A DNA stretch of 52,565 bases from Spirochaetaceae bacterium (GTDB lineage: Bacteria; Spirochaetota; Spirochaetia; Treponematales; Breznakiellaceae). This document shows positions 1 to 52,565 of this stretch, in pieces (positions within the stretch are counted from its first letter, which is position 1; each line of letters opens with the position of its first letter). The DNA is taken from contig JAITNZ010000098.1 in NCBI GenBank assembly GCA_031290205.1, positions 1 to 52,565 on the forward strand, written 5' to 3'. The notes beneath the pieces are model-generated. The model was not told the origin of the DNA, made no database searches, and was given only the letters and a program-made list of their open reading frames with translations. The translations under genes were made by a program, and so were the position numbers.

Positions 1-107
1 CCCGTTCGGGGGGGTTGTGGGGGTGTACCCCCCCCCCGGTGGGGGCGTTGCGGGGGCTAGCCCCCGAAGTGGGGGTAGCGCGCAACAACGTGCGCGCGTA
101 GGGGGAT
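1..107. repeat. Low-complexity G/C homopolymer-rich contig end with small GC hairpins
   Basis: Runs of G7, G5, C10 and G5. Palindrome gcgcgca-N6-tgcgcgc at 78-97. No supportable ORF. Lies at the window edge. Confidence 0.6.
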
Positions 108-179
108 ACTTCCCCCCTCTTCCTCTTCCCCCTATACCCCAAACCCTATACCCCTTCTTCCCCCTACTTCTTCTTCAAA
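108..179 (+). repeat. C-rich heptad-word element (same family as 18698-18737 and 50484-50770), ending in CTTCTTCAAA
   Basis: acttcccccctcttcctcttccccctataccccaaaccctataccccttcttccccctacttcttcttcaaa. Shares the CCCCATA/CCCCAAA words and the terminal CTTCTTCAAA with the other copies. Overlaps the sbp stop in antisense. Confidence 0.6.
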
Positions 180-1228
180 TCGGTCATTATCTTGTCGAAT
201 ATGGCGCCGTCTGAAAAATGCTGCGCCTGTGCTTTGCGCCAGCCGCCGAAATCGCCGTCTATGGTCACGAGTTTTAATGCGGGAAACTGCGTCGAAAATT
301 CCGCCGCTATTTCGGGGTCGGTGGGGCGGTAATAGTTTTTGCCGGCGATGCGCTGCCCCTCGTTCGAATAGAGATGGCTGAGGTATTCGATGGCGATTTC
401 CCTTGTGCCGCGCTTGTCGACTATCGCGTCAACATAGGTGAGGCTGGGCTCGGCGAGTATGCTGAGGCTGGGCGCGACGATGTCAAACTTGCCGGGTCCG
501 AGTTCGTTGATGGACAGGTAGGCTTCGTTTTCCCATGCGAGCAGCACGTCGCCTAAGCCGCGCTGCACGAAGGTGTTGGTCGAACCGCGCGCGCCTGAGT
601 CGAGTATCGGCACATTGGCGAAGAGGCGTTTTACAAAATCCTCTGCAGCCGTCTCGCTGCCGTATTTTTCCCGCGCGAATGCCCATGCTGCAAGGTAATT
701 CCAGCGCGCCCCGCCTGAGGTTTTGGGGTCGGGCGTGATGACCTGAATGCCGGGTTTGACTAAATCATCCCAATCTTTGATGTTTTTGGGATTGCCGGCA
801 CGGACGAGAAAGACGATTGTCGAGGTGTAGGGGGCGCTGTTGTGCGGGAAACGGGCTATCCAGTTCTCCGCGATGATGTGGCGGGCATCGACTATGGCGT
901 CGATGTCGTAGGCGAGGGCAAGTGTCACGACATCGGCTTCGTTGCCTTCGATGACGCTGCGCGCCTGCCCGCCTGAGCCGCCGTGCGACTGGTTGATTTC
1001 AACGGTATCGCCGGTTTTTGCCTTGTAATAGGCTTTGAACTCTTCGTTATACGCGCGATACAGCTCGCGCGTGGGGTCGTAAGACACATTGAGCAGTGTC
1101 CAGTCTTTGCCCCCCTCCTGCACCGCCGCTGCGGCGCCCTCTTTCTTCGAGCAGCCAAAAAGGGCAAATGCTGCCAACAGAACCAAGACCATCCCGGCGG
1201 GACGAACAAACACAGTGAATTTTTTCAT
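164..1228 (-). CDS. sbp: Sulfate/thiosulfate ABC transporter periplasmic binding lipoprotein (Sbp/CysP family)
   Basis: Near full-length agreement by eye with E. coli Sbp blocks ([83 protein letters not shown]). Lipobox LFGC. Start trimmed to ATG at 1228, 8 nt after GGAGG. The track start at 1243 is a TTG inside that RBS. Confidence 0.92.
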
Positions 1229-1266
1229 AAATAGGACCTCCAATAATCCTTAGTAATTTTATAGGA

Positions 1267-1296
1267 ATTATAGGTGATAATGAAAAAAAATGTCAA
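1267..1296 (-). promoter_or_regulatory. Sigma-70-type promoter for sbp (TTGACA-18-TATAAT)
   Basis: Minus strand reads TTGACA (1296-1291), an 18-nt spacer, then TATAAT (1272-1267), about 40 nt upstream of the sbp ATG. Confidence 0.6.
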
Positions 1297-2030
1297 TACC
1301 CTCCAGCGCCTCCCGCACTTATGCTGCCCCCGCGATTTTAATCGCGGGGCACGGTCGGGCGGGGGAGGCTTACCAGAAAACAGGCGCCCATTTCCTAAGC
1401 AAGTCGTTATCCTCCTCCGCTGCCCTTATTGCCACTTAGGAAAAGCATTGCCCGAATGCCGGCGAATAGCCGGCTAAAGTTGCCTCCCAGCGAAGTTTTC
1501 TGGCAAACCTCCCCCGCCCGACCGTCTACGTCAGCAAATTCCCCCTTAGCATAAGTGCGTGAGGGCTTCCCGACCTACTGGCTAGGTGTTGGGGTTATTG
1601 GCTAACAGTGAAGACCTACAGTAAAACCCAACGGTAAAGTGCGCGGTAACGAGTATGGCGGTGAGCGCTGGCGCGTCCGCGCTTGTGCCGCCGAGCGAGA
1701 AAGCCGTCCCCCTGCCTAAGTGCGTGAGGGCTTTTCGGACGAATTGGGTGGGCGTTGGGGTTAACGCCTTACAGTGAAGGCTTTAGAGTAAGCCCCCTAT
1801 CAGTAAAACGCGCGGTAACGAGGATGGCAGGAGCGCGGGCGCGTCAGCGCGCGTGCCCTGACCGAGAAAGCCTTCCCCCAAACCTCCCCCGCCCCGCCCA
1901 ATGAATGCGCCCGAATGGGCGTTGTTGCGGCTAATCGTTCATGGCGTGGCGCAGGACGCCCTAACACTACCAGTAATTGCAGGCTCACCTTGAGGTGAGC
2001 CTGTGTGCCGCCACCCCAACTAAGCATGAA
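1291..2030. repeat. Composite intergenic repeat, locus A (module 1 with a 9-bp hairpin, two ~165-bp tandem units, module 3 with a 10-bp hairpin)
   Basis: Module 1 (1291-~1400) recurs at 24618-~24725 and inverted at ~35990-36114. It contains ccccgcgat-ttta-atcgcgggg (1328-1349). Units starting taagtgcgtgagggctt at 1552 and 1717 recur at 24973, 25130 and 25352. Module 3 (1880-2015, hairpin aggctcacc-ttga-ggtgagcct) recurs at 24815-24950. Confidence 0.85.
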
Positions 2031-2033
2031 GGC

Positions 2034-2062
2034 TTGACACTCAGCCGTCTTTCGGTAAAAAT
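2034..2062 (+). promoter_or_regulatory. Candidate promoter for the island operon (TTGACA-16/17-TAAAAAT)
   Basis: TTGACA at 2034-2039 sits at the right edge of repeat locus A. An A/T-rich -10 candidate lies at 2056-2062. About 110 nt upstream of the ATG at 2174. The -10 is ambiguous in A/T-rich sequence. Confidence 0.35.
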
Positions 2063-2173
2063 AATAACAAACAGATGATAGTATGGGGAGCGGGGACTAT
2101 TAAAAAATATCAGGGGAATGTTGGTAAAATTTCGTTGGCGGACATCCAGCGCAAAAAGATAAAGGAATATACA

Positions 2174-3577
2174 ATGAAAAACTTTGGACGGTTCAGCCGT
2201 TTTTTTGCTTTTGTTGCCGTTTTTTCTGTCGGCACACTTATTTCATCGTGCGGCATTGACCCGTGCTATATTGGAGTAGCAGACAATCCGGAAGAAAGTG
2301 TTATTGATTCCGAATTGCAGGTAAATTACTTTTTCGACAGAACGGAATCGCTTGGGGGCTTTACTCAAGACGGCAAAGAAACGACTTACGGCCGGGCAAT
2401 CGACAGCACCCTGACGGTAGGGCAAACACTTGGCTACGAAACTACCTCGTTTTATGAATTTGGCGAGGCTGTTACCTGCAAATTATCATTTAACACGCTT
2501 ACGATGCAAAAAGAGATAAAAAAGAAAAGTTTTTACGGAGACGGTTATACCTACCAAAATGACAAAAACCGCACGGTCGTGTACGAGAACGAAAGCCAGC
2601 CCTTTAGTTCCGTTGTCGATTATATCAAAACCGAGACTGATAAAAACAGCTTAAATATTGTGGTAACTGATTTATATGAGCAGTTTGGCATTAATCAATA
2701 TTTTCATCTTTTATTTCAAAACGCCTTTCGGAACGGACTCTCTGGCGCGATTTTTGCCGTTCAATCCGAATTCAAGGGTAACATCCACAGCATATCATCT
2801 TCTAACGATAGTCTTTACGGTGTGAACGGTTATTCAACCTTTTTTCTTTTAATTACAGGAGACAAGGACACCATAGAGAAATACGGCACTGGTCTTTCCG
2901 AAGAACTTAAAGGAAAAAAAATAAAATTCAATTACACATTGTTTTTACCTGGAGGCGTTTTTTACAAAGGAGAGAAAAAACAACCAGAGTATCGAACGAT
3001 CGGGAATGAAAAACAATTTCAAGCTGCGAGCGAAAGGCATATAATGGTAAACCTTAATCCGGCAGGACAATTTATACAACGCTGGAAGAAAAAGGGCGGC
3101 GCTTTTGTTCCGGTTAAGGCAAATGCTGAAGGCTACTTGGCTGTAACAAATATTGATTCGCAATATGTATATAAAGTTCCTTTTGGCAGCGATGACGATT
3201 CCAGTCCTACCGTCCTGAATATGATGGTAGAATATTTTAACGGTAGGAAAACCCCGCCCGGAAACGCATCTCGTTTTGAAAAAATTTCAGCAAGTGGCAA
3301 AATTGAAGAGGCGCTTGCCGATAAAACAGACGGTTTTAATTATATAAGCATAAAAATCCATAACAAGAAACTTGATAAAGGATATTATAGAGTAAACTTT
3401 GATATAATACCTGATTGGGTAAACGCTCTTGACGCAAATGTTGCTGAATTAAAAGCAAGCAATAAACGGGGTGAGCTCGTCAAAGTGCTTAACTTGAAGT
3501 TAATATATGACCGTATATTAAAAGAATTTAACAAAATTGACGGTTTTTCAGAAGTTTTTTATATTGTTAAAAATTAA
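2174..3577 (+). CDS. Island gene 1: lipoprotein of unknown function, possible vWA-like fold
   Basis: Long ORF in ~33% GC DNA. Start trimmed to the ATG at 2174 (AAGGA 7 nt upstream), giving MKNFGRFSRFFAFVAVFSVGTLISSC, a signal peptide plus lipobox. NYFFDRTESLGGF resembles a D-x-T/S-x-S MIDAS strand and NIVVTDLYEQ resembles a vWA beta-4 strand. These are motif-level resemblances only. Confidence 0.85.
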   Translation: MKNFGRFSRFFAFVAVFSVGTLISSCGIDPCYIGVADNPEESVIDSELQVNYFFDRTESLGGFTQDGKETTYGRAIDSTLTVGQTLGYETTSFYEFGEAVTCKLSFNTLTMQKEIKKKSFYGDGYTYQNDKNRTVVYENESQPFSSVVDYIKTETDKNSLNIVVTDLYEQFGINQYFHLLFQNAFRNGLSGAIFAVQSEFKGNIHSISSSNDSLYGVNGYSTFFLLITGDKDTIEKYGTGLSEELKGKKIKFNYTLFLPGGVFYKGEKKQPEYRTIGNEKQFQAASERHIMVNLNPAGQFIQRWKKKGGAFVPVKANAEGYLAVTNIDSQYVYKVPFGSDDDSSPTVLNMMVEYFNGRKTPPGNASRFEKISASGKIEEALADKTDGFNYISIKIHNKKLDKGYYRVNFDIIPDWVNALDANVAELKASNKRGELVKVLNLKLIYDRILKEFNKIDGFSEVFYIVKN

Positions 3578-3607
3578 AAAAGCACTTGGTATTTTTAGGA
3601 GAATAGT

Positions 3608-4126
3608 ATGTTCGGAATATTTTTTAAGTCCTCATGGAAAGCGCTGCCTTTTATTGCGCTGTTGCCTCTTTTAGTTTGTGTATTGTATATTACCGTGATT
3701 GACCCCTACGGCGGTATCCTCATTTCGGGAATGGGGAGTGAAGCGGTAAGCGATCATCAGTGGGAATTTCAAGAGAGCGAGAAAACATTTTTCGGATTTA
3801 ACGACCATCTAGGATTTCAATCAATAAAAAGAAGTATGATACTCGCAATGGTAGTGAATCTTATTTTGTTGATGATCATTCCATGCGCCTTTGGCGGAAC
3901 TGTTTCCGGAAAAAAAAGGGCGCAGTTTTATTTGGGGTTTTTCATCAATTTAGCGATTTGTTTAGGATTCCCGATTTATTTTAATACTATCTTCGTGCTC
4001 GATGCAAGCACTCTTTTCATGCTTATAGCGCTACATCTTGCCGGTTTTATGCTGCCGTTTATTTTAGGCGCTTTATTCGTGGCGCCGGCTTATAAAATGG
4101 CTTTTTGGTTCATTAACAGAAGATAA
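3608..4126 (+). CDS. Island gene 2: small integral membrane protein (about 4 TM helices)
   Basis: AGGAG RBS 8 nt upstream. Four hydrophobic segments (ALPFIALLPLLVCVLYITVI, MILAMVVNLILLMIIPCAFGG, FYLGFFINLAICLGFPIYF, LFMLIALHLAGFMLPFILGALFVAPAY). 30-nt gap from gene 1. Confidence 0.8.
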   Translation: MFGIFFKSSWKALPFIALLPLLVCVLYITVIDPYGGILISGMGSEAVSDHQWEFQESEKTFFGFNDHLGFQSIKRSMILAMVVNLILLMIIPCAFGGTVSGKKRAQFYLGFFINLAICLGFPIYFNTIFVLDASTLFMLIALHLAGFMLPFILGALFVAPAYKMAFWFINRR

Positions 4127-4146
4127 CAAATCAACAGGAGCGAACA

Positions 4147-7100
4147 ATGTCAACATTACACATTATTGGAATCGGCGGAACAGGGCATAAACTTATCACA
4201 GCCTGTATTCATCTGGCTGCGTGCGGCGCGTTTAAGGGTAAAGGCACGAACGACATTAACTTGATACGCATGATAACTATTGATGCGGACGATTCAAACG
4301 GCAATCTTTCACACGCCAAACAGGTAGCTGCTTCTTACCATAAATTTTATTCGGTACTCGGTCAATCACAAACTCTCGGTCTTGTGGAGATACAGCCTTT
4401 AACAAGCGTGAGGCTCTATCAAAACGATAAAAAAAGCATAAACGAAACATTTAACATTGCACAGTACCGCGATACGGATACGGATAAGTTTGTTCACTTC
4501 CTCTATACCAAGGAAGAAATCGAGACTCAATTTGACCAAGGATTTTACGGGCATACGTCAATAGGCACTTTGATTGTAAAAAACATCCTGAAACAAGATG
4601 AAAACTGGCAGGGTTTTTTATCAGGTATATATGAAAATGATTTTGTGTTTGTACTCGGTTCCATTTTTGGGGGGACGGGCGCATCCGCAATACCCGTTGT
4701 GCTTGACGAGCTTAAAGAGCGGCAAAAGGAAGACGCGATCAAGTATGCGGCATTGATACTTACCCCCTATTTTAATACGATTGGCGACATAAAAGAAGAA
4801 GGTGTATTACAGCCGGATTCTAAAAATTTCCAGGTTAAAGCAAAAGCAGCCCTGTATTATTATGAAAAAGAAAAACAAAACGAAAATGCCGACGCAATAT
4901 ATATAATCGGAGAACCCAAGGAAAACTTTTCAAACGAAGCCGCCTCGCGCGGTGCGTCTGATCAACTTAACAAAGCTCACATGGTCGAACTGTTTGCGGC
5001 AAGCGCGATAATTGATTTTATTAAGTATGCTAACGACAGACCAAAACAAAAAATTATCACCGCTGAGCGGGAAACATTGAACGGTGAATACTATTATACA
5101 TGGAATATGCTGCACAAGATTGATGCTCTTTTGCCGGAAAAAATAAAAAAACTGATAAAGGCGGCTATTTTTTATAACAAGGTGCTGTACCGGGATTTGA
5201 TCAACAATGATGAAAAATCTGGAACATGGATAGGAAATTACAATAAAGAGTTGCTTTCGAGGATAGACGACGACCAAAATCTTTTATACGAAAATATTTA
5301 TGCGTATTTTACAAAACTCATCCGGTGGTTTTACGATTTGCATAAAAGAAATTCAGCGGAAATAGACCAAAATTCAGGCAGACCGAAATGGTCTGACGAT
5401 AAAAGGGCAAAGCTCTTTCACGCCGAATACTTGGCGCTTTTTGACGAAAGTAGCGTTCAAGGATCGGACATTAAAGATTTTGAAAAGTTAGTCTATAACG
5501 ATGAGAATCCGAAAAAGTCCGAAAAGATTTATGTCCAGATTTGTAGCGCTAAAGGCGCCGGATTTATCCCGCTTTTTGATGCTTTGGATGCCGCAATAAC
5601 AAGCAAAAAACGCGGCTTGTTTGATCCTAAACCCGAAAAAATCCCGGAAAATTTTACTATCGTTCCTTATTTATCAAAGGAAAACAATGCGAGCTTTACG
5701 AGGCAAAATGCCGATACTAACCAGCTCTGGTCATATTCCGAGTCGTCGCTTCTAAGCAAAATTGCAGACGGACTCCCCTTTGTCTTAGGCGATGAATTTA
5801 CAAAAGACGATATTTCAATTCCTTCACCATGGTCTATATTTATTAGTAATGAATTGACATTGACAGAAAAAAAGTTTGCGGGATTAAATAAAACTTCCTA
5901 TAATCAATGGTGCGGTTTTTTAGCATTGCTTGCGCTTAGAAAACTGCGTCGTTATGAAAACGATGGTTTGGAGTTAAAACAGCTATCCCTTGATGATGGA
6001 GAGTTTGTAAAAACCGTAGGGGACACATGCATCCCCTATAGTTTTATTTTTGATAATCGGCAGTGGACTACTTGTTGGAATATTTCTCTTGACGGGGAAA
6101 CCATAGGCTTCCTTGCGGTGAATACGATTGTTTGTCCCGCCTATTCGTTTTCCGCAAAAACCAAAACAAAACTTCATCAAATGGCTCCCAGTATAGTAAA
6201 CGAAAATGGTGAATTTTTAAGTCCCGACAACTATTTTGCCGACCAGAGTCAAAGAGTAAACCGCGATGCTCGGTATGCCCTCTCTATTTTCTTGTCCGAG
6301 CTCAAGAGAATAATACGAACAGAGGCTGCCACGAATGAAAAACCAATTATCAATTCTTTGCAACACCTCATAGAAAAGTTTATTGAAAGCTTAGGTAGAA
6401 CAAGCTCAAACCCAGATATATCAATACCTAATTATCAGCCCCCCACTGATATTCGTGATCTTTTTGACAAATTAGACATACAGAGCAATGCAATAATAGA
6501 ATTACCATTCCGTCTTACCGGAACAAAAAAGAATGCTGTTTTAATTGGATTGAATGTTTGCGGTATTGGTTCTTCTACACCTCAAGCAGCCTCAATTTTT
6601 ATCACCCCCAATTACAAATACAACCAGATTAATGCAGATAGTATCCAGCAATTATCGGGAAACGATAAAGACGGGTATCTACTACTTTATGATATTGAGT
6701 TGCTTTGCGATACCATGCTGATAATTAAAAAAGACGATACTTCGGTATTTCATACTCTGTCAAACAACAACAGCTCGTTACCTGGCATTGATGTAATATG
6801 GCCCGTAAATGAGCGGCTGCTTGAATTGTATGACGCTGCACAGATCAACGGGATGCTGGGTATAAGTAAAAATGATGATACGTTTACCGTTTCTTTAGAC
6901 CTTAAATTGGCTTCGGGAAAAACTCATACTGTAACAAAAAGTTACAAGATTAAAAGCGGGGATTCCAATGCGGAAGACGCCGACAATTCGGGGTTTTGTT
7001 ATACGTTCGATAGGGAAAACCTGCCTTTGTGGGCAGTCTGGCCATACTCAGAAATATTAAACACCGAAGGCAAAAATACATGGAAGCGCTACAATTGTTA

Positions 7101-9087
7101 TTGTGCGGAGCTTAAACAGACCGGCAGTCTGAAGGTAATGGAAATTGATCCGGTGTTTCCTTCGGGCGACAAGATAAGCAATCAGGATGATGAAAAAAGG
7201 CTTTCGATTATCAGTACCGGACAGCGTGATATATATTACAAAAGGTATAAGACGCTTCCCTCGGCATTTAAATTTAAATTGAAGTATGATGCGAATATCC
7301 CTGCTGTTTACCGGGGGCTTGTTTTCCTTGAGCAAGCCAAGCAGTATCAGGCAGCTAATGTCGAATGGAATATAGGTCTTGATTTCGGAACCACATCTAC
7401 TACCGTTTTTTATACCACAAATTCCGCTGATTCTGCGCTTGAATTTCTCCAATTACTTACCGAATACACATGGAAGGAAGGTAATCCAAATCCGCAAGAA
7501 ACCAAAAAAATCGAGAATGATATGGTTGTTGTATGTAACAGTGGTGGAAGAGACTTACAAGATTTGTCGTACTATTTTATTGATGATAAATGCTTAAAAC
7601 AAAAAGGGTATATTACCGCATACGAACTCTTAGACACCACAGGGGGGTCTGCGGAGGATACGGTCTTTAAGTCGGGACGTATCTTCTGGCACAATGAGCG
7701 CAATCTTAAAATTGTTAATGCCACAGAAGGCAGGCGGGATAATCTGCAAACAAATATCAAATGGGATGAAAACCGCGATTACATAGGCAAGTTTCTAAAC
7801 CAACTTTTAACGCAAATAGTTTATAACGCAGCCAGTAAAGGTGTGCGTAAAATCAACTGTTTTTTTTCGTATCCTACGGCATTTAGTTTTAGAGAAAAAG
7901 GTCTTTTTCGCGATACGCTTGAGCGACTAGTTGAAGGCATCGAGGAGGATACTGGGGTTGAAATCACATTTAAGCCCGAAAACCTTATAACGGAAAGTAT
8001 CGCTGCGGCATTTTATTTTAGAAAAGATTCGCGGCACAGGCTTTTTCTTTGCGTTGATATTGGAGGCGGCACAAGCGATGTTTCAATCTGGACGCCTGAT
8101 GTAAATTTGTTTCAAACTTCAATTCGTTTTGCTTCGCGCAATATGTTTATTGCCCCGCTTGAACGGCTTCTTAAAAGAAAAAGCGTCATGGATGTGGTGC
8201 GAAGTCCTGATGTTGCAGACGGCATTCACACGATGCTTGAATACGGCGGCGGCGATACCCCCAATTCAAAAGATAAGATTAAATTCTTTATCGAAACTGT
8301 TCTATTTGAATATTACGATAAATTTAAACAAAGGCTGGATTCTCTTAAAGGCGAAGATGAACTCTGCTACAAAAACTTTAGATATTGTGTTTTTATTGCT
8401 TATTCTGCATTGTGTTACTATCTGGCAAATATCATCGTTTCATTATTAAAAGTTGGAAAAATTGATAACGATGTTACCGACCTTGTATTCGGGCTTTCCG
8501 GCAAGGGGTCCAAGCTGACAGATTGGATAAAAGAAATTTGCCCTAAAATTTACGAAGAAATTCAAAGCTTTATACTGGAAAAAACCGGAGTTTCAATTAA
8601 ATTCCGTCCGCAATTTTCCGCCGACTCCGCCAAGACAGAGACCGCCAAAGGGCTGATTTGTAATTTGGTAAACGGCAAACAGAAAGAATCAGGCGAAGGC
8701 GCGGAACCCATGATGTATTTAGGAAGCAGTATAGAATTGGCAAAAGGATCTGATACTCCACGTTGTTACAGCAAGGCTGATTTTGTTAATGTATATACGG
8801 ACGAGTTGATCAAAAATCCCGTGGAATTAAAAGTAAGCATAGACAGGGAACTGGCGGATTTCGGCGAGTTTTTAGATTTCTTTAACAGGCTTGCAGAAAA
8901 GACACGTGGGGAAATGCCGGAGATCTCAATTGATTGGTATCAAAAAAACAAAAAATCTTTGTGGAATCAAATAGAAAAAGTCTTTAACGACATCTTAAAA
9001 GATAAGCGTTTCGAGCCTCCTTTTATCGTCATAATCAAAGAATTTTTACAATTTTATACCGAGGAGTACTTGTATGAAAACAAATAA
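4147..9087 (+). CDS. Island gene 3: 1646-aa fusion of an FtsZ/tubulin-like GTPase domain (N-terminal) and an actin/Hsp70-like ASKHA ATPase domain (C-terminal)
   Basis: A 4.9-kb ORF in AT-rich DNA, with AGGAG RBS. N-terminal motifs: IIGIGGTGHK (aa 6-15), ITIDADD (43-49), GFYGHTSIG (132-140), GSIFGGTGASAIPVV (171-185). C-terminal motifs: NIGLDFGTTSTTV (1075-1087), LCVDIGGGTSDVSIW (1301-1315), LVFGLSGKGSKL (1446-1457). Domain calls rest on motifs, not on an alignment. Confidence 0.9.
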   Translation: MSTLHIIGIGGTGHKLITACIHLAACGAFKGKGTNDINLIRMITIDADDSNGNLSHAKQVAASYHKFYSVLGQSQTLGLVEIQPLTSVRLYQNDKKSINETFNIAQYRDTDTDKFVHFLYTKEEIETQFDQGFYGHTSIGTLIVKNILKQDENWQGFLSGIYENDFVFVLGSIFGGTGASAIPVVLDELKERQKEDAIKYAALILTPYFNTIGDIKEEGVLQPDSKNFQVKAKAALYYYEKEKQNENADAIYIIGEPKENFSNEAASRGASDQLNKAHMVELFAASAIIDFIKYANDRPKQKIITAERETLNGEYYYTWNMLHKIDALLPEKIKKLIKAAIFYNKVLYRDLINNDEKSGTWIGNYNKELLSRIDDDQNLLYENIYAYFTKLIRWFYDLHKRNSAEIDQNSGRPKWSDDKRAKLFHAEYLALFDESSVQGSDIKDFEKLVYNDENPKKSEKIYVQICSAKGAGFIPLFDALDAAITSKKRGLFDPKPEKIPENFTIVPYLSKENNASFTRQNADTNQLWSYSESSLLSKIADGLPFVLGDEFTKDDISIPSPWSIFISNELTLTEKKFAGLNKTSYNQWCGFLALLALRKLRRYENDGLELKQLSLDDGEFVKTVGDTCIPYSFIFDNRQWTTCWNISLDGETIGFLAVNTIVCPAYSFSAKTKTKLHQMAPSIVNENGEFLSPDNYFADQSQRVNRDARYALSIFLSELKRIIRTEAATNEKPIINSLQHLIEKFIESLGRTSSNPDISIPNYQPPTDIRDLFDKLDIQSNAIIELPFRLTGTKKNAVLIGLNVCGIGSSTPQAASIFITPNYKYNQINADSIQQLSGNDKDGYLLLYDIELLCDTMLIIKKDDTSVFHTLSNNNSSLPGIDVIWPVNERLLELYDAAQINGMLGISKNDDTFTVSLDLKLASGKTHTVTKSYKIKSGDSNAEDADNSGFCYTFDRENLPLWAVWPYSEILNTEGKNTWKRYNCYCAELKQTGSLKVMEIDPVFPSGDKISNQDDEKRLSIISTGQRDIYYKRYKTLPSAFKFKLKYDANIPAVYRGLVFLEQAKQYQAANVEWNIGLDFGTTSTTVFYTTNSADSALEFLQLLTEYTWKEGNPNPQETKKIENDMVVVCNSGGRDLQDLSYYFIDDKCLKQKGYITAYELLDTTGGSAEDTVFKSGRIFWHNERNLKIVNATEGRRDNLQTNIKWDENRDYIGKFLNQLLTQIVYNAASKGVRKINCFFSYPTAFSFREKGLFRDTLERLVEGIEEDTGVEITFKPENLITESIAAAFYFRKDSRHRLFLCVDIGGGTSDVSIWTPDVNLFQTSIRFASRNMFIAPLERLLKRKSVMDVVRSPDVADGIHTMLEYGGGDTPNSKDKIKFFIETVLFEYYDKFKQRLDSLKGEDELCYKNFRYCVFIAYSALCYYLANIIVSLLKVGKIDNDVTDLVFGLSGKGSKLTDWIKEICPKIYEEIQSFILEKTGVSIKFRPQFSADSAKTETAKGLICNLVNGKQKESGEGAEPMMYLGSSIELAKGSDTPRCYSKADFVNVYTDELIKNPVELKVSIDRELADFGEFLDFFNRLAEKTRGEMPEISIDWYQKNKKSLWNQIEKVFNDILKDKRFEPPFIVIIKEFLQFYTEEYLYENK

Positions 9088-10459
9088 GGTAGTTTTAATC
9101 TTAGCAACTTTATTATTTTTTATCAGTAATATATATGGTCAAGGGGCTGATGATGCACAGGATGTGCATCAACCAAGTAGTATAAAACAAGCGCCGCAAA
9201 ATGACGGGTCTCAAGGAAATACTGGGGAAACTGAAAGCACTGCAGGCAAATCAGGCAATGCCGGTGCACCTGTGCAAACAAGGAACCAAACAAATAATTA
9301 TGTACAACAGCAACGAAACTCCGCGAAAAGAAAAATTGATACTATGGTAAAAGATAATGAGTATGCAGAAAGCAGATTAGTTATGATTAATCACTTAAAA
9401 AGCGAGGCGATAAAAAGTATTGAAGATGCGCAATCCGAAGATATTGACGGTATTATTAACCGTTTTAAGGCTGGCATTGAAGAAATTCCAAGTAACACAA
9501 AAATAGAATCATTCGAGTCGGCGATAAATAACCATTTAAGAGTCGGCGTAAAATCCGACGATTATACCGTTTATAAACTAAACGAAATACAGAGCTTAAG
9601 AGAGGAATTCAAAAACAATATCGACTCATGGCAAAGCGTACAAAAAATAGAGGAGGAAATTAATAGAGTTATCAATGAAATAGACAAGATTCCGACTGCA
9701 AAAGAACAGGTAGACGAACTAATACAACAACACTTGAACGACAGAATAAGCACCATAGAAAAAGATATTGCCGAAAAGACGCCTTTTGAATTCTTAAAAG
9801 AACAAGCCATCGCGTTAGTAGGGGTTTTACTCGCACTGGCGATAGTTGCTTTATTAATTATACATATAAGAAAGGTAAAAAAGAATTTAGGCGATAACAA
9901 GAGTGATATCGACGCCAATCAAGTTGTTATCAAAGAAATACAAGAATGGATAAAAAATACTGACGAGCGGATTAACGAACAAAAATCGAAGTACCGCAGT
10001 CTTGAAAATAAAATTTCGGATAACGAGAATAGCAGTAAAAGAAATTTTGATAATTTAAGTAAAAATATCGAATTACAAAAAACCGCTTTGTCGAGCGAAA
10101 AAATTGCACCGGAACTAATACCCGATGATCCGGTAGATGATTTTAATAATTGGGCTTGTAATCCACTAAAAATACTCCCGTCACGTTTTTATTATCTAAA
10201 AGGTGATATTAAAGTAAGGAACGAACAGATTTTTGTAGAATCTGAGGCGGAAAGCAAATGGATTACAAACAGACTAGGAGCGCAAAAATACCTTTTCCCT
10301 AATCCGCGTTTTTTTTATGAAGCAACGGATATAAGGGAATTGTATAAAATAACGGGGACGTTAAAAGCGAAGGGGCAAAACAATATACGAATAAGCGAAC
10401 CCTGCAAAATACTCGATAAGGGTTATATTAATTACGCTGGTAAACTAACGTTGTTGTAG
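9074..10459 (+). CDS. Island gene 4: bitopic coiled-coil membrane protein with a conserved ~105-aa C-terminal domain
   Basis: Overlaps gene 3 by 14 nt. GAGGAG RBS. Sec-type signal MKTNKVVLILATLLFFISNIYG, then a Q/N-rich and helical region, then the TM ALVGVLLALAIVALLIIHI (~nt 9808-9870), then coiled-coil. The C-terminal domain (nt 10142-10456) is paralogous to nt 10848-11162. Confidence 0.85.
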   Translation: MKTNKVVLILATLLFFISNIYGQGADDAQDVHQPSSIKQAPQNDGSQGNTGETESTAGKSGNAGAPVQTRNQTNNYVQQQRNSAKRKIDTMVKDNEYAESRLVMINHLKSEAIKSIEDAQSEDIDGIINRFKAGIEEIPSNTKIESFESAINNHLRVGVKSDDYTVYKLNEIQSLREEFKNNIDSWQSVQKIEEEINRVINEIDKIPTAKEQVDELIQQHLNDRISTIEKDIAEKTPFEFLKEQAIALVGVLLALAIVALLIIHIRKVKKNLGDNKSDIDANQVVIKEIQEWIKNTDERINEQKSKYRSLENKISDNENSSKRNFDNLSKNIELQKTALSSEKIAPELIPDDPVDDFNNWACNPLKILPSRFYYLKGDIKVRNEQIFVESEAESKWITNRLGAQKYLFPNPRFFYEATDIRELYKITGTLKAKGQNNIRISEPCKILDKGYINYAGKLTLL

Positions 10460-10481
10460 GAAAATTGACACAGGAAACAAT

Positions 10482-11165
10482 ATGACTCCAGAAGCAGCGC
10501 AGCCCCAAACACAAAACATACCGATAAATAATACTCTCCAAGATAATGATATGCAAGCAATGGTGCAACTTCTCCAGCAAGTATCAAATCATTTCAAAAT
10601 TTGTCAAAGCAAGAAAAAGAATGAAATCAACGAAAAAGATTCCTATATATGGAGGCTTTCCGACGCATATAAAAAGTTGCAGCAAGAGAATGTTTCATTA
10701 AAAAATGAATGTAATAAAATAGAACAGGAAAAGATAAATTTATTACAGGAAAACAACAAGCTACGTCAAGAAAATTTTACTCTAAAACAAAAAAACAATG
10801 CGCCGCCTATAATAAACAATGTGGGGGATAATAATATAATCGTCGAATTTAACGCATGGGCGTCGAATCCGGTAAATCATTTGCCGGTAAGTTTTAAGTA
10901 TATAATCGGAGATATAAAAGTCCGAAACGAGCAAGCGCTCACGGAATCCTCTGTCGAAACCAAATGGATTACCAATAGGAACGGGAGCAAAACTTATCTA
11001 TTCCCCAATCCGCTTTTTTTTTACGAAGCAACAGACATAAGGGAATTGTATAAAATAACAGGGGCATTAAAAGCCAAGGGGCAAAACAAAATACAAATCA
11101 TCAAAGCATGTGAAATTCTCGATAAAGGTTATATTAATTATCCCGGAGAATTACAATTGATATGA
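10482..11165 (+). CDS. Island gene 5: soluble coiled-coil protein with the same C-terminal domain as gene 4
   Basis: AGGAA RBS. Heptad-like LQQENVSLKNECNKIEQEKINLLQENNKLRQENFTLKQ. The C-terminal 105 aa are about 70% identical (hand count 73/105) to the C-terminus of gene 4. Confidence 0.85.
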   Translation: MTPEAAQPQTQNIPINNTLQDNDMQAMVQLLQQVSNHFKICQSKKKNEINEKDSYIWRLSDAYKKLQQENVSLKNECNKIEQEKINLLQENNKLRQENFTLKQKNNAPPIINNVGDNNIIVEFNAWASNPVNHLPVSFKYIIGDIKVRNEQALTESSVETKWITNRNGSKTYLFPNPLFFYEATDIRELYKITGALKAKGQNKIQIIKACEILDKGYINYPGELQLI

Positions 11166-12766
11166 ATGAGCAAATAGTAATTGCGTATTCCGCATGGTTC
11201 CTGCTATGTTATTTAATTCCTTTAATCGTTTTTAATAAAAGAAATATAACGACAAAAGACATGATAAACCTTAGCAATCTAAAACTCCAAGCGGTATTTG
11301 ATAATCAAAAGGACAATGTTGTTTCAATAAGCAGCGACTTCCCAGGGTTTTTGAAAAATCTTGAAAAAACAAAGAACAATCTTGTGATTCGTATTCTGCG
11401 TCGTATGTGTAACGACGCTAAATCGGGGCTTAGGTTAAATCCTAATGTATATATTTTGAACTACAAAGATATGTGCCGGGGTTTTGTTTTTTATATATTT
11501 TTATCCGCGCACATTCCATTCATTGCTCTCTATCTTATCGACGCAGACTTTATTTCAAAATTAATTTTTATGCAATCAAGTTCCTATGTGCTTATTCTGT
11601 TGTTGAAAAAAAGCACCGACCATAAAACATCGCTGTTTTGCAAGAATTTTTACACTCATTGGTATGATAAGATTCTGAATTTCGATTTAATTGCTATAAA
11701 CGCGCTTAAACCTGCCGTTTTAAGCGCGTTAAACACCGAAATAAATAACAATCTGCTTGCCGCGGTTAAATCCTTTGCACAAGAGGACGAAGCCCAATTC
11801 AACAAGCTCGCTTTTGCCGCACAGGATTTATCATTACATTTAGAGAAATTTACCGAATTGCAAAATGGAAACGGAAGTATAACGGCGGATAAGATAACTC
11901 ATTCACTGGATAATATTCTAAAAAAAATTATTGAACTTAATGCTGATTTTGACAAAATGAATGGGGTTATGACTACTTCATTCTCGAATCTTGTTAGTAT
12001 TTCAGATAACAATAAACTTGATATTAACGCAATGAATCAAAATGCTTGCCTTTTACGAGAACTAAAAGATGCTTTTGTGTCATACCAAAGCGAAGCCTTA
12101 TCCCCGGCATTGGCTCATCTTCAGAAAATATCTTCCTCACTTGAAAATGATATTAGCAAAACTTTTGCCTCTATCGATACGACGATAAGTACGAATACCG
12201 AAAAATTACTTTCAAGTTACGAACGGTTTTTTGAAATTTGCGAAACATTTAACAAGTCTATGTCAGTTTATTACGAATCAGGCAATATTGATACGCTCAA
12301 ATCCTTAAACGAAACGTTCTTCGATGAACTTGAAAAGATTGGGAATCAAAACAGGGAAATACAGATTGCTTTTAAGAGCTGCTCCGATTCGACGAAAAAA
12401 CTTTGTGAATCAACCTATGATTTTGCCCAGTATACCAATTCTTCGGATTTTATGAATAAGATACGCAGCAACATCAATTTTCGAAAGCGCCTTAACGCTG
12501 CACAGGAAAAATTAGTATCTTATGAAAAAATTGTTAAGCTATACGAAGAGAACAGTGATTTATCCGCAGAGGATATTAAAAAACAATTTTATAATCTACT
12601 AAATGCACTTGAAGGTGATTTTAATACTCGCATACTTTATCTTGAAAATCGCTTAGATGCGCTCGAAGCACAGGCAACGCCCCATCGACAAACTCAGGGA
12701 CCGGCGCCAGTTGCTGAGCCTGTCGAAGCAATAGAAAATCCAGTCCCTAAAATAAATGGGCAGTAA
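11162..12766 (+). CDS. Island gene 6: polytopic membrane protein with a long helical cytoplasmic region
   Basis: ATGA 4-nt overlap with gene 5. Hydrophobic segments IVIAYSAWFLLCYLIPLIVF, GFVFYIFLSAHIPFIALYLI and SSSYVLILLL. About 350 aa of helix-rich sequence follow, then a Pro/Ala-rich tail. Confidence 0.8.
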   Translation: MNEQIVIAYSAWFLLCYLIPLIVFNKRNITTKDMINLSNLKLQAVFDNQKDNVVSISSDFPGFLKNLEKTKNNLVIRILRRMCNDAKSGLRLNPNVYILNYKDMCRGFVFYIFLSAHIPFIALYLIDADFISKLIFMQSSSYVLILLLKKSTDHKTSLFCKNFYTHWYDKILNFDLIAINALKPAVLSALNTEINNNLLAAVKSFAQEDEAQFNKLAFAAQDLSLHLEKFTELQNGNGSITADKITHSLDNILKKIIELNADFDKMNGVMTTSFSNLVSISDNNKLDINAMNQNACLLRELKDAFVSYQSEALSPALAHLQKISSSLENDISKTFASIDTTISTNTEKLLSSYERFFEICETFNKSMSVYYESGNIDTLKSLNETFFDELEKIGNQNREIQIAFKSCSDSTKKLCESTYDFAQYTNSSDFMNKIRSNINFRKRLNAAQEKLVSYEKIVKLYEENSDLSAEDIKKQFYNLLNALEGDFNTRILYLENRLDALEAQATPHRQTQGPAPVAEPVEAIENPVPKINGQ

Positions 12767-12781
12767 CAGGGTGAAACAATT

Positions 12782-13945
12782 ATGGAAAATATACCGCTCG
12801 TCATCTGTGGCGTTCCTCTAGTATTCGGGTTATTGAACTTATGTATTGAATTAAAATTACTCACCATAAGAAACAAACCGATACGGTATATTACCTCGTT
12901 TTTTGTTCGTGTTTACGATAATTGTTTTATTCCCCTCTCTGTTATAACAATAGTATATTACACGCTTACTATTTTTCTTGATGGCAAGAGTGGACTCTTT
13001 TTGATTTGTATCGGATGCTTTGTCTTAGCAGCATTTGTCATTAACACAATCAGGGAACGGACTTGTTTTTTTACTTCGCCCGACGACTATGAACCTCAAC
13101 ATAGTGAATATAAAGCCGCTTTTACCTTTATAGATACTTACCATGAAATAACAAAACTCAACAGAAATGTATTACAGGATATTGCGGAACGAAAAAAACT
13201 TTTGCATGATAAGCACAATGAACTCGAAAATCTTATTGCAACGGCAACTAAAAATATAAACAACTATGTAGTATTTCAACAAGAGGGATGTTCGCTATTG
13301 TTTGCCAAAAAAAAACAATGTGAAGCAATATATGTAATTCTGGAACAGACCGCTGAAAAGCTCAATGATACTTTAACAAAACTAGCGCAGAGACTGGAGT
13401 ATTCAGCGGCGGCGCTTTGCTACTACGGTGAAAGCGATGTTTTGATTAAAGACATCCATACTTCTTTTAAAGATGCGTATAATCAAAATAATGAAGAAAC
13501 TATGCGAAACATCGAAAAGATTCTATCAGATTTAAGCGTATTGGCATTCAAATGCGCCGACATTCAATCTTTTCCAAAATCGTATAATAATGCCATCAGT
13601 ATTTATTCAGGGAAAATAATGAGCGTATTACAAATGTTCGAGCGGGAAAGCACAGAGAACAAAGAACAGATAACACAACTCTGCACCGAAATCTTAGAAA
13701 AGCTTATCGGAAAAGAAAGAGAAATGGTTGAAGTAAATAAGAGGTCCATGGAATATATCCTCAAAAACAATTTTGTGCTTTCAAAGATAGCTCAAAGTTA
13801 TGATAATTCAATTATTGCTTTCAAAAATCCAAACATTTATAATTCGACATTACGCAGGCGAAAAACCTTTTGCGACAAGTGCGGCACAAAAATTGAAGAG
13901 ACACATACACGATGTCCGAGATGTGGTACTTCAATTTATGTTTGA
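12782..13945 (+). CDS. Island gene 7: membrane protein with a helical region and a C-terminal zinc ribbon
   Basis: 15-nt gap from gene 6. Three N-terminal hydrophobic segments. The C-terminus is CDKCGTKIEETHTRCPRCGTSIYV (CxxC-N10-CxxC). Confidence 0.8.
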   Translation: MENIPLVICGVPLVFGLLNLCIELKLLTIRNKPIRYITSFFVRVYDNCFIPLSVITIVYYTLTIFLDGKSGLFLICIGCFVLAAFVINTIRERTCFFTSPDDYEPQHSEYKAAFTFIDTYHEITKLNRNVLQDIAERKKLLHDKHNELENLIATATKNINNYVVFQQEGCSLLFAKKKQCEAIYVILEQTAEKLNDTLTKLAQRLEYSAAALCYYGESDVLIKDIHTSFKDAYNQNNEETMRNIEKILSDLSVLAFKCADIQSFPKSYNNAISIYSGKIMSVLQMFERESTENKEQITQLCTEILEKLIGKEREMVEVNKRSMEYILKNNFVLSKIAQSYDNSIIAFKNPNIYNSTLRRRKTFCDKCGTKIEETHTRCPRCGTSIYV

Positions 13946-13969
13946 AGTGCAATAAATGCATTTCCCCAG

Positions 13970-14248
13970 CTATAATGATGTTTCAAGGATATTCCTGAGG
14001 GCGCTCCCGCTTCCGCAGTGGGATTGCACAAGGGTAATCCCACGGCTTGCCGCTTCTTTGCGCGCGACTTTTGCCATATCATGTGAAACCGGATTCGTAA
14101 AAAGAACGATTAAATCCGGGTTCCCGATGAGGCAGTTCAAATTACATTTCTTCTGGGTAAACACCTTCGCCTTACAGCCAAATTCTTTACAGATGTCCTT
14201 ATACTGACAATGCATCCCATCGTGCCCACCGACAATAACTACACTCAT
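13970..14248 (-). CDS. DUF2325-like small protein
   Basis: 92 aa. AAGGAG RBS. MSVVIVGGHDGMHCQYK...DLIVLFTNPVSHDMAKVARKEAASRGITLV matches my memory of the DUF2325 pattern (ivGGhd...D.vi.ft..vsH). The flanking GC level resumes at this gene. Confidence 0.6.
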   Translation of the reverse strand: MSVVIVGGHDGMHCQYKDICKEFGCKAKVFTQKKCNLNCLIGNPDLIVLFTNPVSHDMAKVARKEAASRGITLVQSHCGSGSALRNILETSL

Positions 14249-14338
14249 TTTGACTCCTTTTTACCCACATTTGTAAGTATTAATTGCATATTTTCACCTT
14301 TTACTTGTTATTCTTGTTAGTTTAATCTAACAAAAGTT

Positions 14339-14367
14339 ATGTTAGAAGAAACTAACAAAAATGTCAA
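14339..14367 (-). promoter_or_regulatory. Candidate promoter for the DUF2325 gene (TTGACA-17-TAACAT)
   Basis: Minus strand reads TTGACA (14367-14362), a 17-nt spacer, then TAACAT (14344-14339). Confidence 0.35.
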
Positions 14368-14566
14368 TACTGGTGTCTGATTTGTATCTCGTTTCTTAAT
14401 CCGTTCGAGCCCTGGGAGTCGTAACACCTGCCTAGCAGCCTGTCGCTCTTCATCTGGGAAACACCCTGATAGTGTGAAAGATACCGGACAAAATCGGGGG
14501 ATTTGTTCATCTATCTTACCTCTTTTAAGTTCGTTTTGCACAGGGGGGGGAAGTGCAACAGGCTGC

Positions 14567-14595
14567 TAGACACCGTTTCTGTTTCGTTCTACAAT
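14567..14595 (+). promoter_or_regulatory. Candidate promoter for the DUF362 gene (TAGACA-17-TACAAT)
   Basis: TAGACA at 14567-14572, a 17-nt spacer, then TACAAT at 14590-14595, followed by a GAGGT RBS and the ATG at 14615. The -35 overlaps the right arm of a 12-bp inverted repeat. Confidence 0.45.
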
Positions 14596-14614
14596 AGAAA
14601 TTGAGGTACCAAAA

Positions 14615-15727
14615 ATGGCAAAATCAGCAGTCTACTGGACGGATATGAGGTGCAAAAATGGCGATAGCCTTCTTGCAAAGCTGGAGCGGCTTATTAAAAA
14701 AGCGGGAATCGGCGGTATTGACTTTAAGAATAAATATGTGGCAATCAAAATACACTTTGGGGAGCCGGGTAATCTTGCCTTCCTCCGCCCGAACTGGGCG
14801 CGGGTTGTCGTTGACTATGTGAAAAGTGAGGGCGGGATGCCGTTCCTTACCGATTGCAATACGCTCTATGTCGGGCGGCGGAATCAGGCGCTCAACCACA
14901 TGGATGCCGCCTTCGAAAACGGTTATTCGCCTTTTGCAACCGGCTGCCACAATATCATCGCCGACGGGCTCAAGGGGACCGACGGCGTTGATGTTCCCGT
15001 TACGAACGGCGTTTACTGCAAAGTTGCGAATATCGGGCGGGCGATCATGGATGCCGATATTGTCATTTCGCTGAATCATTTTAAGGGGCATGAGCTTGCC
15101 AGCTTCGGCGGGGCGATAAAGAACCTCGGCATGGGGAGCGGCAGCCGCGCCGGTAAGATGATAATGCACAACGAGGGGAAGCCCGAGGTGCGGGAAGAGC
15201 GGTGCACGGGCTGTAAGACCTGCACTCACTACTGCGCGCAGGGAGCTATCAGCATGAGTGCACAAAAAAAAGCCCATATCGACCAGACTAAGTGCGCGGG
15301 CTGCGGGCGCTGCCTCGGCGTCTGTAATCAGAATGCTATCGAAAATAATTCAGGGGGGAGCGCGGATGTCCTCAATTACAAGATGGCTGAATACGCGAAA
15401 GCTGTTGTCGACGGACGTCCGAACTTCCATATCAATGTGATAAATCAGGTGTCGCCATACTGCGACTGTCATGGCGAAAACGACGCGGCAATCATTCCCG
15501 ATATAGGCATCTTTGCGGGCTTCGACCCCGTTGCACTCGACAAGGCCTGTCTCGATGCGGCGAATGCGGCGCCCGTTATCAAAACGAGCGTTCTGAGTGA
15601 GCGTGAGGAAAAACATCGCGACCACTTTCGGGATGTGCATCCTACGACGAACGGCATCACTCAGATTACCCACAGCGAAAAAATCGGGCTGGGGAATTCC
15701 GCTTACGAACTTACTTTTGTAAAGTAG
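14615..15727 (+). CDS. DUF362 domain protein with a 2x[4Fe-4S] ferredoxin-type insert
   Basis: The N-terminus VAIKIHFGEPGN..FLRP...FLTDCNTLY is typical of DUF362/COG2768. Two CxxCxxCxxxC clusters are present (CTGCKTCTHYC, CAGCGRCLGVC). Confidence 0.8.
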   Translation: MAKSAVYWTDMRCKNGDSLLAKLERLIKKAGIGGIDFKNKYVAIKIHFGEPGNLAFLRPNWARVVVDYVKSEGGMPFLTDCNTLYVGRRNQALNHMDAAFENGYSPFATGCHNIIADGLKGTDGVDVPVTNGVYCKVANIGRAIMDADIVISLNHFKGHELASFGGAIKNLGMGSGSRAGKMIMHNEGKPEVREERCTGCKTCTHYCAQGAISMSAQKKAHIDQTKCAGCGRCLGVCNQNAIENNSGGSADVLNYKMAEYAKAVVDGRPNFHINVINQVSPYCDCHGENDAAIIPDIGIFAGFDPVALDKACLDAANAAPVIKTSVLSEREEKHRDHFRDVHPTTNGITQITHSEKIGLGNSAYELTFVK

Positions 15728-15741
15728 GGGGAGAGAAAAAC

Positions 15742-16632
15742 GTGGATTGGCTTTCGCCGCTAATCGGTGTATACAGTAAATTTATCAGCCCGATTCTTGA
15801 TATCGCCATTCTTGCGTTTTTAATATACAAGGGGTATCAGCTTTTAGCAAAGACGCAGGCGGTTCAACTGATAAAGGGCGCGGGCTTCCTTGCGCTCATC
15901 TATGGCTTTGCCTACATCTTTAATCTTACGACGCTGATATGGATATTAAAGTTTTTAACACCCGGGCTCTTTATAGCCATAGCGCTTATCTTCCAGCCGG
16001 AACTCCGCAAGATCATCATCAAACTGGGGCTTACCGAAATTTTTAGCCCGAGTAACAAACCGCGCACGGGGCAGCTTGAAGCGGTGGTAACGGCGGCGGA
16101 AATTTTAAGCGAGCTGCGGCGCGGTATGCTGATTGTCTTTCCCCGCAGGTCAAACATCAACAGGATTATTGAGGGGGGGACGCGGATTAACGGCGAAATT
16201 TCGTCGACACTCATCGTTACCGTCTTTCAGTTTGATGGTCCCCTGCATGATGCGGCGATGGTTATCCGCAACGGTAAAATTGCCGCAGCCGGTTGTGTGC
16301 TGCCGCTTTCCGAACAGCAGGAGATACGGAAGAGTTTTGGAACGAGGCATAGAGCCGCGCTCGGCATGAGTGAGGAGTCCGATGCGGTAATTCTTATTGT
16401 GTCGGAAGAGACCGGCGCGATTTCGATTGCGTTTGATTCGCAGATATACTATGATCTATCATCGAACGAGATACTGCAAAAGCTCCGCTCTCTTTTAGAT
16501 AGCAGCATAATGGGGGAAAGCAAAACGAAAAAAGAGGAAGTAGCAGAAGTGATCGAGGATACCGAAGAGGCGCCAGAGGCGGCAACGGAAAGCGACGGCG
16601 GTAGTTCGGAAGGAACGGCTCTTGAACGTTAA
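15742..16632 (+). CDS. cdaA: Diadenylate cyclase CdaA (DisA_N/DAC domain, membrane-anchored)
   Basis: GTG start after GGGGGAGAG. Three N-terminal TM segments. DAC motifs DGAMVI-like (DAAMVIRNG) and GTRHRAALGMSEESDAVILIVSEETGAIS. Confidence 0.9.
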   Translation: MDWLSPLIGVYSKFISPILDIAILAFLIYKGYQLLAKTQAVQLIKGAGFLALIYGFAYIFNLTTLIWILKFLTPGLFIAIALIFQPELRKIIIKLGLTEIFSPSNKPRTGQLEAVVTAAEILSELRRGMLIVFPRRSNINRIIEGGTRINGEISSTLIVTVFQFDGPLHDAAMVIRNGKIAAAGCVLPLSEQQEIRKSFGTRHRAALGMSEESDAVILIVSEETGAISIAFDSQIYYDLSSNEILQKLRSLLDSSIMGESKTKKEEVAEVIEDTEEAPEAATESDGGSSEGTALER

Positions 16633-17602
16633 AGAATTCTTTTTATCAGTAACTAATAATTGGCCCGCAAAAGTGCTTTCGATAATGCTGGCTGTTTTTC
16701 TATTTATCTTTCAAAGGGTGAACACGATGGATAGCCGTAATTTCGAGGTTCCGCTTACCGTTACCGTCAACAACAACGAATTAGTTACCACGAAGCCGCT
16801 ACCTGAAAAAGTGCGTATCACGATAAGAACAACACAAACTGAGTTAGCAAACTTTTCTGAAAGTGACATTGCGGCGAGCATAGATTTATCAAAATTTGAA
16901 AACCCTGGTACGTATACGGTCCCGATAGATGCGCATCCTTCACTTAGTATTATTGATATTGATTCAATCGAAATAAATATAATCCCGCGCGAAATTAAAA
17001 TTACACTCGATAAAAAAGCGGGTAAATACTTTCCGGTGAATCCGGTATATAGGGGGAGTGCTGCGCCGGGTTATGAACTTGTTGCCCAGCGCATCGCGCC
17101 CGATAAGGTCTGGATTGAAGGTCCCGCATCGGTTGTTAATCTGTTAAATTCTATCCCGACTGAAGAAATAGATATTACCGGGCGCGATACGAGCATTTCG
17201 CGTATCGTCCGAATTGGGGACTTAAATCCGGTGCTAACATCAAACGAACATAATTTTCAATTTACCGCTGATATAAAGAGCATTGAAAAAATAGCCGAAT
17301 GGGATGCCCTACCCATTGTGTTTACCAACCTTTCCGAAGATTTAATGGTGAAGGATGGCGCGCATACGGGTTTTATCAGATTGCAGGGGAATGAACGCGA
17401 TATAGCGGCATACACACCCGAAGAAGGCGTTCTCTTTGTTGATTGTTCAGAAATAAAATCTGAGGGTGAGTATCCTTCTATGTCCGTGCAAGTGAACGCG
17501 GGTGAAAATTATCATGTCCTCAAGTTTGAGCCCGAAACACTTTCTATTACTGTTGAAAAAAATGAAGTAAACAAAATAAACGGCGCCGCCGAAGACGGGT
17601 AA
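16622..17602 (+). CDS. YbbR-like domain protein (CdaR-type partner of CdaA)
   Basis: TTG start overlapping the cdaA end. The N-terminal anchor NNWPAKVLSIMLAVFLFIF resembles the YbbR N-terminus. Position directly downstream of cdaA. Repeated beta-rich ~90-aa segments. Confidence 0.7.
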   Translation: MNVKEFFLSVTNNWPAKVLSIMLAVFLFIFQRVNTMDSRNFEVPLTVTVNNNELVTTKPLPEKVRITIRTTQTELANFSESDIAASIDLSKFENPGTYTVPIDAHPSLSIIDIDSIEINIIPREIKITLDKKAGKYFPVNPVYRGSAAPGYELVAQRIAPDKVWIEGPASVVNLLNSIPTEEIDITGRDTSISRIVRIGDLNPVLTSNEHNFQFTADIKSIEKIAEWDALPIVFTNLSEDLMVKDGAHTGFIRLQGNERDIAAYTPEEGVLFVDCSEIKSEGEYPSMSVQVNAGENYHVLKFEPETLSITVEKNEVNKINGAAEDG

Positions 17603-17619
17603 GGGGCAATGCAAAACGC

Positions 17620-18534
17620 ATGGAAAATAACGATTTTGTTTTAGATGTAAACAACGATGAGTTCCTCGTCAATACAAAAAAAGACACGGTGCTTAAAGTT
17701 TCGTATCAGTCGAAAGAAGTTTTCGTATGCCCTGTCTGCAAGGAAGAGTTCCACAAAGAGGAACTGTTTACCGGAAGCGGAAGGTTAATCGCCGGCTCCC
17801 TCACCGATGAACTTCACCGGCTTTACGAGCCCTCGGCGAAATACGGCGAGCTCTATCCGCTGGCGTATCATGCGGTTGTGTGCCCCGGTTGTTGGTTTGC
17901 CTCTAACCTCGATGACTTTAACGCTTTGCCGGAAAACGCGCGCCATAAAATTCAAGTTGATGAAGAGGCAAGAAAAAAGGAAGTAGGGAGCATCTTCCCC
18001 CCTGTTGATTTTTATGAATCACGCTCACTTGTATCGGGCGCGGTATCGCAATACCTTATCATGCGCTGTTATGATTATTATCCGGCTGATTTTTCTCCAA
18101 CGGTCAAAGCGGGGATTGCCGCACTGCGCGCCGGCTGGCTGCTTGAACATATAAACGAAAAAGAGCCCGGACAGCATTGGGATTGGCTTGCGCAATTATT
18201 CAAAAAGAAAGCGCATTTCTTTTGCCGGCGCGCACTCGATGGTGAGACAGGGGGGGGGGGGGAGACGCTATCGGGCTTAAAATCTTTTGGTCCTGACCTT
18301 GATAAAAATTATGGATACGAGGGCTTTCTCTATATAACCGGCTTATTGGAATTTAAATGCGGCAGCCGCAAAGACCCTCAAAAGCGTAAAGACCTCATTA
18401 CCGAATCACGGCAGACTTTAGCAAAGATGTTCGGGCTAGGGAAATCCTCGAAGAGCAAACCAGGACCGCTCCTCGAAAAATCACGCAGCCTCTACGCGGA
18501 CATCTCAAAAGAATTACAAGATTTCGATGAGTGA
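17620..18534 (+). CDS. DUF2225-like zinc-ribbon protein
   Basis: CPVCKEEF...LYP..YHAVVCPGCWFA matches the DUF2225 N-terminal CxxC...CxxC pattern as I recall it. A helical TPR-like remainder follows. Contains a 13-G homopolymer at 18250-18262. Confidence 0.55.
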   Translation: MENNDFVLDVNNDEFLVNTKKDTVLKVSYQSKEVFVCPVCKEEFHKEELFTGSGRLIAGSLTDELHRLYEPSAKYGELYPLAYHAVVCPGCWFASNLDDFNALPENARHKIQVDEEARKKEVGSIFPPVDFYESRSLVSGAVSQYLIMRCYDYYPADFSPTVKAGIAALRAGWLLEHINEKEPGQHWDWLAQLFKKKAHFFCRRALDGETGGGGETLSGLKSFGPDLDKNYGYEGFLYITGLLEFKCGSRKDPQKRKDLITESRQTLAKMFGLGKSSKSKPGPLLEKSRSLYADISKELQDFDE

Positions 18535-18536
18535 TT

Positions 18537-18737
18537 GTAGAAGGGGGGGGAAGAAGGGGTTTGGGGTTTGGGGGAAGAGAGAAAGTGGGGAGTGGGGAGT
18601 GGGGAAGAGTGCAGTTGAATAAGGTGCGGGTTTTGAAGTTGAAATAGGAAAAAGTGTTTGAGCAATGAGTAATGAAAAAAGATTTCAAAGTGCTATCTTT
18701 CCCCATACCCCAACCCCTATCCCCCATCCCCCCTCTT
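18537..18737. repeat. Heptad-word element pair around the truA start (G-rich arm 18543-18612, core hairpin remnant 18681-18697, C-rich arm 18698-18737)
   Basis: The G-rich arm reads ggggggggaagaaggggtttggggtttgggggaagagagaaagtggggagtggggagtgggg. The C-rich arm reads ccccataccccaacccctatcccccatcccccc. The arms are mutually complementary in G/C tracts. Confidence 0.7.
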
Positions 18738-19513
18738 TAGAGTGGCGCAATATCAAATTAATAATCTCCTACGACGGGACGGATTTTTCTGGCTGGCAGA
18801 TTCAGCGGAATGGGCGCACCGTTCAGGGTGAACTTGAAAAGGCGCTCCAAGTGATACACAAAAAACATTTGCAGGTGAGCGGGGCGGGGCGGACAGATGC
18901 TGGCGTTCATGCCGCCGCTCAGTGTGCGAACTTTATTACCGATATAGAAAACATACCCCCGCATAATTTTGTTCCCGCGCTTAACGGGCTTTTACCGCAT
19001 GATGTCCGCATCGTTTCGGCGGAGGAGGTGCCCCCTCATTTTCACGCGCGCTTTTCGGCGAAGAGCCGCGTCTATCGGTACTATATCGTGAGCGGCAGAC
19101 AGGCGGCGCCGCACGAAGCGCGTTATGCACTGCAGTTGTGGACAAAACCCTCGCTCAGTATGCTCAATGCTTATGCACGGCTCTTGCACGGCGAAACGGA
19201 TTGCTCACTCTTTGCCTCTCCCTCCGACCCGATTTTTGCGAAAGGCACCGGTTCCCGCTGCCGTTATATTCACCATGCTTATTTTTTTATCGAAAACAGG
19301 CAACTCGTTTTTGAAATCAGCGCGAACTCATTTTTCCGCAGGATGGTGCGTTCAATCATCGGAACACTCCTCTTCTATGAGGGGCGAGAGACTCCGCCTG
19401 AAGCGTTCAAAAAAATCTTGCTTGGAGGCAAACGGGCGAACGCCGGTCCCACCGCCGCTCCCCAAGGACTCTTCCTCTGGCAAGTGGGGTATGGGGGTAT
19501 GGGGAACGGGTGA
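18665..19513 (+). CDS. truA: tRNA pseudouridine(38-40) synthase TruA
   Basis: IKLIISYDGTDFSGWQIQ and GAGRTDAGVHAAAQ (catalytic Asp motif). The only canonical in-frame start before the conserved core is the ATG at 18665, inside the repeat element. The first ~25 aa and last ~8 aa are repeat-encoded. Confidence 0.88.
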   Translation: MSNEKRFQSAIFPHTPTPIPHPPSLEWRNIKLIISYDGTDFSGWQIQRNGRTVQGELEKALQVIHKKHLQVSGAGRTDAGVHAAAQCANFITDIENIPPHNFVPALNGLLPHDVRIVSAEEVPPHFHARFSAKSRVYRYYIVSGRQAAPHEARYALQLWTKPSLSMLNAYARLLHGETDCSLFASPSDPIFAKGTGSRCRYIHHAYFFIENRQLVFEISANSFFRRMVRSIIGTLLFYEGRETPPEAFKKILLGGKRANAGPTAAPQGLFLWQVGYGGMGNG

Positions 19514-19533
19514 TTGGTGATTGATGATGAAGG
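19484..19533. repeat. Heptad-word tract (GGGGTAT and GTGATTG words) at the truA 3' end
   Basis: gtggggtatgggggtatggggaacgggtgattggtgattgatgatgaagg. Encodes the truA tail GYGGMGNG. Confidence 0.6.
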
Positions 19534-19654
19534 CTGCGTGATAAGTGTGTGCAACGAGCAGGGAAGAAATTCTCACGCAGAGAGGGAAGGCTTTCTCGGT
19601 CGGCAGCACAAGAGCAAATTATAATGCGCTCGTCCTGACCGACACTGCCGGCGC

Positions 19655-21322
19655 TCATTCCCACTGGTTCACAAACCTCACCCCATTGTTCCTCGCTATT
19701 TCAAAATTGTTTGCCCAGTCATCCGTGTTGCCCACAACCTTAACTTGGGGATTGCCACCAATTATCAAGAAGCTATTACCGGGGCTAAGCGTTTGACAGC
19801 TTATTTCGCCCATGTTGACGGAAGTCAAGCCATTGCAGTAACTGAGGAAGCTCTCGCCGATACCGCTAAGGTGCGACAGTGGGGACAGGTCAAGCGACTC
19901 CAATCTGCTACAAAAACTGAGGAAACAGCCGTTGATACTGGTAAGCTCCGACAGCGGGGTCAGGTCGAGCGATACTAAGTTCTCGCAATCATACAGAAAC
20001 CATGCGCCGATACTTGTAGAGTTCGATAGCGGGGGCAGGTCAAGCGCTTCCACGTTTACGCACTCACCCAGAAAGTAGTCGCCGATACTGGTAAGCTTCG
20101 ACAGCCGGGACAGGTCAAGCTCCGCCAAGCCATTGCAGCCAAGCAGGAAGTAGTCGCCGATACTGATAAGATTCGACAGCGAGGAGAGGTCAAGTGCTTT
20201 CAAGCTGCTACAGTATCTAAGGAAGTCGTTGCCGACACTGCTAACGTTCGACAGCTTTGACAGGTTCAGCGATTCTAAACTGGTGCAGTAACTCAGGAAG
20301 CCCTCGCCGATACCGGCAAGGTTCGACAGCGGGCTTAGGTCAAGCTCCACCAAGCTGGTACAGTTATACAGGAAGTTGTCGCCGATACGGGTAAGCTTCG
20401 ACAGCGGGGTCAGGTCGAGCAACTCCAAGCTGGTGCAGTAACTCAGGAAGTTGTCGCCGATACTGGTGAGCTTCGGCAGCGGGGACAGGTCAAGCAACGC
20501 CAGCCCATGGAACCCACTAAGGAAATTATCGCCGATAGTAGTAGCGTCCTCCACATCGCTGCCCCATATTATCTCATGGATATACTGCGTCTGGTACACC
20601 TTACCGTTAATCGTGACGCTGGATCTCTCCATGCACAGCATCGCCAGCCGTGCGTCCGCCGTCATACTGTCCATCGTCCAGTCCGCAAGCTTGCCCATGT
20701 TCACGATTTCGTCTTTCGAGGGGTCGTATGCCGACTCAGGCTCAGGATCCGGATCGGATGGCATAGCTGCCATCTTGCCGTCAGCCACCGATGGAGCCTT
20801 GTTGTCCGAATGCATACTTGTTGCCATCGGTGGGGGATCTGCTGTTTCGTTGTAGATAAAGCGCGTGTAGAGCGGCGCCCCATTCAGAGCCCAGTAGCGC
20901 GTAGGCGGCGCGACGCCCGGCGTGGCGATGCTTACCTGAACTATCCCGCCTTCGTCGTTGGGAACATTTGTTACCGTAAGCGAGTAAAGCCCCACCACCA
21001 ATTTTTTCACCTCGGTCGCGCTGATTCCAGACGAAGTCGAACCGTTATACACAAACGTGAATATTTTGCCTAAAGCGTCCGCCTTCAAATCGTCTGTTAA
21101 TCCGGGAATATCCCTGTCGAAGTCGAGCTCGAGGGTCGCCGTCCCTACTCCATCATCGAAGACCGGCGCCGAAGGCGTCAGTTTAATCCACATCGTCTTA
21201 GTCTGATTCAGATTTGACGTATCCGCAATCGCGTTGCAAGCGGATAGAGCAAGCGCGAATACGACAAGCAAAACGCTCCCTATTATTGAAAGATTTACTT
21301 TGCTTTTCATATTATTTTTCAT
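19655..21322 (-). CDS. BspA-type leucine-rich-repeat surface lipoprotein, paralog 1
   Basis: GGAGGAG RBS. Signal peptide plus lipobox LALSAC. About nine 25-aa repeats of LDLSPLSKLTSIGDxFLxxCxxLxx. The N-terminal and middle domains are shared with the two neighbours. Confidence 0.85.
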   Translation of the reverse strand: MKNNMKSKVNLSIIGSVLLVVFALALSACNAIADTSNLNQTKTMWIKLTPSAPVFDDGVGTATLELDFDRDIPGLTDDLKADALGKIFTFVYNGSTSSGISATEVKKLVVGLYSLTVTNVPNDEGGIVQVSIATPGVAPPTRYWALNGAPLYTRFIYNETADPPPMATSMHSDNKAPSVADGKMAAMPSDPDPEPESAYDPSKDEIVNMGKLADWTMDSMTADARLAMLCMERSSVTINGKVYQTQYIHEIIWGSDVEDATTIGDNFLSGFHGLALLDLSPLPKLTSIGDNFLSYCTSLELLDLTPLSKLTRIGDNFLYNCTSLVELDLSPLSNLAGIGEGFLSYCTSLESLNLSKLSNVSSVGNDFLRYCSSLKALDLSSLSNLISIGDYFLLGCNGLAELDLSRLSKLTSIGDYFLGECVNVEALDLPPLSNSTSIGAWFLYDCENLVSLDLTPLSELTSINGCFLSFCSRLESLDLSPLSHLSGIGESFLSYCNGLTSVNMGEISCQTLSPGNSFLIIGGNPQVKVVGNTDDWANNFEIARNNGVRFVNQWE

Positions 21323-21348
21323 ACGTTACTCCTCCATTCATTATCAAT

Positions 21349-22791
21349 TTACCAATTGTTCACAAACGTCAATCCGTCATTCTTATGCGGGAAAGAATGA
21401 GACCATTCCCCCGTGAGACCCTTAACCTTAGCTGTGCATTCTTGCAGATCGTCGCTAAGCTTGAAGCAACCGGTGGGTTCGCTAAACGAGCTAATGCCGA
21501 TGTTACCCATGTCGATGGAACTTAACCCTTCGCAGTCTTGCAGAAATTTTCCGCCGATTTTGACAGTATCAGGCAGTGCGCTCAGGTCAAGCGATTTCAA
21601 GCGGGAGCACCCATACAGGAAGGTATTGCCGATTTCGCTAATCTTCGTTAGATCGGACAAGTCAAGTGTTCCCAGGTGGGAGCAGCTATTGAGGAATTCG
21701 GCTCCGATACCGGTAATCTTCGACAGCGGGGGCAGCGAAAGCGATACCAGCCCGGAGCATCCGGCAAGGAAGTATTCGCCGATTTCGGTAAGGTTCGATA
21801 ACTCGGTCAGGTCAAGCGATACGAGGCTGCTGCAATTTTCGAGGAAACTGCTGTCAATATGAGTAATCTGCGGCATAGGGGGCAGATTAAGCGATACTAG
21901 GCTGCTACAGCTACCAAGAAATCTTTCGTTGATTCCGGCAATGTTCGACAGAGGGGTCAGGTCAAGCGATGTTAAGGAGCTACATTCAGCTAGGAAGTTG
22001 GTTCCGATACTGGTTAGCGTCGAGAACAGAGCTAGGTCGAGCGACGCCAGCCCCTTGAATTTAGCTAGAAAATTATCGCCTAGAACGGTAGCGCCGTCCA
22101 CATCATGCCCCCATATTATCTTGTAGATATACGTTTTAGAGTACTCCTCGCCGTTAATGTCGAAGCTGCCATTTATCGCACAGAGTAATGCCAGCCGCCC
22201 GTCCGCCGTCATGCTATCCGCCGCCCATGTTTGAAAATCGCCCATGCTGACGGTTTCGTCTTGCGAAGAGTCGTAGCTCGAGTCAGCATAGGGCGTTCCG
22301 CTTGCCACCTTGCCAAAATCCGCCAAGCTCGCGCCGCTCTTCGAGCGCAGGGATTGGTCCTCGACCGGGCTGTATGCTGTTTCGTTGTAGATAAACATTG
22401 TGTAGTCCGGCGCATCCAGCACAACCGTTACCCTATATAACACTCCGCCGCCGTTGCGCAGCTGTATCGTATAGCCTACTGTTTTGGTAAAATCTGCAGC
22501 TACCTCACCCTCCGGCGCGATGCTCTTTCCCGTATGCTTAATGCTGGGGATAAGCCCCTTGCGTTCAGTATCGAAGGGCACGGTAACGCTGACGGTTTTG
22601 GCGACCCGGTCAATGATGCCGACCGCGTCCTCTTCAAGCGCGTTTTTGCCCGCCTCGAACGTGAACTCGGTTAGTTCCGGGTCGAGCGTCTGATTCAGAT
22701 TCGACGTATCCGCAAGCGCGTTGCAAGCGGATAGAGCCAGCGCGGCAAGCGCCGTGCATACCAGTAATAGCGATTTCATTTCTTTTCTCAT
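21349..22791 (-). CDS. BspA-type leucine-rich-repeat surface lipoprotein, paralog 2
   Basis: AGGAGGAG RBS. Lipobox LALSAC. About seven 25-aa LRR units. Shares the TADGRLALLC...IIWGHDV middle domain with the neighbours. Confidence 0.85.
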   Translation of the reverse strand: MRKEMKSLLLVCTALAALALSACNALADTSNLNQTLDPELTEFTFEAGKNALEEDAVGIIDRVAKTVSVTVPFDTERKGLIPSIKHTGKSIAPEGEVAADFTKTVGYTIQLRNGGGVLYRVTVVLDAPDYTMFIYNETAYSPVEDQSLRSKSGASLADFGKVASGTPYADSSYDSSQDETVSMGDFQTWAADSMTADGRLALLCAINGSFDINGEEYSKTYIYKIIWGHDVDGATVLGDNFLAKFKGLASLDLALFSTLTSIGTNFLAECSSLTSLDLTPLSNIAGINERFLGSCSSLVSLNLPPMPQITHIDSSFLENCSSLVSLDLTELSNLTEIGEYFLAGCSGLVSLSLPPLSKITGIGAEFLNSCSHLGTLDLSDLTKISEIGNTFLYGCSRLKSLDLSALPDTVKIGGKFLQDCEGLSSIDMGNIGISSFSEPTGCFKLSDDLQECTAKVKGLTGEWSHSFPHKNDGLTFVNNW

Positions 22792-22809
22792 TTTGGTCTC
22801 CTCCTATGT

Positions 22810-22925
22810 TTGAAGAAGGGTATGGGGGATGGGGAAAGATTTCACTTTGACCGCCACGGGCGGTTTCAACTACACCTCACACCTTATACCTCATTCCTCA
22901 CTCAATCATCACTCATCATTTTTCA
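22810..22925 (-). repeat. Heptad-word element with a conserved core hairpin in the LRR paralog 2 leader
   Basis: The minus-strand sense reads purine words (atgagtg, gaggtat), then ttgaaaccgcc-cgt-ggcggtcaa, then agtgaaatctttcccc, then C-rich words, then cttcttcaaa, then AGGAGGAG and the ATG at 22791. Confidence 0.65.
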
Positions 22926-22966
22926 GTCTTCACGTCACTGGGGGCTTTCCCCTTCGTCCTTCGCCC

Positions 22967-24472
22967 TCATACAAATGTCAGATCGTCGCTTGCATCTTCA
23001 AAATAGTCTTCCCATGCCGACGGGTCGTTCATAACCTTAACGGTGCAGGTAGCAGGTTTGCCGAAACTACCGTAGAGGTTGAAGCTATACTCGTAGGAAG
23101 CAAACACGTCAAGGCTTATGCTGCCCATGTCGACGGATGTCAACGTTTCGCAGCAATACAGAAAGCGGTCGCCGATACTGGTAAGCTTCGACAGCGGGCT
23201 CAGGTCGAGTTCCGCTAAACCGATGCAGTAACTCAAAAAGCTGTCGCCGATACTGGTAAGCTTCGACAGCGGGCTCAGGTCGAGTTCCGCCAAACCGATG
23301 CAGTAACTCAGAAAGCTGTCGCCGATACTGGTAAGCTTCGACAGCGGGCTCAGGTCGAGTTCCGCTAAACCGATGCAGTAACTCAGAAAGCGGTCGCCGA
23401 TACTGGTAAGCTTCGACAGCGGGCTCAGGTCGAGTTCCGCCAAACCGATGCAGTAACTCAGAAAGTCATCGCCGATACTGGTAAGCTTCGACAGCGGGCT
23501 CAGGTCAAGCTTTGCTAAACTGAGGCAGGCAGCCAGGAAGTAGTCGCCGATACTGGTAAGGTTCGACAATGGGGACAGGTCGAGCGATGCCAGCCCGAAG
23601 AACCCAATGAGGAATTCATCGCCGAGAGCGGTAGCGCCCGCCACATCGCTGCCCCATATTATCTCGTGGATATACATTGTCTGGTACTCCTTGCCGTTAA
23701 TCGTGAAGCTCCCAATACCTGCGGGAACTTCGGGTGCTGTGATGGCGAGGTACCCCGTGTCGTTTATCGTGGCGCCTTTATTTGTAGGCGCACACAGCAG
23801 AGCCAGCCGTGTGTCCGCCGTCATAGTTTCCGCCGCCCATTCAGGGACGTCGCCCATGCTTACGGTTTCGTCTTGCGAAGGGTCGTACGCTGACTGAGGG
23901 TCGTACGCCGACTGAGGATCGGGCGCCTTAGCTGCCAACTTGCCTTCAGCCGCCCATGTAGCCTTGCTGCCCGAACGCATACTTGCTTCCAGCGGAGGAG
24001 TGTAGGATGTGACGTTGTAGATAAAGGTCGTATAGGTCGGCGCTGACTTTAGATCCCATAGGCGAATGTGCGGCGCGACAGCCGGCTTGGTGATGCTTAC
24101 CAGAATTTTACCGGCTTCCTTGGGAACTTTTGTTACCTTGAGCGTGTAAATATTCACTCCCTGCGTCTTCGTAAGCGAAACCGGCTTGATGGGCGCCGCC
24201 AAGCCGTCCTTATAGGTAAATTCGAATATTTCGGCTAAAGCGCCGACGCTCAAGTCGTCCTTTAATCCGGTAATCTCCTTGTCGAAGTCCAGAACAAGCT
24301 CCGCTGTCCCTACCCCGCTGGCGTCGAAGACCGGCTCCGACGCCGTCAAATTAATCCACATCGGCTCAGCCAGATTCAGACTCGACGTATCGGCAAGTGC
24401 GCTGCACGAAGATAATGCCAGCGCGGCAAGCGCCGTGCATACCAGTAATAGCGATTTGATTTTTTTACTCAT
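22967..24472 (-). CDS. BspA-type leucine-rich-repeat surface lipoprotein, paralog 3
   Basis: Start trimmed to the ATG at 24472 (AGGAGG 7 nt upstream), giving MSKKIKSLLLVCTALAALALSSC. The track start at 24565 reads through the upstream repeat element. Contains near-identical 25-aa LRR units. Confidence 0.85.
   Translation of the reverse strand: MSKKIKSLLLVCTALAALALSSCSALADTSSLNLAEPMWINLTASEPVFDASGVGTAELVLDFDKEITGLKDDLSVGALAEIFEFTYKDGLAAPIKPVSLTKTQGVNIYTLKVTKVPKEAGKILVSITKPAVAPHIRLWDLKSAPTYTTFIYNVTSYTPPLEASMRSGSKATWAAEGKLAAKAPDPQSAYDPQSAYDPSQDETVSMGDVPEWAAETMTADTRLALLCAPTNKGATINDTGYLAITAPEVPAGIGSFTINGKEYQTMYIHEIIWGSDVAGATALGDEFLIGFFGLASLDLSPLSNLTSIGDYFLAACLSLAKLDLSPLSKLTSIGDDFLSYCIGLAELDLSPLSKLTSIGDRFLSYCIGLAELDLSPLSKLTSIGDSFLSYCIGLAELDLSPLSKLTSIGDSFLSYCIGLAELDLSPLSKLTSIGDRFLYCCETLTSVDMGSISLDVFASYEYSFNLYGSFGKPATCTVKVMNDPSAWEDYFEDASDDLTFV
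23171..23545. repeat. Five near-identical 75-bp tandem repeats (25-aa LRR units) inside LRR paralog 3
   Basis: gccgatactggtaagcttcgacagcgggctcaggtcgagttccgc... restarts at 23171, 23246, 23321, 23396 and 23471, with a diverged copy at 23546. Only a few substitutions separate the units. Confidence 0.95.
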
Positions 24473-24486
24473 TGTGGCTCCTCCTA

Positions 24487-24590
24487 TGAATTCGATGGGA
24501 ACAGGGAACAGGGGAAAAAAGCACTTCGATCGCCATGGCGGTTTCAGCTTTGCCTTACACCTCATTCTTTATTCCTCCCCCGTCTTCATA
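24487..24590 (-). repeat. Heptad-word element (GGGAACA words) with the core hairpin in the LRR paralog 3 leader
   Basis: gatgggaacagggaacagggg...cacttcgatcgccatggcggtttcag...cctcattc. Collinear with the 22810-22925 element. Confidence 0.6.
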
Positions 24591-24594
24591 TGTT

Positions 24595-24623
24595 ATTCTA
24601 TCGTACTGTTTGTAAAATGTCAA
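24595..24623 (-). promoter_or_regulatory. Candidate promoter for LRR paralog 3 (TTGACA-17-TAGAAT)
   Basis: Minus strand reads TTGACA (24623-24618), a 17-nt spacer, then TAGAAT (24600-24595). The -35 is the terminal hexamer of repeat module 1. Confidence 0.5.
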
Positions 24624-25380
24624 TACCTTCAGCGCCTCCCGCACGTATGTTACCCCCGCGATTTTAATCGCGGGGACGGGCGGGGCGGGGAAGGCTTGCC
24701 GAAAAACGGGCACCCTCGCCTACGGCGGCATTATTGCGTACTGTGTCCTCGACACAAGCAGTAGCTTGTGTTTTTTTACTGCGTAGTTTTTACCAGTGAA
24801 TTTTTTTGGCAAACCTTCCCCGCCCCCGCCCAATAAATGCGCACGAAAGGGCGTTGTTGGGACTAATCGTTCATGGCGTGGCGCAGAACAACCCAACACT
24901 GCACAATAATGCAGGTTCACCTTTAGGTGAGCCTGTGCGCCCCCGCTACGTTTAGGATAATCCTCTGCAGCTCAAGTGCGTGAGGGCTTCCCGGACGAAG
25001 CTGGCTGGGCTACGCGTTTTCCGCCTGACAGTGAAGCCATTACAGCAAAACGCGCGGCTAGGAGCATGGCAGCGAGTACTGGCGCGTTAGCGCTTGTGCC
25101 GCTGACCGAGAAAGCCTTCCCCCTGCACAAGTGGTGAGGGCTTTTCGGACGAGTTGGGTGAGCGGTGCGTTTATCGGCTGACAGTGAAGCCCTAACAGAA
25201 ACGTGCGCGGTTAGGAGCATGGCAGCGAGCGCGGGCGTTTGTCGGTAAATGCTCGTGGCGTCGTGTATGGCAGCAAGCACTGGCGCGTCTGCGCTTGTGC
25301 TGCTGACCGAGAGTGCCCCCCCGTGCCGCTGACCGAGAAAGCCTTCCCCCTGCCCAAGTGGTGAGGGCTTTTCGACCAGG
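24618..25380. repeat. Composite intergenic repeat, locus B (module 1, module 3, then about 2.2 tandem units)
   Basis: Order is module 1 (24618-~24725), module 3 (24815-24950), then units at 24973, 25130 and a partial one at 25352. Sequence identity to locus A is evident by eye over tens of nt at a time. Confidence 0.85.
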
Positions 25381-25423
25381 GGCGAGCGCATTAAAATGAA
25401 AAAATCAAGAGAATCCGCAGATT

Positions 25424-25545
25424 AACCACGACCCTCACGAACCACACGAACAAATTGCGCTAATTCACATGATTTCTGCCTTGTTTACCACCATTATTCA
25501 TATTCATTTCGTCTTCCGTTCGTGTTGTTCGTGAGGGTCGTGGTT
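25424..25545. repeat. 28-bp inverted repeat (27/28 match) built from CACGAAC words, with a 66-nt spacer
   Basis: Left arm aaccacgaccctcacgaaccacacgaac (25424-25451). Right arm gttcgtgttgttcgtgagggtcgtggtt (25518-25545). A third half-copy acgaacaacacgaacc lies at ~25620-25636. Confidence 0.85.
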
Positions 25546-25654
25546 GAATTCGGAACAGCTGCGAAGTGCACACAAATATTTTTTTACAGGAAAGCAGTTG
25601 AGAATTCGACCCGAAACTTACGAACAACACGAACCGGAGGGGAGGGCTAGAATA

Positions 25655-25678
25655 AAATCCTACAATTATGTAGGATTT
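25655..25678 (+). promoter_or_regulatory. Perfect 10-bp stem hairpin or palindrome 3 nt upstream of the sigma-54 activator start
   Basis: aaatcctaca-atta-tgtaggattt. It sits where an RBS would be expected. A TAGAAT -10-like hexamer lies at 25649-25654. Confidence 0.5.
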
Positions 25679-25681
25679 TGC

Positions 25682-27277
25682 ATGGACCAGACGATGCTTT
25701 TGAAGAGTGGCGACCGCGCGGAGCTGGAGCTTCTCTTTGATATTACCCGCATATTGAATAAGCATGTCGAGCTACGCGTCGCGCTTGGTCCCATCCTCAG
25801 TATGATAAAAATCCGCCGGGGCTTGAAAAACAGTATGGTAACGCTCCTTGACCGCGCCACGGGGCTGCTTAAAATTGAGGAAGCGGAAGGCTTGACGGAG
25901 GAAGAAAAGGAGCGCGGGATCTACCGGCTTGGCGAAGGGCTCGTTGGGCGGGTTTTTGAATCGGGCATTGCCATTGTATCGAAAGATTTATCCAAAGAAG
26001 TGCCTTTTCGCAGCCGTGCGGACATGGCGGGGATGAGTTATATCTGCGTCCCGATATGCTCACACAACGCGCTTATCGGCACCTTGAGCGCAGAACGACG
26101 GCTTGTCCGCGCCGAGAAAAAACCGCCTGAAAAACAGGTGGCGGACGATAAGGCTTTTCTGGAAAAAGTGGCGCTGCTCATCGCCGATTCGGCAAAACTC
26201 CGCGAGCGCATCATGGAAGAAGCGCTCAGGCAGGACAGAGAAAACCGCCGTATCGGCAGCATCAATATGCACAGGAAAAAACACGGCGGCGATATTTTCG
26301 GCAGCATCGCCTGTGGGAGCGGCATAATCGGGACGAGCGGTGCGATACGGGATGTTTACCAGATAATTACCCAAGCCGCGCCAAGCGATGCGGCAATCCT
26401 TATCGAAGGCGAATGCGGCACGGGAAAAGAACTGGTTGCGGCGGAGATTGTAAAACTTTCAAAACGTTCCGGTGCTCCTTTTTTGAAGCTGAACTGCGCC
26501 GTGCTCCCCGAATCGATCATCGAGAGCGAACTTTTTGGGCACGAAAAGGGCGCTTTTCCCGGCGCGCTCAAGCAGCGCTCTGGGCGCTTCGAGTTAGCGC
26601 ATAAGGGGACGATTTTCCTTGATGAAATCGCCGAGCTGTCGCCGCAAATTCAGATAAAACTCCTCCGCGTGCTGCAAGAGCGCGAGCTTGAGCGGGTCGG
26701 CGATACCGCGCGTATCAAAGTTGATGTGCGCTTGATTGCGGCAAGCAGCAAAGCGCTTGAAAAAGAAATGCGTGCGGGACGTTTCTGCGAAGAGCTCTTC
26801 TCGCGCTTGAATGTTTTCCCGATACGGCTACCGCCCTTGCGGGAACGGAAGGGCGATATCATGCTGCTAGCAGATTATTTTATCGAAAGGTCTGCTGAAA
26901 AAAACGGCAAGCAGATCAAGCGGATTTCCGGTCCCGCGATAGACCTTCTTACGAGCCATACATGGCACGGCAATGTCCGTGAACTGGAAAACTGCATTGA
27001 ACGGGCGGTGATGCTTTCCACCGATATGGTGATTCATTCCTACCATCTGCCGCCGAGTTTGCAAACCGCTACTTCGACCGATACGCAGGCGAATATGACG
27101 CTCGAACCGGCGCTTTCCCGTCTTGAAAAAGAGATGATTCTGGAAGCGTTAAAGCTGAGCGGCGGGAACATCAGCGCCGCCGCCCGCGATCTGGGCATAA
27201 GCGAGCGACAGATGGGGCTCCGTGTCCAGCATTATGGGATAAATCGGCGCACTTTCAGAAAAACGCCAAAACGCTAA
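25682..27277 (+). CDS. Sigma-54-dependent transcriptional activator (GAF-like sensor, AAA+ core, Fis-type HTH)
   Basis: Walker A GECGTGKE. ESELFGHEKGAFPGA (GAFTGA-loop variant). Walker B IFLDEI. RVLQE...R.G. C-terminal GNISAAARDLGISERQM. Start trimmed from the TTG at 25544 to the ATG at 25682. The start is uncertain. Confidence 0.88.
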   Translation: MDQTMLLKSGDRAELELLFDITRILNKHVELRVALGPILSMIKIRRGLKNSMVTLLDRATGLLKIEEAEGLTEEEKERGIYRLGEGLVGRVFESGIAIVSKDLSKEVPFRSRADMAGMSYICVPICSHNALIGTLSAERRLVRAEKKPPEKQVADDKAFLEKVALLIADSAKLRERIMEEALRQDRENRRIGSINMHRKKHGGDIFGSIACGSGIIGTSGAIRDVYQIITQAAPSDAAILIEGECGTGKELVAAEIVKLSKRSGAPFLKLNCAVLPESIIESELFGHEKGAFPGALKQRSGRFELAHKGTIFLDEIAELSPQIQIKLLRVLQERELERVGDTARIKVDVRLIAASSKALEKEMRAGRFCEELFSRLNVFPIRLPPLRERKGDIMLLADYFIERSAEKNGKQIKRISGPAIDLLTSHTWHGNVRELENCIERAVMLSTDMVIHSYHLPPSLQTATSTDTQANMTLEPALSRLEKEMILEALKLSGGNISAAARDLGISERQMGLRVQHYGINRRTFRKTPKR

Positions 27278-27340
27278 CAGCTACCGTTATTCGCAGTAAG
27301 AGCGAGAGCGCGTAAGAGAGTATGCAAAATTGACAATCGC

Positions 27341-27349
27341 TGCTATAAT
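27341..27349 (+). promoter_or_regulatory. Extended -10 promoter (TGcTATAAT) immediately upstream of the jetA-like ATG
   Basis: tgctataat at 27341-27349. The ATG at 27358 lies 8 nt after the -10 and no SD is present, which implies a leaderless or near-leaderless mRNA. Confidence 0.4.
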
Positions 27350-27357
27350 TCACGCTG

Positions 27358-28791
27358 ATGAACCTGTTTCACCGTATACCCGCCAATTTTTTTTCGTTGC
27401 TGGCATCGAGTAACCGCGAGATTTATTTTGACGCGCTCATGCTGCTTAACGGCTTTCTTAAAAATGAACTCAATATACGAGTGGATGATTATCTCTCGTC
27501 CCTCATTTCGCTTATCGAGGACAGGGCATATATTGTTGAAGCTGAAGATGACGAAGCTGAGGCGGGCGAGGATGTTGCGGGGGGGCTGTCCGCCAATACC
27601 AAGGCGCGCCTTATTTTGGCGCGGATTATCAAAACTGGCTGGGTTGACCGTGAGTATATGGACGGCGCCTTTGTCGAAATTATTACGCCGCGCGATTATG
27701 CAATCAAGATGATGCAGACGCTCGACGAGCTGCGTGATGAACGCATTCACGAGTATAACTCGCTGGTGTTTTCGACCTATTCGGGATTAAAGCAGGCGAA
27801 GAATGAAGATGCGCGTGAAATGTATGATGCGCTGCTCGGCGCGCGCAGGAATACCGAACAGTTGACCTATGAATTAAAAGGGCTCTATCACGGCATACGC
27901 AATTATCTGCGGCGCATACAAGAACAGAATGATATTAACGATCTGCTCGAAAACCATTTTGAAAAATACAAACCGATGACCGATAGAATTTATCATCCTA
28001 TAAAAACGATGGATTCTGTTCATCGCTATATGACGCCGATCAAAGATGTCCTTACAAAACTTAAATTCGACGAGCCGCTGATTGGCGATATGCGCGAGCG
28101 GGCGATGATGATTCGAAAATACAAACACGAAGAAGAAGCGGGGAAAGAAATTCTCGATTCGATAGAAGATGTGCTTGATGTATATATTTCACTCGGCGGC
28201 ATCATAACCGAGATTGATAAAAAGCACAGCGCCTATACGAAAAATTCTATAGAAAAAATGACCTACATGATGAATGCCGACCAAAGCATCAAAGGTAAAT
28301 TGCTTGATATATTAAAAATATATTCAGGCGCTGATGAACTGAAACGGGAAACGATTTGCGCGCGCTTTGAACAAAACGTCCGAATATTCAGACAGAACTT
28401 TATTGACGGCGCTTCGCTCTACCATAAAAATATTGCCAGTCGCAGAACGAATGAGGAGGCGCTTGAACTGAACGCCGATTGCTCTTTCGCCGACGAAGCG
28501 ATGCTTGAACTTGCCAAACAAATGTCCCGTGTTTATTCCCTCGACAGGATCCGCCGTTTTGTGGAATCGCTTTTTGCCCCCGGTGAAACCACTGTTGTAA
28601 GCGAAAATCTGCATATCAGTGGGGATGAAGACTTTATCCTGCTGATTCTGGCGATTATCCGGTCGAACGAGCGGGGGATGAACTATGCGGTCTCTATGGA
28701 AAACGGCGCTGTCCGCTGTAACGGCTATCTGGTACCCAATATGAAGATTCAAAAAAACGAGGGGAGGAAAAATGTTTCAAAAGGAGTATGA
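27358..28791 (+). CDS. JetA/MksF-like kleisin-type subunit of an SMC-like complex
   Basis: Called from context and size. At 477 aa it is first in a translationally coupled trio with a ~210-aa acidic protein and a ~1130-aa SMC-like ATPase, the canonical JetA-JetB-JetC / MksF-E-B order and sizes. I identified no diagnostic motif by eye. Confidence 0.5.
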   Translation: MNLFHRIPANFFSLLASSNREIYFDALMLLNGFLKNELNIRVDDYLSSLISLIEDRAYIVEAEDDEAEAGEDVAGGLSANTKARLILARIIKTGWVDREYMDGAFVEIITPRDYAIKMMQTLDELRDERIHEYNSLVFSTYSGLKQAKNEDAREMYDALLGARRNTEQLTYELKGLYHGIRNYLRRIQEQNDINDLLENHFEKYKPMTDRIYHPIKTMDSVHRYMTPIKDVLTKLKFDEPLIGDMRERAMMIRKYKHEEEAGKEILDSIEDVLDVYISLGGIITEIDKKHSAYTKNSIEKMTYMMNADQSIKGKLLDILKIYSGADELKRETICARFEQNVRIFRQNFIDGASLYHKNIASRRTNEEALELNADCSFADEAMLELAKQMSRVYSLDRIRRFVESLFAPGETTVVSENLHISGDEDFILLILAIIRSNERGMNYAVSMENGAVRCNGYLVPNMKIQKNEGRKNVSKGV

Positions 28792-29416
28792 AAAATTAAA
28801 TAGTAGCGAAAAAGAGGATTTTCGCCGTCTTGCTAATTATCTTTTATCGCATACCTACCTCGTGCGCTATGAGTATCAGCCTTCGCAGGAAATGACGCTG
28901 GTGAATAAAGATTATCAGGCAGCGTCGCGCTTCTTTGACGCGCTGCACGATTATTTTTTGCTCTCCGGCTGGCGTCTTGAAAAAGATGATAATTACGGCA
29001 TCATATCGCTAAGTAATATATACGAACATAACCGCCTGCGCCTCGACCGTTTTACCACGTTGTTTTTATACACCTGCCGACTCATATACGAAGAGGGCAG
29101 GGAGGATGCCGGCAAGTTTCATAGTGTTAAAACCGACACTAAAACAGTGGTTGATAAAATGCACTACATGGGGCTTTTGGAGAAGGGGCGCGGCGGGGAT
29201 AAAGATTGGGGGAAGACAACAAAGAAAGAGCGTATCGAAGCGCAACGCACCTTATCACATTTTAATATCATTAAAAAGATTGAAAGCTCCCCCTGGGACG
29301 GCGAGGGAAATAACATTATTGTTCTGCCGTCTATCTTGGCGATTGTTTCAAACGAGGGCATCAACGCGATGTATAAAGAACTGGAAGAACTTAAAAACGA
29401 GGAATCGTCGCCATGA
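28772..29416 (+). CDS. JetB/MksE-like (DUF4194-type) subunit
   Basis: 214 aa. GGGGAGG RBS. 20-nt overlap with the upstream gene and an ATGA overlap with the downstream gene. Size and position match JetB. Family assignment is by context. Confidence 0.5.
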   Translation: MFQKEYEKLNSSEKEDFRRLANYLLSHTYLVRYEYQPSQEMTLVNKDYQAASRFFDALHDYFLLSGWRLEKDDNYGIISLSNIYEHNRLRLDRFTTLFLYTCRLIYEEGREDAGKFHSVKTDTKTVVDKMHYMGLLEKGRGGDKDWGKTTKKERIEAQRTLSHFNIIKKIESSPWDGEGNNIIVLPSILAIVSNEGINAMYKELEELKNEESSP

Positions 29417-32400
29417 AATTATTAAAAAAATTATTGTTAATCAACTGGCATTATTTTTCGCATGAATTAATTGAGTTTGAAAAAATAAATTTTCTTACCG
29501 GCAAGAACGCGTCGGGTAAGTCAACGATAATCGACGCGATGCAGGTTCTTTTACTCGCCGATACTTCGGGGAATTCTTTTAACAAGGCGGCAAGCGGGCG
29601 TAGCAACAGAACGCTGCGTGGCTACCTCCTTGGGGAATTGGGGGACGACGAAGAGTCCGGCTTTAAGCACCTCCGTAACGGGCGTTTTACGAGCATTCTT
29701 GCGATGGAATTTTTTGACGAAGAGAAAAAAACTTTTTTTACCGCCGGCTGTTGTTTTGATATTTTTGCCGAAAATGATATAGCACGAATGTTCTTTCGTT
29801 TTAACGGCGCTATGCCTGAACATCAATTCATTACAGGCAAAAAACCGATGGATATAGCGGCGCTTCGTGCATATATTCGGGAACAATTCAATCAGAGTAA
29901 TTATTTTACCAGCGACACCAATCAAAGTTTTCGCGACGATTTTTATGGGAAACTCGGCGGGCTGCAATCACGGTTTTCGGGACTCCTCAAGAAAGCGGTG
30001 TCGTTTGACCCAAATGTCGATATACAAAAGTTTATTTCTGAGTTTGTCTGCGACACCCAGCAGCCGGTTGATATTAGTAGCCTCCAAGAAAATATACGCA
30101 GCTATGCCCGCCTCGAACTCGAAGAAAAAATGTTGGAGGAACGCATCAAGGAACTAAGCGGCATCAATACTATATACGAGACGTTTAACAATCACCGCGA
30201 GAGCGCTCTTGTCTACGGCTACCTCATTGACCGCGCCCGCATTGATATAAAATACATCGCCATTTTAAATCAAGAAAAAAACAAGCAGGATGCTGAACAT
30301 AATATAAAAGAATGTAAAACTACGATAGAATATGAAGAAATCCGCCAAATAAAAACACAGTCCGAGCGTGAAGAGTTGTATATTCAATTGAGAAATAACG
30401 AAACGGCGCAAATCGTAGAACACCTCGAATCGCAAATACAAGAGAAACAACAGGAATGTGACGCGATAAAAAATAATTTTGAAAAACTAGCGGCGCATTT
30501 TTCAGCATTAATAGAGATTTGGATGAAGTGTATACCGGCGCTGTGCGATAATCCGGCGCGCCTCCTCCTCAATATGGCGCATCCTTCCCTGCGAACAATG
30601 ATTGAAAATATATCAGAAGGCGCACAGCAATGTATATTTCATATACAAAATATTAATTGCGCCGACCCCGCCTCAATTAACAGCTTGGGTGAAGACGCGC
30701 TGCAATCGACCATAGCTTGCGTGGATGAACTGCGCTCCTCATCGCTTAAAATTTCCTCACGCCTTGAAGATGAGGCGGAAGCTGTCATGCAAAAACAAAA
30801 AACGTTGCAGGCTGAGGAAAAATTACTTGAAAAAGGCATCTATCAGTTTCCCCCATCGGTGCTTGACCTGAAAGAGGCGATTGCCGGAAAGCTCCGCAAT
30901 AAAACAGGCGGCGCGGTCGACGTGTGCATCGTAGCGGAAGTGGCTGAGATACACCAGCCGCGCTGGCGTAACGCAATCGAAGGCTACCTCAACACCCAAA
31001 AGTTTTATCTTATCGTCGCCCCTGAGCATTTTGCTATTGCGCTCAATGTATACGATGCGATAAAACGCGAGCGCCATATCTATGATACAGGGCTTGTTGA
31101 CATCGAGAAAATTGAAAAGCTCCAACCAAAGACAGAGCCCGGTAGTCTTGCCGAAGAGATTACTACCAACAAGCTCTATGTGCGCCTCTTTCTCGATTAT
31201 ACTCTTGGCAATGTTATGAAGTGCGAAAAGGTAAGCGAATTACGCCGCCACAGAACCGCAATAACCGATAGCGGTATGCTCTATCACAATTATGTTGCGC
31301 GGGCTATAAACCCGCGACGCTGGGAGAAACCCGCTATTGGGCAGATGGCAATAGAGGCGCGTATCCAACAGGTCAAAAAAGAGATAAAACTTGCCGAAGA
31401 AACATTGTCCGCCCTTAACAGTGTCCTCGAAATTATGCGGGGGGTAAGCGGCATTGCTATTCCGGGACAATCCGAAGCACAGCAATTTTCCGCCGCCGCC
31501 TCTCTCTGCAGCCATTTACCGCAACTGGAAGAGGATATTGCCGCGATTAAAGTGCAGCTGGAATCGGTAGACCGGAGCGCAATTGAAACACTCCGTGAAC
31601 GTATCGCGGCGCTCGACGCAACGCTTGCAGATTTGAAGTGCCGGCTCGACGCTCATAAATATAAAAGGGGGGTGGAAGAAGAAAAATTCCGCAGCATTAT
31701 CGAAGAGACGCTCCCCAAATTACAAACGGATCTTGCCGAAATGGAAGAACAGAAAAACGCGAATTATAATGCAGAATGGATTGAAAGCACCGGCAATCCG
31801 CGTTATGAAAAAGAATTAAGCACGCGGGAGAATCCTGCGGCGATTGAACAGGCATTTCCCCGTGAAAAGACCCGCTGCGAAAAGGCGAAGGAAGCCCTCT
31901 GGGACGAATTAAAAGACCTCCGCCGCCGTTATAACGATAAATATAAAATGGGTTACGATACCGCGCTCGAAACAAACGAGGCTTATACAAATGTGCTGCT
32001 TGAATTAAACGAGAATAAACTCCCCGACTATCGCGCTAAAATCGAGGATGCCCGCCATAAGGCGCACGAACAATTCCGTGAAGATTTTTTAAGCCGACTG
32101 CAAAGCAACTTTAACGACGCGAAACGGCAGATAGATTCTTTGAATAAGGCGCTGGATAATAGCTCATTTGGCGAGGATACCTACCGTTTTAGAATAATTC
32201 CCAAGCCTGAATATAAACGCTACTACGATATGATAATAGACCCCATGCTCCTTGATGGCGGTTATAATTTAGCATCTGAACATTTTAATACAAAGTATAA
32301 AGAGGAAATCAACGAACTCTTTTCGCTCATCACTAATTCGGAGGAGGGGAAGCAATCGAAGGATACGGCGGATTATGAAAAACGTGTGCAGACTTTTACC

Positions 32401-32811
32401 GATTACCGCACGTACCTTGCCTTCGACCTTGAGGTAACAAACAAGGAAGGCGAGTCGCAACGCCTTTCAAGAACGCTGGGTAAAAAATCGGGTGGTGAAA
32501 CGCAAACGCCGTTCTATATCGCGGTGCTTGCTTCCTTTGCCCAGCTCTACCGTATAGGGCGGGATAAAAAATCAAATACCACCCGCATCATTATTTTTGA
32601 CGAAGCGTTTTCCAAGATGGACAGCGAGCGTATCATCAGCAGTATCACCTTGCTGCGTGAATTTGATTTTCAGGTTGTTCTTTCCGCCCCACCCGACAAA
32701 ATTGCCGACATTGCCGTTTTGGTCGACAGAAATCTATGCGTGTTGCGACAAGGCAAGAATGCGTCGGTTCGAGTTTTTGACCCAAGGGGCGGCGAAGCTC
32801 TAACGGACTGA
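29413..32811 (+). CDS. JetC/MksB-like SMC-family ATPase
   Basis: N-terminal Walker A GKNASGKST (aa 30-38). About 900 aa of coiled-coil-rich sequence. C-terminal SGGETQTPFYIAVLASFAQLY followed by Walker B RIIIFDEAFSKMD (SbcC/MukB-like C-terminal head). Confidence 0.8.
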   Translation: MKLLKKLLLINWHYFSHELIEFEKINFLTGKNASGKSTIIDAMQVLLLADTSGNSFNKAASGRSNRTLRGYLLGELGDDEESGFKHLRNGRFTSILAMEFFDEEKKTFFTAGCCFDIFAENDIARMFFRFNGAMPEHQFITGKKPMDIAALRAYIREQFNQSNYFTSDTNQSFRDDFYGKLGGLQSRFSGLLKKAVSFDPNVDIQKFISEFVCDTQQPVDISSLQENIRSYARLELEEKMLEERIKELSGINTIYETFNNHRESALVYGYLIDRARIDIKYIAILNQEKNKQDAEHNIKECKTTIEYEEIRQIKTQSEREELYIQLRNNETAQIVEHLESQIQEKQQECDAIKNNFEKLAAHFSALIEIWMKCIPALCDNPARLLLNMAHPSLRTMIENISEGAQQCIFHIQNINCADPASINSLGEDALQSTIACVDELRSSSLKISSRLEDEAEAVMQKQKTLQAEEKLLEKGIYQFPPSVLDLKEAIAGKLRNKTGGAVDVCIVAEVAEIHQPRWRNAIEGYLNTQKFYLIVAPEHFAIALNVYDAIKRERHIYDTGLVDIEKIEKLQPKTEPGSLAEEITTNKLYVRLFLDYTLGNVMKCEKVSELRRHRTAITDSGMLYHNYVARAINPRRWEKPAIGQMAIEARIQQVKKEIKLAEETLSALNSVLEIMRGVSGIAIPGQSEAQQFSAAASLCSHLPQLEEDIAAIKVQLESVDRSAIETLRERIAALDATLADLKCRLDAHKYKRGVEEEKFRSIIEETLPKLQTDLAEMEEQKNANYNAEWIESTGNPRYEKELSTRENPAAIEQAFPREKTRCEKAKEALWDELKDLRRRYNDKYKMGYDTALETNEAYTNVLLELNENKLPDYRAKIEDARHKAHEQFREDFLSRLQSNFNDAKRQIDSLNKALDNSSFGEDTYRFRIIPKPEYKRYYDMIIDPMLLDGGYNLASEHFNTKYKEEINELFSLITNSEEGKQSKDTADYEKRVQTFTDYRTYLAFDLEVTNKEGESQRLSRTLGKKSGGETQTPFYIAVLASFAQLYRIGRDKKSNTTRIIIFDEAFSKMDSERIISSITLLREFDFQVVLSAPPDKIADIAVLVDRNLCVLRQGKNASVRVFDPRGGEALTD

Positions 32812-32954
32812 ACTGAGCGGTCAAGCTTCCACGAGCCGTGATAGGGAAGCGTGAAGTCGCCCCGTGTTGATCGTGGAAAGCCCGCCTCATCCCACCAGCC
32901 CTCAAGCCACTGGAAGATGTTCCCGCCATTTACAAAAAATTAATCAGCGCTGTC

Positions 32955-34055
32955 CTAAGCTTCCAGACGGGCGATTGCTTCTTTGTATCCGGCGTTGCCG
33001 AGTTTGGCGGCGATCGACGGTATATCCTCAGCTTTGATATTCGTCAGCACGATCCGGTAGTATCCTTCAAAAGTCTCCCACGAGGGGTTTAGACCGGCAT
33101 TGGAAAGGCGCTCAAATGTATCGACCGCATTCTTGGGCTGCTTGAAAGAGCCGATTTGCAGACGGTAGGTTCTGCCCGGAACGATCGGTCCGCCTCTAAT
33201 TTCCGCAGGGGCGTATCGGGCATTCTGATTCGGGGGAACGGCTATAACGGGCATGGGAGGGGCGCGCATCGTGCTTTGTGGCGAGGAACTGCCGGCGGGC
33301 GATCCCGGATAAACCGGAGGCGGTACCACAGGCGCTTGCACCTGTGCGTTTGCCGACGGCGGCAGCGGTTGGTAGGGTACCTGTACTCCCGGATTAACCG
33401 TAAGCGTTGGTGTATTTTCCGTCGGCGCCGATGCGGTCCTTACCGGCTGAATCTGTGTCGGCGAAGCGGCTTCCCCCTGCACCGTCGCCTGTGGAACGGC
33501 TTGAGACGGTACCGGATATCTGTCGGAGCCGCCCGCAACCTCGGAAGCGGGATTCGAAAACGGATAGTAATCCGGCGCCTCGTCTGGGATAGTTGAATTT
33601 GTTGAGGGCGCCGCAGCCACCGGCGCTTCCGCTGCATTTGATGTGTTGGCGCTGGCGCCAAACACGGCGGCAGAGCGCGGGGCAATTTCAATACGAACGT
33701 GGGCGGTGCCGGTTTCGACCATGCCAAGTTGTTCGGCGGCAGCTCTCGAAACATCGATAATTCTGCTCTTTGCGAATGGTCCCCGATCATTGACCTTCAC
33801 CTGAACCTGAGTGTTGTTCAGAATATTGGTTACAGTAAGCACGGTACCGAAAGGCAGGGTAAGGTGCGCCGCCGTGAGCTTGCCCGGGTCGAAAATCTCG
33901 CCCGATGCGGTAGGACGTCCGGCAAATTCGGCGCCATACCACGAAGCCTGCCCTTCCTGCTGAAAGCCGCCGTTTTCCGGCAACGGTTGCGTTTGCGCCA
34001 TAGCAAACATCACAACAAACAAATTACAAGCAAAAACCGCAATTATTTTTTTCAT
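32955..34055 (-). CDS. rlpA: RlpA-family lytic transglycosylase (DPBB domain) with a Pro-rich linker and C-terminal SPOR domain
   Basis: GQASWYGAEFAGRPTASGEIFD...AAH.TLPFGT...V.VNDRGPF (DPBB). C-terminal YRLQIGSFKQPKNA...GYYRIVL (SPOR). N-terminal signal peptide. Confidence 0.85.
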   Translation of the reverse strand: MKKIIAVFACNLFVVMFAMAQTQPLPENGGFQQEGQASWYGAEFAGRPTASGEIFDPGKLTAAHLTLPFGTVLTVTNILNNTQVQVKVNDRGPFAKSRIIDVSRAAAEQLGMVETGTAHVRIEIAPRSAAVFGASANTSNAAEAPVAAAPSTNSTIPDEAPDYYPFSNPASEVAGGSDRYPVPSQAVPQATVQGEAASPTQIQPVRTASAPTENTPTLTVNPGVQVPYQPLPPSANAQVQAPVVPPPVYPGSPAGSSSPQSTMRAPPMPVIAVPPNQNARYAPAEIRGGPIVPGRTYRLQIGSFKQPKNAVDTFERLSNAGLNPSWETFEGYYRIVLTNIKAEDIPSIAAKLGNAGYKEAIARLEA

Positions 34056-34102
34056 ATTAAATATATCGGCATATTTTGCGTAGTTCGTTAAATTTACCGT
34101 AA

Positions 34103-35314
34103 CTACTTAGGCGCCTTGAAATCTGCAAGGCGCACGCACGCTTCTTCAACATCGGAGCGGCGCCCAAAGGCGGAAAAACGGATGAACGATTCGCCTGCCG
34201 GACCGAAGCCGGAACCCGGCGTGGTAACAACATGGCACTTTTCAAGGATGCGCTCGAACATGCTCCAGCTGTCCTGTTTAGGAAAATGCGCCCAAATGTA
34301 GGGCGAGTTATCGCCGCCCACACAACTTATATTGAGCTTTTCCAGCGCCCCGCGTATCAATGCGGCGTTACCAAGATAAAAATCGGTTAACGCTTTTATT
34401 TCTTTGAGTCCTGTATCGCTGAGCGCCGCAAGCCCGCCGGACTGCGCGATGTTCGACGCGCCGTTAAATATGGTGGACATGACCCTCGACCAGTCGGCGT
34501 TGACGCTTTCGCCGCCTGCAAACTTTAGTTTTTTGGGAACGACCGTCCAGCCGAGCCGCACGCCGGTAAAGCCCGCCGACTTTGAAAAAGAATTGACTTC
34601 GAGAGCGCATGAGTCGGCGCCTTCAATGTCAAAAATGGTTTTGGGGAGCGCACGGTCGCGTATATATTCTGAGTATGCGGCATCGAAGATAATCAACGAT
34701 CCTGTTTTAAGCGCCGCCGCCACCAGTGATTGCAATTGCGCTTTCGTTGCCGCCGCCCCCGTCGGATTATTCGGCGAACAGAAGTATATAAGGCTATTGC
34801 TCTCGATTTTCGATAGATCGGGGAAGTAGTCGTTTTCGGCAGTACACGGCAGATAGCTGATGCCCGCATAGCCGTTTGCCGTCGCTCCGCCTGCCGCGCC
34901 CACCAGCACGGAGCCGTCAACATACACTGGATACGAGGGGTCCTGCACGGCGACGTGAACATCGCTGCCGAAGAGCAATTGCAAGCGCCCTATATCGCAT
35001 TTTGCGCCGTCGGAAATAAAAATCTCGTCGATAGCATGCTTATTATCGTAGAACACGGCGTTAATCCGCTTGCGCAGTGCGGGAAGCCCCTCATCCATAT
35101 AGCCTGAATAGCTTTCCGCCGCGCCGAGCATCGTAGCGCCCCGAGCTAGTCCCGCGCAGATATGAGGCGGTAGCGGCTCCGTCGTGTTCCCGACACCCAG
35201 ACTGATGAGTCGCGCTTCGGGATGCGACGTGGCAAACTCCCGCCGCCGCCGTGCAATTTCAGGGAAAAGATACCCCGCCTTTAGGTTCGCACTGTTTTGG
35301 TTTCTCTTAAGCAT
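34103..35314 (-). CDS. dapL: LL-diaminopimelate aminotransferase (DapL)
   Basis: LKAGYLFPEIARRR, ISLGVGNTTEPLP and NSFSKSAGFTGVRLGW (PLP-lysine motif). Start trimmed to the ATG at 35314, 7-8 nt after AGGAGGAG. The track start at 35410 runs into the repeat region. Confidence 0.85.
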   Translation of the reverse strand: MLKRNQNSANLKAGYLFPEIARRRREFATSHPEARLISLGVGNTTEPLPPHICAGLARGATMLGAAESYSGYMDEGLPALRKRINAVFYDNKHAIDEIFISDGAKCDIGRLQLLFGSDVHVAVQDPSYPVYVDGSVLVGAAGGATANGYAGISYLPCTAENDYFPDLSKIESNSLIYFCSPNNPTGAAATKAQLQSLVAAALKTGSLIIFDAAYSEYIRDRALPKTIFDIEGADSCALEVNSFSKSAGFTGVRLGWTVVPKKLKFAGGESVNADWSRVMSTIFNGASNIAQSGGLAALSDTGLKEIKALTDFYLGNAALIRGALEKLNISCVGGDNSPYIWAHFPKQDSWSMFERILEKCHVVTTPGSGFGPAGESFIRFSAFGRRSDVEEACVRLADFKAPK

Positions 35315-35615
35315 AGTTATTCTCCTCCTTAAGGCTGAAAGCGGCTGTGCCGCCCTCAGCGTCATTTTAGCGGAGGGCGGGGCATGAATCAAGCCGCAGG
35401 CGCTTTGCACCCCAGCTACTCCCCATTTGCACCGAATGCGGATTCCCCTGATTGTGCGGCGATTTTTCTAAGAAAAATTCCAGTGCGGGCTCCCGTCATT
35501 GGCAACACACGGAGCCCCCCACCGGGTACCCCCCCGTGTGTTGCCAATGACACCCGCGCGATAACGTCGTTCCTTCCCGAGGAGCGCCGCAAATTTACCC
35601 AAAGTGCGCATTCAG

Positions 35616-36114
35616 CCCAAGCGGTGAGGGCTTTCCGGACGAGGGGGAGAACAGGGAGGATAATTAGCGCATCTGCCATGCTCCTTGCCGCGCACGTTTC
35701 TATAGGGGCTTTCCTGTTAGGCGATAAACGCAACGCCCTCCCAACTCGTCCGAAAAGCCCTCACGCACTTGAGCTGCAGAGGATTATCCTAAACGTAGCG
35801 GGCGGGGCGGGCTTAGCCGACGAACCCTCCTCCCTATTACCACCTTCGTCCGAAAAGCCCGCACCACTTGTGCTGCGGGGAAATTTGCAGACGTAGACGG
35901 TCGGGCGGGGGAGGTTTGCCGAAAAAATTTGCCGAAATAAACTACGCAGAAATAAAATCCCAAGCTACTGCTTGGGATGGAGAAAAAACTACGCAACAAA
36001 TGCCGCCGTAGGCGAGGGCGTCTGTTTTTCGGTAAGCCTTCCCCGCCCGACCGTGCCCCGCGATTAAAATCGCGGGGGTAGCATGAGTGCGGGAGGCGCT
36101 GAAGGCTATTGACC
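35616..36114. repeat. Composite intergenic repeat, locus C (inverted orientation; module 1 abuts the cheA promoter)
   Basis: Unit fragments cgtccgaaaagccctcacgcacttg (~35748) and cgtccgaaaagcccgcaccacttg (~35845) are reverse complements of the locus A/B unit starts. Module 1 is inverted at ~35990-36114, with the hairpin ccccgcgattaaaatcgcgggg. Confidence 0.8.
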
Positions 36115-36137
36115 AAACATGGATTTTTTAGCAAAAT
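36109..36137 (+). promoter_or_regulatory. Candidate cheA promoter (TTGACC-17-CAAAAT), possibly giving a leaderless mRNA
   Basis: TTGACC at 36109-36114 is the terminal hexamer of module 1. CAAAAT lies at 36132-36137. The ATG is at 36146 and no SD is visible. Confidence 0.35.
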
Positions 36138-36145
36138 TGAATTAA

Positions 36146-38515
36146 ATGAGTGATTATCTAGACCCCAATAACGAGGAACTCTTAAAGGATTTCTTCAGCG
36201 AAGCCCAGATGCAGGTAGAGACACTGGAGCAGAATATTTTGCAGCTCGAGAATGATAGCGGCAATCGGGATGCGGTGGACGAAATCTTCCGTGCGGCTCA
36301 TACGTTAAAAGGCGGGGCGGCGACGGTCGAGATGGAAGAACTTGCCCACTTTACCCACCTTGTTGAGGATGTGCTCGATGCGATTCGCTCCGACAAGCTT
36401 GCCGTGAACGAGGATGTTGTCGATGTCCTGCTTGCGGCGATTGACATCGTCAAAGAGATGCTCGGCAAGCGGATGGAAGGCGCAATCAGCGAGGAAGATA
36501 CGTCTGAGGTTGAGGGCAAACTCCACGCGCTTTTGCCGGTTGCGGGCGGCAAAGGCGGGGCAAAGGCGAAGCCGTCGTCCGCAGCAGCTCCAGCGCCTCC
36601 TCCTCCTGCGAAAGCAGCGCCGTCCGCCGCTGCCTCCTCCTCCGGCGCAGGCGCCGCTATCACGGAGGACGAGGCGCGCGAATTACTCGATGCGGGCGGG
36701 GGGCTTCCCGTCTATAAAATTGCCGTTCAGTTTGACGAAAATTCCCTGATGAATACCGTCGGAGGCATTCAGGTTTATGCAACCCTCAAAAATAAAGGCG
36801 CCATCCTCAAAACTGAGCCTGATTTCGACGCCCTCTATGGGGATACTTTCTTTCCGCAGGTCGAGTATTATCTGGCAACAAAAGAAAGCCCCGAAGTGTT
36901 GAAAAAAAACGTCATCCTGCCGGATGTTTCCCTTGATGCCGTTATCACCGATATAAAAAACCTTATCAAATCGGGCGCTCCGGCAGCCGCTCCTGTTGCT
37001 CCCGCCGCTCCCCCTCCTGCACCTCCTGCTGTTGCGGAAAATGCGGAAAAAAAGCCGGCAAAACCTGCCCCGACGAAGGAAAGCGAGGGCGCGGCGGCGG
37101 ACGCGAAGAAAGCGGGCAAGGAGGCGGGATCGATACTCCGCGTCGACTCAAAACGCATCGACGACCTCTTGAACCTCGTTTCAGAAACCGTCATCACGAA
37201 GGCGACCTTCAACCAGATAACCAATCAGTTTGGCGATTTAACCACCGAATTGCACAACCTCGAATCAAAATACCGCGACCGTGTAAAAAATTTATTGGAC
37301 AGCCTTCCCGGATACATCGAAAAAATTCAGCAGGGAAACACGATAAAGGATGTCCGTAAAGAAATGACGGAAGAATTTACCGATACGTTTACGATTTTCG
37401 ACGATTTCGAGACTTCGTTTAAGGGCAACGTCGTGAAATTCCGCTCAACATCGCAGAATCTGGGGCGGATTACCGGCGAATTACAGGAAGGCGTGATGCG
37501 AATCCGCATGGTGCCCATCAGCCAGATTTTCAGCCGATTCCCCCGCCTTGTCCGCGACCTCTCGAAGAGCCTCGACAAGAAAATCAACCTTGTTATCGAA
37601 GGCGAAGAGACCGAGCTGGACAAATCGGTTATCGAAGACCTCCTCGACCCGATCATGCACTCTGTGCGAAATTCCGTTGACCACGGTATCGAGCTGCCCG
37701 CCGAGCGGAAAGCCGCCGGCAAACCGGAAGAAGGCATGGTGCTGCTCAAGGCGACCAACGAAGGCAACATGATCGTCATCGAAATTGGCGATGACGGGAA
37801 GGGTATCGACGTGGATGCAATCAGACAGAAGGCAATTGAGCGCGGTCTGATTCATCCTAACAAGTTGCTCACCGACCCCGAAGCCTTTAATCTGATGTTC
37901 GAGCCCGGTTTTTCGACTGCGAAGTCGATTACTAATATTTCGGGGCGCGGCGTCGGGCTCGATGTCGTCCGCCGTCAAATTGAAAAACTCAACGGCACGG
38001 TAACGGTAACGAGCGAAAAGGGCAGGGGCAGCAAGTTTATCATCAAGCTGCCGCTTACCCTCGCGATCATTCAGGGGCTGCTCGTCCGTGTCGGGCAGCA
38101 GGTTTATTCGATTCCGATTACCAGCGTTATTGAAAGCCTCCGCATCAAACCGGAAGAAATCAAACTGATTGATAACAACGAAGTCTTTACTATCCGCAAC
38201 GATGTGCTTTCGCTGCTCCGCTTGAATCAGCTTTTCGGCATCAAAACAGAGGCTCAGCATGATTATAACTTTATCGTCATCGTTGGCACTGCCGAAAAGA
38301 AAATGGGCTTCATGGTCGATAGCCTTATCGGTGAAGAGGATGTCGTCATAAAGCCGTTGCGCGACCAATACACCAACTCTCCCGGAATCGCGGGGGCTTC
38401 CATACTCGGCGACGGCTCGGTGAGCCTCATTATTGATGTGAACCAACTCCTCGAACTGGGGCTTCATAAAGAGATTGAACACCGGAGGCTGAGGGAGCGG
38501 GATGACAAGGCATAA
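36146..38515 (+). CDS. cheA: Chemotaxis histidine kinase CheA
   Basis: Hpt motif FRAAHTLKGGAATV. Two Ala/Pro-rich linkers. Kinase N box HSVRNSVDHGIE, G1 DDGKGID, G2 GRGVGLD. C-terminal CheW-like domain (ASILGDGSVSLIIDV). Confidence 0.95.
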   Translation: MSDYLDPNNEELLKDFFSEAQMQVETLEQNILQLENDSGNRDAVDEIFRAAHTLKGGAATVEMEELAHFTHLVEDVLDAIRSDKLAVNEDVVDVLLAAIDIVKEMLGKRMEGAISEEDTSEVEGKLHALLPVAGGKGGAKAKPSSAAAPAPPPPAKAAPSAAASSSGAGAAITEDEARELLDAGGGLPVYKIAVQFDENSLMNTVGGIQVYATLKNKGAILKTEPDFDALYGDTFFPQVEYYLATKESPEVLKKNVILPDVSLDAVITDIKNLIKSGAPAAAPVAPAAPPPAPPAVAENAEKKPAKPAPTKESEGAAADAKKAGKEAGSILRVDSKRIDDLLNLVSETVITKATFNQITNQFGDLTTELHNLESKYRDRVKNLLDSLPGYIEKIQQGNTIKDVRKEMTEEFTDTFTIFDDFETSFKGNVVKFRSTSQNLGRITGELQEGVMRIRMVPISQIFSRFPRLVRDLSKSLDKKINLVIEGEETELDKSVIEDLLDPIMHSVRNSVDHGIELPAERKAAGKPEEGMVLLKATNEGNMIVIEIGDDGKGIDVDAIRQKAIERGLIHPNKLLTDPEAFNLMFEPGFSTAKSITNISGRGVGLDVVRRQIEKLNGTVTVTSEKGRGSKFIIKLPLTLAIIQGLLVRVGQQVYSIPITSVIESLRIKPEEIKLIDNNEVFTIRNDVLSLLRLNQLFGIKTEAQHDYNFIVIVGTAEKKMGFMVDSLIGEEDVVIKPLRDQYTNSPGIAGASILGDGSVSLIIDVNQLLELGLHKEIEHRRLRERDDKA

Positions 38516-38549
38516 ACCGTTGCCTGCTCGCGTCCCGCGATTGGACAAA

Positions 38550-39572
38550 TCACGAGACGCAGTCTAAACTGCAAATAGCCGCATATTCCGCGATGGTGCT
38601 TGCGTGCACTATGCGATTTCTTAGCGTCGCCGCGCCCGGGTAGCCTTTGAGGTAGGCGCAGAATATTTTACGCATTTCGAGGCAGGCTTTCTTTTCACCG
38701 AAATCACAGACGAGGAGTTTTAAGTGCCGGAATGCGGTTTCGAGGAGGGCATCTTGCGGGGCTGGCGCGTATGTTCCGTTTAGGAGGAGTGCGCGCGTTT
38801 GCGAAAAGATGAACGGGTTCCCCAGCGCGCCCCGGGCGAACATCACGGCGGCGCAGCCGGTTTCTTCGAGCATCCGTTTGGCGTCTTCGGGGGTAAAGAG
38901 GTCGCCCGAACCGACGACCGGCACCGGTAAACGCGCCGCAAGCTCTTTTATGTGCCGCCAGTCGCTCTTGCCCCCGTAGCCTTGCGCCCGCGTGCGGGGG
39001 TGGAGGCTGACCATCGCGGCGCCGGCTTCGACGGCGGCTTGGGCGCATTCAAGGTAGTTTATCGAATCGGCATCCCAGCCCGAGCGAATCTTTACACTGA
39101 CGGGGAAGGCAATCTCGCAAGGCTGAAGGCGCCTAAGGCACGCACTAACGAGGCGGGCTAGCTTGCGGGGGTCTTTCATCAGCGCCGAGCCCGCGCCGGT
39201 TTTCGTTACTTTGGGCACGGGGCAGCCCGCATTGATGTCGATAAGCGCGGGTTTGAACGGGGATTTTTCATCGAGGAGAATTGCCGCCGCCTGCGCCATC
39301 GTTTCTTCGTTGCTGCCAAAAAGCTGAACTGCATAGTTTAGCTCGTTGTCCGCCCGCCGCAAGAGGGGCATTGTCAGCGCCGCATTACGGACGAGCGCCT
39401 CCGCCGAAATAAGCTCGGTAAAGGTGAAGTCGGCGCCCTGCTCCACACAAAGCGAACGGAACACCCGCTCGGTATAGCCGGCAACAGGAGCTAGGAAAAT
39501 ATTTCCGCTTAAAGCGAGACTCCCGACTTGCACGGGCTGGTAAAGACTCATCATTACATGATACACTATCAT
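38550..39572 (-). CDS. tRNA-dihydrouridine synthase (Dus family)
   Basis: FLAPVAGYTERVFRSLC, INAGCPVPKVTKTGAGSAL (catalytic Cys region), HPRTR and VVGSGDLF. The start is uncertain (M1 versus M7/M8, no clear SD). Confidence 0.85.
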   Translation of the reverse strand: MIVYHVMMSLYQPVQVGSLALSGNIFLAPVAGYTERVFRSLCVEQGADFTFTELISAEALVRNAALTMPLLRRADNELNYAVQLFGSNEETMAQAAAILLDEKSPFKPALIDINAGCPVPKVTKTGAGSALMKDPRKLARLVSACLRRLQPCEIAFPVSVKIRSGWDADSINYLECAQAAVEAGAAMVSLHPRTRAQGYGGKSDWRHIKELAARLPVPVVGSGDLFTPEDAKRMLEETGCAAVMFARGALGNPFIFSQTRALLLNGTYAPAPQDALLETAFRHLKLLVCDFGEKKACLEMRKIFCAYLKGYPGAATLRNRIVHASTIAEYAAICSLDCVS

Positions 39573-39603
39573 AACGTGCCTAGTATATGGATAATTTTAA
39601 GAA

Positions 39604-39673
39604 GCCTCTCACGGAGGCACGGAGGACACAGAGGTTCAGAGCGGGCTATCAAAGCGAAACTCTGTGCCTCTGT
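39604..39673 (+). promoter_or_regulatory. Word-repeat hairpin in the M16 peptidase leader
   Basis: cacggaggcacggaggacacagagg (39609-39633) faces ctctgtgcctctgt (39660-39673). The core stem is cacagag/ctctgtg with a 27-nt loop. It ends 27 nt before the ATG at 39700. Confidence 0.5.
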
Positions 39674-39699
39674 AAGAAATATCATTTTGGAGAATTATC

Positions 39700-42645
39700 A
39701 TGGTAGTAAAAAATAAAAATCCGAGACAGAACGAACGCCCTTTTCGGACTGAAGGCGAGGCTGAAAGCGCCTGTGGCGCCCTGAGGCGGCTGAGGCGGTG
39801 CAACACCGTGCTGTTGATGGCAATGGCGTTGTTGCTATGCAATGTTACGATGGCGTGCAGTGCCGATGCGAAAAAGTATGGGGATTTAGGATTGCCTGGC
39901 GATCAAGTGCCCATGATGGAGGAGGTACGGCAGGGCGTGTTGCCCAATGGATTACGCTATTATATTCTTGCCAACAGCAAGCCTGAAAACCGCGCCTATC
40001 TTACCCTTGCCGTCAATGCCGGTTCTGTTTTAGAAACAGAGGCTGAGCGGGGGCTTGCTCATTTTGTTGAGCACATGGCTTTTGAAGGGACCGAGCATTT
40101 TCAAAAAAGCGAGCTTGATGATTACCTCCGCTCGCTTGGTATGCGGTTCGGCGCGGATTTTAACGCGCATACCGGCTATGACCAAACTGTATACGGCATT
40201 GTGGTGCCGACCGAGCAGAGCGGCGCAGGCGTTAAAACTATCCCCGAAAAAGCGCTGAGCATCATTGATGATTGGACGCATACCGTTCTCTTCAAACAGG
40301 AAGATGTTGATGCGGAACGTGCTATCATCATGGAAGAATACCGCGCGCGGCTTGGCGTCAACGAACGCATGCGCCGGATGCTGCTTCCCAAGCTCTTCGC
40401 GCAATCGCAGTATGTTGATAGGCTTCCCATAGGCTTGCCCGAGGTAATAGAAAATGCTCCCCCCACATTATTAAAATCGTTTTATGATAGGTGGTATAGA
40501 GCGGATAACATGGCGATTATTTTTGTTGGTGATTTTGACGCAGACGCTTTGGAAGAAAGCCTTCTTTCATACTTTACGATGCCCAAGCCTGACACTGCTC
40601 TTGATATACCGGTCTATGATATGCCGTCGCCGCGAGCGAACACCATCGAGACGGCAATATTTACGGATCCCGAGCAAACCGCTACTCATATAGGGTTGTA
40701 TTACAAGCGGCAATTTTCACCTATAACGGATACTCTTGAAATTTTTAGAAATGATTTAATTGATGCGCTGATTGATATAATTTTAAGCGAGCGTTTTGAC
40801 GAACTCGAAGAAAATATAGATACGCCATATTTCAATGTCGGCGCGGGCAATATTCGCTATGTCAAGCGTTCGTTTCATTACTACCTGGGCGCTACCGTCC
40901 AAAGTGGTTTGCTTGAAAAATCACTGGAAGAGCTTTTAGGACAAAAAGAATCGATTGTGCGTTTCGGTTTTTTGAACAGCGAAATTGAAAGAGCCAAGAG
41001 GAAGCTGCTCTCATCGATGGAAAGGAATGCGGCGGAAAAAGAAAAAATCGAATCCGAGTCATATATTTATTCATTTACGAATAATTTTTTGTGGGGGGAA
41101 AACGTTGCCGGCGCCGATTGGAATTTGAACGCAACGCAAACCCTGCTGCCTCTTATGAGTGCGGATGATATTCACACTGCGGTGAAAAATTATTTTTCTG
41201 GTGGTGAGCTTTTGGTTTTTGTAAGCGCGAACAACAATGACGCTGATACGCTTCCCAGTGAAGAACAAATTATCAGTATAGTCAAAGCAAGCGCGAAAGC
41301 AAAAATCGAAAAACCAAAAGAAGTAGCGATAGAGAGCGAACTCCTCAAGATTGCGCCGGAGAAAGGCAGTATTGCCGGTGAATACTTTGATGCCGCTTCG
41401 GAAACTCATGCATGGCAATTAAGTAACGGCGCTACTGTGTTATTAAAAATTACCGAAAATAAAAACGATCAGATACTGCTCTCTGCGCTTGCGAGAGGCG
41501 GGAAAACCAATGTTCCCACTACAGATATTCCGTCAGCAACTCTTGTCTCTGAAATTGTAAATGCTTCCGGTTTTGGTGATTGGAATTTAAGCGATCTTAA
41601 TAAAATAATTGCCGGTAAAGAAGTATCCGTTTCGTTCAATATTTCCAGTTGGACACGGAGTGTCGATGGGAGCAGCACGGTAGCAGACTTAAAAACTTTT
41701 TTTGAATTACTCCATCTTGTATATACCGCGCCGCGTCTTGATAACAATATAGCCGAGATAGTCAAAGAACAGTATAGGACTATCCTTACCCAAAGGCGTG
41801 AAAATCCTGAAAACTATTTTAATGATGAACTGTCAAAGATTTTACACGGCAACAATCCATATTTCGTTCCGTTTGAGGTCAAAGACATCGACTTATTTAA
41901 TATTGAAACGGCGCGCCGCTTTGTGCAAAAATCTCTTAATCCCGCTGACTATACCTTTGTATTTACCGGTAATATTGATTTAGATACCATACGTCCGCTT
42001 ATAGAAACATATCTTGCTTCTATTCCGCAAAAAGAAGCGTTCAATCAATGGTCGGATGTTAAAATTAAGTTTCCTCAAAAACTCGATAAAGAGATTTTCA
42101 AGGGAAAAGAAAATAAAAGCATTGTGTTTTTAGGGCATCTGCTGGAAAAAAATTATCGGCTACAAGACAGTATCACGGCGGAAGTCCTCGGCGAATATCT
42201 TGATATTCTCCTTGTCGATGTCGCACGTCAAAAACTAGGCGGCGTCTATAGCATATCGCCGAGCGTCTCACACTCACCACTACCGCTCGATGGTATGCTT
42301 GAATCTGTCGTGTATTTTATCTGCGACCCTAAACGGGTTGACGAGCTAACAATAGCGGTCGAAAATGAATTTGCTAAAATTGCGGGGGGCAATATAAATG
42401 CTACTATGTTTACCAATGCAAAATCAGCATTAGTTAAGAGTTATGAAACATCACTCCAGAGTAATAGTTATATTTGCGGACGCTTAGCAAATTATGCGGT
42501 GATTTTTAATTTGCCGCTGGCGGAACTGTACAAGAAGGCTGACTATTATAATAGTGTTCAAGTGCAGGATATAAGCGCCATGGCACGGACGCTTCTTGGT
42601 AGCGCACTTGTCCGCGCAGTCTTGTATCCTCTGGGGGGAAAATAA
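39700..42645 (+). CDS. M16-family (pitrilysin/insulinase-like) zinc peptidase, double-length
   Basis: HFVEHMAFEGT (the HxxEH inverted zincin motif). About 980 aa, consistent with two M16 halves. GGAGA RBS 6 nt upstream. Hydrophobic signal-like VLLMAMALLLCNVTMAC. Confidence 0.85.
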   Translation: MVVKNKNPRQNERPFRTEGEAESACGALRRLRRCNTVLLMAMALLLCNVTMACSADAKKYGDLGLPGDQVPMMEEVRQGVLPNGLRYYILANSKPENRAYLTLAVNAGSVLETEAERGLAHFVEHMAFEGTEHFQKSELDDYLRSLGMRFGADFNAHTGYDQTVYGIVVPTEQSGAGVKTIPEKALSIIDDWTHTVLFKQEDVDAERAIIMEEYRARLGVNERMRRMLLPKLFAQSQYVDRLPIGLPEVIENAPPTLLKSFYDRWYRADNMAIIFVGDFDADALEESLLSYFTMPKPDTALDIPVYDMPSPRANTIETAIFTDPEQTATHIGLYYKRQFSPITDTLEIFRNDLIDALIDIILSERFDELEENIDTPYFNVGAGNIRYVKRSFHYYLGATVQSGLLEKSLEELLGQKESIVRFGFLNSEIERAKRKLLSSMERNAAEKEKIESESYIYSFTNNFLWGENVAGADWNLNATQTLLPLMSADDIHTAVKNYFSGGELLVFVSANNNDADTLPSEEQIISIVKASAKAKIEKPKEVAIESELLKIAPEKGSIAGEYFDAASETHAWQLSNGATVLLKITENKNDQILLSALARGGKTNVPTTDIPSATLVSEIVNASGFGDWNLSDLNKIIAGKEVSVSFNISSWTRSVDGSSTVADLKTFFELLHLVYTAPRLDNNIAEIVKEQYRTILTQRRENPENYFNDELSKILHGNNPYFVPFEVKDIDLFNIETARRFVQKSLNPADYTFVFTGNIDLDTIRPLIETYLASIPQKEAFNQWSDVKIKFPQKLDKEIFKGKENKSIVFLGHLLEKNYRLQDSITAEVLGEYLDILLVDVARQKLGGVYSISPSVSHSPLPLDGMLESVVYFICDPKRVDELTIAVENEFAKIAGGNINATMFTNAKSALVKSYETSLQSNSYICGRLANYAVIFNLPLAELYKKADYYNSVQVQDISAMARTLLGSALVRAVLYPLGGK

Positions 42646-43466
42646 TGTCTGTCATTACCATTTCGCGCGAACTTGCCTCGCTTGGAGATGAAATAGCGAA
42701 AGAATTAGAAAAAAGGCTCCACTATCGGTTTGTGGACAGGCATAGTATTGAAGAGCGGATAAAAAGTTATGGAATTAGCAAGATCAATTTTGATAAATAT
42801 GATGAACGCAAGCCTTCTTTCTTTGCGTCTATATCGCAGGAACGTGATGATTATCTTCATTGCTTAAAACGGGCATTGCTCGACGAAGCGCAAGGGGGTA
42901 AATGTATATTTATCGGGCGCGGCGTTTTTGCCGTGTTCAAGGGGGTGACGGGGGTGCTTCCTGTTTTTCTGGTGTCGTCGATGAATGTCCGTATTGAGCG
43001 CGTCCGCAGCTACTTTCGTTGTGATGAAAAACGGGCGAAGCAGATCATCAGTCAGAGTGATAACGACCGTGCGGGGTTTCACCGGTATTTTTTTGAAACA
43101 GAATGGAAGGACCCGGAAAATTATTCTATAACGATAAATACAAGCCGCTTAAACCTGCACTACTGCGTGGAAACAATCGCCAATCTTGCCGATACTTTAT
43201 TTGACGAACAGACGGAGCGGGACTCATCTAAAAAACTGGCGGAACTTTCTCTCGCGCAGTCGATAGTGAATCACATACGCTATGTCCGAAAGATCGGCGT
43301 TCATTTTTTAGAGGCAAGCGTTATGGGCACAACGGCAACCCTCTTCGGCGTCGCGAATTCGGCGCCCATGGTCGATGCCGCCGCCGCCGCCGCACAGGAA
43401 ATTCAGCCCATCGAAAAAGTGGTAACGGAAATCCAAATTGCGCAGGAATATTCAATCATGCCGTGA
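42645..43466 (+). CDS. Cytidylate-kinase-like family protein with a C-terminal BON-like region
   Basis: MSVITISRELASLGDEIAKELEKRLHYRFVD is typical of the Cytidylate_kin2-type family as I recall it. The start overlaps the upstream stop by 1 nt. Confidence 0.55.
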   Translation: MSVITISRELASLGDEIAKELEKRLHYRFVDRHSIEERIKSYGISKINFDKYDERKPSFFASISQERDDYLHCLKRALLDEAQGGKCIFIGRGVFAVFKGVTGVLPVFLVSSMNVRIERVRSYFRCDEKRAKQIISQSDNDRAGFHRYFFETEWKDPENYSITINTSRLNLHYCVETIANLADTLFDEQTERDSSKKLAELSLAQSIVNHIRYVRKIGVHFLEASVMGTTATLFGVANSAPMVDAAAAAAQEIQPIEKVVTEIQIAQEYSIMP

Positions 43467-43512
43467 ACTGCAAGCGAGTGTGGCGCAACGAAAGATAACA
43501 CTCCGAAATTAT

Positions 43513-43550
43513 TGTTCATTGCTCATTGCTCACTCCCCACTCCCCCCTAC
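43513..43550. repeat. Heptad-word tract (CATTGCT and CACTCCC words) at the oxidoreductase 3' end
   Basis: gttcattgctcattgctcactccccactcccccctacc. Encodes the C-terminal tail GGSGE in antisense orientation. Confidence 0.55.
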
Positions 43551-44570
43551 CGACTCAAGATACCTAATAACCGCAAGGGCATCCTCCGCGCTTGATTGGG
43601 GGGGAGGTGATTCGCTGCGAAAGCAGGCAACGGCATCACTCAGCATATTAGAAAAATAAGCGGTCTTTCCCTGCCAGCCGTCTTCGATTTTGATGAGGGA
43701 GCGAAACCCTTCTGCATACGTGCAGGGGGCACTCTGCCAGATTTCAAAAATGCCGTTCCCTATTCTGATGCGTCCCCTCGTGAGCATCATGTCTATTTCA
43801 AACACGAGCAAATCGCTTTCCGCGCCGATTTCGATGACGCATGCAATATTCTTTTGGGGGGGACGCAGGATAGCGGCGCAAAAAAACGCGGTGCCGGTAT
43901 TTTGTTTTAATGGCGCGCCGAAATGTATTTTGTGTTTGAGGGTGCCGCCTGATAAAAACTGAATGGCATCGACTAGGTGAGTGCCGTCATGCCAGAGCAC
44001 ATCGACTAAGCGGCGCGACCTTCCCATAGCGAGTGTCGCCTTTACACTGCAGAGCGCGCCAAGTGTGCCCGCATCTAACACTGATTTTGCTTTGATATAG
44101 TCTGCTGAATAACGCCGCTCGTGATTGATAATTATTTTGAGCTCTCCGCACCGAGTGAGCGCGGCAATTTTCTTTGCATCTTTCAAGGTGTTGGCGAGTG
44201 GTTTTTCACAGATAACTACGGGAATATGATGATGATGCGCCAGCTTACAATAGTGCAGGTGGCTATCAGGATGAGTGGCGATTATCAAGAGAGCGCACTT
44301 GTGTGTGCGTAGCATCACCTCCGCATCGGCATAGACATCGACGCCCCAGCGTTCGCCAAAGAGCCGCCGCCGCTCGGCATCGGTATCGCAGCCACAGACA
44401 AGTGCGCATTCAGGATTAGCCGCAATCGCCCCGCTATGCGTGCAGGGCTTTTCACGCAAACTATCATCCTGCAACAAACTAGCAATACGCCCCAGCCCTA
44501 TGATTCCAACACGAATAGAGGGAACAGGGAACGGGGAACAGGGAACAGAAAAGGTTTTATTTTGATACAT
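43530..44570 (-). CDS. Gfo/Idh/MocA-family NAD(P)-dependent oxidoreductase
   Basis: IRVGIIGLGRIASL Rossmann start. EKPLA motif (VICEKPLANTL). The first 17 aa (MYQNKTFSVPCSPFPVPS) are encoded by GGGAACA-word repeats. Confidence 0.75.
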   Translation of the reverse strand: MYQNKTFSVPCSPFPVPSIRVGIIGLGRIASLLQDDSLREKPCTHSGAIAANPECALVCGCDTDAERRRLFGERWGVDVYADAEVMLRTHKCALLIIATHPDSHLHYCKLAHHHHIPVVICEKPLANTLKDAKKIAALTRCGELKIIINHERRYSADYIKAKSVLDAGTLGALCSVKATLAMGRSRRLVDVLWHDGTHLVDAIQFLSGGTLKHKIHFGAPLKQNTGTAFFCAAILRPPQKNIACVIEIGAESDLLVFEIDMMLTRGRIRIGNGIFEIWQSAPCTYAEGFRSLIKIEDGWQGKTAYFSNMLSDAVACFRSESPPPQSSAEDALAVIRYLESVGGSGE

Positions 44571-44630
44571 CAGCGACCTTCATGTGATATTACAATAACC
44601 CGAAGTAAAATCCTACTCCCTGTTCCCTAC
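44518..44630. repeat. GGGAACA-word inverted pair flanking the oxidoreductase start and intergenic region
   Basis: gagggaacagggaacggggaacagggaacag (44518-44550) faces ctccctgttccctac (44616-44630). Confidence 0.65.
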
Positions 44631-45829
44631 ACACTAAAAACCAGCGCGCCGCTTTTAGTATCGCGTCCCTGCGGGACGGGATTATCGATGTGCAGTAATG
44701 TCCCCGATGAACATGAGGCTATGGCTTGCTTCACGCCGCTTAAGAGCGCGAGCCCCCGCTTGGAACAGGCATAGCGTCCATATTCGTTTCCCGCTTCCGT
44801 TAGGGGGAAGCAATCCGATATGATGCGGAAGGTGAGCGCATCCGTTTTTTCTACTCCCTGCTTCGTTGCTAATTTTTTCGCCAGTAGAAAACTGAGCACT
44901 GCCTTCTCTTTGGCAAGCCCTGCTGAGGCTGAAAGTTTCTGTAAGGCAGGGGGGCTGTCGTCAATGTCAAAACTAAAGTGACACCACTTCGAGCCGCGTT
45001 TCCCCCCACGCAGCGCACAGGGGGTGCTCGGCGGACAGGGCGCTTCGATCTGGAGATGCTGAGCCTCGAACGCTTCTTTGAGTGCGCTGATAAACTGAGC
45101 GCAGCGGGGGATGCCGGGTTCTACGACGAGCGCCGCGCCGTGTGCGCTCACCAGCTGCGCTATGAAAGCTGCTTGTTTTGCGGTGAATTGCGCCTGCTGC
45201 CCCGCATCCGTTTGCGGTATCTTCCAGAACGATTCGTTAAACAAATGGACGGCGCATACAAGGCGGGCGGGCGGCAGTTTGTGAGCGATACCAGTATGAT
45301 ATATATCACCATGGATAGTTTTTATTTTCCACGCGGCGCCTTCACCCGCAAAGGCGCTAAAAAGTTTCCGCCCCGCTTCGAGCGCCGCTCTATTATGGTC
45401 AAGGGCGAACAGCGTTATTTTTTGGGAACGTAATTGCGGGAACGATATCCAGAGCGCAAGGGCAAGGGTGAGCGGTCCCGCCCCCAAATCAATAATAGAT
45501 GGAGCGCGCTCATCATCAGTATCATGTAACAATGCTGAGGCTATACAATCCTGTATATCACTCGATGAAAATAGTTTACAGAGGCGGTAGACATTCCACA
45601 TTAAAAAATAACGCATATACGCGTTGAGCATGGCAGGATCGCTGAGGTAGCCCCCGTTTCTTTCGGGACGTGCTGAGGTGAGGAGCCGCGAAAGTTCCGC
45701 TATCGTGCGGGGAAGCGTTATGATAAATTTACGCGGCAGCGGATATGTTGTATCAATACAAATATTGAGGGCGGTTAATAGTTCGCATGCTTCGCCAGAG
45801 AGCGGCTTAAACAAGGCATTCATCATCAT
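44627..45829 (-). CDS. Rsm22-like SAM-dependent methyltransferase
   Basis: SAM motif I IIDLGAGPLTLALALW. C-terminal Cys cluster APCPPSTPC...WCHFSF resembles the Rsm22/COG5459 zinc-binding tail. Start trimmed to the MMM cluster (45829-45821), overlapping the upstream gene. The start is uncertain. Confidence 0.5.
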   Translation of the reverse strand: MMMNALFKPLSGEACELLTALNICIDTTYPLPRKFIITLPRTIAELSRLLTSARPERNGGYLSDPAMLNAYMRYFLMWNVYRLCKLFSSSDIQDCIASALLHDTDDERAPSIIDLGAGPLTLALALWISFPQLRSQKITLFALDHNRAALEAGRKLFSAFAGEGAAWKIKTIHGDIYHTGIAHKLPPARLVCAVHLFNESFWKIPQTDAGQQAQFTAKQAAFIAQLVSAHGAALVVEPGIPRCAQFISALKEAFEAQHLQIEAPCPPSTPCALRGGKRGSKWCHFSFDIDDSPPALQKLSASAGLAKEKAVLSFLLAKKLATKQGVEKTDALTFRIISDCFPLTEAGNEYGRYACSKRGLALLSGVKQAIASCSSGTLLHIDNPVPQGRDTKSGALVFSV

Positions 45830-46142
45830 TACCGCGCTGCTTATTGGTATAATATATCTGTAACAACTCGGAACGGAATGCTTCGATATCAGCTTTTCTA
45901 TCCTGATTACAGCCTGATAATTCTTCAAGCAGGACATCCCGCGCGCCTTCCACCGTATATTTTTTTGTATGCACAAGATATTTTATGCGAAGGAGGAGCT
46001 GCACATCCTTCGTTGAATAGAGAAACTTCCCCATGCTGTCCTTTTTTGGCTGAATCATCGGGATTTCTTTCTCCCAATACCGGATAATATGCCCCTTCTC
46101 GCCAAGGAGTTTTTCCAAATCTTTATTGGTGTATGTGTTCAT
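45807..46142 (-). CDS. MerR-family HTH protein
   Basis: YTNKDLEKLLGEKGHIIRYWEKEIPMIQPKKDSMGKFLYSTKDVQLLLRIKYLV fits the MerR HTH pattern (..RyyE..gl..P.r...g.R.Ys..dv..L..I). Start trimmed to the ATG at 46142, which forms an ATGA overlap with the der stop. Confidence 0.6.
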   Translation of the reverse strand: MNTYTNKDLEKLLGEKGHIIRYWEKEIPMIQPKKDSMGKFLYSTKDVQLLLRIKYLVHTKKYTVEGARDVLLEELSGCNQDRKADIEAFRSELLQIYYTNKQRGNDDECLV

Positions 46143-47545
46143 GTTTTCGTTCCGCGCCTTTCCTTCCTTGACGGGCATATATCAAGCTGGACGGGTATCA
46201 GCGAATAACCGGCATCTTTGCGGAGTTTATTGCAGATATACGAACCGTAGGATTCGGTAAACGCCTGCGGTCGTGATACAAACAACTTGAATATTGCAGG
46301 ATTATCAGAAACCTGTAAACCATATTTGATTTTGAAACGCGTATGCGGTCCCGAAGGCGGCGGATACTCACTCTGCCATTTTTCAAGCAGCCCGTTGAAT
46401 GTCGAAGTCTCGATCCTCCGCGTAAGCTGGCTATATATTTTTATAGTCGTGCTGAGCAGTTCGCTTACGCCGTCTCCGGTTTTTGCGCTTAGGGGGATTA
46501 TAGGCGCATACTCCATCTTGGCGAATAAAAAATGAATCCTGTCGCGCACGGCATTGAAAGTGTTTTTAACATCCCCCATTAAATCCCATTTGTTTAACAC
46601 AAAGATTACGCCGCAGCCCCTGTCGCAGGCAAGTGCGGTAATTTTTTTATCCTGTTCGGATAGCCCTTCCTCCGCGTCAATCATCAAGACGGCAACATCA
46701 CATTCATCCAGTGTTTTTATTGCGCGGTTTACCGAATAGTATTCAATGTTTTCTTCAACGCGGCTGCGCCGCCTGATACCGGCGGTATCCAACACCAGAA
46801 AGTGTTTTTCTTTCCACGTAAACGCCCCTTCGATAACATCCCGCGTGGTGCCCGGTATGTTGCTTACCAAAGAATTATCCGACGAAGTAAGCCTGTTCGA
46901 TAATGTTGATTTACCGGTATTCGGTTTGCCAAGCAGCGCGATTTTTATCGTTCGTGTCTCGACATCATCTAATTCTACTTTTGAAAAATCGAGCTTTGCA
47001 ATAATCGCGTCTGCTAACTGTCCTATATTATCACCATGCTCCGCTGATATAAGATAAATATTTTCAAAGCCGAATGATAACACATTATATGCTTCACTGA
47101 GGAGCCTCCCGCCTTCAGTTTTATTGACGACGGGAATTATTTTTTTTTGCAGGGAGCGCAGGACATTGATAAATTCTTCGTCCTCTCCGGTAATTTCACC
47201 GGCGGCAAACATTAAAATAATAATATCAGCTTGCTTTAAGGTGTCCAAACTTTTTTCGATAACAAGATCATCAATAGTATCGATAGTGCCAGACGCTCTG
47301 TTGCTCGGCGCTCTTTTTTTTTCGCGGTCGAGCTTATAGCCGCCGGTGTCAATCAAGCGGACAGGCATACCGGCAATGAATACCACCATTTCGACGGCGT
47401 CCCGCGTAACACCGGGAGTGGGGTCGGTTATCGTCCGCCGTGTATGGGCAAAGCGATTGAATAATGTTGATTTACCCACATTGGGGCGTCCGGCAAGAAC
47501 GACAGACGGCAGATTGCGATACTTTAATTCGGGTAAAAATAACAT
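46139..47545 (-). CDS. der: Ribosome-biogenesis GTPase Der (EngA)
   Basis: Two tandem G domains (GRPNVGKSTLFN...DTGG...NKTE and GKPNTGKSTLSN...DTAG...NKWD) plus a KH-like C-terminus. Confidence 0.95.
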   Translation of the reverse strand: MLFLPELKYRNLPSVVLAGRPNVGKSTLFNRFAHTRRTITDPTPGVTRDAVEMVVFIAGMPVRLIDTGGYKLDREKKRAPSNRASGTIDTIDDLVIEKSLDTLKQADIIILMFAAGEITGEDEEFINVLRSLQKKIIPVVNKTEGGRLLSEAYNVLSFGFENIYLISAEHGDNIGQLADAIIAKLDFSKVELDDVETRTIKIALLGKPNTGKSTLSNRLTSSDNSLVSNIPGTTRDVIEGAFTWKEKHFLVLDTAGIRRRSRVEENIEYYSVNRAIKTLDECDVAVLMIDAEEGLSEQDKKITALACDRGCGVIFVLNKWDLMGDVKNTFNAVRDRIHFLFAKMEYAPIIPLSAKTGDGVSELLSTTIKIYSQLTRRIETSTFNGLLEKWQSEYPPPSGPHTRFKIKYGLQVSDNPAIFKLFVSRPQAFTESYGSYICNKLRKDAGYSLIPVQLDICPSRKERRGTKT

Positions 47546-47546
47546 A

Positions 47547-48431
47547 TTATTCGATGTTCCTTAGCTGCTCTCTAATATTTTCAAGTGAGTCTTTCATATT
47601 AACAACCAACTTGCTTACCTCTAACAGCGTGCTCTTCGAACCTATCGTGTTGATTTCGCGCGCAATTTCCTGCGAAAGGAAATCGAGTTTTTTTCCCGGA
47701 CTTTTATTTCGCTTTGTTTCAGCGCGAAACTCTTTCATGTGGGCGTCCAAGCGGCTGATTTCTTCGGCTATCGTATATTTCATCAGGAGGATAGCAGTCT
47801 CGGCAAGCACGCGGTTATCGTCCACGCCGTCAATGTGTAATTCTTCAAAACGTTTTTTTATATTTTCTTTTATTGCTCCTTCAATTTGAGGAACATAAGC
47901 GGCAATCTCTTTAACAGCGTTTTCGATTGTTTCAATATGTAAAAAAATATTTTTTTCTGTATGCAAGCCCTCGCGTTCCCGTTCGACGCAAAATCTTTCA
48001 AGCGCGCTCACGAAGTGCGGTTTTATCAATTCCCATTTACTATCACAGCAGATTGATGTATCTTCGATTTCCAGCACTCCTTGTAATGCCATAAACTGGG
48101 AGAGGTTCACGCGGCTCTCAAATTGCACTGAGGAGTCCCGCGCTTCTTGCATAATGCGCTCCCCTGCCGCGATATAGGCGGCTGCCGCATTTGTATTGAC
48201 GGACACTGCAAAAGCGGGGGCGGCTTCTTTTATCTGCACATTAATTTCTACTTTACCGCGTCTGCAATAATCACTCACGAGACGGCGCAGCTCAGTTTCG
48301 TATTTTGAAAAATAACGCGGCATGGTGATAGACATTTCGAGGTAGCGGCTGTTATATCCTTTTATTTCAAGCGTGGCGGAAAAATCTTCATACTGAACTT
48401 CGAGGGCGGAAAAACCTGTCATGCTATTCAT
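47547..48431 (-). CDS. YicC/YloC-family endoribonuclease
   Basis: N-terminal MNSMTGF. C-terminal EEISRLDAH...GKKLDFLSQEIAREINTIGSKS (DUF1732-type). Start trimmed to the ATG at 48431 (AAGGGAG 8 nt upstream), overlapping the murC end. Confidence 0.85.
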   Translation of the reverse strand: MNSMTGFSALEVQYEDFSATLEIKGYNSRYLEMSITMPRYFSKYETELRRLVSDYCRRGKVEINVQIKEAAPAFAVSVNTNAAAAYIAAGERIMQEARDSSVQFESRVNLSQFMALQGVLEIEDTSICCDSKWELIKPHFVSALERFCVEREREGLHTEKNIFLHIETIENAVKEIAAYVPQIEGAIKENIKKRFEELHIDGVDDNRVLAETAILLMKYTIAEEISRLDAHMKEFRAETKRNKSPGKKLDFLSQEIAREINTIGSKSTLLEVSKLVVNMKDSLENIREQLRNIE

Positions 48432-49917
48432 TTTTTTTCTCCCTTTGTTCCCCCCCCAAAAAATCATCGTATGCGCTTTTACCAAGCTGCCAGTTATCAC
48501 CGGCGCCCATCGTTATACATATATCACCTTCCTGTAAGGTGCCTCTGAGGAACGATGCCGCATCGAGCGGCTCCTCAAAATATATAACGTTTGCGTGCTG
48601 CGCTCGCACTCTTTCAAAAAGCGTCCGCCCGTGGACGCCGCCTGAAAAGTTCTCGCGCGCCGAGGCATATATCTTGTGGAGTATCAGTATATCAGCATCG
48701 CTAAATGCCGAGGCAAATTCATCAAGCAGCGCGGCGGTTCGCGTGTAGGTATGCGACATGAAGCTTACGACTATCCTGCGACTGGGATAAAAAAGTTTTA
48801 AGCCCGCGAGGGTTGTCTTTATCGCGCTTGGATGATGTGCATAATCATCCATGAAGAGCACGCCGCCTACCTCACCTACAATTTCTGAACGCCGCTTACT
48901 CCCGCGAAATTCTTCCAGCGCCCGCGCGGCTTCAAGAGCTAGGGAATCTAGCGTTGCCGCATCCAAAGTGCCGCGTTCTTTTTTAACAAGCAAAAAGAAC
49001 AATGCTAACGCGGCGCTTGCGTTCAACACATTGTGGTCGCCCGGCACACGCAGGGTAAATGTTTGCCGGAACCCCGCAAGCGTCCAAAGAGAACGCTCGT
49101 TTTCTACAGTAGATGATAAAATTCTATAATCACCTTGCGCCGTCCGCCCATACTCCGTGTAGTGGATGTCCCCCCGCTCACCTTTGATTATTTCCGCCGC
49201 TTCCCTCGCACCCGCATCATCGGCACAGTATATGAGGCAGCCGCCTTCCGGTAGCAATCTGATATACGCAAGAAACGCATCGCGTATTGATTCATACGTC
49301 GGGAAAAAATCTTGATGGTCGCTTTCAATCGAAGTAAGTATGATGCTTGTGGGGTGGAACGACAAAAAATGATTGCGGTATTCGCAGGTTTCGGCAATAA
49401 AATATTTGTTACCAAGCGACAATGTTGAACGCCCGTTAAAGGTGCTGACGGCGCTTCCCGCAAGCACCTGCGCGGGGAGTTTTGCTTTTTTAAGGAGCGT
49501 CCCCGCGAGCGCGGTCGTCGTCGTCTTGCCATGCACTCCGGCAATGCCGGTAGCCTCGAAGAGCGCCGAATATGCGCCGAGCGCCTCAGTATATTTTAAG
49601 AGCGGCAGTCCGCGCTTCACGGCTTCCCGCACTTCGCTATTGCTCTCCGCACTGTAGGCGGCTGAATGGATGACGAGCGCGGCATCCTCTGGGATATGCG
49701 CGGCATCGAATGATTCATAATAGGGAATCCCCAACTCTTTGAGTATTGCATCGGTATAAAAAACATCGCTGGTGTCGGAGCCCGATATTTTTGCCGCCGC
49801 CGCTCCCCCCCCAAAAAAACCGTGGAGCAACTCGGCAAGAGCGCACATTCCGGTGCCTTTTATTCCAATAAAATAAACCGGTGAGCCGCTCTCGAGAATT
49901 TTTGCAAAAGCATCCAT
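48424..49917 (-). CDS. murC: UDP-N-acetylmuramate--L-alanine ligase MurC
   Basis: YFIGIKGTGMCALAELL, GVHGKTTTTAL P-loop and DDYAHHP. Length is typical. Contains the low-complexity insert GFFGGGAAAAK, encoded by a T7G8 tract. Confidence 0.93.
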   Translation of the reverse strand: MDAFAKILESGSPVYFIGIKGTGMCALAELLHGFFGGGAAAAKISGSDTSDVFYTDAILKELGIPYYESFDAAHIPEDAALVIHSAAYSAESNSEVREAVKRGLPLLKYTEALGAYSALFEATGIAGVHGKTTTTALAGTLLKKAKLPAQVLAGSAVSTFNGRSTLSLGNKYFIAETCEYRNHFLSFHPTSIILTSIESDHQDFFPTYESIRDAFLAYIRLLPEGGCLIYCADDAGAREAAEIIKGERGDIHYTEYGRTAQGDYRILSSTVENERSLWTLAGFRQTFTLRVPGDHNVLNASAALALFFLLVKKERGTLDAATLDSLALEAARALEEFRGSKRRSEIVGEVGGVLFMDDYAHHPSAIKTTLAGLKLFYPSRRIVVSFMSHTYTRTAALLDEFASAFSDADILILHKIYASARENFSGGVHGRTLFERVRAQHANVIYFEEPLDAASFLRGTLQEGDICITMGAGDNWQLGKSAYDDFLGGEQREKKNE

Positions 49918-49921
49918 GGTT

Positions 49922-50557
49922 TTATAATTCCATCACTTCGTGGTAGCGGAAGCAGCTTGTGATGTGGTCGTTCATCAGTCCTGCTGCCTGCATAAAGGCG
50001 TATATGATAACAGGACCTACAAAGGTGAAGCCGCGTTTTTTTAATTCTTTCGAAATTTGTTCCGAAAGCGGCGTCGATGCGGGGATTTCTTTTAATGTTT
50101 TATATTTGTTAATAATTGGTTTTCCGTCGACAAAATCCCAGAGCCAGTCTGAAAACGAAGCGCCCTTTTCGGCAAACTCAAGATAGGCGCGCGCGTTTTT
50201 TACCACCGATATAATTTTTAATTTATTGCGGATGATTCCCGCGTTGCCTATCAGCCGCTCAAAATCTTTATCGGTATAGCGGACGATTTTTTCGGCGTCG
50301 AACTTATCGAAGGCGGCGCGGTATGCTTCACGCCGTTTGAGAATCGTTATCCACGAAAGACCGGCTTGCGCCCCATCGAGTATCAGGAACTCAAAAAGTT
50401 TTTGGCTGTCCCGCAGGGGCACCCCCCACTCCTCATCATGGTAACGAGCATATTCCTCATCACCTTCGCACCACTCGCACCTTTGAAGAAGGGGTTTGGG
50501 GTTTGGGGTTTGGGGTTTGGGGAAGATTTCACTTCGTAATTTTTTTTCACTCATCAC
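49922..50557 (-). CDS. tag: DNA-3-methyladenine glycosylase I (Tag)
   Basis: RCEWC...YHDEEWGVP...LFE.L.L.GAQAGLSWITILKKRE...GIIRN..KI...NA...FVGP.I.YAFMQA.G..NDH matches E. coli Tag along its length. The first ~24 aa are encoded by the repeat element and no canonical alternative start is in frame. Confidence 0.9.
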   Translation of the reverse strand: MMSEKKLRSEIFPKPQTPNPKPLLQRCEWCEGDEEYARYHDEEWGVPLRDSQKLFEFLILDGAQAGLSWITILKRREAYRAAFDKFDAEKIVRYTDKDFERLIGNAGIIRNKLKIISVVKNARAYLEFAEKGASFSDWLWDFVDGKPIINKYKTLKEIPASTPLSEQISKELKKRGFTFVGPVIIYAFMQAAGLMNDHITSCFRYHEVMEL

Positions 50558-50570
50558 TCACTCACTCATT
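50484..50570 (-). repeat. Heptad-word element copy 1 ((GGGGTTT)4GGGG, core, CACTCAT words), overlapping the tag start
   Basis: ttgaagaa-ggggtttggggtttggggtttggggtttgggg-aagatttcacttcgtaattttttttcactcatcactcactcactcat. Confidence 0.85.
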
Positions 50571-50770
50571 TTGAAGAGGGGTATGGGGGGGAGATGAAGG
50601 GAACAGGGAAGAGGGAACGGGGAACAGGGGAAGATTTCACTTTGAAATTTTTTTCCACTCATCACGCCTCGTTACTCAGTCCTCACTCATACCTCATACC
50701 TCGTCACTCCCGCACTCATCACTATTCACTATTCACTGTTCACTGTTCACTGTTCACTGTTCACTATCAT
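50571..50770 (-). repeat. Heptad-word element copy 2 (GGGAACA words, core hairpin, CCTCATA and CACTGTT words), in tandem with copy 1
   Basis: ttgaagaggggtatggggggg...gggaacagggaagagggaacggggaacagggg-aagatttcactttgaaattttttt-ccactcatc...cctcatacctcatacc...(cactatt)2(cactgtt)4cactatc. The 7-bp tandem array spans 50720-50768, directly downstream of the rseP stop. Confidence 0.85.
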
Positions 50771-50777
50771 CCATTGC

Positions 50778-52142
50778 TCACTTTCCTGCGAAAAAAAGTA
50801 TGTCGCCGGCTATGGCGAATAGCATCAAGCCGGCTATGATGACGACGCCGGCTGTTTGAAACGCTTGCACTACTTTTGGGTGGAGGGGTTTGCGATGCAG
50901 TATCTCCACTATAAAGAGGATTATCAAACCGCCGTCTAAAACAGGAAGCGGTAAGAGGTTGGTCACGCCGAGCGCGATGGAGATGAGCGCGAGAAAATTT
51001 CCCAGCGAGCGCAGCCCGTCTGAAAAACTCTGCCCGAAGCCGCTTGCGGCTATATCGCCGACCATCCATGTGATGCGCGCCGGACCGGAGACCGATTGCG
51101 TCAGGTCGATGCCGCGGAAGAGCAGGCGGAAACTGCGGACGGTCGTTGCCAGCGTCCAGTAGGCTTCATCCACACCTTTGGCGATTGCGCCGAAAATCGA
51201 ATAGTCCGGCGTGTGGTAGAGCACGCTCTGCCATTCGATGCCGAGGCCCTCGGACTCGCCATCCGGCATCTGGATATCCGCGCTGAACAACGCATCGCCT
51301 CGTTCGTATTCAATAGGGATGCTTGAAGGGAGTTCGCCGCCGTCCTTGAACATGCGGTAAAGCGCGGCGGTGTAGGCGATTTCCTGTCCGTTTATGCTGA
51401 GGATGCGGTCGCCCGCGCACAGCCCTGCCGCCGCCGCCGGACTGCCCGCCTGAATGCTGCCAACGATAGGCTCGGTATAGGCGAAGATGCCTATCATCCC
51501 CGCGCCGCTTTCCTTTTGTAGTTCGGGCTCCAGTTCAAGCGCGAGTGTTTTTCCGCCGCGATCGATAGTAAAGCGCATTCTCTTTTCGGCGCTGGTCGCC
51601 ACGATGCGCTGGACTTCGCTGTAATTATCGATTTTTCTGCCGTCAATGGCGCGTATGCGGTCGCCGGTTTCGAGCCCCGCTCTGTCGGCTGGACTCGATA
51701 CCGACGGGTCGATGTCGCGCAGCAGCACGATTCGGTTATCCATTGTGCGGTATTCAAAGCCCGCGCCCCAGATGATGGCGAAAACAAGCGCCGCAAAAAT
51801 TATATTGAAGAAGGGTCCGGCAAACGCAGTGATAATTCTGCGCCATGGTTTCGCGCCGAAAAACGTCCCCTCTTTTTGATTCACGGCATTGCGGTTATTT
51901 TCCCACGCTTCCTTGAAGTCGTTATCGCCCGCCATTTTGCAATAGCCGCCAATAGGAAACATGCCGATACGATATTCCACGGCGCCGATTTTCTTTTTCC
52001 ATATCGGCGTCCCCCAGCCGATTGAAAACGCGTCAACCGTGATGCCGACGGCACGCGCGGCGATAAAATGCCCCAACTCGTGCACAAAAACCACCACGCC
52101 AAGCCCGATAAGCCCTAAAATTATTTTTATAAGTATCATCAT
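50778..52142 (-). CDS. rseP: RIP site-2 metalloprotease RseP
   Basis: HELGHFIAAR (HExxH) about 20 aa from the trimmed start MMILIKI. Two PDZ-like segments (GD.I..I.G). NLLPLPVLDGG motif near the C-terminus. The track start at 52184 is a TTG, and the ATG at 52142 gives the usual spacing to HExxH. Confidence 0.9.
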   Translation of the reverse strand: MMILIKIILGLIGLGVVVFVHELGHFIAARAVGITVDAFSIGWGTPIWKKKIGAVEYRIGMFPIGGYCKMAGDNDFKEAWENNRNAVNQKEGTFFGAKPWRRIITAFAGPFFNIIFAALVFAIIWGAGFEYRTMDNRIVLLRDIDPSVSSPADRAGLETGDRIRAIDGRKIDNYSEVQRIVATSAEKRMRFTIDRGGKTLALELEPELQKESGAGMIGIFAYTEPIVGSIQAGSPAAAAGLCAGDRILSINGQEIAYTAALYRMFKDGGELPSSIPIEYERGDALFSADIQMPDGESEGLGIEWQSVLYHTPDYSIFGAIAKGVDEAYWTLATTVRSFRLLFRGIDLTQSVSGPARITWMVGDIAASGFGQSFSDGLRSLGNFLALISIALGVTNLLPLPVLDGGLIILFIVEILHRKPLHPKVVQAFQTAGVVIIAGLMLFAIAGDILFFAGK

Positions 52143-52327
52143 AATTGTTTTATTGAAGGTATCAGATGGAAGGTCAAAAGTCAATATGCCGAAGGATGGG
52201 TGCGGACATTCTTTTTCAGCATTTTCAAATTGTCCGCGAATAGACGCGAATAATCATAAAACCTCCTTATAAATTGCGATTTCTTTTTTAATTCGCTCGC
52301 CCTGCCAAATCTTCCCGTCCGTCCGTC

Positions 52328-52356
52328 TTGACATATTTCTGCCTCCCCGCTAAAAT
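52328..52356 (+). promoter_or_regulatory. Consensus-like orphan promoter (TTGACA-17-TAAAAT) facing the contig end
   Basis: TTGACA at 52328-52333, a 17-nt spacer, then TAAAAT at 52351-52356. No ORF lies in the ~145 nt before the poly-G. Confidence 0.45.
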
Positions 52357-52499
52357 GCACTATAATGCTGATGGGGAAAGCGCAAGACTCAAGATGGGTC
52401 ATTTTGACACACATGGGTTAATTTGCGCCACCTAACGGCATTATGACACAAAATTGCAGGAATTGAAAAAGGATTTAGACCTGGCGCAAGATAAATGTT

Positions 52500-52565
<66 letters not shown>

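What the first reader, a model, noticed from the sequence alone, without database searches (positions are those of the whole stretch)
2034..13945. AT-rich seven-gene operon that matches no characterised system: lipoprotein, 4-TM protein, giant dual-NTPase and four coiled-coil proteins
Seen in sequence: seven co-directional ORFs are separated by 30 nt or less, or overlap (9074/9087 and the ATGA at 11162). Each has a purine-rich SD, so this is one translationally coupled operon. The predicted parts are as follows. (1) A lipoprotein. (2) A 4-TM protein. (3) A 1646-aa cytoplasmic protein with FtsZ/tubulin-like and actin/Hsp70-like motif sets. (4) A bitopic signal-peptide/TM coiled-coil protein. 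(5) A soluble coiled-coil paralog sharing that protein's C-terminal domain. (6) A polytopic membrane protein with a helical domain. (7) A membrane protein ending in a zinc ribbon. Inference: this architecture spans periplasm, membrane and cytoplasm and is built around two different cytomotive or chaperone-type NTPase folds. I do not recognise it as any described secretion, division, motility or defence system. Plausible roles are an accessory membrane-remodelling or cytoskeletal apparatus, or an NTPase-sensor plus membrane-effector conflict (abortive-infection) system.
Basis: partly seen in the sequence, partly recalled or inferred. Interest (0 to 1): 0.92.

Follow-up and report, generated by a model that had tools for sequence, protein, structure and literature searches.

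The report
Uncharacterised tubulin-plus-actin-fold membrane gene cassette
A low-GC, seven-gene island encodes an undescribed membrane-associated system built around a tubulin/FtsZ-like GTPase fused to an actin/Hsp70-fold ATPase; relatives occur in at least four bacterial phyla, including on plasmids of cultured cyanobacteria, and its function is unknown.

Summary
Seven co-directional, tightly spaced genes (2174-13945, GC 0.38 against 0.50 for the rest of the window) form one cassette. Gene 3 (1646 aa) has an N-terminal FtsZ/tubulin-superfamily GTPase module (supported by sequence and profiles; fold not modelled) and a C-terminal actin/Hsp70-fold ATPase module (Foldseek to DnaK/MreB, probability 1.0). 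In most relatives these are two adjacent genes; the fusion here is a rarer form. The tubulin-like unit has 1,570 relatives among 50%-identity representative proteins. The conserved system is: an extracytoplasmic lipoprotein, a small 4-TM protein, the tubulin-like protein, the giant actin/Hsp70-like protein, and two or more membrane or coiled-coil proteins sharing a ~106-aa C-terminal domain. It occurs in Spirochaetota, Bacillota, Bacteroidota and Cyanobacteriota, with a tubulin-like relative also in an acidobacterial MAG. No Pfam, NCBIfam, PADLOC, PHROGs, PDB or literature search places it in a characterised system. The closest described kinds, both computational, are the FtsZ-like/Tubulin_2 operons (Makarova & Koonin 2010) and the GTPase-centric tubulin or Hsp70 conflict systems (Kaur et al. 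2020); their defining P-loop GTPase is absent here. Function is unproven. I favour an envelope-linked, NTP-driven assembly that acts on the membrane, more likely in biological conflict (about 0.4) than in housekeeping membrane remodelling (about 0.3).

The parts
2034..2062 (+).
   Evidence: Consensus scan. The number of such sites in the region is no greater than in shuffled sequence, so this is weak evidence.
2174..3577 (+). g1: extracytoplasmic lipoprotein (ORF opens at 2075; probable start Met34 at 2174). N-terminal alpha/beta domain, possibly vWA-like, with conserved YFFDRTxS ... VTDLYEQ; C-terminal beta-sandwich region.
   Evidence: Lipobox LISSC, Cys at least 90% conserved. AF2 model pLDDT 82, pTM 0.82. 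Foldseek gives only weak hits to vWA-containing proteins and Ig-like domains. No vWA Pfam hit in 0 of 32 homologs. HMM homologs in 44 loci, and in the Gloeothece and Picosynechococcus plasmid loci.
3608..4126 (+). g2: small polytopic membrane protein (172 aa, 4-5 TM helices), a universal core component
   Evidence: Hydropathy. HMM homologs in 47 loci, always directly upstream of the tubulin-like gene. A 4-TM protein of the same size sits in the same position in cyanobacteria. No family hits.
4147..5616 (+). g3 residues 1-490: FtsZ/tubulin-superfamily GTPase module (T1 GGTG 10-13; GFYGHTSIG 132-140; T4 GSIFGGTGAS 171-180; PYF 207-209; candidate T7 Q273-N275...E281) followed by a helical region
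   Evidence: Pfam Tubulin E=4.2e-6 over residues 7-204 (27.6 bits, below the cut-off of 33). 22 of 24 family members hit PF00091 and 15 of 24 hit PF13809. All 39 PDB profile hits are FtsZ/CetZ. Motifs are invariant across clades. It is a separate ~500-aa gene in most relatives. Fold not modelled.
5659..7350 (+). g3 residues ~505-1068: conserved middle region (helices, then a beta-rich part) with no recognisable relatives; it is the N-terminal half of the separate ~1100-1200-aa gene in split-form loci
   Evidence: AF2 model pLDDT about 81 overall. Many invariant aromatic and Pro residues, e.g. IPSPW 558-562 and WPV 885-887. No PDB or Pfam hit covers it.
7351..9087 (+). g3 residues ~1069-1646: actin/Hsp70-fold (ASKHA) ATPase module (phosphate-1 DFGTT 1079-1083; phosphate-2 VDIGGGTSD 1303-1311; adenosine motif GLSGKGSK 1449-1456) with large helical insertions
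   Evidence: Foldseek: 310 PDB hits at E<=1e-3; the top hits are DnaK/BiP/MreB, E 2e-9 to 3e-7, probability 1.0. Profile hits to DnaK, MreB and FtsA. Motifs conserved out to cyanobacteria.
9074..10459 (+). g4: bitopic protein with signal peptide, low-complexity and helical ectodomain, TM helix 245-263, cytoplasmic helical segment and the shared C-terminal domain (residues 356-461; nt 10139-10456)
   Evidence: The same type of gene follows the giant gene in the Clostridia and cyanobacterial loci.
10482..11165 (+). g5: soluble coiled-coil protein ending in the same C-terminal domain (residues 122-227; nt 10845-11162)
   Evidence: 69% identity to the g4 C-terminal domain, E=3e-51. 2-3 genes with this domain per locus. 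The domain is homologous across clades by hhalign (96% and 94% probability). No PDB relative.
11162..12766 (+). g6: membrane protein with 3 N-terminal TM helices and a ~380-aa helical domain; specific to the close clade; in two loci it is fused to the shared C-terminal domain
   Evidence: L001 14418-16433; L012 11282-13276. The PDB profile hits only helical bundles.
12782..13945 (+). g7: membrane protein with 3 N-terminal TM helices, a helical domain and a C-terminal zinc ribbon (residues 363-384; nt 13868-13933); the fastest-evolving component
   Evidence: PF13240, 26.2 bits, above the cut-off of 25. CxxC pairs at 364 and 378. Median 27% identity among homologs. Only helical-bundle PDB hits.

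Best explanation
WHAT IT IS (well supported). This is a self-contained, horizontally transferred operon for a membrane-associated multiprotein system. Its core is a diverged FtsZ/tubulin-family GTPase working with a giant actin/Hsp70-fold ATPase. In most genomes these are two adjacent genes; here they are fused into one 1646-aa protein, which argues that they act as one physical unit. Three other parts are always present: an extracytoplasmic lipoprotein (g1), a small 4-TM protein (g2), and two or more proteins that carry a common ~106-aa cytoplasmic C-terminal domain on different carriers. Those carriers include a bitopic protein with an ectodomain, a soluble coiled coil, a 3-TM helical protein and a TM2-domain protein. 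HOW IT MOST LIKELY WORKS (inferred). The two NTPase modules keep all their nucleotide-binding motifs. I propose that they undergo nucleotide-dependent self-assembly on the cytoplasmic face of the membrane, as the FtsZ-FtsA pair does. The shared C-terminal domain would be the docking module that ties the variable membrane and coiled-coil proteins to this assembly. g1 and the g4 ectodomain would link it to events in the envelope. The output would be a change in the membrane (remodelling or permeabilisation) carried out by the TM partners g2, g6 and g7. BIOLOGICAL ROLE (least certain). I favour a biological-conflict role, meaning an envelope-triggered anti-phage, anti-mobile-element or abortive-infection type response, over a housekeeping cytoskeletal role.
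For: Shown: the operon structure and low-GC island. Tubulin/FtsZ assignment by sequence and profiles. Actin/Hsp70 fold. Split versus fused forms with the junction at residues ~485-505. Family size of 1,570 representative clusters, mostly ~500-aa stand-alone proteins. Conserved gene order across Spirochaetota, Bacillota, Bacteroidota and Cyanobacteriota, with differing flanks. A shared C-terminal domain within each locus that is homologous across clades. NTPase motifs conserved in the most distant members. Topology predictions place g1 and the g4 N-terminus outside and the shared domain and zinc ribbon inside. Supporting a conflict role (all indirect): patchy distribution across phyla and an anomalous GC content; carriage on mobilizable plasmids in cyanobacteria; shuffling of the shared domain and of zinc ribbons among variable downstream membrane proteins; the exposed lipoprotein and the TM proteins diverge fastest (median identity g1 31%, g6 33%, g7 27%, against 49% for g3); six distinct variants came from one metagenome, Ga0209755; and a thematic resemblance to the tubulin, Hsp70 and vWA membrane-proximal conflict systems of Kaur et al. 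2020 (PMC7159879).
Against: No recognisable toxin or effector enzyme domain is present, and there are no significant PADLOC hits. Among 108 genes flanking 23 loci there is no enrichment of defence or mobile-element genes. There are no phage homologs. Polymerisation, the docking role of the shared C-terminal domain, and any sensing by g1 are inferences with no direct test. A vWA fold for g1 is not established. An actin/Hsp70 fold does not by itself distinguish a filament former from a chaperone-type ATPase.
Confidence: 0.42

Rival explanations
1. Accessory cytoskeletal or membrane-remodelling apparatus with no defence role. The tubulin-like and actin-like modules would form a membrane-tethered filament system, a second FtsZ-FtsA-like pair. 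With bitopic coiled-coil proteins and a lipoprotein, it would shape or pinch the membrane, for example for vesicle formation, envelope maintenance or a specialised division or differentiation event. Makarova and Koonin proposed this kind of role for the FtsZ-like families.
For: Both cytomotive folds are present with intact nucleotide motifs. All partners are membrane, coiled-coil or lipoprotein components with no enzymatic effector. One bitopic partner gives a weak DivIC-like hit, and the giant protein gives weak FtsA/MreB hits. There is no defence-island context. The proposal has a precedent in PMC2875224.
Against: The distribution is sporadic and horizontally transferred, with a low-GC island here and plasmid carriage in cyanobacteria. 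The downstream genes are variable and shuffled, and the exposed parts diverge quickly. These features are unusual for a housekeeping structural machine.
Confidence: 0.3
2. Chaperone-type envelope biogenesis or quality-control system. The actin/Hsp70-fold module would act as a chaperone ATPase rather than a filament, regulated by the tubulin-like GTPase. It would assemble, insert or extract the co-encoded membrane proteins and lipoprotein.
For: The best structural matches are Hsp70/DnaK/BiP. The large conserved region in front of the ATPase could be a client-binding part. Kaur et al. group Hsp70 and tubulin among regulatory NTPases in their systems.
Against: There is no Hsp70 substrate-binding domain signature and no DnaJ or GrpE partner. 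MreB matches score nearly as well and have higher target TM-scores (about 0.5, against 0.34 for full-length DnaK). NCBIfam HscA scores 15 bits against a cut-off of 743.
Confidence: 0.1
3. DNA-segregation module of a mobile element, by analogy with TubZ/TubR (tubulin-like) and ParM/ParR (actin-like) plasmid partition systems.
For: Relatives lie on cyanobacterial plasmids. There is a weak PHROG 'partition protein' hit on the actin-like region (E=8e-4).
Against: No DNA-binding adaptor or centromere-like repeats accompany it. The partners are a lipoprotein and membrane proteins. Most loci, including this one, are chromosomal with housekeeping flanks. The proteins are several times larger than TubZ or ParM.
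Confidence: 0.03

Closest known systems
FtsZ-like families FtsZl1/FtsZl2 (Pfam Tubulin_2, PF13809) and their predicted membrane-remodelling operons (Makarova & Koonin 2010, PMC2875224; PMC9871819)
   Same: Both involve a diverged FtsZ/tubulin-superfamily GTPase domain that lacks the FtsZ_C and Tubulin_C domains. Both are sporadically distributed across phyla and encoded in operons rich in membrane proteins. There may also be an extracytoplasmic vWA-like partner. 15 of 24 family members hit PF13809 at E<=0.01, and many stand-alone relatives carry precomputed PF13809 hits.
   Different: The typical FtsZl1 architecture (FtsZ-like domain, extended coiled coil, helical C-terminal domain) is absent. 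The described partners (bona fide vWA protein, P-loop GTPase, protein kinase, OmpA) are absent. The constant partner here, a giant actin/Hsp70-fold protein, is not mentioned in that work ('Hsp70' has 0 occurrences). g2 and the proteins with the shared C-terminal domain are also not described there.
GAP1-N2-type GTPase-centric conflict systems with tubulin or Hsp70 themes (Kaur, Burroughs, Iyer & Aravind 2020, PMC7159879)
   Same: Both are membrane-proximal multi-gene systems that use tubulin homologs or Hsp70-fold proteins as NTP-dependent assembly or regulatory components. Both have extracellular (vWA-type) and TM-rich partners, zinc ribbons and variable linked genes, and both are predicted to build cytoskeleton-like complexes.
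   Different: The defining TRAFAC GTPase with zinc ribbons is absent, since none of the seven proteins has a Walker A motif. No GAP1 was recognised. In that work the tubulin and Hsp70 themes are described as non-overlapping, whereas here both folds are always together and even fused. There is no GrpE or DnaJ. That study reports enrichment in multicellular actinobacteria and firmicutes, whereas this family is in gut spirochaetes, Clostridia and cyanobacterial plasmids.
FtsZ-FtsA (and MreB-RodZ) membrane-tethered cytoskeletal pairs of the division and elongation machinery
   Same: A tubulin-fold GTPase is paired with an actin-fold ATPase at the membrane, accompanied by bitopic coiled-coil membrane proteins (compare FtsL, FtsB/DivIC and RodZ).
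   Different: The resemblance is of fold and logic only. Scores are far below the family cut-offs (NCBIfam FtsA 13 bits against 176). The proteins are 2-4 times larger. The system is accessory and horizontally transferred, and is not part of a dcw or mre cluster.

Membership tests
FtsZ/tubulin GTPase superfamily (g3 residues 1-490) | Glycine-rich T4 signature (GGGTG[ST]G-like) and T1 loop in the correct order and spacing | tested here: met
   GGTG at 10-13 and GSIFGGTGAS at 171-180 are invariant in 45 close homologs and conserved in the Clostridia and cyanobacterial members. HMMER aligns T4, and weakly T1, to FtsZ/CetZ.
FtsZ/tubulin GTPase superfamily (g3 residues 1-490) | Significant profile match to the Tubulin/FtsZ GTPase domain (Pfam PF00091 gathering score) | tested here: inconclusive
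   The window domain scores 27.6 bits, E=4.2e-6, over residues 7-204, below the cut-off of 33. However, 22 of 24 members hit PF00091 at E<=0.01 (best 7.5e-7), and all 39 PDB profile hits are FtsZ/CetZ.
FtsZ/tubulin GTPase superfamily (g3 residues 1-490) | Tubulin/FtsZ three-dimensional fold | not tested
FtsZ/tubulin GTPase superfamily (g3 residues 1-490) | T7 loop with a catalytic acidic residue, and GTP-dependent polymerisation | tested here: inconclusive
   A candidate Q273-x-N275-x-x-H-x-x-E281 is invariant across clades. It lies ~68 residues after PYF, which by my recollection of E. coli FtsZ numbering is close to the T5-T7 spacing there. This is an assignment by spacing only, and polymerisation cannot be tested here.
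FtsZl1 / Pfam Tubulin_2 systems (Makarova & Koonin 2010) | PF13809 match above threshold | tested here: inconclusive
   The window domain scores 17.6 bits against a cut-off of 27. 15 of 24 members match at E<=0.01 (best 1.7e-6). Stand-alone relatives mostly carry precomputed PF13809 hits, marked 'faint' in L049 and L050.
FtsZl1 / Pfam Tubulin_2 systems (Makarova & Koonin 2010) | Architecture of FtsZ-like domain, extended coiled coil and helical C-terminal domain; operon with vWA protein, P-loop GTPase, kinase or OmpA | tested here: not met
   The module is ~500 aa with no extended coiled coil, or is fused to the actin-like giant. No Walker A motif occurs in any of the seven proteins. There are no kinase or OmpA Pfam hits. 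vWA is unproven.
GAP1-N2 GTPase-centric conflict systems (Kaur et al. 2020) | TRAFAC-class GTPase component with N-terminal zinc ribbons | tested here: not met
   No Walker A/P-loop in g1-g7 and no P-loop family hits. The only zinc ribbon is at the C-terminus of the membrane protein g7.
GAP1-N2 GTPase-centric conflict systems (Kaur et al. 2020) | GAP1 protein and FNIII-repeat component | tested here: inconclusive
   No library model for GAP1 was available. The g1 C-terminal half is a beta-sandwich with weak Ig-like Foldseek hits, but no FNIII Pfam hit.
Actin/Hsp70 (ASKHA) ATPase superfamily (g3 residues ~1069-1646) | Actin-like fold | tested here: met
   AF2 model pLDDT 80.9, pTM 0.72. Foldseek gives 310 PDB hits at E<=1e-3; the top hits are DnaK, BiP, Ssz1 and MreB, probability 1.00.
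Actin/Hsp70 (ASKHA) ATPase superfamily (g3 residues ~1069-1646) | Phosphate-1, phosphate-2 and adenosine motifs | tested here: met
   DFGTT 1079-1083, VDIGGGTSD 1303-1311 and GLSGKGSK 1449-1456 are invariant or conserved in all clades and align to DnaK and MreB phosphate-2.
Hsp70/DnaK, FtsA or MreB families proper | Family-level profile score; Hsp70 substrate-binding domain; J-protein or GrpE partners | tested here: not met
   NCBIfam HscA scores 15 bits against 743, and FtsA 13 bits against 176. No Pfam HSP70, MreB_Mbl or FtsA hit reaches the cut-off. There is no DnaJ or GrpE in the loci.
Known anti-phage defence systems (PADLOC-DB v2) | Significant match of any component to a defence-system model | tested here: not met
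   Only marginal hits (E 0.002-0.03), on the phosphate-2 motif or on coiled-coil regions.
von Willebrand A domain (g1 N-terminal half) | vWA fold with a MIDAS motif (DxSxS...T...D) | tested here: inconclusive
   A conserved D-R-T-x-S follows the first strand and VTD ends a later strand. Foldseek gives weak hits to the vWA-containing proteins SpaC (E=4e-3), the Mfa5 vWF domain (E=0.076) and a Megaviridae VWFA protein (E=1.2e-3, probability 0.87). However, 0 of 32 homologs hit any vWA Pfam family, and there is no PDB sequence hit.
Bacterial lipoproteins (g1) | Signal peptide followed by a lipobox with an invariant Cys | tested here: met
   The N-terminus reads MKNFGRFSRFFAFVAVFSVGTLISSCG. The Cys column is at least 90% conserved in 32 homologs, including those from Firmicutes. 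Gloeothece has LLVSCK.

The most novel reading that the evidence does not exclude
This is a previously unrecognised, widespread class of bacterial machine in which a tubulin-family GTPase and an actin/Hsp70-family ATPase are obligate partners, fused in this window. They would co-assemble at the membrane with a dedicated set of adaptors that share one docking domain. It would amount to an FtsZ-FtsA-like cytomotive pair recruited for a non-division task, such as envelope-triggered membrane disruption (a new defence mechanism) or vesicle or compartment formation.
Probability: 0.35. Interest if true: 0.88.

Novelty: new variant of a known kind. Interest (0 to 1): 0.74.

Why it matters
Tubulin-fold and actin-fold NTPases are the two main cytomotive protein families. 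To my knowledge, and in the literature I could search, no natural fusion of the two has been described, and no conserved system in which they are obligate neighbours apart from FtsZ-FtsA in cell division.

The tubulin-like unit alone has about 1,500 relatives among 50%-identity representative proteins. Every source name returned for homologs of gene 3, g1 and the split-form tubulin-like protein was 'hypothetical protein', apart from one 'tubulin-like' label and one evident misannotation.

If the system assembles at the membrane in response to envelope events, it would be either a new mechanism of bacterial immunity or a new membrane-remodelling machine. It would also give the long-uncharacterised FtsZ-like/Tubulin_2 group its first defined partner set.

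Versions on plasmids of cultured Picosynechococcus and Gloeothece strains suggest the question could be tested directly by genetics and imaging.

Tried and rejected
- **E. coli genomes:** a megablast of 1-16000 found nothing, so the host is not E. coli.
- **tRNA and Rfam scans of the window:** both empty. No integrase or tRNA marks the island borders.
- **PHROGs and the phage collection:** no meaningful hits, so a phage origin is rejected.
- **PDB sequence-profile searches:** g1, the shared C-terminal domain (only a spurious MHC hit), g6 and g7 (only helical bundles) gave no fold assignment.
- **Foldseek of the g1 model:** no significant match in PDB or BFVD, so the vWA idea stays open.
- **Per-member Pfam scan of g1 homologs:** no vWA hit.
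- **Guilt by association:** PADLOC and Pfam scans of 108 flanking genes from 23 loci showed housekeeping genes and only scattered defence-like hits.
- **Structure prediction:** A slimmer alignment then worked.
- **Literature searches:** none found a tubulin-based defence system or any work on the cyanobacterial genes.
- **Partition-system reading (TubZ/ParM):** rejected, because there is no DNA-binding partner and the context is membrane proteins in a chromosome.

Full report
**1. The observation**

The window has seven co-directional ORFs on the + strand: 2075-3577, 3608-4126, 4147-9087, 9074-10459, 10482-11165, 11162-12766 and 12782-13945.

- The gaps between them are 30, 20, -14, 22, -4 and 15 nt.
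- Each start codon is preceded by a purine-rich Shine-Dalgarno sequence.
- The first ORF probably starts at Met34 (2174). That start gives a classical lipoprotein signal, MKNFGRFSRFFAFVAVFSVGTLISSC.
- The block has 37.7% GC against 50.5% for the rest of the window.
- It lies between ordinary chromosomal genes: an ABC solute-binding protein upstream, and DUF2325, a DUF362 Fe-S protein, a DAC-domain (CdaA-type) protein, a YbbR-domain protein and TruA downstream.
- No tRNA was found in the window, and no integrase among the flanking ORFs I scanned.

The description is therefore accurate.

**2. Gene 3 is a dual NTPase**

Direct Pfam, NCBIfam and PADLOC scans gave only sub-threshold hits. These were Tubulin at residues 118-203 and FtsA/HscA at about 1275-1330.

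About 55 full-length homologs (36-72% identity) were found, none with an informative source name. Their alignment shows two sets of invariant motifs:
- GGTG (10-13), GFYGHTSIG (132-140), GSIFGGTGAS..P (171-183) and PYF (207-209).
- DFGTT (1079-1083), VDIGGGTSD (1303-1311) and GLSGKGS (1449-1455).

*N-terminal unit (residues 1-490).* Taken alone, it hits Pfam Tubulin over residues 7-204 (E=4.2e-6, 27.6 bits, below the cut-off of 33).
- 22 of 24 family members from two clades hit PF00091 on their own, and 15 of 24 hit PF13809 (Tubulin_2).
- A profile of this unit finds 39 PDB sequences, and every one is FtsZ or CetZ.
- PMC9871819 equates Tubulin_2 with the 'FtsZ-like' proteins of Makarova & Koonin.

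*C-terminal unit.* An AlphaFold2 model of residues 505-1646 (pLDDT 80.9, pTM 0.72) gives 310 PDB matches at E<=1e-3.
- The top matches are DnaK, BiP, Ssz1 and MreB at probability 1.00.
- The last ~580 residues are therefore an actin/Hsp70-fold ATPase with large insertions.
- The ~560 residues in between are well conserved and confidently modelled, but match nothing.

**3. The fusion is the rarer form, and the family is large**

Loci fetched from metagenomes and from species-representative genomes were analysed with my own ORF calls, BLAST and iterated HMMs.
- In a distant clade (25-31% identity; Clostridia, Lachnospiraceae and other Bacillota MAGs; record titles for several name deer, rabbit or mouse-gut samples), gene 3 is two adjacent genes.
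- These are ~500 aa (tubulin-like) and ~1150-1200 aa. The junction maps to residues ~485-505 of the fused protein.
- An exhaustive phmmer search with the N-terminal unit found 1,570 representative clusters at E<=1e-3 and 1,185 at E<=1e-10. Nearly all are 480-520-aa proteins.
- Among the source names returned, the only ones other than 'hypothetical protein' were one 'tubulin-like doman-containing protein' (NCBI's spelling) and one evident misannotation.

By the usual fusion ('Rosetta stone') argument, the two NTPases act together physically.

**4. What travels with it**

*Core genes.* HMMs show that g1 and g2 homologs sit directly upstream of the tubulin-like gene in both clades (g1 in 44 loci, g2 in 47).

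*The g4/g5 pair.* g4 and g5 share a 106-aa C-terminal domain at 69% identity.
- Every complete close-clade locus has 2-3 genes ending in this domain. In two loci it is also fused to the g6-type protein.
- In the Clostridia loci, the genes after the giant protein are again a signal-peptide or lipoprotein-type bitopic protein and a soluble coiled-coil protein that end in a small common domain. Some of these carry zinc ribbons.
- Profile-profile comparison links the close-clade and Clostridia versions of this domain (96% probability, E=3.5e-9), and the Clostridia and cyanobacterial versions (94%, E=1.1e-7).

*Lineage-specific genes.* g6 and g7 (3 TM helices plus helical domains; g7 has a zinc ribbon) occur only in the close clade (19 loci). 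They match only generic helical bundles in PDB.

*Cultured hosts.* A protein-level search of plasmids found the system on large plasmids of cultured cyanobacteria: Picosynechococcus PCC 73109, 7003 and 8807, Synechococcus NIES-970 and Gloeothece PCC 7822.
- I examined the PCC 7003 and Gloeothece plasmids; both are typed as mobilizable.
- The order there is a g1-like protein, a 4-TM protein, the tubulin-like protein, the giant protein, then 2-3 bitopic or lipoprotein-type proteins. One of these has a bona fide TM2 domain.

*Distribution.* The system occurs in Spirochaetota, Bacillota, Bacteroidota (a Tannerella MAG) and Cyanobacteriota. A tubulin-like relative is also found in a Bryobacteraceae MAG.

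*Motifs.* All nucleotide-binding motifs of both modules survive in the most distant members. A candidate T7 motif, Q.N..H..E, lies ~68 residues after the PYF (T5) motif; by my recollection of E. coli FtsZ numbering this is close to the T5-T7 spacing there.

**5. The lipoprotein g1**

The AF2 model is confident (pLDDT 82, pTM 0.82). It shows an alpha/beta domain followed by a beta-sandwich region.
- The conserved YFFDRTxS and VTDLYEQ segments sit where a vWA domain has its MIDAS residues.
- Foldseek gives three independent but non-significant hits to vWA-containing proteins: SpaC, the Mfa5 vWF domain and a Megaviridae VWFA protein.
- No g1 homolog hits a vWA Pfam model (0 of 32), and the family profile finds nothing in PDB.

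I record the vWA assignment as a lead, not a result.

**6. Context and mobility**

- Flanks differ between loci.
- The nearest 108 neighbours in 23 loci are miscellaneous housekeeping genes. There is no recurrent integrase or transposase, and only scattered PADLOC hits.
- There are no phage homologs.
- g3 is the most conserved component (median 49% identity). The exposed lipoprotein (31%) and the TM proteins g6 (33%) and g7 (27%) diverge fastest.

**7. Comparison with known systems**

*FtsZl1/FtsZl2 (PMC2875224).* These families share the diverged tubulin-like GTPase and the membrane-rich, sporadically distributed operons. Their typical architecture and partners (vWA, P-loop GTPase, kinase, OmpA) are not present here, and no Hsp70 or actin partner is mentioned there.

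*Kaur et al. 2020 (PMC7159879).* This work describes GAP1-N2 GTPase-centric conflict systems whose neighbourhoods contain either tubulins with extracellular vWA proteins, or Hsp70 with GrpE, as non-overlapping themes.
- The cassette here has no P-loop protein at all, and no GrpE or DnaJ.
- It always combines both folds.

It therefore resembles these systems in theme, but fails their defining membership features.

*FtsZ-FtsA.* This pair is the closest mechanistic analogy, at the level of fold only.

*Defence databases.* PADLOC does not recognise the cassette.

**8. Interpretation**

*Shown:*
- a conserved, horizontally mobile operon;
- a tubulin/FtsZ-superfamily module (sequence-level evidence) coupled to an actin/Hsp70-fold module (fold-level evidence);
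- an extracytoplasmic lipoprotein and a 4-TM protein;
- several membrane or coiled-coil proteins sharing one cytoplasmic C-terminal domain.

*Inferred:*
- the NTPases assemble in a nucleotide-dependent way at the membrane;
- the shared domain docks the variable membrane proteins onto that assembly;
- g1 and the g4 ectodomain link it to the envelope;
- the output is a change in the membrane.

*Role:*
- For a conflict role: the patchy distribution, plasmid and island carriage, shuffling of modules among the variable partners, and fast divergence of the exposed parts.
- Against it: there is no known effector domain and no defence-island context.
- My estimates are conflict about 0.4, non-defence membrane remodelling about 0.3, chaperone-type biogenesis about 0.1 and DNA partition about 0.03.

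**9. Verdict**

It is best classed as a new variant of the computationally known FtsZ-like/tubulin-centred membrane systems. Its partner set is previously undescribed, and the tubulin-actin fold fusion is unusual. Interest is high because the family is large and effectively unannotated, combines the two major cytomotive folds, and exists in cultured hosts.

Noticed in passing
window 1300-2030: The GC-rich non-coding stretch just upstream of the island holds two tandem copies of a ~166-nt unit (about 1549-1714 and 1714-1880; sub-blocks 74-95% identical). It also has a 31-nt inverted repeat (1351-1381 / 1495-1525, 94% complementary). There is no Rfam match. It could be a structured RNA, a repeat element or a scar of the insertion.
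   Followed up: partly
window 1286-1299 and 14357-14370: An exact 14-nt direct repeat, AAAAATGTCAATAC, brackets the upstream repeats, the island and the DUF2325 gene. By my own estimate (product of the two flank lengths divided by 4^14) about 0.002 such matches are expected by chance between the two flanks. Both copies overlap minus-strand TTGACA -35-like boxes, so they may be related promoters rather than an att or target-site duplication.
   Followed up: partly
window 27358-32811: A second low-GC patch encodes a Wadjet-type system: JetA (PF18982, E=5e-106), a DUF4194 JetB-like protein and a 1132-aa SMC/SbcC-like JetC-like protein. A GAF sigma-54 activator precedes it. JetD was not looked for. 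Housekeeping genes occupy the ~13 kb between it and the cassette.
   Followed up: partly
window 19655-24565 (minus strand): Three consecutive BspA-type leucine-rich-repeat proteins (PF13306), possibly surface proteins.
   Followed up: no
L050 10001-14026 and 17395-20898: A different fusion in the same tubulin-like family: a 1341-aa protein preceded by a 157-aa protein but with no g1-like gene. A 1167-aa SACS (sacsin-like) protein lies nearby. The family therefore has further architectures.
   Followed up: no
L011, L013, L015, L018, L019, L024 (all from metagenome Ga0209755): Six distinct variants of the cassette (36-46% identity to the window protein) came from one metagenome (Ga0209755), so diversity within one community is high.
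   Followed up: no
L051 1-5398: In Picosynechococcus PCC 7003 the cassette lies on a 253-kb mobilizable plasmid, about 1.8 kb (two small hypothetical genes) from a divergently oriented alternate F1F0 ATPase operon. I did not check whether this adjacency recurs in the other strains.
   Followed up: no
NC_022111.1 (Prevotella sp. oral taxon 299) 624087-624692: A tblastn hit (30% identity to g3 residues 109-297, E=2e-15) falls in a stretch with no listed gene. It may be an unannotated or degraded tubulin-like gene in a human oral Bacteroidota genome.
   Followed up: no

What the first reader, a model, noticed from the sequence alone, without database searches (positions are those of the whole stretch)
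4147..9087. Single polypeptide combining FtsZ/tubulin-like GTPase motifs with actin/Hsp70 (ASKHA) ATPase motifs
Seen in sequence: the N-terminal ~330 aa carry, in canonical order, T1 IIGIGGTGHK (aa 6-15), T2 ITIDADD (43-49), T3 GFYGHTSIG (132-140) and T4 GSIFGGTGASAIPVV (171-185). The C-terminal ~570 aa carry phosphate-1 NIGLDFGTTSTTV (1075-1087), phosphate-2 LCVDIGGGTSDVSIW (1301-1315) and the adenosine motif LVFGLSGKGSKL (1446-1457). The ~740 aa between them contain nothing I recognise. Established knowledge: FtsZ has GGGTGTGAAPV at T4 and the tubulin signature is GGGTGSG. Hsp70 has D-x-G-T-T and DLGGGTFDVS. Divergent bacterial tubulin-like families (Pfam Tubulin_2 type, from memory) start with a GxGGtG loop. 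FtsZ and the actin-family FtsA normally work as separate interacting proteins. Inference: this is a Rosetta-stone-like fusion of a tubulin-superfamily and an actin-superfamily NTPase. I know of no characterised precedent. Caveat: the last G of the tubulin signature is S here, and all of this evidence is motif-level.
Basis: partly seen in the sequence, partly recalled or inferred. Interest (0 to 1): 0.92.

Follow-up and report, generated by a model that had tools for sequence, protein, structure and literature searches.

The report
Natural tubulin-like / actin-like fusion protein
This 1,646-residue protein joins a divergent tubulin/FtsZ-type GTPase to an actin/Hsp70-type ATPase; most other bacteria encode these as two neighbouring genes inside an uncharacterised membrane-associated gene cassette, so the fusion indicates that the two enzymes work together.

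Summary
ORF 4147-9087 is intact, and all seven motifs sit at the stated residues. Those motifs hold most of the family-wide invariant residues (p ~1e-12).

AlphaFold models are confident for both parts (pLDDT 84-85). Foldseek matches residues 1-495 only to tubulin, TubZ and BtubA. It matches the C-terminal half only to DnaK, MreB, actin and ParM.

The main new result is that in about 60 of 77 related genome loci the protein is split into two adjacent genes. One is a ~500-aa protein of Pfam Tubulin_2 type. The other is a ~1,100-aa protein ending in the actin-fold ATPase. So this is a literal gene fusion, and it arose at least twice.

The pair is the core of a patchily distributed cassette that is sometimes plasmid-borne. 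The cassette holds a lipoprotein with a MIDAS-like motif, a small 4-TM protein, the two NTPases, and membrane/coiled-coil proteins. In many lineages the last group includes a MotA/ZorA-like and an OmpA-like pair.

In the window, the cassette is a seven-gene low-GC island. It is not an FtsZ-FtsA division fusion. Its biological role is untested; I favour an envelope-linked conflict system over membrane remodelling.

The parts
4147..9087 (+). Whole gene g3: 1646-aa fusion protein (tubulin-like GTPase module + linker + large actin-fold ATPase protein)
   Evidence: Intact ORF with SD. 53 full-length homologues share the same architecture.
4147..5607 (+). N module, aa 1-~487. It holds a tubulin/FtsZ-fold GTPase core (aa 1-~316; loops T1 aa 6-15, T2 43-49, T3 132-140, T4 171-185) and a family-specific alpha-helical domain (aa ~317-487). 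It corresponds to the stand-alone ~500-aa Tubulin_2-type protein of other bacteria.
   Evidence: AF2 pLDDT 84.2/pTM 0.90. Foldseek hits are tubulin, TubZ and BtubA only. Pfam Tubulin E 1.1e-4, below threshold. Split homologues carry PF13809. Alignments A2/A3.
5608..5814 (+). Fusion junction / linker, aa ~488-556. The stop codon of the tubulin-like gene and the start of the next gene lie in this region in split relatives.
   Evidence: pLDDT <57 at aa 490-495 and at D-part residues 1-64. Split proteins align to query aa 1-~480 and from ~521-535 onward.
5815..7353 (+). aa ~557-1069: conserved N-terminal helical and beta-rich domains of the large protein. It begins at the conserved SIPSPW motif. 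No similarity to any known family was found.
   Evidence: pLDDT mostly 85-94. No Pfam, PDB or NCBIfam sequence hit. Conserved in split D proteins.
7354..8841 (+). aa ~1070-1565: actin/Hsp70-fold (ASKHA) ATPase domain. Motifs: phosphate-1 (aa 1075-1087), connect-1 TESIAAA (aa ~1282-1288), phosphate-2 (1301-1315), adenosine (1446-1457), connect-2 AKTETAKG (aa ~1495-1502).
   Evidence: Top 50 Foldseek hits are all DnaK, MreB, BeeR, actin or ParM. Motif residues are invariant. Weak Pfam FtsA/MreB hits in 14 and 11 of 22 split relatives. PDB sequence hits to DnaK/MreB/FtsA at E 0.01-0.7.
8842..9084 (+). aa ~1566-1646: C-terminal helical bundle
   Evidence: AF2 helices at D-part 1075-1147.
2075..3577 (+). 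g1: 500-aa predicted lipoprotein (LISSC lipobox). It belongs to the most conserved partner family of the cassette. The family consensus carries a MIDAS-like DxSxSM...ITD motif, so it may be vWA-like, but this is unconfirmed.
   Evidence: Sequence. Jackhmmer finds the family ~1.7-2.3 kb upstream of the tubulin-like gene in 43 ORFs of related loci. Consensus. No Pfam VWA hit. Integrin I-domain only at E 0.38.
3608..4126 (+). g2: 172-aa four-TM membrane protein. A ~155-aa 4-TM protein occupies this position in nearly all related loci.
   Evidence: Sequence. Position and TM count in loci.
9074..10459 (+). g4: 461-aa protein with a signal peptide, coiled coil, one TM segment and a ~100-aa C-terminal domain shared with g5. 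Its start overlaps the stop of g3.
   Evidence: Sequence. Conserved in the fused clade only.
10482..11165 (+). g5: 227-aa coiled-coil protein with the same C-terminal domain as g4
   Evidence: Sequence. Both g4 and g5 hit the same ORFs in relatives.
11162..12766 (+). g6: 534-aa protein with three N-terminal TM segments and a long coiled-coil tail. The topology resembles MotA/ZorA, but homology is not shown.
   Evidence: Sequence. PADLOC ZorA hits only at E 0.0075-0.017. hhalign against the MotA-like family gives probability 3.5%.
12782..13945 (+). g7: 387-aa protein with three TM segments, a coiled coil and a C-terminal zinc ribbon
   Evidence: Sequence. Pfam Zn_Ribbon_1 E 6.7e-6.
2001..14400 (.). 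Low-GC island (0.32-0.44 against 0.5-0.6 in the flanks) that holds the seven co-directional, tightly spaced genes
   Evidence: Composition profiles. The flanks carry housekeeping-type genes: a solute-binding protein, DUF362/Fe-S, CdaA and YbbR.

Best explanation
What it is (shown; my confidence ~0.9). g3 is a real gene that encodes an end-to-end fusion of two proteins. Most bacteria that have this system encode them as adjacent genes. The first is a ~500-aa divergent tubulin/FtsZ-superfamily GTPase of the Pfam Tubulin_2 ('FtsZ-like') type. The second is a ~1,100-aa cytoplasmic protein whose C-terminal half is an actin/Hsp70-fold (ASKHA) ATPase. A ~70-residue low-confidence linker joins them.

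Where it sits (shown). It is the central gene of a seven-gene, low-GC, horizontally acquired operon. All the other products are membrane or extracytoplasmic proteins: a lipoprotein with a MIDAS-like motif, a 4-TM protein, and four TM/coiled-coil proteins. The core order (lipoprotein, 4-TM protein, tubulin-like, actin-fold) is conserved across phyla. In many lineages it is followed by a MotA/ExbB/ZorA-like protein with a long coiled coil and an OmpA-domain protein.

How it works (inferred; ~0.75). The two NTPases form one obligate complex. Conserved adjacency and at least two independent fusions support this. Both nucleotide sites are probably active, because every nucleotide-binding motif is invariant. 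The complex is docked at the inner membrane through the TM/coiled-coil partners. GTP and ATP binding or hydrolysis would drive a regulated assembly or conformational switch. A classical FtsZ-type treadmilling filament is unlikely, because the tubulin C-terminal domain is replaced by a helical bundle and no T7 catalytic loop is conserved.

Biological role (inferred; ~0.4). It is an envelope-linked conflict/defence system with Zorya-like logic. The extracytoplasmic lipoprotein and the membrane/stator-like components would sense a perturbation of the envelope. The fused NTPase module would then assemble as the cytoplasmic response.

The overall confidence of 0.6 averages these layers.
For: Intact ORF, exact motifs and enrichment of invariant residues in the motifs.

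Tubulin fold: AF2 pLDDT 84.2/pTM 0.90. All top 50 Foldseek PDB hits are tubulin, TubZ or BtubA at probability 1.0. Pfam Tubulin E 1.1e-4 for the window protein. PF13809 scores above its gathering threshold in split relatives, e.g. 38.1 bits, and is precomputed for most of the 120 listed relatives, which NCBI names 'tubulin-like doman-containing protein'.

ASKHA fold: AF2 pLDDT 84.8. All top 50 Foldseek hits are DnaK, MreB, BeeR, actin or ParM. The five ASKHA motifs are invariant. Weak FtsA/MreB Pfam hits appear in 14 and 11 of 22 relatives.

Split versus fused: adjacent ~500-aa and ~1,100-aa ORFs that map to query aa 1-~480 and ~521-1646 occur in ~60 of 77 species-representative loci. phmmer of the D part against 1.84 billion representatives gives 745 hits, mostly 1,000-1,200 aa. 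A second fused clade (P0236/P0298) has split proteins as its nearest relatives at 36-42% identity, which indicates an independent fusion.

Cassette: the lipoprotein family is present in 43 ORFs at a fixed upstream distance. Gene strings. MotA/ExbB/ZorA-like proteins lie downstream in at least 14 loci. OmpA-domain proteins lie downstream.

Mobility: low-GC island. 45-57% identity among Spirochaetota, Firmicutes and Bacteroidota MAGs whose record names match termite-gut surveys. Copies on cyanobacterial plasmids, one of them mobilizable. Occasional defence-type neighbours: Mrr_cat, ThsB_TIR (weak), Uma2, SNase. Wadjet genes lie 13 kb away in the window.
Against: No experiment exists for any member, so nucleotide binding, interaction, assembly and role are all inferred.

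Foldseek TM-scores are low: 0.25-0.30 for the N part, and up to 0.50 normalised to MreB for the C part. The assignments therefore rest on consistent family-exclusive hits and on motifs, not on close superposition.

The window protein itself is below Pfam thresholds for Tubulin (22.9 bits against 33) and Tubulin_2 (12.4 against 27).

Against the defence role: no core gene matches any PADLOC model. No recognisable effector such as a nuclease, TIR domain or pore former is in the cassette. In one lineage the cassette sits at the same chromosomal position in three related genomes, which looks like vertical inheritance. Enrichment in defence islands was not measured.

The window's own downstream genes g4-g7 show no demonstrable homology to the MotA/OmpA pair of other lineages. 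The vWA assignment of g1 is motif-level only.
Confidence: 0.6

Rival explanations
1. Same molecular identity, different role. The cassette is a dedicated membrane-remodelling or cytoskeletal machine, for example for vesicle, envelope or cell-surface organisation. Makarova and Koonin proposed this for FtsZl1-vWA-OmpA operons. It would not be an immune system.
For: The overall cassette logic matches the 2010 FtsZl1 neighbourhoods: a vWA-like protein, a tubulin-like protein, a membrane protein and a MotB/OmpA protein. All partners are membrane-associated. There is no effector domain and no PADLOC hit. The cassette is conserved at one chromosomal site in three related genomes.
Against: The distribution is patchy and rare. 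The cassette sits in a low-GC island, is shared across phyla in one habitat and is carried on plasmids. These features fit an accessory, mobile function. They do not exclude a non-immune accessory function.
Confidence: 0.3
2. A cell-division fusion equivalent to FtsZ joined to its actin-family membrane anchor FtsA.
For: A tubulin-fold GTPase is linked to an ASKHA domain, and the weak Pfam hits of that domain favour FtsA and MreB.
Against: The N part groups with Tubulin_2-type proteins, not FtsZ. TIGR00065 ftsZ scores only E 0.17 and ftsA only E 0.036. There is no FtsZ_C-type domain and no conserved T7 loop. The gene lies in a foreign low-GC island beside lipoprotein and TM genes, not in a dcw cluster. 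The family is rare and patchy.
Confidence: 0.03
3. A DNA or plasmid segregation motor of the TubZ or ParM kind.
For: TubZ and ParM are among the structural hits. Some copies lie on plasmids.
Against: No TubR/ParR-like DNA-binding adaptor is present. The partners are lipoprotein and TM proteins. Most copies are chromosomal. None is found in phages.
Confidence: 0.04
4. An Hsp70-type chaperone with a tubulin-like cofactor.
For: DnaK is the top Foldseek and PDB sequence hit. The connect-1 and phosphate-2 motifs resemble NEPTAAA and DLGGGTFDVS.
Against: No substrate-binding domain is present, and no GrpE or DnaJ partner is nearby. Pfam HSP70 hits 1 of 22 relatives, against 14 for FtsA and 11 for MreB. 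The ASKHA domain is C-terminal to ~510 aa of unrelated domains.
Confidence: 0.03
5. An artefact: a chimeric assembly, a frameshift-merged ORF, or chance motifs.
For: None, beyond the fact that most relatives are split.
Against: More than 50 independently assembled homologues from different samples and phyla have the same continuous 1,650-1,710-aa architecture. The motif residues are invariant. Both halves model confidently.
Confidence: 0.01

Closest known systems
FtsZ-like 1 (FtsZl1) / Pfam Tubulin_2 (PF13809) proteins and their vWA-OmpA operons (Makarova & Koonin 2010, PMC2875224; treated as a divergent outgroup in Santana-Molina et al. 2023, PMC9871819)
   Same: Both have a divergent tubulin-fold GTPase core with T1-T4 loops. 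Neither has a recognisable T7 loop or tubulin/FtsZ C-terminal domain. Both sit in operons with a vWA(-like) protein, membrane proteins and a MotB/OmpA-type protein. Both are patchily distributed and uncharacterised.
   Different: FtsZl1 proteins are ~900-1,150 aa, with a coiled coil and an alpha-helical C-terminal domain. Here the tubulin-like protein is ~500 aa and is always followed by, or fused to, a ~1,100-aa actin-fold ATPase protein. That partner is not among the families listed in the 2010 paper. A DnaK-like 1,626-aa neighbour (amb2961) appears only once, in its supplementary table.
FtsZ-FtsA pair of the bacterial divisome
   Same: A tubulin-superfamily GTPase works with a membrane-proximal actin-superfamily ATPase. 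This comes from established knowledge. Weak Pfam FtsA hits occur in relatives.
   Different: There is no specific homology to either protein. The genomic context differs. The tubulin-like part lacks the C-terminal polymerisation domain and the FtsA-binding tail. The system is not universal or essential.
Zorya anti-phage systems (ZorAB plus soluble effectors; PMC11946911, listed and not read here; Zorya details are from my own knowledge)
   Same: Many split versions of the cassette carry a MotA/ExbB-type protein with a long cytoplasmic coiled coil (PADLOC ZorA2 E 1.1e-5 for the L042 protein). They also carry an OmpA/MotB-type partner next to soluble cytoplasmic proteins.
   Different: No ZorC, ZorD or ZorE is present. 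The scores are far below confident ZorA assignment. The window's own cassette has no demonstrable ZorA or ZorB.
DO-GTPase/GAP1-N2 conflict systems with tubulin or HSP70 'themes' (Kaur, Burroughs, Iyer & Aravind 2020, PMC7159879)
   Same: They are predicted NTP-dependent, membrane-proximal conflict systems that use tubulin-family or HSP70-family proteins and vWA domains as assembling components.
   Different: In those systems the tubulin and HSP70 themes are described as non-overlapping. They are defined by DO-GTPase, GAP1 and FNIII components. None of these is detected in the window's operon. Only one related locus has a weak DO-GTPase2 hit.
TubZ / PhuZ and ParM / MreB cytomotive filaments
   Same: They are the structural neighbours of the two halves.
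   Different: Those are single-domain polymerising proteins with their own adaptors. No known example combines both folds in one system or one polypeptide, as far as I could find.

Membership tests
Tubulin/FtsZ superfamily (fold level) | Rossmann-like GTPase core with the tubulin-type topology | tested here: met
   AF2 model pLDDT 84.2/pTM 0.90. 213 Foldseek PDB hits at E<=1e-3, and all of the top 50 are tubulin, TubZ or BtubA at probability 1.0. TM-scores are only 0.25-0.30.
Tubulin/FtsZ superfamily (fold level) | Glycine-rich nucleotide loops T1 (GxGxxG), T3 (GxxGxPxxG-like) and T4, in canonical order | tested here: met
   G10, G11, G13, G132, G140, G175, G176 and G178 are invariant across fused and split relatives. 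The Pfam Tubulin alignment covers aa 118-203. L027 residues 5-204 align to profile positions 3-141.
FtsZ or tubulin proper | Strict signature [SAG]-G-G-T-G-[SA]-G | tested here: not met
   The sequence reads F-G-G-T-G-A-S (aa 174-180). The first and last positions deviate, and they deviate consistently in the whole family.
FtsZ or tubulin proper | PF00091 above its gathering score; an FtsZ_C or Tubulin_C domain; a conserved acidic T7 'synergy' loop after helix H7 | tested here: not met
   PF00091 scores 22.9 bits against a cut-off of 33. TIGR00065 ftsZ gives E 0.17. After the H7-like helix (aa 279-294) the model shows a small beta-meander and a helical bundle. No invariant acidic residue follows E281.
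Pfam Tubulin_2 (PF13809) / 'FtsZ-like' group | Match to PF13809 at or above the gathering score | tested here: inconclusive
   The window protein scores 12.4 bits against 27. Full-length homologues of the N module pass: L028 scores 38.1 bits, and PF13809 is precomputed for most of the 120 listed relatives. Those relatives align to the window N part at 23-29% identity over its whole length. Membership is therefore transitive, not direct.
ASKHA (actin/Hsp70/sugar-kinase) superfamily | Two RNase-H-like lobes carrying the phosphate-1, connect-1, phosphate-2, adenosine and connect-2 motifs | tested here: met
   Top 50 Foldseek hits are all DnaK, MreB, BeeR, actin or ParM. D1079/G1081/T1082, E1283-S1284, D1304-I-G-G, G1449..G1452 and K1496/G1502 are invariant or nearly so.
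Hsp70 family proper | PF00012 match; a C-terminal substrate-binding domain; GrpE/DnaJ partners | tested here: not met
   The window protein has no PF00012 hit, and only 1 of 22 relatives has a weak one. The DnaK and HscA NCBIfam hits are at E 0.006-0.11, far below cut-off. The neighbours are membrane proteins.
FtsA / MreB families | PF14450 or PF06723 at gathering score | tested here: not met
   Only sub-threshold hits were found: best E 5.5e-5 and 4.4e-5 in split relatives, and none in the window protein.
FtsZl1-centred membrane system (Makarova & Koonin 2010) | Tubulin-like domain followed by a coiled coil and an alpha-helical domain in one ~1,000-aa protein | tested here: not met
   The N module ends at ~487 aa in a helical bundle without a long coiled coil. 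The partner is an ASKHA protein.
FtsZl1-centred membrane system (Makarova & Koonin 2010) | Adjacent vWA-domain protein | tested here: inconclusive
   The g1 family consensus carries a DxSxSM...ITD motif and a lipobox. No Pfam VWA hit appears even at E<=5. The only PDB vWA hit is the integrin alpha-L I-domain at E 0.38.
FtsZl1-centred membrane system (Makarova & Koonin 2010) | OmpA/MotB-type component in the operon | tested here: not met
   Absent from the window's seven genes. Present in many split relatives.
Zorya | ZorA and ZorB plus ZorC/D or ZorE | tested here: not met
   For the window genes, PADLOC gives only ZorA E 0.0075-0.017 on the coiled-coil tail of g6. hhalign of the g6 family against the MotA-like family gives probability 3.5%.
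DO-GTPase/GAP1 conflict systems | DO-GTPase and GAP1 (N/M/C) proteins | tested here: not met
   No such Pfam hits in any of the seven genes.

The most novel reading that the evidence does not exclude
The cassette is a previously unrecognised envelope-spanning machine. In it, a tubulin-superfamily GTPase and an actin-superfamily ATPase act as one composite, nucleotide-driven assembly. That assembly is controlled by an extracytoplasmic lipoprotein sensor and, in most lineages, by a proton-driven MotAB/ZorAB-like stator. This would be either a new class of anti-phage/anti-plasmid immunity or a new kind of hybrid prokaryotic cytoskeleton. The window's protein would be its natural single-chain form, which is well suited to structural work.
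Probability: 0.35. Interest if true: 0.9.

Novelty: new variant of a known kind. Interest (0 to 1): 0.7.

Why it matters
Tubulin-family and actin-family NTPases are the two great cytomotive protein families, and they are known to cooperate as separate proteins (FtsZ and FtsA).

This work shows a widespread, wholly uncharacterised gene pair that links the two families. Representatives of the actin-fold partner at 50% identity number 745. The pair has been fused into one chain at least twice. It is embedded in a membrane-spanning cassette with a MotA/OmpA-like stator in many lineages.

That gives a concrete and testable prediction: the two enzymes form one complex.

It also names tractable sources. 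These are plasmids of Picosynechococcus strains and of Gloeothece verrucosa PCC 7822, and the chromosome of Draconibacterium sediminis. The natural single-chain version is available for biochemistry and cryo-EM.

The result also corrects annotation. The large partner is called 'hypothetical protein' everywhere, and it has no Pfam family.

Tried and rejected
- Single-sequence and profile searches of the whole protein against Pfam, NCBIfam and PDB gave only weak hits (E 1e-4 to 0.1). These were consistent but not decisive.
- PADLOC on the seven window genes, and on core genes of three split loci, found nothing for the core.
- The third homologue search, using the D-part alignment, was swamped by the word prefilter. 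It returned only one split D protein.
I ran it with the single D-part sequence instead.
- I tested whether g6 is a MotA/ZorA homologue by hhalign against the MotA-like family of split loci. The result was probability 3.5%, so I rejected it as unproven.
- I tested whether g1 is a vWA protein with Pfam at E<=0.01 and at E<=5, and with a PDB profile search. It is not confirmed.
- I looked for tRNA genes, Rfam families, att-like flanking repeats, and promoters or terminators around the island. Nothing was informative.
- I searched phage genomes for the protein and found none.
- Eight literature searches for any description of a tubulin-like plus actin/Hsp70-like pairing found only the 2010 FtsZl1 paper and the 2020 DO-GTPase paper. 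Neither describes this pair.
- An attempt to name the host through cluster look-up of flanking proteins gave no names.


Full report
**1. Observation**

The ORF at 4147-9087 (+) is a continuous 1,646-codon frame with an ATG start. An AGGAG ribosome-binding site lies 7 nt upstream of the start. The stop codon overlaps the ATG of the next gene.

The protein has 56 close homologues (36-72% identity, nearly all 1,650-1,710 aa). By their record names, most come from MAGs of Treponema, Termitinemataceae, Syntrophomonadaceae, Tannerella and Bacteroidales. In an alignment of 53 of them, the core residues of the T4 loop (GGTGAS), phosphate-1 (D..GTT), phosphate-2 (DIGG...D) and the adenosine motif (G.SGKG) are invariant, while mean column identity is 47%.

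For the C part, 11 of 20 invariant columns lie in the three motif windows (p = 2.8e-12).

**2. Folds**

Sequence-only searches were weak but pointed in one direction.

- Pfam Tubulin gave E 1.1e-4, below threshold. Nothing was found for the C part.
- PDB phmmer and profile searches hit CetZ and FtsZ around the T4 loop. They hit DnaK, MreB and FtsA around phosphate-2, at E ~0.01-1.
- NCBIfam hits were all far below cut-offs.

Structure prediction was decisive.

- Residues 1-495 were modelled with 102 homologues. The result was pLDDT 84.2 and pTM 0.90. Foldseek against the PDB returned 213 hits at E<=1e-3. All of the top 50 are tubulins, TubZ or BtubA at probability 1.0.
- Residues 496-1646 gave pLDDT 84.8 and pTM 0.76. 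All of the top 50 Foldseek hits are DnaK/Hsp70, MreB, BeeR, actin or ParM, with E down to 9e-9.

TM-scores are modest: 0.25-0.30 for the N part, and up to 0.50 normalised to MreB. Both modules are therefore highly divergent.

After the H7-like helix (aa 279-294), the N module has a small beta-meander and a helical bundle (aa ~317-487) in place of the tubulin/FtsZ C-terminal domain. No acidic residue after E281 is invariant. I therefore could not identify a canonical T7 catalytic loop.

The ASKHA domain spans aa ~1070-1565. It is preceded by ~510 aa of confidently folded helical and beta-rich domains with no detectable relatives. It is followed by a helical bundle.

**3. The protein is a gene fusion**

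A scan of one genome per species returned 77 related loci. In about 60 of them the match is divided between two adjacent, co-directional ORFs.

- One ORF is ~480-540 aa and aligns to query residues 1-~480.
- The other is ~1,080-1,160 aa and aligns from ~521-535 to the end.

The junction coincides with the low-confidence segment of the models, aa ~488-556.

The stand-alone N proteins carry Pfam PF13809 (Tubulin_2). NCBI names them 'tubulin-like doman-containing protein'. The large partner has no Pfam family and is annotated 'hypothetical protein'. Members scanned one by one give weak FtsA (14 of 22) and MreB (11 of 22) hits, and only one HSP70 hit.

An exhaustive phmmer of the D part against 1.84 billion cluster representatives found 745 relatives at E<=1e-3 and 416 at E<=1e-10. 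Most are 1,000-1,200 aa, which means split.

Fused forms fall into three groups.

- The window's own clade.
- One deep sister, P0197 (1,758 aa).
- A separate pair, P0236/P0298. Their D parts are most similar (36-42%) to split proteins and only ~25-30% identical to the window's clade. This indicates at least one independent fusion.

Conserved adjacency together with repeated fusion is the classical signature of two subunits of one complex.

**4. The cassette**

In the window, the gene is the third of seven tightly spaced or overlapping co-directional genes. They lie in a low-GC island (0.32-0.44 against 0.5-0.6) between housekeeping-type genes. The other six genes are as follows.

- g1: a lipoprotein.
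- g2: a four-TM protein.
- g4: signal peptide, coiled coil and one TM segment.
- g5: a coiled coil, sharing a ~100-aa C-terminal domain with g4.
- g6: three TM segments and a long coiled coil.
- g7: three TM segments, a coiled coil and a zinc ribbon.

The g1 family is found at a fixed distance upstream of the tubulin-like gene in 43 ORFs of related loci. A ~155-aa four-TM protein occupies the intervening position almost everywhere. The g1-family consensus shows a lipobox cysteine and a DxSxSM...ITD pattern resembling a vWA MIDAS site. Neither Pfam nor PDB searches confirm a vWA domain.

Downstream genes are lineage-specific, but they are always membrane and/or coiled-coil proteins. In at least 14 loci from Acidobacteriota, Bacteroidota, Cyanobacteriota and Clostridia there is a MotA/ExbB-type protein with a long coiled coil. 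It hits Pfam MotA_ExbB, and PADLOC ZorA2 at E 1.1e-5. It is usually followed by an OmpA-domain protein. The window's g6 has a similar topology, but no homology could be shown.

**5. Distribution and mobility**

The family is rare and patchy. It occurs in cyanobacteria (Microcystis, Synechocystis salina, Xenococcus, Altericista), Draconibacterium, Clostridia, Bryobacteraceae, Pelagibacteraceae single-cell genomes and others.

It also lies on cyanobacterial plasmids, including the mobilizable 47.5-kb plasmid Cy782204 of Gloeothece verrucosa PCC 7822 and plasmids of three Picosynechococcus strains. It was not found in phage genomes.

The fused clade is shared at 45-57% identity among Spirochaetota, Firmicutes and Bacteroidota MAGs. 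Together with the GC contrast, this indicates horizontal transfer.

Some loci have defence-type neighbours: Mrr_cat, a weak ThsB_TIR hit, Uma2 and SNase. The window holds Wadjet genes 13 kb away. In contrast, three related genomes keep the cassette at one chromosomal site. No PADLOC model matches the core genes.

**6. Mechanism**

Shown:

- Two divergent but complete NTPase modules with invariant nucleotide-binding motifs.
- Fusion of formerly separate neighbours.
- Exclusively membrane or extracytoplasmic partners.

Inferred:

- The modules form one complex docked to the inner membrane.
- GTP and ATP turnover drive a regulated assembly or switch. A canonical FtsZ-like filament is unlikely, because the tubulin polymerisation domain and T7 loop are missing.
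- The extracytoplasmic lipoprotein and the (stator-like) membrane proteins couple this complex to events at the envelope.

For the biological role, I favour an envelope-triggered conflict system at about 0.4. The grounds are mobility, patchiness, the ZorA-like component and the precedent of predicted tubulin/vWA conflict systems. Membrane remodelling gets about 0.3. Division, segregation and chaperone roles are minor alternatives.

**7. Comparison with what is known**

The closest known kind is the FtsZl1/Tubulin_2 group of Makarova and Koonin (2010). Its operons combine a vWA protein, the tubulin-like protein, a membrane protein and a MotB/OmpA-type protein. The present cassette follows the same plan, with two differences.

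- The tubulin-like protein is half the size and lacks the coiled coil.
- It is invariably partnered with, or fused to, a giant actin-fold ATPase that the 2010 study does not list.

Kaur et al. (2020) describe DO-GTPase/GAP1 conflict systems with tubulin or HSP70 themes. They call those themes non-overlapping, and their defining components are absent here. Eight full-text searches found no description of this pairing or fusion. That corpus excludes much subscription literature, so prior description cannot be ruled out.

**8. Verdict**

The result is best classed as a new variant of a known but uncharacterised kind of system.

Its value lies in the strong prediction of a tubulin-like/actin-like complex and in the availability of both single-chain and split forms for experiment. 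I score interest at 0.7 rather than 0.92 for three reasons: the tubulin-like family and the general operon theme were already recognised, no function is established, and the fold matches, although exclusive, are distant.

Noticed in passing
window 27358-32811 (+): Wadjet-type genes are present: JetA (PF18982, E 4.6e-106), JetB (DUF4194) and an SMC-like JetC. They lie in a region of lower GC. No JetD follows; the next gene (32955-34055, minus strand) is a DPBB lytic transglycosylase. The system may be incomplete, or JetD may be elsewhere.
   Followed up: partly
window 1300-1900: The GC-rich intergenic region just upstream of the island holds two tandem ~167-bp repeat units (about 1549-1715 and 1714-1880, 74-95% identical segments). 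It also holds inverted copies (1309-1381 against 1495-1564, 94% complementary). There is no Rfam match and no tRNA.
   Followed up: partly
window 10136-10456 and 10842-11162: g4 and g5 end in the same ~100-residue domain (FNxWAxNP...YLFPNPxFFYEATDIRELYKITGxLKAKGQN...). In several relatives a single ORF matches both g4 and g5. No family match was found.
   Followed up: partly
window 2075-3577 and alignment A6: The g1 family has a conserved lipobox cysteine and a MIDAS-like DxSxSM...ITD pattern. This suggests a very divergent extracytoplasmic vWA domain, but no profile method confirmed it.
   Followed up: yes
proteins P0236 (1605 aa) and P0298 (1341 aa); P0197 (1758 aa): Further fused tubulin-like/actin-fold proteins exist outside the window's clade. 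P0236 and P0298 are closest to split forms, which implies an independent fusion. Their source organisms were not looked up.
   Followed up: partly
L027 16077-19251 (Draconibacterium sediminis); L079, L080, L082, L083 downstream genes: Split versions of the cassette carry a MotA/ExbB/ZorA-like protein with a long coiled coil and an OmpA/MotB-like protein. Draconibacterium also has a transglutaminase-core protein. Four loci have a conserved ~322-aa protein after the OmpA gene.
   Followed up: partly
Supplementary file 5 of PMC2875224 (Magnetospirillum magneticum AMB-1, amb2957-amb2961): A classical FtsZl1 operon there ends with a 1,626-aa protein annotated COG0443 DnaK/HSP70. This hints that tubulin-like/ASKHA linkage may extend beyond the subfamily studied here. 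The sequence was not examined.
   Followed up: no
window 19655-24565 (-): Three consecutive genes encode BspA-type leucine-rich-repeat proteins (PF13306).
   Followed up: no
window 14305-14367: A near-perfect palindrome lies between the end of the island and the DUF362 gene: 31-nt arms, 81% complementary, 1 nt apart, containing two copies of TGTTAG..CTAACAAAA. It could be an operator or a terminator.
   Followed up: no
L028 19094-19852 (Microcystis sp. BLCC-F210): A 252-aa small GTPase with a sub-threshold DO-GTPase2 hit (24.6 bits against 27) is embedded among the downstream coiled-coil genes of that cassette. A 1,249-aa WD40 protein lies upstream.
   Followed up: no
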